Below are positions 1 to 64,000 of a stretch of 64,000 bases of DNA, piece after piece. The notes under the pieces were generated by a model. The model saw only the letters and a program-made list of their open reading frames with translations. It was not told the origin of the DNA and did not search any database. The DNA comes from Selaginella moellendorffii (lineage: Eukaryota > Plantae > Lycopodiophyta). How positions within the stretch are numbered: position 1 is the stretch's first letter; the number at the start of each line of letters is the position of its first letter. The translations under genes and the position numbers were made by a program. The stretch spans positions 915,035-979,034 of the forward strand of contig NW_003314270.1 of assembly GCF_000143415.4 (NCBI RefSeq), given 5' to 3'.

Positions 1-156
1 AATCTTTTTATTCGGCTATGCGATTCGCAGCTGCACAAATATCAATAGAAGTGTGGTAATCTACCGCACTCAACAAACAAGGGTCCATCACACAGACAAT
101 AAATCCCATTTCTTTAAATTCCCTCTCAAGGGTCTTGACAACCTAATTCTATTTCC

Positions 157-178
157 ACACATACACACACACACACAC
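157..178. repeat. (CA)n microsatellite
   Basis: Imperfect CA dinucleotide run (cacacatacacacacacacaca). Confidence 0.85.
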
Positions 179-1772
179 AGAGCTTCCTTACTACTATAGT
201 ATATCAATCATTTCTCTTAGCCCTGTGAAAAGAGAATGGTGTGTACTTGAGTTGAGAGAAGAGATGAGGCTTCTATAGCCAGTGCCAGCTGAGGTGGAGC
301 TTGGCTAAAGGTCAAACTTTGGCACATCTAGCATAATTGTTAGTTGGCTGTGGGGCGACTTTAAGGGCAACACCTTGTAGAGCACCGTGAATAGCACAGT
401 TTGCCCTCACCCAAATCCAATAGAAAAACCCTGAAATGAAGGATGTGAACAGAGAGCTACTATGCCTAGTAGTGAAACTCTTACAAACTAGAAAATTTAG
501 ATATGGCAAGAAACCTTAGCATGAGTTGCTAGTGCCATGGCTAATGGGCTAGGTTGTGGCCATAGCACATGCTTTGGTGCAGCTAGAAACTAGAGTTTTT
601 GAGGAACCTAGCTCCAATTACTACTATTATATTGCTTCCTGGATGAATTCTTCAGAATGGAAGTTTTTTTTATTAGTGTGGTGCTTGTCACTTAGTTTCT
701 TGTAAGGAGGTATAGAAAAAACTACTCTAAAATAATGACAAGTTCTTAAAAATGAGGCTATTAGCAACACTATTGTTAATTTGTATTATGCATGTTTTAT
801 TTTAGCTTATAGTGCACAAAAGATCCCAACTAAGCAACCTTGGTTGTTGAGAGCATGGAAACTTATCCTTTCTAAGACTTGGAAATTTACTATGAAATGG
901 ATATTAATTCATCTTAATTGCATGGTTTGTATATATCAGTGCTATATATGAATTCTTCAAGCACCAACTCATCAATTAATCATCATGCAGTGCCAAGATG
1001 GATAATTTGTATTACCAGCAAGCCTAGCAAGGTCCAATTCCACCACCACCATGCTTCTAGGGCTTCTGGCACTATCTCAAGGGCAACATCCTCTTGAGCA
1101 AGATCCCTTCGCAATTGTCCAAGATTAAGTGATTGGATCTCAGCCACAATCTCTTCCAAGACACCAATTTCAATTGGTTTGTATCTCCACCACCCTAAAA
1201 TCTCAAGCATCTTGCCCCAAATTCTTTCACAAGAAGGATTAATCTCTATGCATGCCCTTAATGATACTTGTAAATCCATAACCAAGAAAACCATAATTTC
1301 TCACAATAAAATCTTGCTTTGCATTTTTTTGTACATACCAAACTCTATGGATCATAGTTGAATTGAATCACTTAAAAAGAAGAAGATGACATGGCTGTAC
1401 ATGTGGTGTGGCATATCCCATATACATATTATAATCCACACAATCACAAAAGGCAATCTAAATTTGTGTGCAAAAATCATTTTTTGGGAAATTGAAAAAA
1501 AAACTGTACATGTGTCATCACATAAGAGAATAGCTTTAAATATAAGAAAAACTTAAATTTTAATAGAATAAATAACAAAGAACAAACAAGTAAAAAGACA
1601 CTACTTAACATCTCCACCAATGTCACATTTTTCCTTTTATAATACTGAATTATTTATTTGTAAATTGATATGTTAATATTAGATAGTATCTTGTATACAA
1701 AATGGAATGTTTTATTTGATTGAACACACCAACAAAGGATTTAAAATCTAATTAAACTGATTAGTTTTACAA

Positions 1773-2651
1773 ATGAAATATAAAAAAATTATTTTAGTTA
1801 CTTATTTATATTTTTCTATAGCTTATTCTCAAAATATATTTCATTATGAGGATTATGGAGATAATAGAGCAATTCCAATGCGAATAAATATGGATAATTT
1901 AGCTTCATTTTTTATTATTTTTTTAAGACACTCATTGCCTTCTGGTAGAAATACACAAGTGGGTTCTATATTTTATACATCTTACATAAGTTCAGAATTA
2001 CACATAAATATGTTATTTGTTATACTATCTTCTAGTATAAATTGTCCAATAAACGATGGTATACATGAAATTAATAATGATGCTACTATAAATTTATTAT
2101 TAAGAGTTGGTAGAGAAGTTTATTTATCTTTTCGAAATGCTAGAGCATCACATTTTATAAGTATTATTGTGCAGCATGATATTGGTATTTTTTTAGTTTT
2201 ATATCAAATAGAAGGTTATATTTCTAGAATAACACTTCTTTATAATATTCATGCACATTCAATGCCATATAGATTATTTAGTGGATATAAAGGTTTATAT
2301 ATAGCCACACTTAATCCTGGTGAATTTTTAGCACATTTTTATAAAAGATATGTATTTTTAGTACAACATGATTGTAATACTGTTTTTTATTATGTAAATT
2401 TAGTTTTATGGGATACTTAAACTTATGAAGTTAGTTTTGATTGTAAATTAAGATTACAAGAAGATGGAAATCTTGTACTTTATTCAGCATTTGATTTACA
2501 ATCACTATATGCAACTGGAACTTATTGTAGAAAATCTAATTGTGTGAAACCATCAATGCTTATTCTACAAATAAATTGTGATTTAGTTTTATACCAAGAT
2601 GGACAACCTTCTATAGAAGTATGGTCAACTGAAACAATATGTTATATTTAA
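1773..2651 (+). pseudogene. Secreted protein with an unknown N-terminal domain and a C-terminal bulb-type (GNA/B-type) mannose-binding lectin domain; one in-frame stop
   Basis: ORF 1773-2420 starts with a signal-peptide-like MKYKKIILVTYLYFSIAYS and ends FLVQHDCNTVFY..WDT*. The same frame continues past TAA (2418-2420) as TYEVSFDCKLRLQEDGNLVLY...LILQINCDLVLY...VWST to a stop at 2649-2651. These are three QxDxNxVxY-type repeats. Confidence 0.75.
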
Positions 2652-4945
2652 AAATTTCAAATGCAATTTAAAGTTTATATTTGTACTAATAAAAACTCTT
2701 TATTACTAAAACTTGAATTTTTTGTAACTTATTCTCAAATCTGGCTTATTTATATATCTTTATTTGTGATACATATAGATATAGAATTCATTAAAGCACC
2801 CCCTAGCCCTGCCAACAGCAAAACCTAGCCCTTTTTTATTTTAAACCAACCAAACTCTTAAGTCGGCAAACTTAACTGATGTCACATATATAAAGGATGT
2901 ACCATATGATGTTTAGGATAGTCTTAATATCACTCATACATGCCAATTATGCACATCCCTATATTTTATAATTAAGATCCCTAGAACTACATGTCACTAA
3001 TGGGGGTGCTATGGTGGAGACTAGAGGCAGGGGTATATAGTATAAAGTTAATAATAATCTTGAAGGTCCTATTTTCATTTTATGACAGATTAGAAGAGGT
3101 TTTGATATATAATATAGATATTCAGTTATAAGAAATATAAGTCTATTTTGAGTTCTCATATTATAGATAATCATATCCTATTGCCTGAGAATTTTGCTGT
3201 CTCATAGAAGTGCCAAATGGATAGTCTATCCTGTATGATTCAGACTACTTTTAACATCTGAGAGTGGTAATGAAGGAAATTACATAGAAGTATGTAATTT
3301 ACTGTTAAAAGTGAATTTTTAAGCAACCCATTGTAGATTCCAACATTTCTTAGATTCTGGCAATCGAAGTGCTTTTTTCATGTGGATAAATATGAAATTT
3401 TATGAGACCAAGACAATAGACTACTTGGCAACTTATCTATAGATTTCAGAGCCAAACATTGTATAAATATATGAAGTTTATTGATCCAAATTGGAGGTAT
3501 ATATTACAAGATACCACTTTATTATGTTCACACTAATGTTGCTGTGGACTTTTGGAACAGGGTAGGCTCCAGTTTATTTCTTGAACCATAGAAGTACTAT
3601 CTAACACTAAAGTTAACAACTAATTGGATATTGTTTTAGCCAATGTGAAATTCATGAAGCTTTAGTTGTACACAACCTTGCAAGGCTTGAGACATTTGTT
3701 CAAGATTCAGAGTTGGATATATACTATGAAGTGCCTTATGCATTATGCCACATGAATTGTGAGTACTTAATTTGGTTTTTAAACTTCTTATGTCACCATC
3801 TTATGTCTTGCTCTCATAGTGTATCATATGAAATTTACATACATGCCATAACTATGCACTACATTATCTCTTATAAGCAATCAACTACAAAGTAGTCATA
3901 TGAAATTTTCAACACCTATATATATGCATGCCATTCATAGATTGGGTTGACCAAAATTGATTAAGAGTGATCACTCACGCAAGCATAACAATGTACAAAA
4001 TGATATGAATGGAACATGGGTGCTCAAGTTAGACCCTTTATCCATGGCCTATCCACAGAAAACTAGGTATAAGTATGCACTATGAAGTTTTGAATTGCCA
4101 AGAATCTTGTGTATTAGATTGCAACTTAGAACCTCCATAAGGTTTAAACATTTTGAAATGGTGAAAATTTTAGGTTTTCTCATGTTCTTGCCAATTTATT
4201 TAAACCTATAGAGGATGAGTTTTGACACATTTATTTACTCTTTATTTCTCTAATAGGGTTTTCACAACATAACTACAAAATTAAGTAGTATGGATATTGA
4301 ACTATTGTCTAAATTCTTTGTTGAAAGTGCTACTTTCCCATATGTAATTTGTTGCAAATTTTTCAAATATTTGCTATGCTAAGGGCTAAGTCCTTTGTTT
4401 TGAGCAAGTATCACATAGCAACAATCTAGAATCAAGCATTATCACTTTATCATGCATGACTAATCTAGATGAGTAATAACTTTTATATTTGGACTTGTAG
4501 ATGTAATATACACTTCTGGATATAGTAGGCATCCAGTGCACCTTAATTGATTAGTGACTACTTAATAGATAATATATCTTTATATTTTTACCCCTAAAAA
4601 TTGATTGACAAAGGAATTCACTATGGGATTCCGATACAAAGTAGATGGCTAATTGTCTCATTAGAATAACTAATAAATAAAATAGGATTAATAGATAGTT
4701 CCCTTGGCTCAATATGGTTGTTAGTCAATAAGGATATTAACATCTCACTCCAGGATTTTTGAAGAATCTCACTTGGAAAGTGGGAAAATCCCACTTTGTG
4801 ACATGGAGGAAAAGCTCTACATAAAATTCTATGTAGAAGGAATTGAGCTTCCACAAAGAGCACTAGGGACTGCTGAGGATTTGGCACTGGCAGTGGCAGT
4901 ATTGCGAGATTTTATAATGTATTAGAGAAGCCTGTGGCTTGAGCC

Positions 4946-6750
4946 TTAACTTGGACTATCAAACTTTTCTTCCCATAAAGAGATGGCAGATTCCTTAGAT
5001 AGCAACTTGATCAAGGCAGCCTTCGCATTCACCACCATAATCATATCTTCCATATGGAGGTACCATGGATTGACGAAACATATCCAATGTTCTCTGCCTT
5101 GGGAGAAGACCATAATGAGTTGCAAGTGATGGCACTGCATAAAGAGCCAATGTGTGATATAGCCAATCCATGTGGTCTCATTTTGTTTGAAGTTCACAGC
5201 TACTCAAGTGTAACTATACACTGCTTGCTCCAGACCATAGCACCATGTCACGTATGGAGGGCCATGTCGTCTAATATCCCTCACAGGTTGTCCAAGGTTA
5301 AACTCCAATGGTGAAGCTGAGCCTTCGGGCTTGTAGAGCTTGGAAAGAACTCTCCACAAGATGCACATGTCTTCCATTGTGCACATTGCCTCCACTGTCC
5401 ATCCTGCTGAGCATGTGAAAAAAGCTCGCATGATCTCATAAGTCAAAAAGGTAAATAAAGACAATTCATTAAAAGCAAAAAACACTTAGACAAATTGCCG
5501 ACCTGGAAGTATATCTTCCATAACAGTGAGGATGTGCAGTAAGCAGAACATGATAAACTTCATTAGCTACTCAGCTTTGAAGGACTCTCATTTTCGTGAT
5601 GGATCTTTCGGCCATCCCCAGATTGGAGATTAGATGGTGGAACCTTTGGAAATCTCTCTAACGGGAGTATGAAAATGGAATAAGCTAGCAAGGGAGATTT
5701 AGAAAGAATAAAGTTTACTTTTAATTTCTTGACGGCTGCAAACTTTTAATAGACTTTGTAAAGTATTATTGTGGAGTTTCATGAGATGGGGCATGACATT
5801 GTCGACCATGTCTAGCTGGAGATGAAGCTGTATAAGTCATGAAACCTCCAAAGCATGCTTTGCCCACTCAAGCTAGCACTGTGGAGAATCTGTATCATGT
5901 TCTTCTCTATAGTTGCTGCTGCTATGCTTTCTAATGCTGCCTTCATCTCTTTGAGTGTCCCCTTGGGCAGTGGATAGCATGTTTGAAACCTGTTGTTGCA
6001 GTAGACACACTTCTTTTTATGTCCCCCAACATCCAGCTCAATTGTCTCATAATCACGTTTCAACCTGCGCCTGAAGTTTGGTCTAGATTGTTTAAACTGA
6101 CCGATCTTGCATTGAGCCACGTGGTCTCTGCTTTGAAAGAACAGCATCACATGCAAGCATGCCAAAGTTTCATGGATATATGGAGAGATTTGATCCACCA
6201 GGAAGTTGTACTCCATCTGTATGCCATCAATGAATAATGTTGCTAGCTCCTCTATGAATGGAGTCCAGAATCCCTTGAAAAGTTCAGTGGTGTATGCTTG
6301 AACATACTTTGCTTGCAAACCTGAAATAAAAACATGGTCATAAAATATTTATTTTAAACTTGAAACTTGTTACCTAGAAAACTCATGGGATGAAACAAAA
6401 CTGTAAGCAAGATTTGATCCTTTGAGCCAGCATTGAGAATCCATATGTTTATAAATCCTGTTGATTGATGGGAGTTTTTATGAGTGCTGTAACTGTCCCA
6501 GTGTCCACCAATGGCAAAGTTCTGTGGATCACCTCTAGCAAAATGAGCTTCTTGCTAGATCATTGCTCCACAAACAGGACAAATAAGCCTGTATAGTGAT
6601 TTGTGCACATCCCACATGTGCTCAAGCTCCACAGATCTCCTGCTTGACTGCCATGTTGTGAAAACTTAAGCACAAATCTTGCAAATCATTACAAGCTCCC
6701 ACTTGCTCTAGGGATCAAAGAACCACTTGTATTCTTGAATTGGGTAGAAT
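4946..6750 (-). mobile_element. Degenerate CACTA/EnSpm-like (Transposase_21/Plavaka-type) transposase
   Basis: Broken frames read FWTPFIEELATLFIDGIQM, RDHVAQCKIG, DMVDNVMPH, RWPKDP..SFKAE*LMKFI and DIRRHGPPYVTWCYGLE, in the order expected for this family. Many stops and frameshifts. Boundaries are approximate and no terminal repeats were located. Confidence 0.7.
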
Positions 6751-7299
6751 GCACAATATAACACCCCCCTTTATTTAGGGTGTATATGGACTTGCATGCT
6801 ACCTCATTCCTCATATAAGCATGCCATCTCATTACAATAAATTCTAGTATATTATTTTTCAATTATTTTTTAGTATTTAAAGGTACAAAATAAAGTATAC
6901 TTTTTATTCTACTATAAAAATATTCTGATTGTGTAGCTTAATATGACTACATAGAATATTAAATGCAATTTTTTTTGCTAATTATATTCTTGAAAGTAAA
7001 AGCTGTATAATCCTTTTGCTGTACCATAGAAAGGAAGGGATCTTTTCAATGTATTCTATGTTGATTCAATAGAATTTTTATGAACTTTAGTCACAGAATC
7101 AACAAAATTTTGGGAGTGATTAACTATATAATTAAGTTCAATTGATTCAATCACTTTGAATCATAACTACCCCAACAATCACTATATATAATTGTTCCCA
7201 AAATATTAATTATAATTATTAAATAATAATAATAATAGAAATAGAACTTATCTAGTTAAAAATATGTATATAATATATCAATTAGAGTTTTTGCAATAC

Positions 7300-10200
7300 A
7301 ATCAGCCACTAAACTATAAACATTTATCTAAATCATGTTTGATTCCCCTAAAGACCCATTGGCCTTCTACACTTCTACCATGATTATATTTCCGCTTACC
7401 AAACTTACTTTCATCAATTTCCACAATTTTTTCTGGACCATTAATCTTTTGACTACCTTGTTGTAATGTGATAACACAAATATCATGGCAAAATTTGTAC
7501 TAATTTGTTGTCATATACTCACTTTTAATACTACATTCAATACAAGCTTGATCTTGTAGCATTTTAATGCACCAATAATATAACACTCTAAGCTTTTGAG
7601 CAAATGTGAGATTGATATTTATATACTAAGTATTAGTTCTAAGAGATTTTGTGGTATTGCAATTTTTACAATTCCACTTCAAACCATCTTTACAACCTTG
7701 GTTGTTAAATCAATATCTCATTAGTCATAGCATCTTTCACATTCTCTCTCTTCTAGAAGAAGATCAACTGTAATACAAAAACCTTACTATAAATTCTCTC
7801 AATAAGATTAGAAAAAGAAAGAATACTATCTTGAGCATGTTCTATATATTCCAATCTAATCATAATACTAAAGAGAATGAATAAAATAAGAAAGAAAATA
7901 TAACAAGGAACACAAACATAAAACACAATGAGAAAAAACCTAAACCAAGCATATAAACTATATGTGTTATATTCACTCAATAATCATTTTAACACTATAA
8001 AACTATACTTTTGTAAAAAAAAAAAGACAAAGTGAAACAAAAATGAAATAAATGGAAAAGATATAAGGGATTATAAGATAAGGTTTAAAGTCATATTTGA
8101 TATAATTGCACTGCAACCAATCCATATCAAGAATAAGGTTAAAACCTTAACTTGATACCCCTTCTTCTACTCAAATGACATATTCTTATGTAACAATTGT
8201 GTCAAGGAATAGCCACCTTTGCAAATTTACATAAGAAATACTAAAAGTAACTAGCTATATGAAGGAAATTACATAACTTGGCTATTGAAGCTTGTGTAGG
8301 TTAATTCTCCACCATAGCCACACTCCTTAGATTTATCTTAACATCTGTGGATATTACAATATAGCATAAATACTTTACATTCAACTTTGCAAATTTACAT
8401 TTGCTCTTCTTTGCATAAAGTTTACTATCATGTAATAACAAAAGAATCTTGCATTAATGCTCCTCTAGCTTCTTACTTATAACAAGAATATCATCAAAGA
8501 AAACCTCTAAAAACTTATAAAATAATGTCTCATCAACCAAGTAGATGGAATTATAGTATTTATCAATCTAAATAGTATAACTATGAGCTCAGAATGCCTA
8601 AAGCTCACTGTATTGGAGATATATATATCATCTATTGCAATTTGATAGTATTCACTCTTTGAATCAGTTTTAGTAAACACTTGAGCTTCATTAACATTAT
8701 CTAAGATATCATCAATATATGGCATTTATATTTTATCTTTAACCATTTTTTAAAAATCATATTAGTCAATATATATCCACATTAAGCTAATTTTGTTTTC
8801 ATGAGCAAGGCCAGTGTGTCAAATCGAAACTTATTTGGCTTAATAAACTCAAATTTAAGTAACTCCTTAACTTGTCATTAGACTTTTTACTCCTCCATAT
8901 AGTTTAGTAAAAAAAAATATTAGTAAATTGGCTTTGTTGTTAGCTTTAGCATAATCTTATATCCCATATCTCATAATAAAGGCAATCTATAAATTTGGAA
9001 AGAAAGATATCAATAAATTCCTTAAGTACATCTTGTATTATTACTTTTCCCTCCCATGTGCTTTGTATAAACTTCTGAATTTAGATTTCTCATGAGTTCA
9101 TTCAACTTAATACTAATCAAACCCAAAGATATATAATCTCAAGTATCCTAAAACCCTTAACTAATTAGAAAAGAAGCTGATCTTTTATTTATAAGCCTTT
9201 TCTTTCTATATTTGAATTTTTATGAATCCATCTCTTAAATTGTTCTTTTTAATTGTTTATAATCTACTACACTTCTTTGCAAATTCACGCCCTCATAAAT
9301 GGAAATTAAGAGCTATAGCTCTCTAAAGGGATTTATTCTTTTAACACCCCACCCTTTATAAATTGAGTTTAGCTGAAGTAAATTAACATATAGTGTGATT
9401 TCTTTAACCAATTAATAAAGTCAAACCAAAGACCCCTTTAATACCATATGTAAACTTATAAATTTGGACTTCTCAAAAAATCACATCTAAACTACTATTC
9501 AAACCCAAGGATGTATCTTAAAACTCTTAAGTGATTAAAAAAAGGATGCATTTTTATTCATATATTTAAACTCTTGTGAATTGTCTTTTGAATTGTTTTT
9601 TTCAGCTATTTACGCTGTCATCCTTCTGCATAAATAATAATTAACTTAAAAATATCTATTTATTACCAAAAGCTTGTTTTAAAGATATAATAGAAAGTAT
9701 AATAATTGGAGGCTAAACTCTCTTTCTAAACCACACATCTTAATCCACTATACTTAGGGATCCNNNNNNNNNNNNNNNNNNNNNNNNNNNNNNNNNNNNN
9801 NNNNNNNNNNNNNNNNNNNNNNNNNNNNNNNNNNNNNNNNNNNNNNNNNNNNNNNNNNNNNNNAAAATGAACTTCACACAATGGATTTTTGTGAGAAAAA
9901 AAACTTTACAAATGTGGTTTTGTTATCTAACACTTCTTGAAATATTGGGTAAAGGTAGTCACACCTTCATTGTATATAGAAGAATCATGTCATTAAGTCA
10001 TGCTCTTCACAAACTTTACGAAAACAAAGTTGTAATCACTCTAATTGTTTAGTAAAATTTGTATTTGATTGCTATAGAACACATTCTCTAACATTAAAAT
10101 TGATGCACAAGTGTTTTTAGCCTCTATTTTATCCCACACATAATTTAGTTGACCATCAACAATTTATAATTGCTTCCTTTGACCAAATCAATCCTCCTCA

Positions 10201-10860
10201 TCATCCTAATATCATAAATTCTACAACTTAATATTCAACTTACTATTATTAAAAGATTAATCATTTTTCTTGCTTTGTTATTTATTCTTCATCTATGGAT
10301 AAATAAATTTATAATGTCCAAACTAGCCATAATAATGATAATTTTACTTTTAGTTCTTCATAAAGAACATCTACTTTTTCAACCCCTTTATTTCTAAAGT
10401 AGTTATTATAAATTTCAACTTGTGATATTTATTTCCATCTTCATATTCATAATAATTGTTATAACAATTTTTTGACTAAAGTACTCCTCAAATGCTTGTG
10501 AGGCTTATGCTTGTTATTGTCAAGTCAACAAACCACATCAAATAACTTTTAATGATGCAAGTATTGCCTTCACTTTGAAGGCCATTTTAATATAAAACAT
10601 AGCTAAAATTAAATGAATAAGTTTCTCAATGTAGTCTCTAAATGTCATTTTTCCTTGTTGAAGTTCCACAAAAGCATTTTTCATAGTTAAAGTTCCATGA
10701 GAGCATTTTTCATAGTGAAAGATAAAACATAAATGAAAAACAACTTCAAACTCATCTATAATAAATATTAGTAGTTTTCTATTTGCAATAGAAGATTCCA
10801 CCATCGGATACCTGCATAATACAAAACTATTAACCATTAAAGCTTTTGCATTTAAAGTTC
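7300..10860 (-). mobile_element. Highly degenerate Ty3/gypsy LTR retrotransposon (gag-pol relic)
   Basis: gag-like ELQQGKMTFRDYIEKL (10538-10837). RT-like MPYIDDILDNVNEAQVFTKTDSKSEYYQI (8507-8725), then FFDDILVIS and LYAKKSKCKFA..VKYL (about 8330-8500). gag lies upstream of RT on the minus strand. LTRs were not resolved. Confidence 0.75.
9764..9863. other. Assembly gap (100 N)
   Basis: Run of exactly 100 N, probably a placeholder length. Confidence 0.99.
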
Positions 10861-10944
10861 CTTTGGTAATGTTGCCATCACTGAAAAATTGAAAACTTAA
10901 GTCAATCCACCAAATTAATCTTGTTTAGAGTACTACCAACACGC

Positions 10945-11240
10945 TCATGCATCATAGCAATCATGCCATGCATCTCCTCTTAAGAAGCAATATTTGGGTA
11001 ACTCTGTGATCAAGCGCCTATCCAGCAAGCCCACGTCCATAATCCGTGTAATAAGCACGCTCAAGTTTGCTAGCGGAGCCGAGTCTAGAAGTTTCAACAG
11101 CTGTTTGCCACTCCAGTAAAGCATACCTCCGCCCTCTGCCATTCATACAGCTTTTGTTGAGCAAGGCCAACGAGAAAGAATGCGTCCCTGCATAGTGCTC
11201 CACAAGCTTGGAATTCTCGAGCATACCAGCCAAGCACGGA
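10945..11240 (-). pseudogene. Possible degenerate PPR (PLS-type) gene fragment
   Basis: Frameshifted pieces AGMLENSKLV, MNGRGRRYALLEW and SVLIT..DVGLLD loosely resemble PPR repeat consensus. Confidence 0.3.
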
Positions 11241-11429
11241 AAGCTTGCTTGTGAAAGTTTCTAGCTCCTCACTGAGAATTCACAGCTCAAAGTTTCAATC
11301 GCAAACGAACTCACAGTTTTCAATCTCGTACCTTAGTGACTGTGCACAAAGACATCAGTGCGCCGATAGTACTCGTTTGTCAGCGCGGAAAATCAATAAA
11401 CAACGAGCTCAGCAGTAGAGGCATCCCAT

Positions 11430-14400
11430 TTAAAGCGAGCTCCTCAAAACTCTGGCAATTGCGCGAGAAACAAGCTTGTTTGTAACTTCTAAAGGCACCA
11501 ACAATAGCTTTTGTTGCAAGGGAAGTGGGAGCTGCAAACGGACACGAATAAGTTTTCTAGTATCTACACGAATAATCTGATACCTTCACAAGGACCGAGA
11601 ACCATTTTAGAAACTCGCTCGAGTCGCCCAACAGTGAAAGAAACTCCGGAGTTCTCGTGACGAGGCTTGTGCTCGTGCGATCATACTTCTGCAAATTTCA
11701 TATAGTCGCATTTTAGATCTTTAGCTATAAAAAAGAAATACCAGAAGCTTGGAGGAGCTATCAGAAGTTGAAGTTATCAAGGCCAATATGCGAACAAGGT
11801 TGATGAGATTTTCCTCGTCTTGGGCGTCGACTAGTCCCTGGATTGATAACCCCAAGCTTGAGATCAATCTCTCAATTGTGGAACGATTTAGAGCATCTAT
11901 TCCCTGCAAAACCGAGTGAAACAGCTTTCTTGTTTTTAGACTAGTTTTTACCTTGACAACTTCGTCGAGAAGGACACCTTTCACGTATTCACCCTGCAAT
12001 ATGAAGATCTCAAGAAAAGCCCAAGAAGCTTTGACGATACCTGGTCGCTAAGTATAAAAGTATACAATCGATTCTGGAGTGCCTCGGTAGTAGCTTGATC
12101 TAGTGACCAGTTTGCAGTGGCTTTTGAAGACTATGTAAACCATCACTTGGTAAGAGTAACCAAAACAGAATCAAAATGCTCTCATTAACGCACCTCAAGT
12201 ATTAGAGATTCTAGACGATCGATTTGAAATGTACCATCCTGCGAGGAGAAAAACCAGCTCATATTATGATTGAATGAATGCGTTCGATTGTTCCTACCTT
12301 GTATAACAGATTGTAAAGAGTTGATCTAAGCGTTGGCGAATCATCAGTCAAAACTTTCCTAGCTATCCAAGGGTAAGAGCGTCCCAAAACCTTGTAGTTT
12401 GGATCGATGGTAATGGCTATTCCTTCCAACACCGTTAAACTGGAAAAAGCAAAGATAAAAATCATTCTCAATGTAGTTTTCCTTGCCTTCGAATCACGAG
12501 AGAAAAGTATGATGGTATCCTGAATTTAAACTTGAACCTGGACAACACAGACCAGTGACATAAAGAAGAAAAATAGACGCTTACATAGTTTGTCCAAGCT
12601 TTCCTGAAAGATCTCCAAAGCTGAGATTGGTAACACCCCTACTAACCGCATTTTCAAAAATTCCTGATGAATAAACACTCCTTTTGTAAGAAAATAAAAA
12701 CTGAAAAGAAATATCCTGAAAAAAAAAAAGAAACGTGACTCACCTGTAAGTGCACGGCTCACTTCCGCTGATGGAGCTGTGGGAGGAAGAAATCTAAACA
12801 CGAAACACGAACACTTAAGTTGGTTTTTGCCAGGTAATTACTTTCTAGACATACCCGAGATTAACGATATCTCCTGCCAGTGCATCAAACTCCCGATTTA
12901 CAAGGTGCAAAGAGGCCTCAACTATAGCATCTCTAAAATTTTGCTTGATTTCACCCATCATCCCAAAGTCTGCCTAGCAAAAAAAAATACACAGATGAAA
13001 GAATTTTTCCGAGTAAATGTGAATGAAAGTACGTACCAATATAAGCTAGTTTACCATCAGTCGTACACAAAAGGTTGCCCGGATGAGGATCAGCGTGGTA
13101 AAAACCTGTTTCTAAAATTTGTGACAATGAACAATACGTTCCAATCTGTGCCAAAACCTGAGTCATAAGAAAGCTCTAAAACAAAAAGCTTTCTACCTCT
13201 ACGAGTCGAAGATCTTTGGCTTCTGATAACTTCTGTCCCTACACAGGCACCAAAAAAATAGCTAACGTTATAAACTTTAAGCGTTAGCATACCTCAACCC
13301 ATTCCATGATCAACACTCGCTGGCTGGAGAGTTCCTTGTACATCTTCGGGATTGTAAGATCGGGGATATCTCCAAACAAACGCCTGCCAACACACAAAAG
13401 TTACACGGAAGCTCGAAAAGAAAAATCCAAGGGAGAATCACCTGAATCTCTCTCCATTTCGTGCTTCAGCTTCATAGTCCATTTCCTTCGAAAAAAAACA
13501 CAAGAAAGAAAGCAAGTAAAGCGTGAAACAATGCAATGAACTCACTCTAAAGAGACTACTGGCCCATTCGTCTACAACAGCCTGCAAGGCAAGAAAACGA
13601 AGAACGGGATCAAGACAAGAATCACGATACTATCAAGTACCTGCAAATCTGTGTTAAATCTTCCAACAATTCTAGCATAGCCAGCCAAAATTCTAAGTAT
13701 ATAAATGTCCAAAGATATGGTTGCTTTCACCCCTGGCCTTTGCACCTTGACAGCAACAGTGTCACCACTTGGTCGAAGTCGAGCTTGATAAACCTGCGAG
13801 ATTTTTCCAGAGTAGAACGTTTAAAACCACGCGGACGAGAAAATAAGATGTAGTAAAAAGTAAATCTTCTTGCCTGGCCAAGGGATGCTGCTGCAACAGG
13901 CGCGGGAGTGATTTCCGAGAACAAGACATCAACTGGAACACCGAGCTCCGACTCGATGATGCTCAAAGCGGCTTTGGTCGAGAATGGTGCGATCTGGTCT
14001 TGAAGGAGAGAAAGCTCGGCGATGTACGCTGGTGGAATTAAATCCTGACGACCTCCTCATGAAAAGAGAAAACAGAAAAACAAAAACAAAAACAGACCAA
14101 AACGGAAAAAAATAAAAATAAAAAGTAAAAAGCGAGAGCTGTAAGTTTTGACAACGATGACTTAGTGAGAGTTTTTGAGCTTTGAGAAGCTTACTGGACG
14201 TGAAGACACTGCTTGTGCGATCTTTACAAAAGCCTGAGAGTTTAAGTAACGTTACAAATGGCATATAGAGGAAAAAACGAAAGCTTACCGGCCCAAGCTC
14301 TACTAGTGCCTCCCGAAACTCAGCAGCGCGTTTCTAAAAAAATAAAAAGTAGTTTTAAACATTATAAAAAAAAAAATCGAAAAAAAAGAAGACAAGAAAG

Positions 14401-14808
14401 CAATACCTTGAAGAGAGCATCAGACCGGCCAAGTAACGAATCAAAGTACCGAATTCCAAGCCAGCCTCCAACTTTGAAAGAGATTTGCAGCAATCGACGC
14501 ATCAAAAGAAGAGGGCGATTCTTGAAAGCTCTCGAGATTTGAACTGGATCATACTCTTTAAACTCGGTCTCGTCGTTGGACACATCAGAAATATAGCCCG
14601 AGTACTTGGAGAACTTATCTTCTTCCCAGCCCGGCTGCAAAGTGTCAAGCTTGGAAGCATTCGTCCACACTCTTCTTCCTATTCACAATCATTGGAAAAG
14701 CTTCCCGCTGTGATATATGATCATACCTCGCTTGAGTCGCATTGGCTTGACGAATCGTTCGTGCCCAAGTGCTTGAAAAGCCGCCATTCCTCCGCTCGCA
14801 AGCGCCAT
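11430..14808 (-). CDS. ABC1/UbiB atypical protein kinase (plastid ABC1K5-like), multi-exon
   Basis: ATG at 14808 (MALASGGMAAF). Motifs PVAAASLGQVY, VAVKVQRPG, GFYHADPHPGNLL, DFGMM and YFSLVIRSLTVLEGIA..DPNYKVL..YPWIARKVLTD. Last exon ends ..VLRSSL* (TAA at 11430-11432). Many short introns. The subfamily call is from memory. Confidence 0.9.
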
Positions 14809-15305
14809 AGCCGAGGACACGCAACTTAGACCACACACGCAAGGTTTCTATTAAATGAAATATTCAAGGAAACTATAGTTAAACTAGAAAGGTGATAGAT
14901 CCTATAAACCGATAAGAATCTAGCAGTAAAAAGACAACGAAATTGATTAACTACGAAGAGACAAAATTGAGGCACTTATAAAAAATAAAAAATGACAAGA
15001 GAAAAGAGAGAGAGAGAAAAACAAAGAAAAAACAAGAAAGTATCTATGAGTTTTTTGAAATTAAAATTAAAATTAAGTCCAAAATAGAAAGTGATTTGCA
15101 AAAATCCACGGGATTTGTTCATTTTGATGTTGGAAAACTTGTTTCTTCTGAGCTTTAAATTTGTCTAAACACAATCCCGAATAAAGCCGGATATTCAAGG
15201 AATTTATCAATTTGTAAAATATTAAATTTGAACCCTTTAAAAATTTCAATTGTCGGGATAAAGGTTAAAAGGTAACTAAAGAATGACAAGCTTTGTGAGA
15301 CTTCG

Positions 15306-18300
15306 TCAAGCTTCCAAGCTCTCACAAACTTGTCCTAGCAAGCTCCTGTTCTTCCCGGCTATGGCTTCCCCTTGTTCCACCAAAACTTCCCCAGCGACAA
15401 TCCTCACAGTTCCACTCCTCCTCTTCACCACCCCCTCGATCCACTGCTCCATCCACCTCTCAAACCTCCGGCTCCCATCCATCTCCTCCCACACAAACCC
15501 CATCATCATCTCCACCACCCTCACGTCCACCTTCACACAAACTCCATAGCTCCCAGCCATCCTCTCCAATCTCTCCATCACAATCTCTCCCGTGGACTCC
15601 ACCTCAAACTCCCGGAAGCAAACCACCTCATCAAAGTGACCACCACCATCTTCACACTCCAAGGAGGAACACCCGAGTCCCAAGTTTAAGTCTAGTCCAG
15701 CCACCTTGCTCCTCCTAGTTCCACTCGGATCGAGCAAGCACGCCAGCTTCTCCCCCCATCTCACTCGCGACTTTCTCTTCTCGCCAACGATGGCAGCTTC
15801 TCCATCGCCAACCAAAACTATCTCCTCCTCGCCACTTTGCTTGAACTGGATTACTGAAACCATGCTGTTCTTCGTTTCTTCCACCTCCATCTCGCTGCCA
15901 GTAGCAGTAACTTCTTGCTCGTCCACCACCACTCGGATCTCCCGCGGCTCAACACCTTCGAGCCTCTCTTCTAGGCCCGATCTCGCCTCCTCGCCCGCGC
16001 TCGTCGCCACCAAAGTCACCGTGTTTCCAAAGCTCACTTCTCTCCCGCTCGAGTGCTGGATCTTCCCTCGCTCGATGCAGCCGAGCACCGCCGCCTTGAC
16101 ACCAGCGTCCGCCTTGTCAAACTCCTCGAGCAAGAACACCGAGAATGGATTGAGCTTCACCGCGTCGGCTATCCTGTCCGTGACAGTCCGACCCCGGCTG
16201 CTCAAGCCATCCTGCTGCTCGGCCTCGGACTCCCACGCACTCTTGCGGCTCCTCCTCCTCCGCGGATTCAAGCTTATCAAAACCAGCCTGCCATCGTTGT
16301 AGAGCTCCGCAAGAGCCTTCGCCATCTTTCTCTTTCCCATCACGTCCGGCCCCGTGAGCAGCAGCCATGCATCGCCTTTCACGTTGGATCCTCGCTTCCG
16401 GTCCCCGGCTCTACACTGGGAAACCGTGGAAGCGATCTTACCAGCAGCGTCACTTTGCCACGGGACTCTCTCGCAGAGTTTCTTGTGTAGGCTCTTGAAA
16501 GACACCGCTGCGTCGATTTCCACACTCCTGATCTTGGACGCGTCTACCGAGCTCTGCTTGCACCCGCTTGTGTCCTGGAGCCTCTCGTGGTGAGACTCGA
16601 GAAGAACGCTCGGTGTGCCAAGCGCTAGTTCAGTCGTGACTTTGGAAGCTTTGGTGATGTTCTTGGCTGGCTTGTCAACCGAGCTGCCGAGTCCGAGAGA
16701 CAAAGCCGGACCGCTTGAGTCCCTCAATTCGGTAACTGTCGAGAGCGATAGCCAGTTGGAGGACGTCGCTTTGGCACTGGCGAGGCCTGGCTTGGTACTC
16801 AAGTCGAGGCCCCTGGAAGCTTGCTGGATCTTCCCGTTTGGACTCGAAGTCTGGCTCGAGGAAGAGTTGCTGTCGATCAAGTTTGGCAACGATGGCAGAC
16901 AGCTCTTGGAATGCATAAGTTGGCAGTATCGGCTCCACTTCTTTCGGAGCTCTCGCGTGAGTTGCGTGGGTTCCTGCGTTTCCAAGAGAAACAGCAAGTT
17001 AGCCAAGAACTTTTCATGGCTAGTTTACGTACCTGTGGTGTGATCGGCTTGGAGGTGATTGTGTGATTGTTTCTCGTCATCCAAAACGGGAGGCCTTCGA
17101 CTCCGGAGCTCGACTGCACAGACTCCGTCTTGGATTGACGCTCCTGGAGCAGCACAAGGCTCTCGTGCTCGAGCTTGGCAGTGCACTCGACGCAGCAGCG
17201 TACATCCTCGAAGTTATGGTGCTCGTCTGGTAGCTTGAACAGCATCTTTGGGAAGCGGGGAAAGGACTGTTCGTGTTTCTCGACGAGTGAAAACCTGCGA
17301 AAAGTTTGTCTCCAATTGTCAGAGTAGTGATCAACCAGCAAAGCTCATGCCAGACAACATTCACGAGAAAAAGCCAAATAAGATAAAAAGAAAAAGAACG
17401 AACTCGAAGGTTGACACACGGAACAGGAAAAATGCCCAATGGAAAACATAAAAAAAATAAAAACAAAAGCACGCAAACACGGAGGAACAGAAAGTTGACA
17501 AATGTAGCACTCAAAAACAATATGAAAAAATTGGTGAAAAAGCAGAAACACATGCCAAATCAAAGCGGAAAAGATATATCCAAGCAAACCATGGCAAAAC
17601 GAAGACGAAGAAAAAAGCTATATCCAATAAAACCATGGCAAAACGAAGAAGAAGAAAAAAGCTATATCCAATAAAACCATGGCAAAACAAAGAAGAAGAC
17701 GCTATGGAAAAACAAAGAAGAACATCCAATAAAACCATGGAAAAACAAAGAAGATGAAGCAGCTATGGAAAACAAAGAAGAAGAAGCTACATCCAATGAA
17801 ACCATGAAGAAGAAGCTATGGAAAATCAAAGAAGAAGAAGCTATATCCAATAAAACCATGGAAAAAGAAGAAGAGGAAGAAGCTATGGAACAACAAAAGA
17901 GAAAAGAAGAAGAAAATGCTATGGCAAATCAAAGAAAGAAGCTATGGCAAAACAAAGAAGATCAAGTAGCTATGGTGGCAAAACATAGAAGAAGCTATGG
18001 AAATCCAAACAAGATGAAGACCATGAAAGAAAAAGCTAGTCTCTATCAAAGAAACGCTAAACTTTACCTTGGACGTATAGATGGAATGGAGTTCGTGGAG
18101 ATGGGCAATGGCTGGAATCCCAGCCCACTCTCCATCGCTGGGTACTGCGCTAGAAACCTCATGTAGCACTGGCTACTCGCGGTAGCGATCAACCAGAGCT
18201 TACTCTCGGCCCTGTCCAGGATCTTCGCGAGATCGCCCATCACCGCATTCGCCATAGCCGACACCTCCACGCACCACGCCAAGCTCCCCAGCACCGCCAC

Positions 18301-19176
18301 CACTCGCCCACACTCCTCCACCGCCGCCGAGATCTCCACCAGCGAGCGCTGCGTCGCGTCCTTGGAGAACCCAAATCCGCGCTCCACGAACAGGATCCTC
18401 GCGTCGCGCAGCTCGCGATCGCCCTCGATCCGCGAGACGAGCTCCTTGAGCACCGAATTCGCGGCTCCATCGTCGCCCAGGAGCACTGGATTGCGCTTGC
18501 GCCGCCTGGAGAGCGTGGCGATGGCGGCGTCGGCCTCCCTGGAGCTGGAGCTGGGCTTCTCGATCGAGCACGGCCCAAGGCCAGTACGGAAGGTCTCGCC
18601 AATTTCGGCCAGGGGTGGTACGGGCTGGTGGCGATGGAGCGCCGCCTCGAGGCTGTTCTTCGCGCGGGTGCTCGAGAATCCGGCCTCGCGCATCACCCGG
18701 CTCACGCTCGGATCGTCTAGAATCGAGATGACGAGCTGCTCCATCTCCACTTTCACGGCTAGCAGCGGCACTTGCTGCTGCTCGGGGCATCCGCGGCGCT
18801 GGTGCGCTTGCGCGCGCTTGAGCGCCGCCACCAGCGCGTTGGACAGCGTCGCGATCGATTGTCCGCCGCTGGAGGAGAGATTGCCGCTGTCCGCCGAGGA
18901 GGAATTCTGGGCGTTGGCCGCGGGCAATCGCTCCAGCGCGACATTGAAGCACAGCTCCAGCGCGCGGCAATGCAGTGGATGCGGCGCCTGGCGGTGCGAT
19001 TGGATGCAAGCGTGCTGGAGCATCCCGGCCGGGGACGCGATGAGGCTGGCCGCGACGTGGAGTGGAGTGACCTGGGAGTGCCCGCGGCGCTGGGCATCAC
19101 CGATCGCGCGCTTGAGCACCGCCGCTGCGTCGGATGTGAGCGTCTGCTGCACCGTCGCGATCCCAGCTCCTCTCAT
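15306..19176 (-). CDS. SMXL: SMAX1-like (SMXL) Clp-N/ATPase-like repressor of karrikin/strigolactone signalling, about 1012 aa, 3 exons
   Basis: Exons 19176-18068, 17294-17033 and 16973-15306 join in frame with GT-AG introns. N-terminus MRGAG..VQQTLT..AA.VL..A...AQRRGHSQVTPLHVA and LSNALVAALKRAQAHQRRG. D2 P-loop GPDVMGKR, degron-like RGRT and EAR motif LDLNL. Confidence 0.96.
17560..18050. repeat. Degenerate ~40-45 bp minisatellite with GAA tracts in SMXL intron 1
   Basis: Repeated unit gctatatccaataaaaccatggcaaaacgaagaagaagaaaaaa and variants. Confidence 0.9.
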
Positions 19177-19215
19177 ATCTCCTCCCCGAGATCGAATTCC
19201 TCCCTCCCTCGACTC

Positions 19216-19248
<33 letters not shown>

Positions 19249-19251
19249 TCT
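19216..19251. repeat. (CT)n/(GA)n microsatellite in the SMXL 5' leader
   Basis: Long ct run about 40-75 nt upstream of the SMXL ATG. Confidence 0.9.
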
Positions 19252-22188
19252 CTTGTTCTTGCAAGAACAGCTAACTATTCAAATCGACGGTTCATGCGCT
19301 GCGATCGCTCGCCTTTCCAATTCTCTGCGATCCACGCCTTTTCTAGCGCAGCAATCCAGCGGTCTTCCGGCTCGACGCTACTTTTCTTCGCGCGCGACGC
19401 TTGGCGCGCCATAGGAAACCATCGACATCTTCGTCCCGGGCGCCAAGTGGAATCCCTGACTCCAATGCGCGCCCAAAGCCCGCCTGACGCTATCGATCCC
19501 TTGTGTGCTCGCGCGCTCACGATCTAGCGCTGTGGCGTCTGGCCAATTTCTAGAGATCCATCGCTAGAGCAACAGGACAAACGCGGCATCATCATCGCAA
19601 GCTCCGGCCTCTTCTTTCAGCGCGAATTGCAGCATCATCTACTCCAGCTAGCGGCCGCTGCCAAGGATTCTACGCCCCAGCCGCGCGCATTGACAATCCC
19701 GAAATTCCCCTTTTTCCCCTCGCTCTCACTCACTCGCGCGCTTGGCAAGAGAACAAAACACTCTTTGAGAGATCACGAAAATTCAAGGGAGCCATGGGGC
19801 CGGCCGTACCCCTTCTTTCCCCCTTTCGTACCGGTCAACAGTCGAGCGCTGGGAGTTCCGCCCCGGAATGTCCGAATCGATGGACGACAAGGGCCGCGGG
19901 GCTTCGGAATGATCCAACGGAGGGCCACCGCGGACCACAGCCCTCTTTGACTGGACCTTTCGCTTTCTTTTTCCCCCCCCAGTTGGACGGTCCAGGAGGC
20001 GCCACCTGGACGGCTGCCAAGCGTCGCCCTCCAGCTATAACTTCTCCTCGCGAGAAGGCTTTTTGGTTCTCCTCATTCTTTCTGGCTGTCGGTGTGTTGG
20101 GCTGTTTTTTTCGCACTTCCCTTCCTTTTTTCGTTTGGCCGAGCAAATAATGCCCTAAAGGTAGCTCCATCATTGTAAAAAGTCCTGCCAATTATCAAAT
20201 CAAATTATTACGCTAAATCCGCTTTGTGAATTTAACGAAAAACAAGCTCCGCCCTCGTGAAATACACCCAATGCGTTATTAAAGCATATAAATGATTGTT
20301 TTTATTCGAAAAGAAGCCAAGGCTTTTGTAAAAGGTGGTGGGGCTTCTTTCCCTTTCACTTTCCTCTGAAAGCCCTTTTACCTTTACCCAATGCTTTGAC
20401 ACGTCGGCCGGGGTGTGCGCCAGAGTGGCCGCCACGCGGCCACTGACGTGGCAGGGCATATTCTCTGGCGACAAAAAATAAACTTTTAGGTCAGGCTTGT
20501 CCCTCTCGCTTGTAGTGTTTTGCAGGAAGGTGGGTTCATCATGGCACCATTCAACCTCAACCTCAACACTGGGCCAAAGGCTGCAACCACGTCCCTCTCC
20601 CGGCTTTTTCCACAAAGAGAGAAAAAAGGAATTTTTCGAGAGACGCGCAGAAAGAAAATTTTAATAAAAAAGGTTTCACACTGACCAAAGAGATAGAAAA
20701 GCCTGCCATGAAAATGTGTTGTTAGATCTTGTTTCTGTGCTGTTCAAGGCTGTATTGGATTGCGCCCTGTTCTCGCTCTGTTGCATTGCACACGTTGAGT
20801 GTAGCCAAAGATCATCCAGGGAAATAGACCTCCTGGAATTATTTTATTTCTAGAAATAATTTCTGGGAATTAGTAAAGTATGGCTGGCGAGATCTATCTC
20901 GCCCTCAAAACTCCGAATACTGTCACCGTGCCTGCTTGGAAAGCAAAGTTTTATCATATATGCGATCACTTGCTATTTCTATAAAGTTTTCACATTATTA
21001 CTTGGTTTCTCTATTATTGCGCTCTGGTCTGTGGATTTCATCATGAGGGCTCAGGACAATTCTACGTTTTTCTAAGTGTTTTTGAGTATTTCTACATAAG
21101 ATATACGTAAAATATATTGGTATAGTATCTAACAGGGCTGATTCCCTCCTGGCGCACCAGAGCCGTCTAAACAAACAAATGCAGACAGTGCACCGTCGAT
21201 TCGGCTCCCGCCCAAAAGTTCCAACAGAGAACTTTTGAGTATTAAGTTGCAAGGAAGAAGATTCCGGCATATCCGCCCCATTTGTTGTCTCTTCTTCCTC
21301 TCTCCATGCAGCCTTTTGGTGCGCGAATGAGACCTGTGTGATAGCTCAAAGGCCCTTTCTTTTTTTTTTCCTCTCAAAGTGCGCTGGCATTGCGATAGGG
21401 AGATTGATATTTTCTCCACGACACCTTTTTGATAGATGTATTTGGCTATGGTTAGAAAAGAGTTTGATTTTTCTAGAGTCAAGGTCGAGACGAATCTAGA
21501 TCGAGCACAATAAACGCCTTGGAGAGAATTCGAATGGAAAGACTACACGGAGAAAGGTGGCGAGAGAAAGGTGGTGGCCAGGTGTGGTCCACAAGTCACA
21601 AGCGGCCACCAGACCGCGTGTCCTTGTGTACGTCCGTGGCCGCAATTTTCAAAGCCTTTGAAAAGCTTCCAAATCGGCCGAGATGAATGCCCCGCGCCCC
21701 TTTCTTTTCTCGGCGCAAAAGCAGCGAATCTTTGGGCCTTGAAATCGATCGATCCACGGAGATTCCCTGCTTTTGGTGTTTTTTTGTATTATAGACCAGC
21801 CTTTTAGCTTTGCAGTGCAAGAAAGAAAATAAATTCATATATTTTTTCTTCTCTAGAAAACAAGAGGAGAAAAGGCGTTTCCACACAAAACACTATAATT
21901 CGAGAGATGCTATTGCCACTGAGATCTGGACAAGAAAGCTGTGGAGAAAACCTTTTGAAACAAAGGTACCCTGGGACTGGAAAAAAGGATTTGACGTTTA
22001 AAGGGCTACAATGGAATGCATTGGAATACGTACTTCTATCAAGATTCGCCTTTAAAGTCCTAAAGGTGGTGCCTCAATGGAAGGATATGGATTGCCCTAA
22101 AATCTAGTGACCTAAAATCACCAAGCCCTAGAACGCAGGCGATGCGCGCTAGAATGTGGAGGTAGGGCTCGATCGATCGCGGTCTCGC

Positions 22189-24000
22189 ATGGATCTAGGT
22201 ATGGACGCTCACCGGAGCAGCAGCGCCGTGGCCGGCGCCAGCGGCGCCAGCAGCTATGGCGCGCAATTCCTCTTCAACCTCAATCTCTTCCCGCGATCGC
22301 TGTCGACCGTGCTCGAGGTCTCCGGATTGATCCCTGGCAGGTCTCACTCCTCCTCGCAGCTGGATTCCGGGAGCTTAGTCCGCAGTAGTGGTAGCAGCGA
22401 TAGATTAGTCGGCGGTGGGGGTGGTGGTGGCAGCGGCGAGGTAGCGATTAGAATTATCGGCGAGGACGAGGAGATTAGAATAGCGCCGAGCTCTTCCTCT
22501 TCTTCTTCCTCTTCTAGAGGATTGAGTGGAGAGAATGGCTCGAGTACTTCGTTAGTGATAGGTGGTGGTGATGAGGAGCTGGGTGGTTCTCCACGATTCA
22601 ACGTTGGTGGAGAGGTTGCCGGTGGTGATCCTAGTTCCAGGGAGGCGCCCGCTGCGACGACTACCACTACGCAAAGATATGACTTCCAGCCACTTGCGAG
22701 ATGGTTGGAAAACGTATTGCCTTTTACGGTCCTTTTGCTCTTCGTTTTCATTCGTCAACATCTGGAAGGTATAGCGGTCACGGTTGGTCTCACTGCCGTG
22801 ATGATCAGAGCGAATGTTGTTCTTCGCAGGCAAACAGCACTGAAGGTACAAGAGATTGATATCTTGCCTCGCAATCGGAGCCTAATGGCTTTTCATTTTC
22901 GTTTTTCTTCTTTGTTGCACAGGGTGAACGGAAGAAACTTATGACAGCGGCTGTGGGCATCGTGTTGGTATGTCATATAGTTCTAGTGTATTCGTGGTAT
23001 ACCAGCGAGGCCATTTGGAAGCCATTGCTGCTGCTTCCGCCGCGGAAGATTCCAAAGTTTTGGGAGGCCATTTTCACAATCGTGGTGAATGGTATGTTTC
23101 GAGCTGGCTTAGATTTCTTTCTTTTCTCACTGTCATCCCTCCGCTCGCAGATGTAATGGTGCGGCAGGCGGGAATGGCTGTCAAGTGCGTGCTTCTTTTG
23201 ACATGTAAGAGCACCAGGGGGCGTCATTTTCGCAAACAGGTTGGATAGCTATCCCACTTCCATGCAGCTTTTTTTTATTTTCGACCTTTTCTAATCTCAA
23301 GGTCTGTCAATTCTTCCAGGGCCAACTCCTAACAGCGGTGGAGTATCTTTTGCTCCTGGTCCGAGCTTTGATACCCGGACCAGTTTGGTACCGGTTCTTT
23401 CTCAACAAAGAGTACGGCAACGTGTTCTCCTCGCTGACAACGGGTCTATACCTCACTTTCAAGTTAACTTCAGTGTTCTCGAAGGTAAAATGACTTGAGA
23501 TTTGGGATTGTCTCTTTCTTTGGCTGAAGGCTCGTGCGTGGTTCCAGGTACGAGAGTTTATCGGGGCAGTGGGTCTTGTCACTCGTTGCGAAGTACAATA
23601 CGGGAGCGCTGCCAGTTCGGATGAGGTTTGTCGTTTGTATCTTCTACGAACGAAACTCTGGAAAAGGCCTTCACGCGTGGTATCTTTTTTGTTTTCTTTC
23701 ATCGGCAGGTCCTTGCAGCCGGGGACATGTGTGCGATTTGCCAGGAGAAGATGCATTCCCCGATATCTCTCCGGTGCAAGCATATATTTTGCGAGGACTG
23801 CGTTTCGGAATGGTAAGGGCTAGGCTTTTGTTTTTTTCTTGCTCGTTTGAATCGTTATGTGACAGAACTGAGGCTCTTTTGTTTGATGTTACAGGTTTGA
23901 AAGAGAGAGAACTTGCCCCCTGTGCCGAGCAGTGGTCAAGTCCGCAAACTTTCGATCATTCGCGGATGGCAGAACCAGCCTCCTCCCTCAAATTTTCTAA
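22189..24000 (+). CDS. RING finger and transmembrane domain protein (RNFT1/2-like E3 ligase), multi-exon
   Basis: Ser/Gly-rich N-terminus. TM region [30 protein letters not shown]3HC4 [32 protein letters not shown]|[11 protein letters not shown]. End ..[11 protein letters not shown] (TAA at 23998-24000). Confidence 0.93.
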
Positions 24001-24094
24001 CGTATGTAAATATCAAATCATATTTTCTAATCGTGCACGCTACTGTCGTTCGTGGCAGCGAATCCAAAACTCTGATTGGGGGCTTTGGCACGAA

Positions 24095-24942
24095 TCAAAC
24101 GAGCTTTAGCATTGAGACTGGGATCAAACACAAGCCTTGCTCTTGTAAATTGCATCGCCACTTGGACTCGAATATCTGCGAGACGAGTGGACAAATCTCT
24201 AGCGGAGGTTTGCAATTGATTTGTTTACCTGGATTTTCCTCTGCAAAAAGTGTACGTATTCGATCGCTTTGTCCAACATTTCTTCGTTGTGAAACTAAAC
24301 AAGAGAGAGATTTTTTGGCTATGAGATTTTTTTTGATCTCGCCTACCTTGTTTCCGTCTGGTATCAATCGCCGAAGAACACGGAGTTGCCTTTCAATGGC
24401 CTCGAAAGCTCCTTAAAATTTTTTGAGACACAAAAAAAATGAAAGAAATGGAAGTGAGGACGAAAATAGATAAAACAATGGTTCTTCCATCTTGAAACCA
24501 CAAAGGAATAACTTACATTGTCAATCTCTGATTCGTTGTCTTCGTTAAATAATGACTTGAGTATGTTCTCTCCAGCCTGTGATGAAGCAAATAAATGCCA
24601 GAAAAACGAGGAAAAAAAAAAGCAACTTGCTCTTACTTGTTCTTGCGATCGATGATCCGTGAGTGGCCCCGAGGAGGCGTCCGAAAGCACCGAGAGCGTG
24701 GAATCCTGGCGAGCGAGCGATCTCTTTTGCGGCCTTCGAGCTTGTGGTTCTTGGACTCGAGGAGACAATGACAATGGCTGCTGATCCAAGTAAGTCGTCC
24801 ACCCCGACTCCTCCGCCTCCTCGCCGCCATTGCTCCGCTCCTCCTCCGCCGCCACCACCACCACCGAGCCTCTGGATTGCTCCTCCACCACCGTGCTCTG
24901 CAAAGATTCGCGCGATTCCATCCTCCGCCGCTTGCATCCCAT
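24095..24942 (-). CDS. SOFL/VUP-motif protein followed by an atypical (non-basic) helix-loop-helix domain and a GLCLxP tail
   Basis: ATG at 24942. Exon 1 has EESGWTTYL and SVLSDASSGP. Downstream exons ~24411-24347, 24294-24229 and 24175-24095 read AFEAIERQLRVLRRLIPDGNK|FHNEEMLDKAIEYVHFLQRKIQ|IFESKWRCNLQEQGLCLIPVSMLKLV*. The phase of the intron 2 junction is ambiguous. Confidence 0.75.
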
Positions 24943-25636
24943 GGGAATTGGAGAGGAAGTGGAGTGGAATGGAGAGAGAGATAACGTTCTCTCCAAAAAG
25001 AGGAGAGAAAAAGAGAGAAGAGAATGGAAATATGATACGAAGATATCAGCCAAATGTGGAGCTGCCCTCGCAGCACCTTTACAGTGGGTTTCTAGTGTCA
25101 CACTGACGGCGGGGTAAAAGTAGAAAAGTAGAAAACAAAAATCTCGTTGGTAAAATATCAATGGCGGTAATACGGTCGTTGTTTTTACCACTGGTTACCT
25201 TGTCGGTAGAAGTTGCAGTTGGAGGGGAGGGGCTTGTCGGGAAGAGACATTGATTCTTCCGTCACTGCTCCCCAGAAAGAGGCAGGTCGCGCATAGCGCG
25301 CGTTTCTCATTGGCCGGCCGGAAGTACAAACAAAGGCTTGTTTGGCGCCTCATGGCCGCCCATCCCACCGTACGGACGGGTGTGGTCCACCCGCCAGGCA
25401 TGGCCGTTTATGACACGAGAACCGTACGGAAAATTTGTTGATAGGGGGAAAAAAAAATTTCTATGATACATCGCGCTGTACACAAAAACAAGGGAAAATG
25501 GGGAGAGCAAAAAAAAAAACCAAAAAGAACGAGGCCGAGTTACTTACACTCCTTTCTTCGATCGTTCTTTCCTTTTTTTCCTAGTTTTTGTTCTTCCTCC
25601 TCTTTTTTTCTTTTTGGTTTCTTCACGCGTGTTTGT

Positions 25637-28600
25637 TTAGCCTTTGATCGCCTCGGCGCTCAAGCTCGCGTTGATCTCCTCGTCCGTCGGCTTCGCCGGT
25701 GGTCCCATGCAAGATCTCGCGACCGATTCAAACAGCCTGTCGATCTCCGGAGCGCATCGCACGAATGCGTGGTTCCAAAAGTTGTAGCGGGGATTCTGCG
25801 CGAGATAAAGGGAGCGTGGTGAGAGATATTTCCAACGAAAAGGAGAAAGAAGAAAGGAGGGACAAAGATCTCCCCCATACCTTGATTAGCTCGATGAAAG
25901 TGATGAGCAGACCCCACGGATGAGGACGGTTGACGATGAGCCTTTCCAGCAAAACTCTCGTGATTTGCTCTTGGATGATCTCCTGCTTTGAAGCAAAGCG
26001 CAAGGATTGAGCTAGAGCCTACATAAAAGAGCACAAAAGGAAAGCTTACCTGGCTGGCTTCGGCGAACAAGTAGAGCAACACGCACGAGAAGTAATGCGT
26101 ATGGTTGTTTGGATAGCGGAGCTGGTTGGCGATGGCGTTGAGGAACAAGTAGCGGCCCTCGGTATCAAGCTCTACAATCAGCTTCTGGAATATGTCCATG
26201 GGAGCGCTGTGCGTGATAGGCGCGGTCGGGACACCGATTTGAGGGGCGGTCTTAGCCTGTAGCTGTTGGATTGCCTGCAAAAAGAATGGCGTAATGCCTC
26301 GTCACGGCAGTAAGTAGCATTCGCATACCTGCATTCCCACATAGAGCACCAGCGAGTTTATCAGAGGGACGTTGTACCGCGTTCCACTCAATCCGGATTC
26401 GTGCTGTGACAATAGCAGCCGCTGCTTCAAATCGACAAGAAACAAGGGTGGTGACAGGCGCGTCTGCAAATGAAGAGCACGTTATATTGTGCACTCTGAC
26501 GAAACAAGCTCACACACCTTCAAATACTCGTCAACGTCACCCTTGAGTTGCTTGCTTTTCAAGGCAGCTTCCACATCAGACAGTATGCGAGGAGGATGGC
26601 TTATTTCCGGCAACAAATCGACCTGCGCAAATACCATTGTCACAAAGACGTCAACAACAATGCACGGAATACCTTCAAGTTTGGAGTAAATGGATCTGGC
26701 AGTCGCATATTTCGTGGGAATGCGCTCAGTATGAGATTACGCATTTGAATACAGCTCGGGGGAATGACGTCGCAGAAGCTGAAATGATAATCGCAGAGGA
26801 ACTCTGGGAAGTCGTGGAGGAGCACAAGCAACACGCGTAAAGTGCCTTTGTACAGCAGCCTGATCTGTAAAAGTTTAAACCGACAAATGAGTCTGGGTGC
26901 TAGACATCGTGGTCCAAGCTTACCGGGTCACTGAGTTCCGCACTTCTCAAGTAGGGGTCCATAAATCTGAAAAGCGATACAAGGAGGCGTTGAAAATTCG
27001 GCCAGCCTTTCGGTTGCTGAACTAAAAGTTGCTTCGGCATAAAGGTACGATGACTAATCAACTCCAACCACACAAAGCTGCAAGAGAGACAGCAAATTAA
27101 ACAAACCACAGAGGTATTATATACCACACCTCCATCCCGGCGTGTTCAGGGGTTGCAACATCGTGAGGGCATTGGTGAAGGAAAGAAGAATCTGTTCCAA
27201 TCCATGAAATCAATTGAAGTGGACCAAAAGCACGTACCTGATAAACGCTAGAATCCAATGATGGGTCTGGCGCATTAAAATCCATGAGCCATGTTAGAAA
27301 CAAGCGGAAGTAAGGACGCGGCTGAAACGAAGTTTTCTTCTCGTCAGCGTCCTTTTGAATCACGCGCACAGTCACGTTCAAAACCTGATACAAATACCAA
27401 GCATAAGGAACAGCAGCTGGGACAAAACATCAATCACGAACTCTGTTAAGAAGGCCGACTTTATTTGCTGTTGATTCCGCCGCATAAAACTGCATGAGCC
27501 AATATTGTTTGAGATAGTCCATGGTTAAGATTCTTCAACTCTACCTTCACAAGGAGCACAACAAGTTTGGCGTACAAATCAACGGCCGCAAAATTTAAAG
27601 TGCCAATAGGAGAGGATTCCACAGAAAGCGAATGCGCCACAGCTAGCTCCTGCGCACATTAAAGTCAAAAGACGGAAAATAGAAAAGGCTGTGCAACATA
27701 CAGTAAGAATTCTGAAAAATTGATCCGTCACATCATCGCCTTTGAGGAAACCAGATTGCGTAAGTTGAGATATAAAATTTGCATATGTTTTATCATTAGC
27801 GCCTGGGGTATTGCACACCCGAGCCCATTCATCGAACAGGAGGGCAATCTACACAAAAAGACAAGCATCAATCAAGTAGGAAGAAGAGGAAAGACGAAGT
27901 CACCTGATCACGAAGTCCAACCGGATCAGTGTCGCGAGGAATAGGTTTAACATCATCTTTCACAGGCCGACTTACAGGTCCGGGTGGTTCCGTCGGTAAA
28001 GTTGGTCCAGGCAAAATGTTGGGGACGTGGAGCTGCGTACCAATAAGAGAACAGAGAAAAGCATGAGTAACAAATGTGTCTGACCATTTTCGTACCTTTA
28101 GAAGCTCTGCGCCACTTCCATCTGGAAGTAAAGCAGAAGTTCCATCACTTGACAATACTTCTTGATGTCGGGCTCCTCCGTCAGGAAAACTGCATAGACT
28201 AATGAGCCTTTAAACACCGGTAGCGTGTCAAAAGGTACCTTGTTGGCGACTGGGTGCGAACATCCACTTCGTCAGCATTGACATCCGACGCTTGCGTAAT
28301 AGCGGTAGAAGTATGAGAAGGAAATACGTTCGGATAATTTGGGCGAGTGCTTGCAGCTGAGGCTTGTGTTTGCCATGGCAGACGAGCGAAATCCTGAGCA
28401 CACATCAAAAGCAATTACATTGACATGGAGAAAAGAAAAACACAATACCTCAAAAACACGTTGTTGAGCGGGTGACAATCTACCAGCTTTGGGTCGAAGA
28501 GACTCAGGTAACCTTGAAAGATTCCCTTGAGTGTATGCTTGATGAACAACATCCCTTTGTGTTCTTCTAGCTATCAAAATAGGTGCCATGGAATCCTCAA

Positions 28601-31600
28601 GATCTCGCAAAGCCTTTACCACATATCAGACGCTTGATCATTGCAAAAATGTTTTAACTCCTACCTTCTCTGTTGCGGCTTTTTCAATAACTGCACAGCC
28701 TAAATCAAGATTGTCGTTCGTCACGACGTGCACAGTCTGCTCTAATACGTCAGAGCTAATACTCGGCTGGAGAGCGTTGCGAATATGACTTGCCATTGCA
28801 ACACGAAGAGGTTCCTATAGTAAAAATTTAGATAACAGGTGTAATGAGTTACGTTTTACCTTGCACGTCACATGAGCCAAACTTCCCGCCAAACTCGCAA
28901 CCATTAGATTTGACGAATGAAGCGTTCTATTGTCGTCCGCTTCAAGGGCATAATCCTGCAACGGACGGTCTTATATAAGCGCATCGCGTAAAATGGATGT
29001 ACCTTCTGTATTAGCTCCCTCGTCGTCATGCAAGCGATGGTAACACTACGATCAACCACAGGCGCAATAATCTCCCTAATAGCCCGTTCCATTGCCAAGG
29101 GAATAATTCTGAATTTAAACGCGTAAGACATCATAAAAACGGAAACAATGATTTACCTGTGCATTTGCTGTTGGTGTTGCTGACTTATTCCTGCTAGTCT
29201 ATTATTAAGAACCACGTACACATTAAGATTTGAAAGAGTTGAAGCCTGAACCAAACTCCCCGTTATGCATACTAGTCATTAAACTTGGAAGACGAACCTG
29301 TCCTGAAGAAAACGGAGATGGGGCAGTGGAATGCGCTTTAACACGTTCTCCAACGAAAGGCAGGACCTTTTCCTCATCTTGGGATGCATTTGGAGATACA
29401 TGAACAGGTAGCTGAGTACAACCAAACGAATTATTTGAGTTAGCTTTATCAGGAGCACATACCTGAGTAGCCGTCGCATGGGGAACTGGATGTGCCGGCA
29501 GCTCCGGGAGAAACTCCACCTGATTGAGGTTAGATATTATGCTATGCTCCGTGGTAGCTGGTGGATGGGTAGCAGCAATAAGTTCTTTATTGGAGAAGTC
29601 GGGATTTCCTTCAACTTCACGCATTCTGCCTTTTACTAGTTGTGTTTGCTTTACGTCCTTCATTTCGACACCAAGATGCTTGAAAAGAACCTGAAACAAC
29701 ATAGGAAAAGATTTACAATTTAAAATGTACTTACGACTGACCTCAATGTCAAATTTCAGGTTCATCTTTAAGTTCGGAAGCGCATAAATTTCGGATAGAA
29801 GGCCCAGAATACCCATTGTCCAGGGATTAGGAGGTTGATACACTTGACTTGTTTGGCATGGTTCCAAAATCTGCAAAAATATAAACTCTGAATCATATAT
29901 GGGAGAGACGGCCAGCTGTTACCTTGGAAGTAAATGGTATAACAGCAATCATCAGCCCCCTCTCATATGCCTGTTTTATAAAAATGTAAGAGAGCAAGAA
30001 AACAAAATATTTTCACCTCCGTAATCAGTGTTTTCGGGTCAATTTCTTTGGCCTTCAGAACTTTATTCCGCCCAATTGTAAGTTTTCCCAGCCAGCTGCC
30101 CAAATTCTTTAAAAGCGAGCGCTCTTCCGAACTTGACTTGATCAGTTCCGATCCCAAAAGCACCTGCATAAACTAACGCTACAGATAGCACAATCAATGA
30201 AGTACCATACCTTGCAATTCTGGTACGTGGCATTGACAATTTCCTGATCCAAAGCTCTTGAATTCATTTTATCGAGGACCTTCAGGTAAATATCATGAAA
30301 GTTTGGTTCAATGCTCGCCCTTCAAAATCAAATTATACCGCATATACAAATGGCAATGTCAACAAATACCTCTTCATAACCATATATTGAGCGAACCAGG
30401 GGTAGTATTTGTCTTTCAAAACTTCTAAGCACTCCTTTGCTTTCGCTTCATAATTCGCTACAGATATATTGTTGATAATAAAGGCAACCTTGTCCTCCGT
30501 CTCAAGGCTGGGATTCTGCGAATTCGCACCAGAGCATAGAGTAAACAACATAGAAAATCGGTCTTACTTCAATTGGATCTCTCCTTTCGGCAGCTGCGAC
30601 CAGTGTCTCAATGTTCAACGCATGTCCAAATCCAGGAGTAGTTACATGTCGGCCTGTGACTGGAGTTTAAAACCCAAGATTCCAGAAGAGAAAAAGCAAA
30701 AATCACACCTGGAACTGACATAGTTCTCGCTGGTTTCGAGAAGTGCGAACTAGATTGTTGAGCATTCATAGCCTGTTTTGAAACGGACGTCAGGGTGCAA
30801 AACGCTTACAAAAATACCACCTTTTGTTGCCCCTTCAGTATTTCATACAGTTGAGCGGTAGAGGAAACGGATTGTGAAAGAGGTTTGTTCGCCACCAGCG
30901 TACCACCTGCACTACGCTCCTCCTGCTGCTGCGGATTCAGGTTCTGCGCAGCGTCCTTAGAAAAACACGTCAGACTACAAGACGTGTTCCGCGTACATAC
31001 CAGCTCAGGCTGCACTTGAGCGTTCTGTTGATCACTAGAAGGATTTGCTAGGACGTCAGTTTGCGTGGACGATGCGCGTGCCAGCGACCGCTCAATATAA
31101 TCAACAAGATCCATATGGCCGTCTCTCATGTGAGATATCTGCAAGATATGATTGCAGTACTGTGGCCATTCTTCAAGCCGGCTTCTGAATTGCTCCAGTG
31201 CAGTCATGCCAAATGAAAACATCTGCAGGAAACGGAATAGGTGAAGGAAAAGTATGCAGCTTTTCTATCTCACCTTCGAGTCAGGAGTTTTGCGCAAGGA
31301 GTCTAAAACGCAACGTAAGGCGACGCCTAAGGTGATCGATGACACCAGCTGATGACTTATAAGTTTACCTACGAAAAGATGTGTTAGCTATAGTCATATG
31401 AAAAAACTTTCTGATACCAAATAGCACAGCAGTAATTTTGAGTTCTCGCTCCGGGTATCTTGGAAAGAAGCGATATTCATCAAACAGACTATGAATCATA
31501 CATGAAAATACTTCGTGCTCCCTGCATAGTTGGAAAAAAAGCAAATAAAGTCATTCGCTAATAAGACAACTTGGAAGCGAACCTTGGTACTGAAGATCCA

Positions 31601-33549
31601 TTGAGCCTTTCTAACATCTCCACAACGTTTTCGATGGTAAGCTGGCCTTTGTATATCTTCTGAAAGTAAACGTTTGCCTCCTCTTCAACATCACTTGAAA
31701 ATGCTTCAGACGACGACTGCTCAGTACCCGCACCGCTAAGAAGACGTGGATTTGCACGAATTGCAGCCGCGTGCACACGTCTCATTTCTTCGACAAGTTC
31801 TCTCGAAGATAACTGGGCTGAAAATGCTTGGAGTACCTAAAGAAGCTTTCAGAAAACTTGTAAGGAACACATAAAAAGACAAAACCTTGAAAAAGATTGC
31901 CGTTGTTTCCATAGAAAGTCCAATCGGTCCACTCCGGGGAGTTCCCGACTGTCCATTAAAACTTTCCACTAACAATCTCTCCCTCAGAAAGCTCAAACAG
32001 GCCTGCATATACAGTTGAGCTTCGTTTTACCGGAAACAATGCATTTACCTGAAACAAGGGTTCCTGATATACTACTAGATTGTCGTGCAACCACTTCTCA
32101 AGGTTCAGGAACTCTCTTCTTCCTGCTAACGCTGCGAGATCAATAGAGAACTGAAAAGGTGTACCATCGAGCACTTCCGAAAGAACCTGAAAAATGTATA
32201 GTCAATGCCAAAGTCATATACAAATCAGCTGTACAATACCTTTAACTCCTGACAAACGTCTAGGATACGACCAATTGCGCTTGGCTCTTTGGAGTGGATC
32301 TCGACCATGGCTTTTTTCATTAGCTCCCTACTTAAAAGCCATAGTTGATGCATTACGAGACTTGCATGCTGATTTATGCCAAGATACGCAGAAAACAACG
32401 GCGTAAAATATTCGTTTTGAACAAGGTTCCAGTCCGTCTGTGGAACGACAAAGCAAATTGTCGAGATGCTCAATGTAGAATAGTGCTGTACCTTCAGCTG
32501 GGCTAATCCGGTGAGAAGCAGCTCCGGACAGTGCTTCGCAGGGTATTCTAGCAGAGATCGAACGGCCTCCCCGTGGCCTAACTCTGCTAGCCGGCACAGC
32601 GTTTCAAGTAAATCCATGGATAGCCAAGCATGGTTTGGACTACCAAACGCAAACCTATGGTAACCTTCCAGCAGCATCTTCAAGAAAAATAAGAAAAGAA
32701 ATAAGAAGTTCAATAAAAACAGGATATAAAAAAGCATTACCTGTTTTCTGTGAGAGCTTGCGAACGTAAAAATTTCAGGTGGCGCAACGGCTGCATGCCG
32801 TAAAAATGAGAGTTGTCCTTCTGTATTTTTCCAAATCCTCCCGCAAACAGCTTGTATAGGGAACGTATCCTGAAGACAATACAACTAAGGTCATCGCTTC
32901 GGAAAAGTAAAACAAGCCAACCTGAGAGTTCCTTGTAAAGAATGACATAAGAACCGACAGAGCCTGTTGGTCGGGAACGAAAAACCCTTCATGATCGAGA
33001 TTCTCTATCACTAGCCGCCAGTCCAGGGCAGGAGCCTGTAGGAAGATATCCACAAATTAACGGGAAACGGAGTAACAGCAATGATCTTACCAGCTCTTTC
33101 AAAGTATCGATCAGAACATCCTGATTCCATGTACTCAACCACGGAGAATCACCTACGTAGGAGGGGCTGTCGCAGAGCACCGAGAAGACAGTGGCATAAG
33201 CTCCATGGACGTCCTCGACTCCGAGATGAGTTCGCGACACCAGCCCAATTATCTGCGCTACATCCTTCTCGTTTAGAGGAAGGAAGAACGACAGTAGCCT
33301 TTTGCAGTGAGTGGCATCCACGGAGCATGCATGGCCGAGCTCCTCCAATACGAGCCCAGCTTGCAAAGAGCCCTCTAGCTGCAAGAGCGCCTCCGAAGTA
33401 TCGGGGTCGCTGGTAGCAACAGCGTCAAATCTCCTGGAAAGCCCAAGTTCTTCGTTAGAGAGTGAAGATATTTTGCTAGAACATTACCTCAGGCAATCTC
33501 TGAGCTCTTGCCCTGGAGCATGATCACCGGCAGTAGCTTGCGATGCCAT
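25637..33549 (-). CDS. NOT1: CCR4-NOT transcription complex subunit 1, many exons
   Basis: [38 protein letters not shown]1-binding region [23 protein letters not shown] and [25 protein letters not shown], and C-terminal [30 protein letters not shown] and [17 protein letters not shown]. Stop at 25637-25639. The start ATG at 33549 is inferred. Confidence 0.96.
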
Positions 33550-33889
33550 TGCCGTCGGCCGCTACAACATCGTGGTCGCGCCTTGGAATTTCACGCGGCG
33601 CGCGCGCGAGCGAGCGAGATTCTCGTCGCGACGAAGAGCAATGCGAGGAGCTACGCAAGCGCCGGATGGATGGACTAAAACCCTAAGCCTCTTCCAGTGG
33701 GAGGAGGTTTTAGAACCTGGATGGATGGGCTGTGCTCGCCTCCGCCAGAGGAGAATCACGATCGAAGGGATGATCGAAGAAGACTACCCGCGACGCTGCT
33801 CGCGACGCGATACCTCCGCGCCTTGTCGCTCGAGGCAAAGCTCCAATTGATAGATTAGGGTAAAATCGAGCTTACCTAGGGCAGGGGCA
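33550..33889. promoter_or_regulatory. Short divergent (bidirectional) promoter between NOT1 and TAF9 with telo-box motifs
   Basis: 340 nt between the divergent ATGs. AAACCCTAA near 33678 and TTAGGGT near 33855. Confidence 0.6.
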
Positions 33890-34744
33890 ATGGCGGAGGA
33901 AGGAGGAGGAGGAGGTGATGTCGATGGCGAAGACATTCCTCGCGATGCGCGAGTTGTGCGATCGATAATGCGATCGATGGGTGTGGCCGAGTATGAGCCC
34001 CGGGTCGTGAATCAGTTCCTGGATATGTGGTATCGATATGTGGCCGAGGTCTTGGGGGACGCGCAGGCCTACTCGGAGCACGCTGGGAAACCGGCGATCG
34101 ATTGCGAGGATGTGAAGCTCGCCGTGCAATCCCGCGTCAATCACTCGTTCTCTCAGCCACCGCCGAGAGAGGTAAGCAAATTCTCTTTCCTGGTCTGTGG
34201 TTCGTCTTTGTTCTTTGTTCTGTTGTTCTTCCTTAAGTTTGGGTTCTTCCGAAACATGTTCCATCTTGGTAAGCTTGAAATATTCTTTTCTGGTTTGTGG
34301 TTTGTGGAAGAAATCGTCAAGCTAGATCTATGATCTTTGTTTGTGGTTCTAGAACTGAATTTCTAGAGTAGTTTTTGGAGTCTGGAAACTAGTCTTGACT
34401 TTGTCATCCTCTACATTTCTTTGTTCTTTGCTTTGTTGTTCTTCCTCATCTTCCCAAACTAACGCTTGTGTATGTGTTCCATCTTTTAGACACTCTTGGA
34501 GCTAGCAAAAGTGCGCAACAGCATACCATTGCCAAAGGTGATCGGAGGCCCGGGCTTGGCGTTGCCTCCAGATCAAGATACACTCACGGCAGTGAACTAC
34601 CAGCTGATTGTACCCACTAGAACACTGCTCAATACCGAGGACATGGACTACGAACAGGACGAAGACAAGACGGATATGGAGCCTGCTGCCGATCTCCATC
34701 TTCCAAAGCCGGACAGAAAAGTCTCCTTTGCGATCAGGAGATAG
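33890..34744 (+). CDS. TAF9: TFIID subunit 9 (histone fold), 2 exons
   Basis: Exons 33890-34171 and 34490-34744: [53 protein letters not shown]|[28 protein letters not shown]. Confidence 0.96.
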
Positions 34745-34849
34745 ACTAGATGCTCGCCTCTTCGGAGTTTTTCGGTGAGTTTGCCTTTCAGGCTCTGCTT
34801 AGAACTATCTTCTAACTCCAGTTGCTCATTTAGCTCAGCGCGGCTCACT

Positions 34850-35840
34850 TTATTCCGGCAAGACCATTCCTTGTACTGTCAATTGATGGTACTCTATGGC
34901 CTCGTGAAGAAACTGGTTCTCCCGTTTGTATGTAGCGTTTTCTTGTACAAGCCGAGCTTTTTCGGCCAGGAGGGTCTCCAGCTGCCTTCTCACCTGTAAC
35001 GAGAAAAATATTCAAGGTTCGAGTTTCTCAGAATTTCTTTTGCCTACCAGATCATCTTCCTCGGGTGCATTTCCTTTGCTCATACTGCCGCGCATTTTTC
35101 TGTTCTCTTCTTCTAGTTGTGACGTCCGGTTTCTCATGAAGCAAAGCTCCGCTCTCACGGTCTTGAGCTCGCGGAGTAGAAGTTTGGCTTTGGCGGCCAT
35201 AGACATCGCGAGCTGTTTGATCAGACGTTAGCGTCAGCCGGAGACTACACAACCGAAAGCTGCTTACATCGCTGGAAGGCTTGAGCTGAAACTTTGGACT
35301 CTCCTCTGTTCCAGTTGATGAAGATGACGGAGACTTTTGCGAGGAGCTGTAAGTAATGCAGTCAGAATTTTGATCTGATGACTCACTTCTCTGTGGTGAT
35401 CTCTGCGGTGATGCAGCATAACAGTTTCGATCCGATTCGATCAGAGTGAATGACTCCTGTTGTTCCAACGAAACGAAGTTCTTCACGTGAGGAACTCAAA
35501 ACCTCGATGGTAAACTTACCGCAAGCGCGCTGCCAATGGTGTCACTCAAGAGCGACAGTGAAGAGGTAACAGATTGTAAGCCTTCCTGCAGCTTGGAGAT
35601 TTGGCAGCTGACTTGGTTCTTCACAGACAAAAGATTTCAGCAAGGAAAACATGGATCGAGAACGAAAGCAAGGAAGCAACGTACATTTTCCGGGGCCGTT
35701 ACATTCTGGAACTTCTTTCGATTGGAGGGCGTGAGCATCCTGGAGCGAATCGAGAATACCTCCTCGTTCTGGGCATTCCACTCCTTGAAAGGACTTCTAG
35801 AGCTAAAGGTACTTCCATTTTCAATCGCAGCAGCAGCCAT
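34850..35840 (-). CDS. Conserved plant coiled-coil protein of unknown function, multi-exon
   Basis: C-terminal block [32 protein letters not shown]|[35 protein letters not shown] matches a recalled land-plant family. Stop at 34850-34852. Confidence 0.82.
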
Positions 35841-36163
35841 CGCTCGAAAGCTTTCCTTTTCTCCGATCTTTTTCTCGTTCGTTTGATACAGATCTAAGCT
35901 CTCGAATCGAAAGAACCGAAGGAGAGGATTAGAAAATCTTCCTGGAAGATCTCTAACCGCGAAGCAATGAGAGCTAAAATGCTAATGAGAGGAGAGCGCA
36001 CTTCTTTTCCAACGGGCAGTGTATTGGAGACTTGATGAATAGCGTTGGTCCGCAACACATGGAAGGATACCACGTGGCGGGTCTGGACTCGTCCAGCTAG
36101 ATTGGCTTTAACGGCAGTGTTCTCTTGGTGGCGGAGAATATTCGACCTTTTTCAACGGTCGCG

Positions 36164-37405
36164 ATGGTTGGTAAGGAGATCAAGAAAGAAGAGTGCAGCC
36201 ACGGTATCGCCAGTGACGTGACGGTACTCATCCTGTCACGGCTACCGTTGCGCGACGTCGCGCGGTGCAGTGCGGTATCCCGTGCGTGGCGGGAGCTTAC
36301 CGCCGTGCCGTTCATTCGTCGAGCGTCGGCGTCGCGTGAAACAGCCTGGCTCGTGCTGCACAACCGTGGGCAGGAGAGGCCCAGCGGTGCGAAAGAGCAC
36401 CTGGCGGCGTACAGCGCGGCATGCCGTCAGTGGTTCTCTCTGGGCTCTGTCTCGGGCTTTCTTGGAAAGAAATGCCAGTCGCGGTGGACCGGTCCCTGTC
36501 TTGCCGCCAGCGCACACGGGCTGCTGTGCTGCGTCTTCAGCGCGTCGCTCACAATGCCCCCCATGCTGGCGGTATTCGACCCCCTGACGCCCGCGTCACT
36601 CCGCGGTACCGCGCGGCGCATTTTGTCGGTCGATGAAGGGTTTTCTTCCATTGAGGCTCTCGCGATGTGGAAGAAGAGCGATGGTGGCTATGGGATCGTC
36701 TTGGCAGGACCGATTTCTCTGTGGGGATCCAACTGGGGTGTTTGCCTGTTCGACCTAGCAGATGCCAAACTATCCAAGGCGAGAAGATCAGTGGCGAGCG
36801 TGGATGCGATCACTGGGCGAGGATTTTTGAGCTTGCTGTGCTCGGCGCTACGCGGGGATGGGAGTGGTCTCTTTTGCATCTGGGGGGTGAGCTCCACGCC
36901 TCAAATCCTCGCTCAATTCGACATCCAGGACAATCTTTGGCGGATCGTCCACGGTTTCTTCCCGGATTCCATCTCCTGGCAGAACGCCGCGATCACGGCT
37001 TCCAACCAGCGCCGATTCACGGCCCAGGTTCATCCAAATCTCCTAGTTTTTAGAGAAAGATTGCTACTTCTCGTCTTGCGCGAGTCGACCGCGATCTTTG
37101 GACTGCAAATCTGGGAGCTGGATCCGAGCTCCCGGGGCTGGATCGAGCTGCGATCCATGCCCGAGGAGCTGGGAATGGAGATTTGCAGAGCAATTCATAA
37201 GAGTAGCTCCGCTTACGATTGCTGGCTCCACATTCGCGCTGTGGGCAGCGAGGATCTTGTCTATCTCGTGATGGATTGGGGGTGGAAATCTAGGGTTCTT
37301 GTCCACGAGCTGGGCAGTGGAGCTTGGCGATGGCTTCCAACCGACGGCTTTAGCTGTAGAATCGATGGCTGTGTTTTTCCATTCCAGCCAAACCCTAGTT
37401 TTTAA
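36164..37405 (+). CDS. F-box protein with a beta-propeller/kelch-like C-terminal region, intronless
   Basis: F-box IASDVTVLILSRLPLRDVARCSAVSRAWREL, then ASAHGLLC, IWELD...W.EL.SMP and a terminal FQP. First in-frame ATG at 36164. Confidence 0.9.
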   Translation: MVGKEIKKEECSHGIASDVTVLILSRLPLRDVARCSAVSRAWRELTAVPFIRRASASRETAWLVLHNRGQERPSGAKEHLAAYSAACRQWFSLGSVSGFLGKKCQSRWTGPCLAASAHGLLCCVFSASLTMPPMLAVFDPLTPASLRGTARRILSVDEGFSSIEALAMWKKSDGGYGIVLAGPISLWGSNWGVCLFDLADAKLSKARRSVASVDAITGRGFLSLLCSALRGDGSGLFCIWGVSSTPQILAQFDIQDNLWRIVHGFFPDSISWQNAAITASNQRRFTAQVHPNLLVFRERLLLLVLRESTAIFGLQIWELDPSSRGWIELRSMPEELGMEICRAIHKSSSAYDCWLHIRAVGSEDLVYLVMDWGWKSRVLVHELGSGAWRWLPTDGFSCRIDGCVFPFQPNPSF

Positions 37406-37452
37406 AACTATATTTCCCGCGTAGTGAGAATTAGGGTTCTTGCTTCCAGGGT

Positions 37453-38459
37453 ATGCGCACGGTCTCCGAGCACCGGTTTGATGGCGAGGGCGGCGATTCT
37501 CTGGCGGTGTCGATTAGCGAAGTAAGAGATCGTGATCTTAGCTGGAGATTGGAATTTGGGTTTGATTTGTTCTCGAGGAATGTAGGTGATGAAAGAAGAT
37601 TATGGGCTTTATGTTTGGCCGTGTGGGATTTGCTTGGGAGAGTATGTTTGGCAGCAAAGGCATCGCTTTGCTGGGTCTACGGTGATCGAGGTTTGCGAGT
37701 TTCTTCTTCCTTTCTTCTTTGTTCTCAAACTTCGTTTTCTTGGTTTTAAATCGCGCCAAACAGCTTGGAGCAGGCACTGGATTGCCAGGAATTGTTGCAG
37801 CAAAGGTCGGTGCCAGAGTGATCTTGACAGATTACAAGCTCTATCCAGAGGTAAGAATCAGAAACTTGGAGGACTCAAAATCTTCTTCTTTTTTTTTTTT
37901 TCTTGTGAAAGGTCTTTGAAAACATGCGTAAGACTTGTGATCTAAACAATGTGGAGTGCGAGGTACTTTCTCCATGGTTTTGTTTGCTTTGGTTTTGATT
38001 TCGATTTCCATTTTAGTTTAGATTCAGGGGCTTACTTGGGGAGAATGGGACGAGAATTTACTCGCCATGAAACATCCTCGTTTTGTTCTTGGAGCTGATG
38101 TTCTATACGATTCCAAAGGTAAGAAGACAAATGTGTGATTTCCTCTCCTTAGCGGCTCACCTTTCACAGATTTCGACGATTTGTTCGCAACCGTGAGTTA
38201 TTTCCTAGCTAATAATCCCGACGCAACATTCATAACAAGCTACGAGTGTAGAAGGTATGTTCCAAAATTTTGAAGAGAAGAAATGTGTTTTTATCTTTCT
38301 TTATTTCTCTGCAGTGGCCACAGATCGATCGAGTTTTTTATGGGAAAATGGAAGCTTTGCTGCACAAAGCTTGTGGACGTGTGTGATATTTTACCTCCCT
38401 TGAAACAATGTGCAATATCATCGTCGATATTGATAGCTGAAATCAAGAGTTTAGTATAA
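37453..38459 (+). CDS. METTL23-like (Methyltransf_16) protein methyltransferase, 7 exons
   Basis: EDYGLYVWP, VIE|LGAGTGLPGIVAAKVGA.VILTD, GLTWG, VLGADVLYD and FDDLFATVSY. GT-AG introns. Stop at 38457-38459. Confidence 0.9.
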
Positions 38460-38499
38460 GGCCAGGTTTATAAGCAAATCCAGCTTCAAACATAACTTC

Positions 38500-41320
38500 A
38501 AACGCTCACACAAATGGTACTCCGAACAGACTTTCTGATGCACATCCTCCAGGAGGGTGGAATCAATACACCAAGGCTGCAGATATGTTTTTTCGAAAAG
38601 TCATGAGGACGAGATAGCCCTACTTCCGCAAACAGATGGATTGTAGAGGACGTCCGCCAACTCTACAAGTGCAATGGATCCAAGATCATGCCCGCGAAAG
38701 AGAGATATCGATGCTGAACTCCTATAAATGCAAATTAAACGTCTCATTAATGATTTGCTGCCACTGACAGCTCGATCCTAGAAACACGTCCATAATCTTA
38801 AGCACTCTCTACTATGATTGACATTGATAGCAAGGGTTCCATTTGCCTGTGTATTTTTTCATGGGAATTGACTTCTTTATCTACACTAGACATATCCTCA
38901 ACCCTCATATACGTTCTCCAAAGGTTCGACTCCGCCCTCCAGAGGTTTACCTTCCGCATCCACGTAGCAACGACGGTCGAAATCATATATAGTTATATCG
39001 TACTTGGGACCCCTCAAAGGCGCTCCACGGCTGCATGCAAGTGTCATTTAGCCATAAAAGTCCAAACACCCAAAAAGAAAAAACAAAGAGGAACTTGGAG
39101 AGCCTCCTTGAGTGCTACCGCTGATTCCCAACGCTCTTTTGGGAGGTCACAGTTTTTTGGGTCATTGTCTGACCCATGGATCCAATCAACAAACTTGCCC
39201 TTTCCAAGGCTTACCGACACATAGTTCGTCCTGTGTGCATTGGACCAAACTTGTAAGCTCGGACATACGATCAAACCACAAACCTTTTCAGCTCTTCAAC
39301 TCGTTGTCGCATTGAACTTTGAGCGTCCGGGTTGAATTTCATCACTGATTCGAGCATCATAAAAAAATATGTCACGTAGAGGAGGCATGAAGAAGACACT
39401 TACTCGGAACAGCTCTCCTTTTTTTCAGAAACTCCTCTCTCAGTGAAGCAGCCACCGCGGCATCATCCAGAAAGGAGGGAATGAGCGACCGCAGCCGGCT
39501 GAGTGGCATGTCATGGATTTTGGCGTATATCTTACCCTTCTCATCCGCCGCCAGAGGTAATCTTCCAAACCGCTCGCATCTCCGCCGTCATGCATTAGCG
39601 AGAAAAAAACAATGGCCTCTGATTAATCTAGTTTGCTCTTCATTTCCACATTTGCATCTGTTATGTATATCCCTCATATTCTTCAGCTCTTCAGTGGAAA
39701 AGGTTATCAAAGAAAACTAAAATCTTTTAAAGGTTGATCAGTGAATCATACCTCCACTTGTTGATCAACCACTAATGTTGCACCAGATGACAATGTAACC
39801 ATTGCCTGGCCTGTAGTGACGGTTTATGTATCCTGCCAAAACCAGAAATAGAAATAGTTGAATCAAACAATAAGCAAGCAAGTATGGCTCATTTTATTTT
39901 ATTTCTTTGATCCAATCATGATAACTATCTCACTTGCAGATTGTTTAGCCACTTTTTCTTCACTACTGTACATAGAGATTTCAAGTAGTGTATTTGAAAT
40001 GGTACAAGCACAGATAAAAGTGGCAATATCCACTGTCAAGGACAAGACACAATAAAGCTAGAGACAAGCCCAAGTGTTGAAGAAGATGATGTTCTCATCC
40101 TCTCTGATATTAGGATTGACAATACAGACAATATAAAAAACAATTATGGTTTATAGTGGCATCTCTCCTTTCAAGTAATGGAAAAAGAATTTACCAATTA
40201 GTCTTGCCATTACTTTAAAAATAACTACATCTATGCGAACTCACTCTCTTCGGCCAAAGCGGCCGCCTCCATCCCAACATGTTGATCTATGTCCGCAATA
40301 TCGTCAACCTGACATGAGAAGGTTAGTTTCTGACGTTTCAAGACACTATACCTTGTCAACGCCTGGGAACTTTAAGCCCAATCGCGCTGCTTGCTCCGGG
40401 GTCGAGGCGGAGTAAACCGCAGCCCATTTTTTTGACTCGAACAAGCTAACTGCGCTCAAGTTTGGCTGGAATGCACTATCAAATGCTTCCCATCCAGTGG
40501 AGCCCTTCACAGTATCGACGTCGTTCACTTTTCTTTCCAGAAAACCGCTTGCACCTTCCTCTACAAGTTTGCCTCGGCGCCTAGTATCTCACAGGTTAGA
40601 TCAGCTCCATATGCGTAAAAACGAACCTTATAACCGGCCGCAGAGCATCCAAATCTTTCTCAGCAGAATGAAGCACTTCCGCAAAATCTTCAGGTGCCTG
40701 AGTACCAGCCCAGTGAGCCCGGTTTCTCCAAGTGTCCGTCATACACCCTTCAGCAGCCTGCTTTTCAATAGCTTTGAATAAATCCGGTAGAGACACACCG
40801 GCATCTTCAAGGCGGTCATGGAGAAGACGGTTCAGTATCACAATAGCACAAATAGCTCTCTAATCAACCTGAAGCTTTGCACTCTCCTCTTCAAGCTCCA
40901 AAAGCGTTTTTTTCCATATGGAAACGTAGTCCGCCATTTCACAATCTCCAGCTACCAACAAAATGGTGTCCATGAGCTTTTTTCCTTGCATGCAAATTTC
41001 TTACTTCTTGTCCAGAGAGTGTTTCAGACAACTCCAGCCTGACTTCCTCCTCCACTTTCTTTACACTTTCGTCTTCCAAATGTTCTTGAGCGTCAGCGGA
41101 CTGATAACATCACAGATAAGCCAGCTATTGGATGACAAAAAAAAAGGATACAAACCTCACTTTCAATTTCCACCAGCCAATCGATCATCCTTGTGACTTC
41201 CTCGTCAGACTTTGAGCCCTGAACATCAAACATAAGTATCATTGATGAACGATAAGAAACACTAGATCACTGGAACTCTCGGACATGTATCCATCGCCAT
41301 CGTACTCGTCCTCCGAGCTG
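38500..41320 (-). pseudogene. One or two degraded, unidentified coding-like sequences
   Basis: Gene-like GC content, splice-like signals and short ORFs (39044-39274, 40346-40528, 40596-40841) broken by stops. No family recognised. Confidence 0.35.
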
Positions 41321-42237
41321 TTTTTTCAAACTCCGCCATCTCCTTCCTCCTTACTAGTAAAAACTCAATCACGAAACAATACAAAAACCTCAACTACAAA
41401 AACCGCTTAAACCTCAAGAACCCTAATTTATGTATTGATCTTGGGCCCTAAAAATTCCGGCAAAACGGAGCATCTCGAGCAATTCCACGCGACGACCGAG
41501 CTCCCAACCTTTGTTCTGGACATGCGGATGGATCTCGATTGGCATGGAACGCTGGAGTCGAGATCTCTTCTCCGCCAGCACCTCTAGTCCTTCCGCTTAG
41601 TGACGAAGAGTGGGCCAAGTTTGCAGTTGTATTAAGTGGATAAACATGACAACATCGGTGGGCATCCCTGGTTTTTCTTGGATTGGAAGTCACTAAGAAA
41701 CTCCAGTCTTTCTCGAGCTCACAGGCTGGGAGCTCCAGTCTTTCCTTGAGCTCACAGAGATCTTTGTTTTCTTCAGCTGGGATGGGCGAGAAGTGTAAAA
41801 GAGTGATAGAGCTCTTGGTAACCTTCTGCTTGAGTATCATCCAAACCTTTATCATAAACAACATGCTCTAATTATCTATGGACCTAGCTCTAATTAAAAT
41901 TATAATCTGATATTTTAATACTGAACATTCTTATTGATTTTTTTTTTACCAAGTGCATAAATGGAAGGCACCATAAACTTGATTGTTAGGTTCAACCAGT
42001 GAAATGGACAGTTGTTTGTAGCAAATTGTCTAGGTAATGAGGACGAGTTATTTCTCTACAATACTTTCCAGTTCATAAACGTTTCTCGTTTAGGTATCAA
42101 GATTTATTAATTAGATATTATTTTGAAGATTGGTGAAAAATTATAGACATGGCCCATCCACCCTCTTTCCTTAAGGAAAATCTAAAGAGCTTGGTTGAGC
42201 TACCTGCACTTCCGTGTTGGAATTTCACATTTGCCAG

Positions 42238-42245
42238 TATAAAAG
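42238..42245 (+). promoter_or_regulatory. TATA box of the CVNH gene
   Basis: TATAAAAG starts 56 nt upstream of the ATG at 42294. Confidence 0.6.
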
Positions 42246-42293
42246 TCCAACAGTGGGATCACAACCCACAATCTCTACAACTCGCATTCTATC

Positions 42294-42772
42294 ATGTCTT
42301 CGCAGTTTATTATCTGCTTAGTCTTTGCTCTTGTAGCGCTTGCAGGGACAAGCAACGCTGTAAGCTATTAGTTTTTTTTTAAATGCCCACACTAGAACTA
42401 TACCTAATCAGACTCAATCTGGTTTTGATGCAGGCATGCAACTTTGAGGATAGCTGTGACAAGAACTCGGAGGTTATAAGCGGCACAACACTGACTGCCA
42501 ATTGTTACAAGCCCAATGGCCAGCTCCAAAGGAGCAGCATCAACCTTAACGATTGCTTCAGCAACAATGGAGGAACCCTCAACTGTGGCAGAAACTTTAG
42601 TGCCTCGTGCCAGAATGTAGTGATCACCCCGTGGTACCATCCTCCAGCTCCAAGTGCTGCTTCCATCAATGCGCAGTGCTATGGCAATGGCCAGTATCGT
42701 TATACCTCAGTACTGATTAACAAGTGTGTGCAGAACAACAATGGATTCCTCCAGTGTTGTAGCAGCAAGTGA
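42294..42772 (+). CDS. Secreted cyanovirin-N homologue (CVNH lectin), 2 exons
   Basis: Exon 1 (42294-42359) is a signal peptide, MSSQFIICLVFALVALAGTSNA. GT-AG intron 42360-42433. Exon 2 has two pseudo-repeats, NFEDSC..GTTLTANC..NG....SSINLNDCFSNNGGTL and NFSASC....INAQC..GNG....TSVLINKCVQNNNGFL. Confidence 0.9.
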
Positions 42773-42835
42773 GTGAAGTTTTTCATGATAAAGTAGATGT
42801 TACCTTAATATCAAATAAATTTCATGATTCTTTTG

Positions 42836-44235
42836 ATTTTAGGGTTCTTGCACTTAACATTGAGGCACTGCTCTTTCTTCGCGGATGCCACAACGATTTG
42901 GCTCGGGGCACTGCAAGAGCTTTTGCACACTTTTCTTCCGTGTCACAAACGTGCTCAATCTTGCTTTTCGCAAAGTAGCGATTTACCACCTTGTTGTTCC
43001 TTCACCACCATTCTAACAACGATGCCGATCATCACAGCATTAGCTCGCAGCAGTCCCCTGGATCTTCTTCGAGAAAGAACTCCTGATTTTCAGCACTAAC
43101 AAGAGAACCAAGCAAAGTTCACGAATCTTCGAGCTATAGCCTCGGGCGCCTCCTCCACTGACCAGCTCTTGGAATCGACTCCAAAGTGCACAATCCGTGA
43201 GTTATCCCTGTCAAGCAGCCATATACTGTTGCTCCCATCAGTGCAAACAGTGCACACCTCCAAATCATCAAACTCCTCATCACGGCTCGAAACAATCTCC
43301 CACTTCTCTCCCCGCCTCTCTACGACAACCAGCCCCTCGTGATCTTCCGCCTGCAACTCATTACTAACCACGAACAGCCGATCCCGATCCAGCTGAAGAA
43401 GGGACCAGCTCCGTTCGAACATCAACTCGTCGGAATCAAGCTTGAAAATGCGCCAGGAATCATTCCACAAGTTGTATCTCACTAAGGCATCCGTGCCAAG
43501 CATCACCACCTCCCCGTGATCCAGCATCGGATAGAATTCATTCCCTAAGTCTGAGTAGTGTTTGTTCTCGCGCAAGGACCACTCGCCCGAGGCCGAGTCG
43601 TAGATGTAGAAGGCGCCCCATGGCCCCAAGCTAGCGACGCAAAACTCTCGCGTCGATCGATCCCTCTCGCGGCGGTACACCGTCAAGTGCATGTCTCCGG
43701 TATCTGGCGGCAACGGAACTCTCACCGGGGAGGAGTTGAGATCGCTGTAGCGCCACACGAAGATGGAGGGTAGCGCCAACCAGTCCCAAAACGTGGCCAG
43801 GCACAGCAAGCCCGCGTCGCTGCTGGCGATGGTCATGTCGTCGGGGAGCGTCTGGAAGTGGCGCCACTCGCTGCGAGGGGAGCTGTCGAGCGGCTTGACG
43901 AGGAGGGATCCAGAGAGACGAAGGAAGAGGTGAGGGATGCAGCGGTGGGAGAGAGCGTAGCCTTTGCGGAAGCTGGGATCGTCAATTGCTCGTCGCCATT
44001 CGCGGCACACGCACCTGGCCTGGCACAGATCGATCGCGGACAGCCTGAGGAAGACGAGCTCCAGCTCTGTCACGACTTCGCCGCTGGCGATCGCTCCTCT
44101 TTGCCGCATTGTGTGTGTGCCCTAGAACGAGTGTCTCGATTTTAGGGCTTTGCAATTTTAGGGTTCTTGCATCTTAACATTGAGGGCGCCGCTCTTTCTT
44201 TGCGGCTCGCTTATACGCGGATGCCACAACGATTT
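42836..44235. repeat. Pair of imperfect direct repeats (42836-42899 and 44155-44235) bracketing an F-box gene
   Basis: Both copies read ttttagggttcttgca..ttaacattgagg..gctctttctt..cgcggatgccacaacgattt. Confidence 0.85.
43096..44109 (-). CDS. F-box protein, intronless, 337 aa
   Basis: ELELVFLRLSAIDLCQARCVCREWRRAIDDPSF, then SSDAGLLC and YDS..GEW. Confidence 0.88.
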   Translation of the reverse strand: MRQRGAIASGEVVTELELVFLRLSAIDLCQARCVCREWRRAIDDPSFRKGYALSHRCIPHLFLRLSGSLLVKPLDSSPRSEWRHFQTLPDDMTIASSDAGLLCLATFWDWLALPSIFVWRYSDLNSSPVRVPLPPDTGDMHLTVYRRERDRSTREFCVASLGPWGAFYIYDSASGEWSLRENKHYSDLGNEFYPMLDHGEVVMLGTDALVRYNLWNDSWRIFKLDSDELMFERSWSLLQLDRDRLFVVSNELQAEDHEGLVVVERRGEKWEIVSSRDEEFDDLEVCTVCTDGSNSIWLLDRDNSRIVHFGVDSKSWSVEEAPEAIARRFVNFAWFSC

Positions 44236-44835
44236 CTCGCGGCTTCCATGGCACGGGTCAGCGATTCGTTGTTCGCTGCCTTGTTCGACTGATGGACGCC
44301 ACAGCGCCTTCTTCTCTCTCTCTCTCTTTTTTCTCGCGCATTTAGTACTGGGGCACTGCGAAGATTCTATCGCGTGTGCTTTGCCCGTTCAGCTAATGCT
44401 ACATTGCTAATCTCCTTTCGCAATGTCCTGGAATTTCTTTCATCTCTTCTTCTCTGGACAAAGATCTCATCTCATGTAGGAGAGAATTCTTCATTCTTCT
44501 CGCTTTTTCGTGCATCTTTTCTGGGGCTACACGCGATTAATTTCCAGTGCGTGTCGCTCATTCACACAATGCACAGATTAAACCTTGTCGATCTCTCCTG
44601 TGGCTTTCTGAGAGATTCACGCGATGAATCTTCTCATGCAGTTGGCAGGAGAACAAAAAACCATCCTTCCTTTGATTTCGATGACACACCAAGGATCATC
44701 GTTTAGGACTCTTTGTTTGCAAAAAAAGTATAGCAATGGTACATCTGTACAGTGCGTTTCTCTAGAGAAAACTCGCGCAAAAACCCCCAGAGAGAATGAG
44801 AAAAGATGTAAAACCAGACCTTTTTTTTCTCACTG

Positions 44836-45910
44836 TCACTTGATCCGCTTGATCTTCTTTAGTACGTCCTTGACGTTGGGGCCTTTGTCCCACGAAGCAA
44901 ACTGGCCCGCGACCTTCTTCAGTAGCACTCCAGCGTTAAAAATCGCGGTGGAGTCTCTCAGGTTACTCGGCTGTGGCAATCCAAACACCACCCGGTTCAC
45001 GTCTTCGTCGACTTGCAGGCCGTAGACTTCGCTAAAAATCTGCAAAGCAAGAACAACTTGTAAGCTCTTACTGCTACCAGAAACGAGAGTCTAGCGAGCT
45101 TACTTCACACATTCTCTGGTCTGCTTGTATGTGAGGCTCACGAGCCCGCGAAACAACGTTTATGACGAGTATTCTTTCAGGTTCCAGAGCAGCTTTCGCA
45201 CTGCGGAGGAATGTTTCGAGAACGAATTCCTCTGGAGGGCAGCTTAGCCCATTACTGCAACGGAGTTATCTGATCACTTCAACAAATATCAACAGAAAAG
45301 ACAGAAGCGCACCTTGGATCGGAGGAATCAGCGTCAATGAGTAGTATGTGCAATTTATGTCTAGTGTTCTCGCTGTTAGCTTGTTCTTCCATCTGAAATA
45401 AGAAATATTTGAGAGTTTCTTCTTTCAAGTTTGATCTTTCAACTCATACCTCTGGTTTTGCTATAGCATCGACAGCGGCTAATCCATCTCCAAGTCTCAG
45501 CTGTAAGAGAATATATTGGTTAAGAAGAAAAAGAAAATTGGGGACTCTCATGCCTGCATGCGATCGTCTTCCACAAATCCAAAGTGACGCTTTGCCAAAG
45601 CAGCAACAACCGGATCCAGCTCCACTACCTTAAACAAGCAAAAAACTTTTGTCATGTAACGAAAAACAAAGAGAACACTTTACCTCAATGCTGTTGAAGG
45701 GAAAATGCTTGTACAGAAACACTGGAAGCAATCCAGCACCAAGCCCAGCGATCATCACACGAATCTGCAGAAAATAGCAGAAAATAGCAAACACTTTGAT
45801 TGCCATGCCTGTTCTTTGGAAGATACGCATGACTCAATCTTAGTAGCGATCAAAGATAGGCCTGCCACCATACGGACTGACCAAGTAACTTTCCAGCAGT
45901 CGAAAGTCTT
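44836..45910 (-). pseudogene. C-terminal spermidine-synthase-like domain of an eEF1A methyltransferase (METTL13/eEF1A-KNMT-like), 5'-truncated
   Basis: Spliced exons read IAGLGAGLLPVFL, VVELDPVV..LAKRHFGF, GDGL, ILLIDADSSDP, LSCPP..F, LVINVVSR and VDEDVNRVVF. No N-terminal methyltransferase domain upstream. Frameshift near 45870. Confidence 0.8.
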
Positions 45911-46315
45911 CCTTGTTACGAAAGATCGCTTGAGGACCCAGAAACCCAGGCCGCACAAAGTCAACCATCTGCAAGATCAATTAATCCACATAATGACACC
46001 AGCATCGAATACTTACACAATAGTACTCCATCAGATTGTTTTGTAGAGGAGATCCTGTCATGGCTATTCGGCGGCCAGATTTCACTCGCTGGAGTGCTAT
46101 GGTAATGTCCGCCTTGTCATTTTTAATGGCGTGACCCTCGTCACAAACAACTATGTCAGCGCCAGGATCCTAGATAATACGTCATGGTCACCATTGCATA
46201 GAGAATCTCTTGTTTCCTTGTCCTTCCCGTCGAAAGATTCCGAAATGCTGCATAGCCAATAAGCATGACACCTCCATCCAGGATTTCAGAAGGCTCGCTC
46301 TAGTTGCATTATCCC
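45911..46315 (-). pseudogene. SNF2-family ATPase (ATRX/CHR20-like) fragment, three exon pieces
   Basis: GGVMLIGYAAFRNLS. Exon 46169-46017 reads DPGADIVVCDEGHAIKN..ALQRVKSGRRIAMTGSPLQNNLMEYYC. The next exon, from 45968, reads MVDFVRPGFLG...FRN. Covers motifs II-III only and has a frameshift. Confidence 0.88.
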
Positions 46316-47316
46316 TGCATAGAGTAACAGCGTTAACAGTTGTATGAGGATGACGAAGGCTCTTTGAAACCAAAGGAAGAAGGAGAGTTACTAAGATTTC
46401 CAAACCAGTTCCAATATGGTTCCTAAGTAGATTTTTTGGGTGAAAGGCCTTTATACTCTATATGTTTTGTTTGATTAGATCTTTCCTTTGGTTTGCCCAC
46501 AATACTCGACTCTCTTCTGTTAAAGACTTGTGGTCTCCATGGCATCATGAAAGCAATTGCAGAGAATAGATGTATTGCAGCGGAAACAACCGCTTTAACA
46601 ACAAGCTCCAATGTGCTTGCTTCAAACACCACCATAGCATGAAAAGGTACTAGATATGCTTACCAAGTTTGGGTATTGCACAAGCAAGTACCATAAAGAA
46701 GATAGTGTCAAACAAAGCCCACAAGTCTCTTTTGTGATCTTAACTTATTCGAAACTTCAAATAAAGAAACATCTATCATGTCCCCATTCAATCTCTACAC
46801 TACTCTCACTATCCTAGAAGCTACTATCCCCAATGCTGCCAGTACAATTGCTGGAATTGGTGCAGCAATTTGTACCTTAAAATGGTGGTGAATATAACCA
46901 TTCATAATTTGGCCACCATTGGACAATTAAGTATAACCATTTGGCCATTCAAGAGGCCAAATTAAAACCCCTCTACATCATAAGAACGTAAGAAAAAATA
47001 ACAATCACGGGGTGTGGGGAATAAACTAATTTACTGGCCATTTGGGGATGAGCATCCCAAGTGCATACCACTCTTAATGAAGATTTGAGTGTGCAAGCTA
47101 AATTGAATTCTCAATTGTAGTTTAATGCAGACATTAAAATTTTTTTAAAAATTAAAGTTCACCTAATTTTATATTATAAAAACCTAAATATCATAATATA
47201 TAAAAGTATAATATTTATAATATCTAGTTATATTGTTTTTATCTCATGTTTTTATATTTTTTCTATTTAGTTTTGTGAGTGCATGGAATGTCTCAATATA
47301 ACTATTTTAAAATAAT

Positions 47317-48150
47317 TTGAAGAAAATATATATTACAATAATGATTTCTTTTGCATCATTGTTCCTATTCATTTTACATACTCACTGTGTTATTAAGTAT
47401 TATGAAAGACTACAAGCTCTTTCTGTTCCATATAGACATAATATTATCTTACCTATAATCTATAACTTATTGAAGATGCTAGTAACAAGGAAAATTTATA
47501 TGCTGGATTTTCATTATCTTATATAAAATTTGAGAAAATTAAAAATTTAATTGTAACTATAAGTGCTCTAGATGAACAATTTTAATACAAATATGATTTA
47601 CTAGCTTGTGATTTTATTGCTAATTTATCAAATATTGTTAAAGGAATCTATTTACAGAGCCAGTTTAAAAAAAAAATTCAAGATTAATTTTTTAATGATT
47701 TTGTTACTTATGGTGCAGCAGAGAATATAGTTGAAAGATATTCAATCTCTTATACATTAGATGATGATGAATTCTCTAATACAAAAAGCAAATATAAAAC
47801 TAGTTGTCAAACTGAAAATTTTAAGGATTTTAATATTTATATGGTATGTGTAAAAAGCGGACCAAATTTTTCAAGGTTTTCAAATTTAAAATATGAGGCT
47901 TTTCTGCAATCTTCAAATCACTTCTATATTTTGTATATGCAAATTGATTGTAATTTAATATTATACAAATGGCTATTTGTACAAAAAACTAGTAATATGA
48001 CAAAAAATATGGCAATCTTGTAATTTATGATAAGAATAACAGTGTGATTTGGTCTTATAATTTATATTGGAAAAATAAATGGGCATTATGTGTTGAAAAT
48101 GAAGGTTATCTTGTTGTTTATGATACTATTTTGCAAACATGGAAATCAAA
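47317..48150 (+). pseudogene. Second AT-rich secreted protein/B-lectin relic
   Basis: Signal-like KKIYITIMISFASLFLFILHTHC. C-terminal pieces LYMQIDCNLILY, GNLVIYDKNNSVIWS and EGYLVVYD in shifting frames. Multiple stops and frameshifts. Confidence 0.6.
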
Positions 48151-48540
48151 TTAGAAACTATATATATATAATTATTTTTAATATCCTTCTTTGTAATTCT
48201 AGTAACAGAAAAGGTAAAAGCATTCCTTCTTTAGATAATGGTGATGCCGATCATGTTCAATAGATATAGAAGGTTTTAACTATGGAATATCCATAAACCA
48301 ACTTCAAATATAGTTGCAAAACACTTCGAAATAAAAAGGAGTTTGGTGGCAATTGCAATCTATATAAAACTTCATCTTTGTTTCTTCTCTCTAGTCAGCT
48401 TTGTCTCATTGACTTTGTCCTTTGTCTAGCATCACAGATCTAGGTACGGACTCACTTTATTCATCTTTCATATCTTAATCTCTTATCCTGTCTTCTTTGA
48501 AGGAAAAAGAAATTTAGACTCATTGAGCTTGTCCTTTGTA

Positions 48541-48680
48541 AAGTAAGGCAAACTCTGGTTGTCTAAGTAGCTTTACTCTTGCAAGTTTTTGCACAATCAT
48601 CAGCATCTAAACTAAAAGTAAGACAAACTTTGGTTGTTTACTTTTGAGAGCTTTCGCAAAATCATCAGCATCTAAACTAG
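48541..48680. repeat. Imperfect tandem duplication of about 70 bp
   Basis: Two copies of aagtaag.caaact.tggttgt...atcatcagcatctaaacta. Confidence 0.75.
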
Positions 48681-48988
48681 GGTCTACAGTAACAGTGTGA
48701 AGCATAGATAAGAAAGAGTGCAATGGCAGAGATTGGAACTAAAAGGAAGAAGAAGACAGCTAAGACATTAATAAAGATTTTTGTTGAGGCAACGCATCTT
48801 GCTCATACCCAAACCTAGTTTTTCCATAGCATAGTCTCTTAGGGTAAACTATGGTTCTCCTAAATTCACTATGTTGAATATTTCTTCAGTCTCATGCACT
48901 AAGGTCTCCAGATCTACTGAAATCAGTGCGTTGCAGTATATGATTGACGGCCCGCTTTGCGGAAAGTCAAAAGACTCTGAGTGCCACC

Positions 48989-49141
48989 ATGGCAACAGCA
49001 AATGTAGGGTTTGTGGTGGTGGCATTAATGTTAGGAGTTGTTATCGACTACTCAAGTTCCTGTGCCATGGAGGACCTTGTCATAGACTGGAGAAACAAAA
49101 GCAAAGCTCCTGGACCCCGGTCGACTGACGCCACTACATGA
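48989..49141 (+). CDS. Candidate small secreted peptide precursor (50 aa)
   Basis: GCCACCATGG start context. MATANVGFVVVALMLGVVIDYSSSCA is signal-peptide-like. The tail is WRNKSKAPGPRSTDATT*. Confidence 0.4.
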   Translation: MATANVGFVVVALMLGVVIDYSSSCAMEDLVIDWRNKSKAPGPRSTDATT

Positions 49142-49254
49142 TTCTTCGTGGTTCCCCGCGAGAAAAAGGATAAGTTCTAGAGAAATGAGAAGGCCAAAGA
49201 TATCTTTGTTAATCTTTGATTTATTCTTAAGAAAAGCTCTACTTGACTTGACTA

Positions 49255-49896
49255 TCAAGTAAGGTACTCTATCACGTCAGCCAAATGGGGGAATAACTTC
49301 TTGAGCTCCTCGCTTTCTCCCATGACAAAGTCCTGAAACTCGAAGCCCGGAGCGACGGTACACCCAACCAGCGAGAAATTTTTGTCCGAGTCTCGTGGAG
49401 AAGCCTTGACACACTTGGTGGTGTCGATCAAATCCTTGGTTGGAAAAGCCCCAAACCAGACCATCGGCTGGACAGTGTACTGCAGCTTCTGTCCAGCCGC
49501 GAGATCGGGGCCAATGACTGTTTGCTTCACCTCGCCGTTGTCATGGATCTCAAGAACCTATCAAGGAAAAACTCGCTTTTTTTCTTCAGGAAATAGCGAC
49601 TTACTGTAAGAGGATCTCCGGCATAAAAATGCCACACTTCGCTAGAAGGGATGCGATGCAATTTGGAGACCGAGCCGGATGGAAGCAAGAAGTAGATGGC
49701 TGTGCTCACGGGCCTGTCCACCTTGACTGCAAGACAGTCCTGTGAGAGATGGAAAAAGAAAGAACTACTCACATTGCGAGGGGAGGGTTTCCTTGCGAAG
49801 TATCACTGAGTCGTCGCGGAAGCTCTCGTAGAAGAAGCCACCTTCGGGATGTGGCGTCAGAGAAAGCAATTCTCGCAGTTCCTTCACGGTCGACAT
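49255..49896 (-). CDS. Cupin_5 (DUF985) protein, 3 exons
   Basis: LSLTPHPEGGFFYESFRD, STAIYFLL, LHRI..SEVWHFYAGDPL and FSLVGCTVAPGFEFQDF. Confidence 0.94.
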
Positions 49897-50135
49897 CTTC
49901 TGGATCTGTGCTTGTAGGGCTTGACTGAACTGGCAAAAAACAGTATAAAGTCGAGCCCCGAGTTGTGAAACTTTACCTCCTTTCAGTTGGTGAACTTCTC
50001 GGCGGAGTTGCGCCTGAAAGAATGGATTCTTCCTGCCTGTCATCTCCAACTTTCTTTCCTCGGAGTATCGCCGTGTCTATCATCAAGACTGTCAGCTAGA
50101 CATGACTTGCAATGAACAAATAAAACGGTACCTGA

Positions 50136-53100
50136 TTAGATCCATGGTGTCCATCCCTCGTACATATTACAAAGGTTGTCAATGCTCATCGCCTGTCGAA
50201 GGAGATGGTCCACCTGATCGGCAATGCTCAGCTGCCTGTTTGGAAAACAGCCAAAACTTAACTATCTTAGCTCACGCAAGAGAGCCTTACCCGGTCTCAT
50301 CTATGTCACGTCCTTCAAGCTTAGTTCGGACGCGTTTCAAAACGTTTACAGCAGTCCCTGCAAACAGAAGCTAATCAATTTCTAGCTTGTGCACAAACCA
50401 CAAAAACATACCTCTCACTACTCGCGACTGATGATCCACATTTGCAGACAAAGCGTTGCTAGAGTTTCCTTTCAAGGTGTGCTGCTTCTGGTCGTTTCCG
50501 GGCCTTGCAGCTTCTCCACTGTGTAACTTGTCACACTCAGAGGACAAAGAATGCTGTGACACTCCAGCCTTCGCCCGTGTCTGGCCTTCAATCGCCTCAG
50601 CTGCCAATGCTTTAATCACAGAGACGTTCTCAGCCTGGCTTCTTTGCTGCACCTCATGGTCCTGTGTTGATGTCGACTCTTGAACACTGTAGTCCGAGTC
50701 CCCGGACTGTGTACCCGGCGGGGATATCCACGAGTCATCGTCCTCCAGCACATCCTTTTCAACGAGCGGATTCGCCACAGGTTGAAGGTTGCTTTGTTGA
50801 GACGGGAAAACATCCTCAGTGGAAACCGATACCGGTGGACTTTCGTCCATACCTTCAAAGGCCTACACAAGAAAAAAGGTGCTCATTAGAGAAAGACACG
50901 CATTAAGAAACGTTTGGACTTGCCTTGTTAAGAGTACCGGCGTCTACACTTGCAGTACGCCCCAAGCTAGTAAGAGCCGAGTGCAGCTTTTGTGCGGCAT
51001 CGAGAACGCTGGAGACGTGCAGAGGCAAATCTGCGAGAGACTCCTTGATCTTTAAATCCAAAGATTGCAACGTAGGCGATTGCCCCGACTTGATGACCGC
51101 CTTGACATCCAGGTCGGCGCTCATGGCGTTTGCTGTTGATGAAAGCAACAACTCCAAAGGTGCCACAGCAGCATGCACCTGACACAAATAAATCAGCACA
51201 AAACCTGGCAAATATCACCCGATCCGACCACACCTTCTTAAGATCACTTATTAGGCTCTGCCTTTCTGTGATAGCTTCTTTCGCGAGGGAATGCACATCA
51301 CTCACTCCATCCGCTCCTTCCGTCAATGCCAGCACCTGGTTTTGAGAATGGTGAATTAACTAGCACCAATGAACCAACTTTTAAAAATACTTGCCTCATC
51401 AAGCATGACGGCACCTTCGGAGGTAAGAGCTGAATGACTTCGCACAACCTTGCAAAATGCATTCACAGCCCCGGCAGCTTCAAGAGTGAGTTGTCTTAGT
51501 TGTAAGAATATCGATTGTAGTTCAGCTGCACAGTGATCTGAGAGAGACAAACTATGAAGCAGATACTAACCTCCACTCGACTCGGATTCGCTAGATACAA
51601 GTTGGCGCTCTCTTAGTACACCAGATAGATTGGCACTCGCGGCTTCCAACGCTTTTTGAGCGGCTTTCCATTCCATGTCACAACCTGTATAAACAACCGC
51701 TCCAAGTAATAAGAATTCAGGATAATACTGATGAACTTACTAGTAAACGCAATGTAGGCAGCCTCCAGCCGCAAGATCAAGCTCTGGTAAGACTGCTGCC
51801 AGGATTTCCCGTCGCTAGATGAGCTACTCGAGCTTGACTCCAGGTAGCCTTCGCGAGAAGCTTCAAACTCCAAAACTGTAACACAAAGTCTCACGGTACT
51901 CGTGGCGTGCTCTTGACCAGTCCAGAGAAGTTGCTGCCTTCTTTGAAGACGTTCACGGAATTCCTGAGAAGTACCTGCACGATTAGAAGCCCATGCCATC
52001 GTCCTTTCTAGCTGCTCTTCAGCGGACACACTTGCCCGCTCCGCTTTCTGCAAGCCCTCAGTAGCTCTCGAGATAGCAGCTATCGAGTTTCGTATGTTGT
52101 CCAATATCTGCTTTCTACTCCACCACCGAATGCTCGTCGACTTCTCAGGATAAGGCCCAGATGGCATGGCAACGAACTGGACGCGAGGTAGCAAAACGGT
52201 CTCATGAAGCCACTCCATCTGAGCAATCTCGATCTGAGCATTTTGGAGGCTCTGTTTTGCTTCGTCCGCCTGTATCTTCAGAGCAAATGCTGCAGACTTT
52301 GCCGCTCGGACTGTTTCGTGGACATCACAGTATTCTCGAAGTAGCTTCACAGCTTTCTTTGCAGCCTCCCCCTCTCTAGAACTGTCGGAATTGTCAGCAA
52401 AACTCGAGATGGTAGCCTCCTTCAAAATAATGTCCAGAAAGGCTGGCGAGACGCGTTCTCTCAGATATAAGTCCAGCACGCCCTGAAGTTGAGCCTCTAG
52501 TCGCCTTTTGTGCTGGCTTATAACTTGATCCAAACTCAAGCTCAAATCGTTGGAAGCGTCACGAACGCATGAGTCCAGTAGAATGTCCATCACGTAGACC
52601 TTCCACACGAAGAAAGTCTTCTTTTGGAGGACGTTTGACGCTCTCCAAATGTATTCAAGCCCAGGAGACTCAACCTGCATTGTCTTCGCAACTGGAACTC
52701 TTCTCAGAGCGGCATCCAGCGACTCAAGCCCAGAGAACAGCTTCGCAAAAGCTGCCAAGAGAACCTTTCCCCTCATCAAGTGAAGATCATCCCTGTCCAG
52801 TGCTACTAGTGCCTCGAAACGTTGGTCTGCGGACGCTAAGGCTGATCGCACGAGTCCTTCCATTCTTAACACAGCTGAAGCCTGTGCACTGCGTTGAGAC
52901 CAAGCCTTTTGCAACGTCTCCAGTTGCTCTCGGCAGAGGTCTTCCTGACTTGCAAGCTCCTCAGCCTCTTCCCAGGAAAGATCATCCTTGCCACCAGCAG
53001 CTGCCTCTTCCAGGAATGTTTTCCGCTTCACAAGCTCTTCCAGCCTGTCAGGATAAGTTCTCTCGAGTTCTAACAAAGCCGACTTCTGCATCTCTATCTC

Positions 53101-56100
53101 CGCCACCTTCTCAAGAGTTGTGTCAATAGCTCCTCGTATCTGGGATAAAGATGCGAACGCGTCCATGACGGCTGGATCCTGTGAAAGAGCAGCCTTGACA
53201 GCCTCTGGAAGCACCACGCCTATCATCTGCTTCACGAGGTGATCAATACCAGCAAGACAGTCTGTAAATCCCTTCAACTCTGCAGTAAAACTCGAGTTTG
53301 AGTCCCACGGATTCGCACGATATCCAGTAGCCTTCCCACTGAACTGTTGAAGCTCGTTCAATACGTCCGAGACGAGGACAGCCCTCTCAACTAGTCCCTC
53401 GAGCTCTGGAAAGCACCACCTTCGTATGGACTCCTCCATTCCAACACCTTGAAGATTAGCCGCATGATTCCCAATCTCACTGTAAATAGTTGATGCAGCA
53501 GACTGAAGAACCAAAATAACTTTGAGCCGCCTTTCCTCGAAATCGTATAAACCCGCGTCATCCTCATCTTTCTTTCCCTGCTGGAGGCTACGAAGAAAAA
53601 TCCCCATGAGTTTGTCCTTGGCTCTTTTCTCCGCATCCGGATCCACTGATTCTTCAAGTTGTAGACGTCCCTGCTCTAGCTTCTGGACTTCTTCGCCGAG
53701 AAGCTCAACGTGTGACCTCAGTTTCTCGTGTTTCTGGCAGATAACATCGTCGTGATCTCCACGTCCTCCCGCAGTAATGTCTATTGCTTGCCGTTTGGTC
53801 ACGCCCAGCACCTCCGGAGTGACTTGCATGCTTAGCAACTGGAGTATCTTCGCCCAGCTATGTACGTAGCTCGTTGTATAATAGTTCCCTGGCAGAAGCC
53901 TCTGCAACGCTACAGCATAGGCTTGCAGAGTTGCTCGGGCATGCAGCAAAGCTTCGTGCCGCGCTGATGTGAACTGCGAAATGTCCCTGTCAACCTCTCT
54001 GAAGTGGACTTGTGTCGGCTCGGGTAGGACTGTCAAAGCTACTCCGGACGCAACTATTGCTTGTAGCAAGGAAACAGCCTCTGTCGAATGAGTCCGTTGT
54101 CCCAGTGCCTGGAGTTCTGGAGCTGTGTCCGTTCGGAGAGAATCGAGAACTCTGCTGCGCTGCTCAATCCACTGTGTGGTTTCTCTAGCTGCCTCTGCAG
54201 TACGTGCTTTGGACTGGGCGAACTCGCGAGCCTGTATCTCGTATGTCACGTGTGTCTTCTCTAGAGAACCAGAGGCTTCAGCTAAAAGGTTCCTAGCAGC
54301 GACCTCCGCGTTCTCAGCAGCATATTTTTTCTGGTTTATATGGTAGGCAAGAGTCGAGCATCTTTCAAAGTTTTCGTATCCAGCCGCCCAGCTCTGCACA
54401 TAAGATTGGGGAAGCGATTCAAATTAGTAAAATATATAAATAAAACTTACCTGAAGAGTAGAGGGGATTGTGGGGAGTGTCCGCAGTAGCTGATCATGGT
54501 GTTCCTACAATGCATCTTGTTTCAGTAAAATCCTTTCATGAAAGAAAATGTGAACTCTTACCTGAAGTGCAACACGATTCTCCTGAACGTGCGAAGCAAA
54601 TAAGCTGAGGCTCACAGCAAGTTCCATGCCTTTACGTTCTTCACCTCCAATCGTGGCCTCATCGTGACCATCTCCCCTCATCCATTCCACCAAAGGATCC
54701 CATACAAATGCCTCCAGCAGCATAAGTATCACTTCTTTGTTCTTCTGTAGAACGCTCAGAACAGCTTCGCAGCTAGCTCGAAAGAAGCCTTCCACACCAG
54801 TAGGCCCAAGCGCATTCTGGATAGTCTGTGTCAGTCGAAATGGAACGATCTCGGGAACTTTCAGCCTCCGACCCTTTTCAAAACAGATATTGTAGTCGAT
54901 ATGCACCACGTCTCCGGAGCTAAAATCAATTAGGATGTTGTCTAGGTGACGATCGCCTAAGCCAAGAACGTGTCCAATCACACTCATAACCGCAACGCTG
55001 CCGGAGAATCTAACAAAAAAGTCACAAGTTAGTCCATTATCAAATGATTCGAGCATCACAGACCTCTTAATTTTTTTGTTCAATCCTTTTAATCCATCGC
55101 TTGCGCACCAAAGCTCTCGGTATAGTAGCTGCCTCGGTGTCTCTTTCATAAGATCCAGCAAGACTTTCCTTTTGACATCCTGTGGCCAGTCTCTCCGGGA
55201 TATGACTTTTCGCAGTCCCTTCTCTTTCAAAGCTGGAATGATCTTCCCGTAGAACATGTCGCTGGGGCGTGGCAGAGGTGGAGGAGCACCTGAGACAGCA
55301 TTCGATGAGAGCTGTGCTGCCTGTTGCCGAAGCTGCCAAGCCTTGTAAACCGAGTACAGGCTCGTCACATTGTCAACCCACTGAATTAAGCCGGCACGAC
55401 CACTTATCGGCGTCACGGAGTAGCACTTCACAGCCAAGCCTTCACGTCTCGTAGCACTAGACGCCCGTAGCATCTTGTTTGAAGCGCGAAGTAGCTGCAT
55501 GATCCTCGCATCCAGCCTAAGGTCCTCCCTTCCTTTGAGCAGATAGTTGTAAACTTGACCATCTGATCCCGTCACAGAGACCTTCTTTGGCTTTGTTTTC
55601 GTTGCCAGGATAGTAATCTGGTCGTTGAAGTTTGCCACCGTTACTAAGTCCGCATCTGGGAACTCAAGGCCTGGCATTGGCGCATCTGAGTGCGTCAAGG
55701 CAGCGAGGCGTGGAGATACGTCTTGCAAAACCACGGCCGACCTTTTGTGATGATTTGATAAGGATGCTGCGATGGCGTCAAATGGCTTCCAGACGTCATT
55801 TAGAGTAATGTTTCCACCCGGAGGCGTCTTAAACGTTGTGATTGCAGCTCTGAGTTGGCCACCAAAGTGTTCTTGGAACCAGACTTCATGTGGCGTTTCT
55901 GCTGGTCTCGATGTAAGAGTGAGTCGTCGCTCCAATGCATACGATACTGGAGCCATGATTGCTGCATACTTTGCTGCGTTTATCTTTGTCTTCTCGTCGG
56001 GGCTAAGAGTCTGATTTTCAGCTATTCTTGCAGCCTCTTCTTTCAAAGTGATGATTCGACGAGTCACATCTAAAAAAAATACACAAGCCATTTTAAAGGG

Positions 56101-59100
56101 AAATCATTTAATCGTGTAGCAAATATTTTACCTGCATGAAGATCCTGAAGCGTAGTCAGCCATTGCTCCTCCCAAAGAAACGTTATTGATCCGAGCTCAG
56201 CTATCATCAACCGCACGTCATTCACTACTTTCGGATGCAACTTTGACTGTAAAAGAAATTAAACAAGTTAGAAATGGCAACAACTGTAAAAATCTTACCA
56301 GAGAGTTCAAGATGCGTTCCAACTCCTCGGACGATTGGCCCTCTGAGGCATTAAAATGTACAAGTGTCGGATAAACTATAGCCCACGGATACACGTTCGC
56401 AAGGCTCATTAGCAGTCCCTCGAGCTGCTTCCTCACTTTAGCCTCTGGATGACTGCTTACGCATGCAAAAAGTTGAGGCGTGATTTCCTACAATGCAGCA
56501 AACAAGAAAGAAAAGGAAAAAAAATATAAGAAGAACCAAAAAACGAAGAGAAAAAAGTCCTACCTTCCATGGAGATGGCGGTATAGAGGACAGTCCCTGC
56601 TGAAGTATATCTTCAAGCTCCACTCCACAAGTCTGAAGGATATTTAGCACAAACAACGAAGCGCTCAGCGTCGAGTCTTGTTTCAGCGGGTTGGATCTCA
56701 CGGTGGTTCGATTCGACAAGCTCATGTACTTCAGAAACCCGTGAGCAGCGTACCCAAACAGGGATATTCTTCTCTTTCGAACACCCCACCAAACTTGTAG
56801 GAGCTCATTTATAAGGCCCGGGACGCTGCTCGGCTTGAGAACCTGTAGTTCCTGGCGCAGCTGCAAACTGAGAGACTCTCCATCCCATTTTTCAAAGCCT
56901 GCTTCCCTTGCTGCCGCTTCCAGCAAAAATACTACCCGCTTCACCAGCATTTCCAAGATGGCGTCCTCTAGTTCACTACCAAGAGATTTTATCATCGCCT
57001 GAATTTTCATCATTTCCTCGTCTGTTAAGGAAGGTGAACTTGAAATCAGCTCTTTCTCCAGTACTTGCGGAAAGATGCTAGCCTTTGACAGCGTCTCATT
57101 GCCGAAAAAACCGCACCTTGCGAGTGAGTAGCACCAGGAAGCATAAGAAAACCAGGCCTTTCCAAAAGACGGACAATGGAGCGTTGCCGCTTTCACTGCT
57201 GCGCCAGCGACTTCCTCCAAAATCATGCCACCAGATCCACTGGTCAGGTCCATCTCCGACAGCAACCCGGCAAAATCATTCTCCGTTCGCCTCTTTTGTA
57301 GCCAGGAACCAAGTTTTAAGCACGACGTTGCAGCCATAACATCACCTTCGAATGGAAGTGCCCGTTCGCTTTCGGCAATGAAGTTCTTAACCAGCGGCCA
57401 CAGCTCCGTCATGGCTTTTGCATGCTGGCCCTCGGAAAAGTGAAGCAAGGAGTTCTCGTAAGCCGCTACCTTTGAATCCCAGTTCTCGCCATCCATTTCT
57501 TTCAGCATCCTCCGAGCAAGTCGGAAGTTGCCATGCTTTCTCGCCAATCGGATTAACTGCCGTCGCAACGTCGAAGTGACGCCCGCGTGAGGAAAGACCG
57601 TCTTGTAAACACGTAACACCTTCAACCATAAGTGGCAGTCTTGGTACACTTCGTCCGCAGGATGGTTGAAATACTTCAGCGAGATATCCTGTATCCCTTC
57701 CTGGCGTTCAGACGGCCCCTTCCAAGACTCCACGACTTCAATGCAGTGAAGCTGTGTCAAATACGGAGCAGCGTCACTGAGGTCGTCGAGCGAAGATACC
57801 AGCAACGGTCCGTCCAGCATAGCTCTAGCAAGCTTCACCTCCCGAGCGGCATCTTCTACTTCACTATCCTTCCTCAGCATGGCCTGTAACAGCATCTGCT
57901 CGCTTCTCTGGAGTGCCTGACGAGGATCGATAGTAATCTCGTTGTTGCTCTGAGGTGTCAAGTCCAAATATCCCCAAGTCCCTTCCATGTCAGAAGCGTC
58001 GAAACGGGACAGTGCGTGTATCGAGTTCATGTCGATACCGGCAGTCGTCAGGGCTCCCGTGTACGACTTTCCTGCATGCTTTGCACGCAAAACCTGCAGC
58101 TCCTGGAGCCAGCCTTCTAGAGCTTCCCAGTCCGAGAGCGAGACGTAGCTTTCCACAATCCTGCCGATGATAAACTGCACTCCGTCCGCGCCTAGAACAG
58201 ATAAAGTTTCTTCGGACTGGAAGAGCTGCGAGTAATGTGCTGCAGCTCTCTCAAACTCTCCTCTCGCCTCAAAAGCCAATCCGTTCATCCACCCGACCGG
58301 CCCCAGCGGAGAGCTAACTTTGTGAACGTCCTCAAGGATCAACCCAGCGAACGCCGTCACTGCCCACGCTTGAAGTCCAAGTATGGAGTCGCTCTCGTGC
58401 AGCTTGCATAGTGCTAGAGATCCATGACGAAGCACACGGAAAACGTCCTGTTGGAGCTTCACCTTCAAGCTCAGGCCGCCGTCAGCAGCTTGACTACGCG
58501 GCAAGTCCCGCAGCGCAGCTAGTGCCATCGGCCTCAAGTCATGCAGCCGAAAGAGAGCGTGCTGGGCCGTCCCAAAGTGACACTGTATCACGCTGCTAGC
58601 GTTCACCAAGGCTTCCCGGATTCTGGCAAACCATTCCTCGCAAACCTTCTTGTTGGCACGGAAGAAGAGGCCGCTGGAGAAGGACGGGGCCTCCAAAACT
58701 AGTGAGCCTTCGTAGGCGTTATAGATGTTCCTCTGTAAGCTATCAACCAGCTCCAAAAGGAGTCTCATTGGTAGCAGCTCTGACGTGTTGGCTGCTGACG
58801 ATTCCGACTGTACAAGCTGGGGAAGATCCAGCAGCATTCGCTCGAGAGCTGCGAATGTCTGCGTTGGTCCTCCAAGGTGAGTACGAAACCTCACAGTGAT
58901 GCAGTGACGAGCTAGCTCCTGGATAATGAACCAAGCAGCAGCCATGTTGCTACTACAGCACCAGCTCTCCACCAGATCAAAACGGGCAGCGTCCTCCACA
59001 ACACTAAAATCTTCCTTTCTATCCAGTCCATCACCCTGCTTCTTGTCGTCGGCACTTTTGGTCTTCAAGCAGTTGAAAACCAGACGCTGCTGCCACCCCG

Positions 59101-60324
59101 CTGGCAAGCTCTGTGGACGCTGAGATATATAATTCAGGATGCAAACCACCTGTGGCGGGCTCAATTGTAGCGCGAAACGGTTCGCTGATAGAACCGATCT
59201 CCAGTGTTTTTCACGTTCAAGCGGCCTCTTAGTAACGAAGTTCCCCTCTTCCTTCGCATCTAAATCCGAGTTCCATCCGTGCACCCACAGCGCACCCAAG
59301 GCGCACGTCGCGAGGACTTCGCGAAACGCAGCTTGGATGCCCGGGTCGGGATCCCCAAGCTGCTCGAACGCCGCACTCGCCACGGAGTAAAGCTGAGAAG
59401 AGCTCAAGCACTTGTGGCGAAGAAGAGCACCGAAAGTCTTAGAAGCTTGCAGCCTCACTGTGTGCTCCTCGTCGGAAGCAGCAGCCACTAAAGCCACGAA
59501 CAAGCTGCTGCTGAGAAGAGTCATACCTTCCAGCTTCCTAAACCACTTTGGAAACTCGCCGACCCATTCCAGCACCTCTATCCTCACGGTTAAGCTCGCC
59601 ACCCCTTTCTCCAAGCCACGAGCCATAGCCACACTGCATTTCCCGAAGAACTCCATGGCTCCCTCGGCATCAACCTCCCAAGGAACTATCCAGGAGAAAA
59701 CTCTCCGCAAGGCCTGGACCACCGCTAACTGGAGCTCCGAGTGCCAGCGAACGGGAGCTTCAAAAGGATCAGACTTCTCGAGAACGAAGTTGATGATGCT
59801 TTTCACCTTCTGGACCTGTGACTCCGCGGCATTTGCTCTCACGCTCATCAGCAGGAGCAAGAGATCAAACTTGAGAAGGGAAACCACCTCGGCTTCCACA
59901 AGCCCCATCGCCCCCTTCTTCCCCGCCAAGCTCCTGCTCAAAGTTTCTATCTCCCTTTTCAGGCACAGCGCCGACTCCACAGCGACCTTCTCGCACCCGT
60001 GCTGGAGGAAATACACATAGGTCGCCGCCACGGAGCTTGTGATCGCCTGACAGGGGTGGAGGCGAAGATTCGAGAACGGCGATCCTGTCTCCAGCAGCCG
60101 CAATGCAGCCGAGGGATGCAATGCCAGCCCCTGCGCCGCGAGCATCTGGAGATTCATCTTGAGCAGCGTGCATACCTGGACCGATGGGAGGAGCGGCGGC
60201 GGCGGCAGAGCAGCAGCAGTCACCGCCGCACCGCCGCCGCCGCCGTGATCATCGAATGTGTGCGCGGCCCTCACCTGCGAGGCGAGCGTCTGGAGCAGCA
60301 TCTCCGCCATTTCCCATACAAGCC
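50136..60324 (-). CDS. SMG1: SMG1 PIKK-family kinase of nonsense-mediated decay; 5' end probably incomplete in this window
   Basis: RTHLGGPTQTFAALER and FFRANKKVCEEWF. Kinase TKTKPKK, YLLKGREDLRLDARIMQLL and GLGDRHLDNIL..HIDYNICFEKG. A long post-kinase insertion, then FATC ..IDNLCNMYEGWTPWI* (TAA at 50136-50138). The largest exon has an acceptor-like TTAG just upstream of 60324 and an ATG at 60310. Confidence 0.95.
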
Positions 60325-60344
60325 CTAACTAAACCCTAGTAACA

Positions 60345-63300
60345 GAGCACAATTATAAAGATATGATTTTTTGGACATGCCGACGATTATGATGATGCCT
60401 TTTAACAATTACATCGTTTTTGCCAAGGGCCATCTGAGTTGGTGATGAAATTTGGCATTCATTTCTGAAGTCTTTTGTTTCGTGCGAAGCCAAATATATC
60501 GGAGTGGATCAAGCTAGGAATGTTGTGGCCAGCACTTCGTCAAGATCTTGTTAGACTTGTGCATGCATTTGCTCCCGCCACCTTTAACGATGCTCTTCGC
60601 TTGGCACAACGTTATGAAATGTTGCCTCTTCCACTTCTCATTGCATGTCCTTCAGCTCCACTTCCTGTGGGTGATGGTCTTGTTCTAATGGAGGTTGATG
60701 CTCCTGCTGCTTGAGTCCAAGGCCAAGGGCGAGGACGTGGTCGTGGCCGTGATGTTTGCTGCTGGGGATGTGATGAAGTTGGTTATACTTATCGGTGTTA
60801 TCAGTGTTTTCCGGATTGGCAACCTCCATTTCTTGGGTGGAGACCTTGGTGTTAGCAATGTCCCGTTGGTGCTGCTATAGTGGAAGGTTTGAACACTGAG
60901 ATGCATCCGGGAAACGAGGAGTTGCGCAAATAACGGAGGGACCTTGCGCAAATAAATCAGTGACCCCTCCATCTTTCTTTTGGGAATATTATCAAGGGGT
61001 TCACTATGAGATACAAAATCCCTTGGCCCCAAAGTGGACTGGAAAGGGTGCCACATAGTAGTGGCCGAAGCGAAAGCCAAACGAGTGTAACACATTTGGA
61101 CTAAAAGCTCCGACTTGGAAGGTCGAGAGCGAGAGTGGAACTCCCAACAAAGTGCTCGAAGAACAAGCACGAAGCGAGCAATAAGTGAGACTCCAAAAAG
61201 GGACGCAAAAGGACCAACACATGACATGTGGAAGTGTCTAAGATAGAGTCCGAGATGGACCCGAGTTGGAGTCCGAGATGGAGTCCGAGGTGGAGTCCGA
61301 GATGGAGTCCGAGGTGGAGTCCAAGGTGGAGTCCGAGATGGAGTCCGAGATGGACTGAGACGGAGTCCAAGATGGAGTCCGAGGTGGAGTCCGAGGTGGA
61401 GTCCGAGATGGAGTCCGAGATGGAGTCCGAAGTGGAGTCCGAGATGGAGTCCGAAGTGGAGTCCGAGATGGAGTCCGAGATGGACCGAGACGGAGTCCGA
61501 GATGGAGTCCGAGATGGAGTTCGAGACAGAGTCCAAGACGGAGTCCGAGATGGACCGAGATGGAGTCCGAGAAGGACCCGAGATGGAGTCCGAGGTCGAG
61601 ACTGAGACCGGGACCGAGACCGAGACCGAGACCGGGACCAAGACCGAGACTGAGGCGGAGGCCAAGACCGAGCCTGAGTCTGAGTCCGAGTCCGAGTCCG
61701 AGTCCGAGTCTGAGTCCGAGTTCGAGTCTGAGAGGGTGAAAGCCCAAAGCGTTTGTCTCCCAGACCCTAGGGGGTTTGGTGAGCTCCAAAAGTATAATAA
61801 GGGGGAGGACTGCAGTGGAGCTAGTTTGGCCAGGAAAGGCCAGTTTGGCCCAGGAAGGCCAGACCCAGTGTTGGGTGATGAACTGACCACTGGGAAGTCC
61901 AAGACTAGAGTGAATACGGACCGACAAGCGGGGTAGCTTGGTGAAGTGTTCAAGAGCCGGCTCTAGTTCCCCCGGGAGATCGACTGGCCGATGCTCCCAG
62001 TCCAAGTGTGGGTGGCACTACCTACTTGGATACTAGGCATGGCTCAACAGAACCTCACTCTAAGCCCATGGCTAGAGCACCCAAAGGCAGAAGGCGGGGA
62101 GAGTACCCAGGTGGCTCACGTAAGGCCACGGTGTTCCGAAGTGTTGTCCTTAAGTCCCAGACTATGGAAAGGAAAGGAGCAGTCCTTTAGTGTGGTGGCC
62201 AAGGATACGGTCATGTGGTGAGGAAGTCCCAGAGGACCATAGGACTTAGTGGTCAGGCCTGTGGGCCTCGATCCAATGGCAGTGTTGCCAAACACGGCCA
62301 AGGGCAAAAAGGGACCTAGTGGGGACTGACAGAGGGATATTCAGGAAGGCTATTGCCCTTGTCGGTAGGCATCCTAAGGATGCTAAGGAGTGGATCTGGG
62401 ATGACCACTCACGGATGGTTGGCCCAATCTTGGAGAGACAGGATTGTGATGCAAGTGGTATTGGACCACTAGTGCAGCAAAGGTGAATGGGCATGGCCTT
62501 AGCATAACGGGCCGATATGTCAGTGGTACCTTTGGGTGTCGGTCTTGAGACCAGACACGTGGAGCACTTGGACTAAGTGCAAGGGATGAGTGGCATAGAT
62601 GCCATCCTCGGGACTAGCAAGTCCCAAGTCCTGAATTGGACTTCAGGAGGTTGTGAATGAGACTCCTCTAAGTGGTCAAAGGTGTGGTTAAGTGACTAAA
62701 GTAGAATGGAAAAATTAGTCACTTACATTCACTTGGCACCAGTTTATCCAGTGTTTACTTTCCAAACTCGTCTTTATAACAAGAAGTCTTCTATTATTCT
62801 CTCCATGTTGGTTGATATAAGTTTGAGTTTATCTTCTATTGCTCGACTTGTTGCCACACGTTGTCGTCTACACTTGTGTCGTGCAATAGAACCAATTTTC
62901 ATTCTTTATGGCAACGGCCGTACATATGCATGTGCACGGGATGAGGCAGACCTGGTTGTGCATGTGGGCGATCTTGAGCTTGAGTTGTAGTCGTTGCGGG
63001 TGGTGCCGAGTCAAGCTTTTAACCTCATTCTTGGTATGGATTAGTTGCAGCGCAATCATGCCAATTGTGACTTTGAGGCTTCTCCCCTTTATCTCATACT
63101 TCCTTATGTTTCATCCATTCCTCTCACTTCTGTACCTCTTCGTCCCTCTACTTCTACCTCTACTTCCATTACTTTTATTCCCCCACTATTTCCTCTTGTG
63201 TTTCCATCTTGTTTTGCTCTTCCCTTTTTTGATCCCTCCGATGATCTTTGTGTTGCAGCAATTGACCGGCTTATGAAGGAGTATTCTGATCTCTTTGACT

Positions 63301-63690
63301 TTGACCTATCGTTTGGAGCCAAGATTGCCACACGTCATCCGATTTCAACTGGGGATGTTTGTCCAATCAAGGTTCCTATTCGTCGTCGGTCACTAAAGGA
63401 GATCAAGATTTTACATGCAAATGTCAAGGAGATGTTGGAAAAGGGTGTTATTCGGAAGTCGCGGAGTCCTTGGGCATGTGAACCTCATCTTGTGACGAAA
63501 CCTGATAGAAGTATTCATTTCTGCATCGATTTTCGTCCGTTAAACGACGTAACGATTCTGGATGTGTACCCTCTTCCTCACATTGCTGATCTCTTAGATC
63601 GTTTGGGGTGAAGTCATTGATTCACCAAGCTAGATCTTGCTTCTGGGTACTGGCAAGTACCGATGGCTGAAGAAGATATTTCTAAGACTG
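60345..63690 (+). mobile_element. Degenerate Ty3/gypsy gag-protease-RT, interrupted by a nested insert at about 60890-62700
   Basis: gag-like PATFNDALRLAQRYE, a zinc-knuckle relic CWGCDEVGY..RC, protease-like MLVDISLS...ILGMD*L, and RT MLEKGVIRKSRSPWA..FCIDFRPLNDVT..DVYPLPHIADLLDRLG*..FTKLDLASGYWQV. Confidence 0.9.
61245..61730. repeat. 12-bp tandem array (GGAGTCCGAGAT/GGAGTCCGAGGT) grading into 6-bp GAGACC/GAGTCC repeats
   Basis: Directly visible. It produces long low-complexity ORFs on both strands. Confidence 0.97.
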
Positions 63691-63920
63691 TTAATATTAG
63701 TGTAGTGGGATTTTGGTAGCCGTCAGATTGGTTTCAATCCGGACCACTCGCTCCTGTATATAAGCTAGGGTTTTTGGGCTAATTGATATGCATATTTTTG
63801 TATTCCCTTTCCATATTCCATGCACTCACAATATCATTTATATTTTTTCTAGAACAACATAAAGATAATTTAAACTTATTGTTATATCTAAATTAATATA
63901 AGAATTATTATTTATAATTA

Positions 63921-63993
63921 TAATGTTAGGATCCTATCCTTTACACCCTAAGCCAACTGGCTAAAGGGTGTAAAGGATAGGATTCTAACATTA
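63921..63993. repeat. Near-perfect 73-nt palindrome/hairpin
   Basis: taatgttaggatcctatcctttacaccct pairs with agggtgtaaaggataggattctaacatta (one mismatch), and the inner agcca pairs with tggct. Confidence 0.93.
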
Positions 63994-64000
63994 GTATCGA

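What the first reader, a model, noticed from the sequence alone, without database searches (positions are those of the whole stretch)
24095..24942. SOFL/VUP-motif gene with a hidden helix-loop-helix domain: possible link between VUP/SOFL proteins and bHLH factors
Seen: exon 1 encodes EESGWTTYL and SVLSDASSGP. Three small downstream exons, not joined in the ORF track, encode AIERQLRVLRRLIPDGNK|FHNEEMLDKAIEYVHFLQRKIQ|..LQEQGLCLIPVS. Phase-0 introns fall after the loop Lys and after helix 2, flanking a 66-nt exon, the usual plant bHLH layout, and there is no basic region. Known: SGWTxY and SDASS are the signature motifs of SOB-FIVE-LIKE and VASCULAR-RELATED UNKNOWN PROTEIN families, which have no recognised fold. 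LxxxGLCLVP ends both VUP1-type proteins and subfamily X bHLHs. Inference: VUP/SOFL proteins may derive from a bHLH by loss of the HLH, and this protein may be a non-DNA-binding HLH antagonist that keeps the ancestral architecture. I cannot confirm it is undescribed.
Basis: partly seen in the sequence, partly recalled or inferred. Interest (0 to 1): 0.85.

Follow-up and report, generated by a model that had tools for sequence, protein, structure and literature searches.

The report
SOFL-motif HLH gene, frameshifted allele
This Selaginella gene belongs to an old vascular-plant family that joins the SOFL growth-regulator motifs to a helix-loop-helix domain with no DNA-binding basic region, but the copy in this window has a one-base splice-site shift, so its observed transcripts lose the HLH part.

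Summary
This is Selaginella moellendorffii LOC9632831 / SELMODRAFT_408741, a five-exon minus-strand gene. UniProt already names its product "BHLH domain-containing".

RNA-derived contigs join all the exons. The ancestral acceptor would start exon 3 at 24412. It is intact in the allelic scaffold GL377615.1 and gives a 66-nt phase-0 exon there and in Diphasiastrum. In this window it is mutated (AG to AA at 24413).

This allele's transcripts therefore use the AG one base downstream. The frame shifts and stops at 24366-24364, giving 137 aa with SOFL motifs but no HLH. The in-frame joints in the reads carry the other haplotype's SNPs.

At family level the idea holds:
- Lycophyte and gymnosperm relatives combine SGWTxYL, SxxSDASS, a basic-less HLH and a GLCLxP tail.
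- The HLH scores hhalign 98% against bHLHs and E 7e-7 against MYC2.
- The tail is hit by Pfam VUP_C.
- Angiosperm SOFL5/6 proteins match the N-terminal part and end within or before helix 1/loop.

The link to VUP proper and to bHLH subfamily X was only indirectly testable. The scan found this family before on other DNA of this genome (s1-434236, s1-385075).

The parts
24637..24942 (-). Exon 1 (CDS start ATG 24942-24940; 102 aa). N-terminal part predicted disordered, carrying the SOFL motifs.
   Evidence: The e1/e2 joint is seen in 4 runs. AF2 pLDDT is below 50 for residues 1-45, 57-60, 62-81 and 94-100.
24787..24810 (-). SOFL-A motif ESGWTTYL (aa 45-52)
   Evidence: Invariant ESGWT.YL in family alignments A1 and A3. 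Fits SGWTxY as defined in PMC5873917.
24664..24693 (-). SOFL-B motif SVLSDASSGP (aa 84-93)
   Evidence: Invariant S..SDASSGP in A1. Fits SxxSDA / SMxSDASSxP of PMC5873917.
24577..24636 (-). Intron 1 (60 nt, GT..AG, phase 0)
   Evidence: Joint 24575->24636 (cut +1) in all 4 runs.
24517..24576 (-).
24412..24516 (-). Intron 2 as spliced in this allele (105 nt, GT..AG). It puts exon 3 out of frame. Intron-retaining contigs also exist.
   Evidence: Joint 24410->24516 (cut +1) in X2 and X3. X2 contig of 351 nt, matching exon 1 (189) + exon 2 (60) + exon 3 (65) + 37 nt of exon 4; the exon 1 piece listed shows 0 other letters. Retention is seen in X1 and X7.
24413..24413 (-). Mutated ancestral splice acceptor. 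A here (TTTTAA|GGAGC), G in the allelic haplotype (CTTTAG|GGAGC).
   Evidence: Alignment of L001 and L002. The 66-nt phase-0 exon 3 in Diphasiastrum shows the G state is ancestral.
24347..24411 (-). Exon 3 (65 nt here, 66 nt in the sister allele). Encodes helix 1 and loop (..AIERQLRVLRRLIPDGNK) in the ancestral frame.
24364..24366 (-). Premature TGA reached by the frame of this allele's observed transcripts (product 137 aa ending ..ELSRPLKGNSVFFGD)
24295..24346 (-). Intron 3 (52 nt, phase 0, after the loop Lys)
   Evidence: Joint in 4 runs. Same position in Diphasiastrum.
24229..24294 (-). Exon 4 (66 nt): end of loop plus helix 2 (FHNEEMLDKAIEYVHFLQRKIQ)
   Evidence: A 66-nt exon is also found in Diphasiastrum.
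24176..24228 (-). Intron 4 (53 nt, phase 0, after helix 2)
   Evidence: Joint in X1 and X2, short side 27 letters. Same position in Diphasiastrum.
24095..24175 (-). Exon 5: helix 2 extension, tail LQEQGLCLIPVSMLKLV (GLCLIP at 24136-24119), stop TGA 24097-24095
   Evidence: A tail-only HMM scores 33-43 bits in family members. Pfam VUP_C is precomputed on relatives P0004, P0007 and P0039, and faint on allele P0037.

Best explanation
Shown:
- The locus is one of the two allelic copies (scaffold GL377574.1) of a Selaginella moellendorffii gene.
- The ancestral product is a protein of about 190 aa. It has a disordered N-terminus with the SOFL-A (SGWTxYL) and SOFL-B (SxxSDASS) motifs, an acidic stretch where bHLH factors have their basic region, a genuine helix-loop-helix, and a short conserved GLCLxPxS tail of the Pfam VUP_C type.
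- The family occurs in lycophytes and gymnosperms.
- Angiosperm SOFL5/6 proteins are homologous to its N-terminal part and end within or before helix 1/loop.
- In this window a G-to-A change destroyed the intron-2 acceptor. The spliceosome uses the AG one base downstream, exon 3 is 65 instead of 66 nt, and this allele's observed transcripts are frameshifted. They would give a 137-aa SOFL-motif-only protein.
- The sister haplotype makes the full 192-aa protein.

Inferred:
- The intact protein cannot bind DNA. It would act through HLH dimerisation with bHLH partners, as Id, PRE, IBH1 and AIF proteins do.
- Angiosperm SOFLs arose from this type by loss of helix 2 and the tail.
For: Identity.

Splicing and alleles:
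- Joints and the two intron-2 forms.
- Acceptor SNP.
- The 104-nt-skip contig carries 4 other letters in exon 3, equal to the 4 SNPs of the other haplotype.
- Diphasiastrum has 66 + 66-nt phase-0 exons at the same positions.

HLH:
- Pfam HLH 16-18.5 bits in 4 family members, all on profile positions about 14-53.
- hhalign 98.2%, E 4.8e-14.
- PDB profile search finds MYC2 7e-7, Max 2e-6, MITF and Id1.
- The AF2 HLH has pLDDT 73-91.
- The top Foldseek rows are Max, SREBP and MYC2; the MYC2 row has rmsd 1.4 over 54 columns.
- Acidic residues align to the ERxRR positions.

Family:
-.
- SOFL5/6 matches reach profile positions 154-211 at most. Helix 1 is 185-201 and helix 2 is 206-227.
- AtSOFL5/6 are the intron-containing SOFLs.
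Against: - No in-frame transcript of this allele was seen, so this copy may be a null or truncated allele rather than an HLH protein.
- Contigs drop rare forms, so a minor in-frame splice cannot be excluded.
- Single-sequence Pfam HLH scores are below the gathering threshold.
- The helix-1 remnant in SOFL5/6 is weak on its own (hhalign P 0.008, probability 5%).
- No partner, dimer or DNA-binding assay exists.
- VUP proteins themselves could not be fetched.
Confidence: 0.75

Rival explanations
1. This window's allele still makes the full HLH protein. It would do so through a minor in-frame splice, either the acceptor at 24400 (JGI model, 181/188 aa) or a non-canonical GT..AA intron (NCBI model XP_024528641, 192 aa). 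The frameshifted form would then be an unproductive by-product.
For: - Both public gene models assume an in-frame join.
- Between the two haplotypes, helix 2 has 4 synonymous and 1 non-synonymous differences. The region after the shift has 9 synonymous and 6 non-synonymous. This suggests constraint until recently.
Against: - In four runs from four studies, the only spliced intron-2 joint attributable to this allele (X2, X3) is the 105-nt frameshifting one; X1 and X7 show this intron retained.
- No joint at 24400 was seen.
- The one 104-nt-skip contig whose pieces are listed (X3) carries the other haplotype's SNPs.
Confidence: 0.2
2. The direction of evolution is the reverse. A SOFL-like disordered protein is ancestral and gained HLH and tail exons by fusion in lycophytes and gymnosperms. 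Angiosperm SOFLs would never have had an HLH.
For: - No bryophyte or algal member of either form was found, so the root is not fixed.
- The helix-1 remnant is statistically weak.
Against: - The full architecture is present in both lycophytes and gymnosperms with identical intron positions.
- SOFL-only forms are reported from angiosperms only (PMC5873917).
- SOFL5/6 C-termini align in register with helix 1, the loop and the start of helix 2. An example is ..SSAPVKPTPARPVCRDE against ..SILPETPICREE.
- Pinus short forms stop right after helix 1.
Confidence: 0.1
3. The HLH resemblance is a chance match of an amphipathic or coiled-coil segment, and the gene is just a SOFL/VUP-type disordered protein.
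For: - Pfam HLH scores are below the curated cut-off for every single family member.
- Foldseek E-values are not significant.
Against: - The profile-profile comparison gives 98.2%.
- PDB hits are exclusively bHLH or Id proteins down to 7e-7.
- The best phmmer hits among 1.84 billion proteins are bHLHs.
- The three introns flank helix 1, the loop and helix 2, as in the commonest Arabidopsis bHLH pattern (PMC5531549).
Confidence: 0.03

Closest known systems
SOB FIVE-LIKE (SOFL) family, especially AtSOFL5 (AT4G33800) and AtSOFL6 (AT1G58460)
   Same: - Same SOFL-A SGWTxY and SOFL-B SxxSDA(SS) motifs in the same order, plus a shared DTASSP motif in gymnosperm members.
- A family profile retrieves proteins named SOFL5/6-like at E 1e-15 to 1e-7.
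- NCBI already names the Cryptomeria member 'SOB FIVE-LIKE 6'.
   Different: - This family carries helix 2 and a GLCLxP tail that SOFLs lack.
- It occurs in lycophytes and gymnosperms, whereas PMC5873917 reports no SOFL in Selaginella and SOFLs only in angiosperms.
VASCULAR-RELATED UNKNOWN PROTEIN family (VUP1; InterPro IPR039280; Pfam PF27761 VUP_C)
   Same: - Precomputed VUP_C hits lie on Ginkgo, Cryptomeria and Pinus-type relatives, with a faint hit on the sister allele.
- From my own memory, unverified: VUP1-type proteins carry the same N-terminal motif set.
   Different: - No VUP sequence could be fetched here, so it is untested whether VUPs keep or lack the HLH.
- The local Pfam copy lacks VUP_C.
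Non-DNA-binding HLH proteins (animal Id; plant PRE/KIDARI, IBH1, AIF)
   Same: - HLH without a basic region.
- Id1, Id2 and Id3 structures are among the PDB hits.
- The expected mode of action is titration of bHLH partners.
   Different: - Much longer disordered N-terminus with SOFL motifs.
- A conserved C-terminal tail.
- No evidence of orthology to any of these.
Canonical plant bHLHs: HEC/IND-like (nearest by HLH sequence) and subfamily X (bHLH111/112, nearest by Atlas cluster names)
   Same: - 40-53% identity over the HLH to HEC3-like proteins.
- Atlas neighbours named bHLH111-like and bHLH112-like carry VUP_C and weak HLH.
   Different: - No basic region.
- The Sphagnum HEC-like bHLH examined (genomic locus) is intronless, whereas this family has the three-intron layout; the Physcomitrium locus is a Logan contig that may be RNA-derived.
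- The tail resemblance of moss bHLHs is not significant.

Membership tests
bHLH superfamily (HLH fold, Pfam PF00010 clan) | Helix 1 - loop - helix 2 recognised by HLH profiles | tested here: met
   - Single sequences score 13.5-18.5 bits, below the gathering score of 20.7.
- The family profile gives hhalign 98.2%, E 4.8e-14 and MYC2 E 7e-7.
- AF2 predicts helices 123-138 and 147-178.
bHLH superfamily (DNA-binding members) | Basic region (ERxRR-type) N-terminal of helix 1 | tested here: not met
   - The positions aligned to MYC2 ERQRRE are acidic or neutral: family consensus e-k-d-e-a-d, here DNGAFE.
- Pfam matches start at profile position 14-20.
bHLH superfamily (plant genes) | Conserved intron pattern in the domain (three introns, phase 0, 66-nt helix-2 exon) | tested here: met
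   - The exon map is, and the same positions occur in Diphasiastrum.
- The three-intron pattern is stated as the commonest in Arabidopsis in PMC5531549.
- The exact positions in other bHLHs were not compared here.
SOFL | SOFL-A SGWTxY and SOFL-B SxxSDA in the N-terminal half | tested here: met
   aa 46-51 SGWTTY and aa 84-89 SVLSDA. The definitions come from PMC5873917.
SOFL | Sequence homology to named SOFL proteins beyond the motifs | tested here: met
   - Profile A1 finds about 100 angiosperm SOFL5/6-like proteins at E 1e-15 to 1e-7 against 5.8 billion sequences.
- The matches span profile positions about 35-205.
VUP (Pfam VUP_C, PF27761) | Match to the VUP_C model | tested here: inconclusive
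   - Precomputed hits exist on relatives P0004, P0007 and P0039, and only a faint hit on sister allele P0037.
- None is on record for P0001.
- The model is absent from the local Pfam copy: no hit for P0004 or P0007.
bHLH subfamily X (bHLH111/112 type) | Closest HLH and shared C-terminal LxxxGLCLVP motif | not testable with these tools
   - Only Atlas cluster names (bHLH111-like, bHLH112-like with VUP_C) point there.
- No subfamily X sequence could be fetched.
- The nearest HLHs by HMMER are HEC/IND-like.

The most novel reading that the evidence does not exclude
SOFL proteins, and probably VUP proteins, are plant growth regulators with no known biochemical activity. They may be degenerate descendants of a vascular-plant family of basic-less HLH proteins, and may still act on bHLH networks, for example by titrating cell-elongation bHLHs through the retained helix-1/tail remnants or through the SOFL motifs. 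The frameshifted Selaginella allele would be a natural, still segregating instance of the step that produced SOFL-only proteins.
Probability: 0.3. Interest if true: 0.7.

Novelty: new variant of a known kind. Interest (0 to 1): 0.55.

Why it matters
- SOFL and VUP overexpression changes cytokinin content, cell expansion and hormone responses, yet neither family has a known fold or mechanism. The SOFL review states that the family is angiosperm-only.
- A conserved older protein that carries the SOFL motifs together with a real HLH and the VUP_C tail gives both families an ancestry.
- It also gives a testable mechanism, HLH-type partner titration, and points to which partners to look for.
- The window adds an allele pair (intact and splice-shifted) in the reference plant that could serve as a natural test.
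- Databases already label these proteins bHLH-domain or SOFL6-like, and the scan reported the family twice before. The gain is therefore in the connection, not in a new kind of molecule.

Tried and rejected
- Exon 1 alone against 5.8 billion proteins gave nothing. The length window (56-178 aa) excluded the 192-aa product. A read-through reference then found it.
- I first read the 104-nt skip as a non-canonical TA..AG or GT..AA intron, or as wobble splicing. I rejected this once the allelic scaffold showed a canonical AG one base upstream and the contig's SNPs matched it.
- The 1-nt deletion at 24455 in an intron-retaining contig does not restore the frame usefully.
- The moss HEC-like bHLH tail (..KLCLVSISQ) as the source of the GLCLVP tail: a tail-only HMM gives E 0.1-1.6, not significant. 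The Sphagnum gene, read from a genome assembly, is intronless; the Physcomitrium locus is a Logan contig, so its contiguous ORF does not show that.
- Foldseek against PDB: the best rows are bHLHs, but no E is at or below 0.001, because most of the model is disordered.
- hhalign of the SOFL5/6 C-termini against the HLH gave the right register but only P 0.008.
- The VUP1 paper could not be read.
- No paper in the library links SOFL or VUP to HLH or names these loci.
- In one search the 70-aa spliced C-terminus was typed because it had no reference at that time. Later calls used P0001.

Full report
**What is there**

The stretch lies in Selaginella moellendorffii scaffold GL377574.1. Locus L001 equals the reverse complement of window 21095-27942. 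The gene is on the minus strand. NCBI annotates it as LOC9632831 (XP_024528641, P0001, 192 aa). JGI annotates it as SELMODRAFT_408741 (EFJ31208, P0002, 181 aa), which UniRef names 'BHLH domain-containing protein'.

My exon map from the sequence:

| Exon | Window coordinates | Notes |
|---|---|---|
| 1 | 24942-24637 | 102 aa |
| 3 | 24411-24347 | 65 nt in this allele |
| 4 | 24294-24229 | 66 nt |
| 5 | 24175-24095 | stop TGA at 24097-24095 |

Exon 1 holds ESGWTTYL and SVLSDASSGP.

**Transcripts**

Twenty public runs hold about half of the words of the stretch, as expected for spliced RNA. I laid four runs from four studies on 23400-25600.

- The e1/e2 and e3/e4 joints are in all four runs.
- The e4/e5 joint is in two runs, with a short side of only 27 letters.
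- Intron 2 shows three states:
  - a 105-nt GT..AG intron (24412-24516) in X2 and X3;
  - a 104-nt skip in X1 and X3;
  - retention in X1 and X7.

The 105-nt intron shifts the frame. The product would be 137 aa and would stop at 24366-24364. The 104-nt skip is in frame and gives exactly P0001 (..DNGAFEAIERQ..). On this DNA, however, it would need a TA..AG or GT..AA intron.

**The allele explanation**

P0001's 90% cluster holds a second protein, P0037 (SELMODRAFT_421134 / LOC9648155, 95% identical). It lies on scaffold GL377615.1 with the same neighbours, CNOT1 and a RING gene. That scaffold is therefore the other haplotype.

At the intron-2 acceptor the other haplotype reads CTTTAG|GGAGC. The window reads TTTTAAG|GAGC. 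The window's allele has lost the AG: window 24413 is A instead of G on the minus strand. It splices one base further on.

The one 104-nt-skip contig whose pieces are listed (X3) has 4 other letters in exon 3. These equal the 4 SNPs of the other haplotype at 24389, 24383, 24382 and 24356. It is therefore a transcript of the sister allele laid on this DNA.

The X2 contig with the 105-nt intron is 351 nt long, which fits exon 1 (189 nt) + exon 2 + exon 3 + 37 nt of exon 4. The exon 1 piece listed for it shows no other letters.

The Diphasiastrum orthologue has 66-nt and 66-nt phase-0 exons with the same boundaries. The 66-nt exon 3 is therefore ancestral and the window's 65-nt exon is derived.

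Between the haplotypes, helix 2 has 4 synonymous and 1 non-synonymous changes. The HLH was under constraint until recently. A minor rescuing splice in this allele cannot be excluded, because contigs drop rare forms.

**Is it an HLH?**

- Pfam HLH hits the spliced C-terminus at 18.1 bits. It hits P0001, P0003, P0004 and P0005 at 13.5-18.5 bits. All are below the 20.7 cut-off and all lie on profile positions about 14-53, meaning without the basic region.
- phmmer over 1.84 billion representatives finds 32 proteins at E up to 1e-3. Apart from family members these are bHLHs, mostly HEC3-like, at 40-53% identity over the HLH.
- A profile of 11 family C-termini (A4) against 22 of those bHLHs (A5) gives hhalign probability 98.2%, E 4.8e-14 over 50 columns.
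- The same profile against PDB sequences finds MYC2 (7e-7), Max (2e-6), MITF, TAL1 and Id1.
- In these alignments the ERxRR positions are occupied by acidic or neutral residues.
- AlphaFold2 with the 14-row alignment predicts helices 123-138 and 147-178 at pLDDT 73-91, and a disordered N-terminus.
- The best Foldseek rows are Max, SREBP and MYC2, though they are not significant. The MYC2 row has rmsd 1.4 over 54 columns.
- The Atlas model of the Cryptomeria relative matches HLH clusters at TM 0.60-0.66 by query.

**The family**

Ginkgo (P0003, P0004), Cryptomeria (P0007, named 'SOB FIVE-LIKE 6' by NCBI), Picea (P0170, 'BHLH domain-containing'), Pinus (P0175), Diphasiastrum (P0005/P0034) and several unnamed transcript products share the following:

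- SESGWTxYLDQS
- SMASDASSGP
- mostly a KRRR stretch and DTASSP
- the HLH
- LxxxGLCLxPxS

Pfam VUP_C (PF27761) is precomputed on P0004, P0007 and P0039, and faintly on P0037. The local Pfam copy lacks this model.

**Relation to SOFL**

The family profile finds 279 proteins. After the family itself come about 100 angiosperm proteins of 150-250 aa, many named SOB FIVE-LIKE 5 or 6.

- All have SGWT and SxxSDA, nearly all have DTASS, and none has the tail.
- Against a full-length profile their matches end between positions 154 and 211. Helix 1 is 185-201, the loop Lys is 204 and helix 2 is 206-227.
- Their C-termini (..QKHFGFLQSSLPGK.., and monocot ..SSAPVKPTPARPVCRDE) line up with helix 1, the loop and the first residues of helix 2.
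- Pinus short forms end at ..QSLLPME.
- On its own this remnant is weak (hhalign P 0.008).
- AtSOFL5 and AtSOFL6 are the SOFLs that still have introns.

The SOFL review found no SOFL in Selaginella and none outside angiosperms. That statement does not hold for the motifs and the N-terminal homology.

**What stays open**

- No VUP or subfamily X sequence could be fetched.
- The Sphagnum HEC-like bHLH, read from a genome assembly, is intronless. The Physcomitrium locus is a Logan contig that may be RNA-derived, so it does not show this. The tail-like ending of these moss proteins is not significant.
- I found no paper that links SOFL or VUP to HLH or names these loci.
- The scan had already reported this family twice on other pieces of this genome, with the same reading. 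My tests agree with those notes and add the broken acceptor of this allele.

**Mechanism**

Shown: an HLH without a basic region, a conserved tail, and a disordered motif-bearing N-terminus.

Inferred: the intact protein dimerises with bHLH factors and withholds them from DNA, as Id, PRE, IBH1 and AIF proteins do. This allele's product would lack that part.

Noticed in passing
window 23400-24290 (+ strand): A convergent RING-finger gene (455 aa, zf-C3HC4) lies here. RNA contigs run on to 24137, and unspliced contigs cover 24108-24286. Its 3' end therefore overlaps exons 4-5 of the SOFL-HLH gene in antisense. A GT..AG joint 24001->24059 lies in its 3' part.
   Followed up: partly
window 25637-27942 and beyond (- strand): A CNOT1 (CCR4-NOT scaffold, 1931 aa) gene lies directly upstream. 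The same neighbours flank the allelic copy on GL377615.1.
   Followed up: partly
window 24455 and 24511: An X1 contig that keeps intron 2 lacks one base at 24455. An X7 contig that keeps intron 2 has the other haplotype's base at 24511 but this haplotype's bases elsewhere. More alleles or recombinants exist than the two assembled.
   Followed up: no
L003 (Physcomitrium, P0153) and L005 (Sphagnum, P0023): Moss HEC-like bHLHs of about 510-520 aa end in ..LFKQKLCLVSISQ, which looks like the GLCLVPxS tail. A tail-only HMM gives E 0.1-1.6, which is not significant.
   Followed up: yes
P0045, P0047 (Pinus) and P0055, P0062, P0081 (palms): Short SOFL-type proteins end exactly after helix 1 (..QSLLPME) or after a loop-like ..PVKPTPARPVCRDE. 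This is near the position of the intron that follows the loop in the full-length genes.
   Followed up: partly
window 1-12000 and 18001-20000: The first 12 kb are AT-rich (26-38% GC), and 18-20 kb reach 62% GC, against about 45-50% elsewhere.
   Followed up: no
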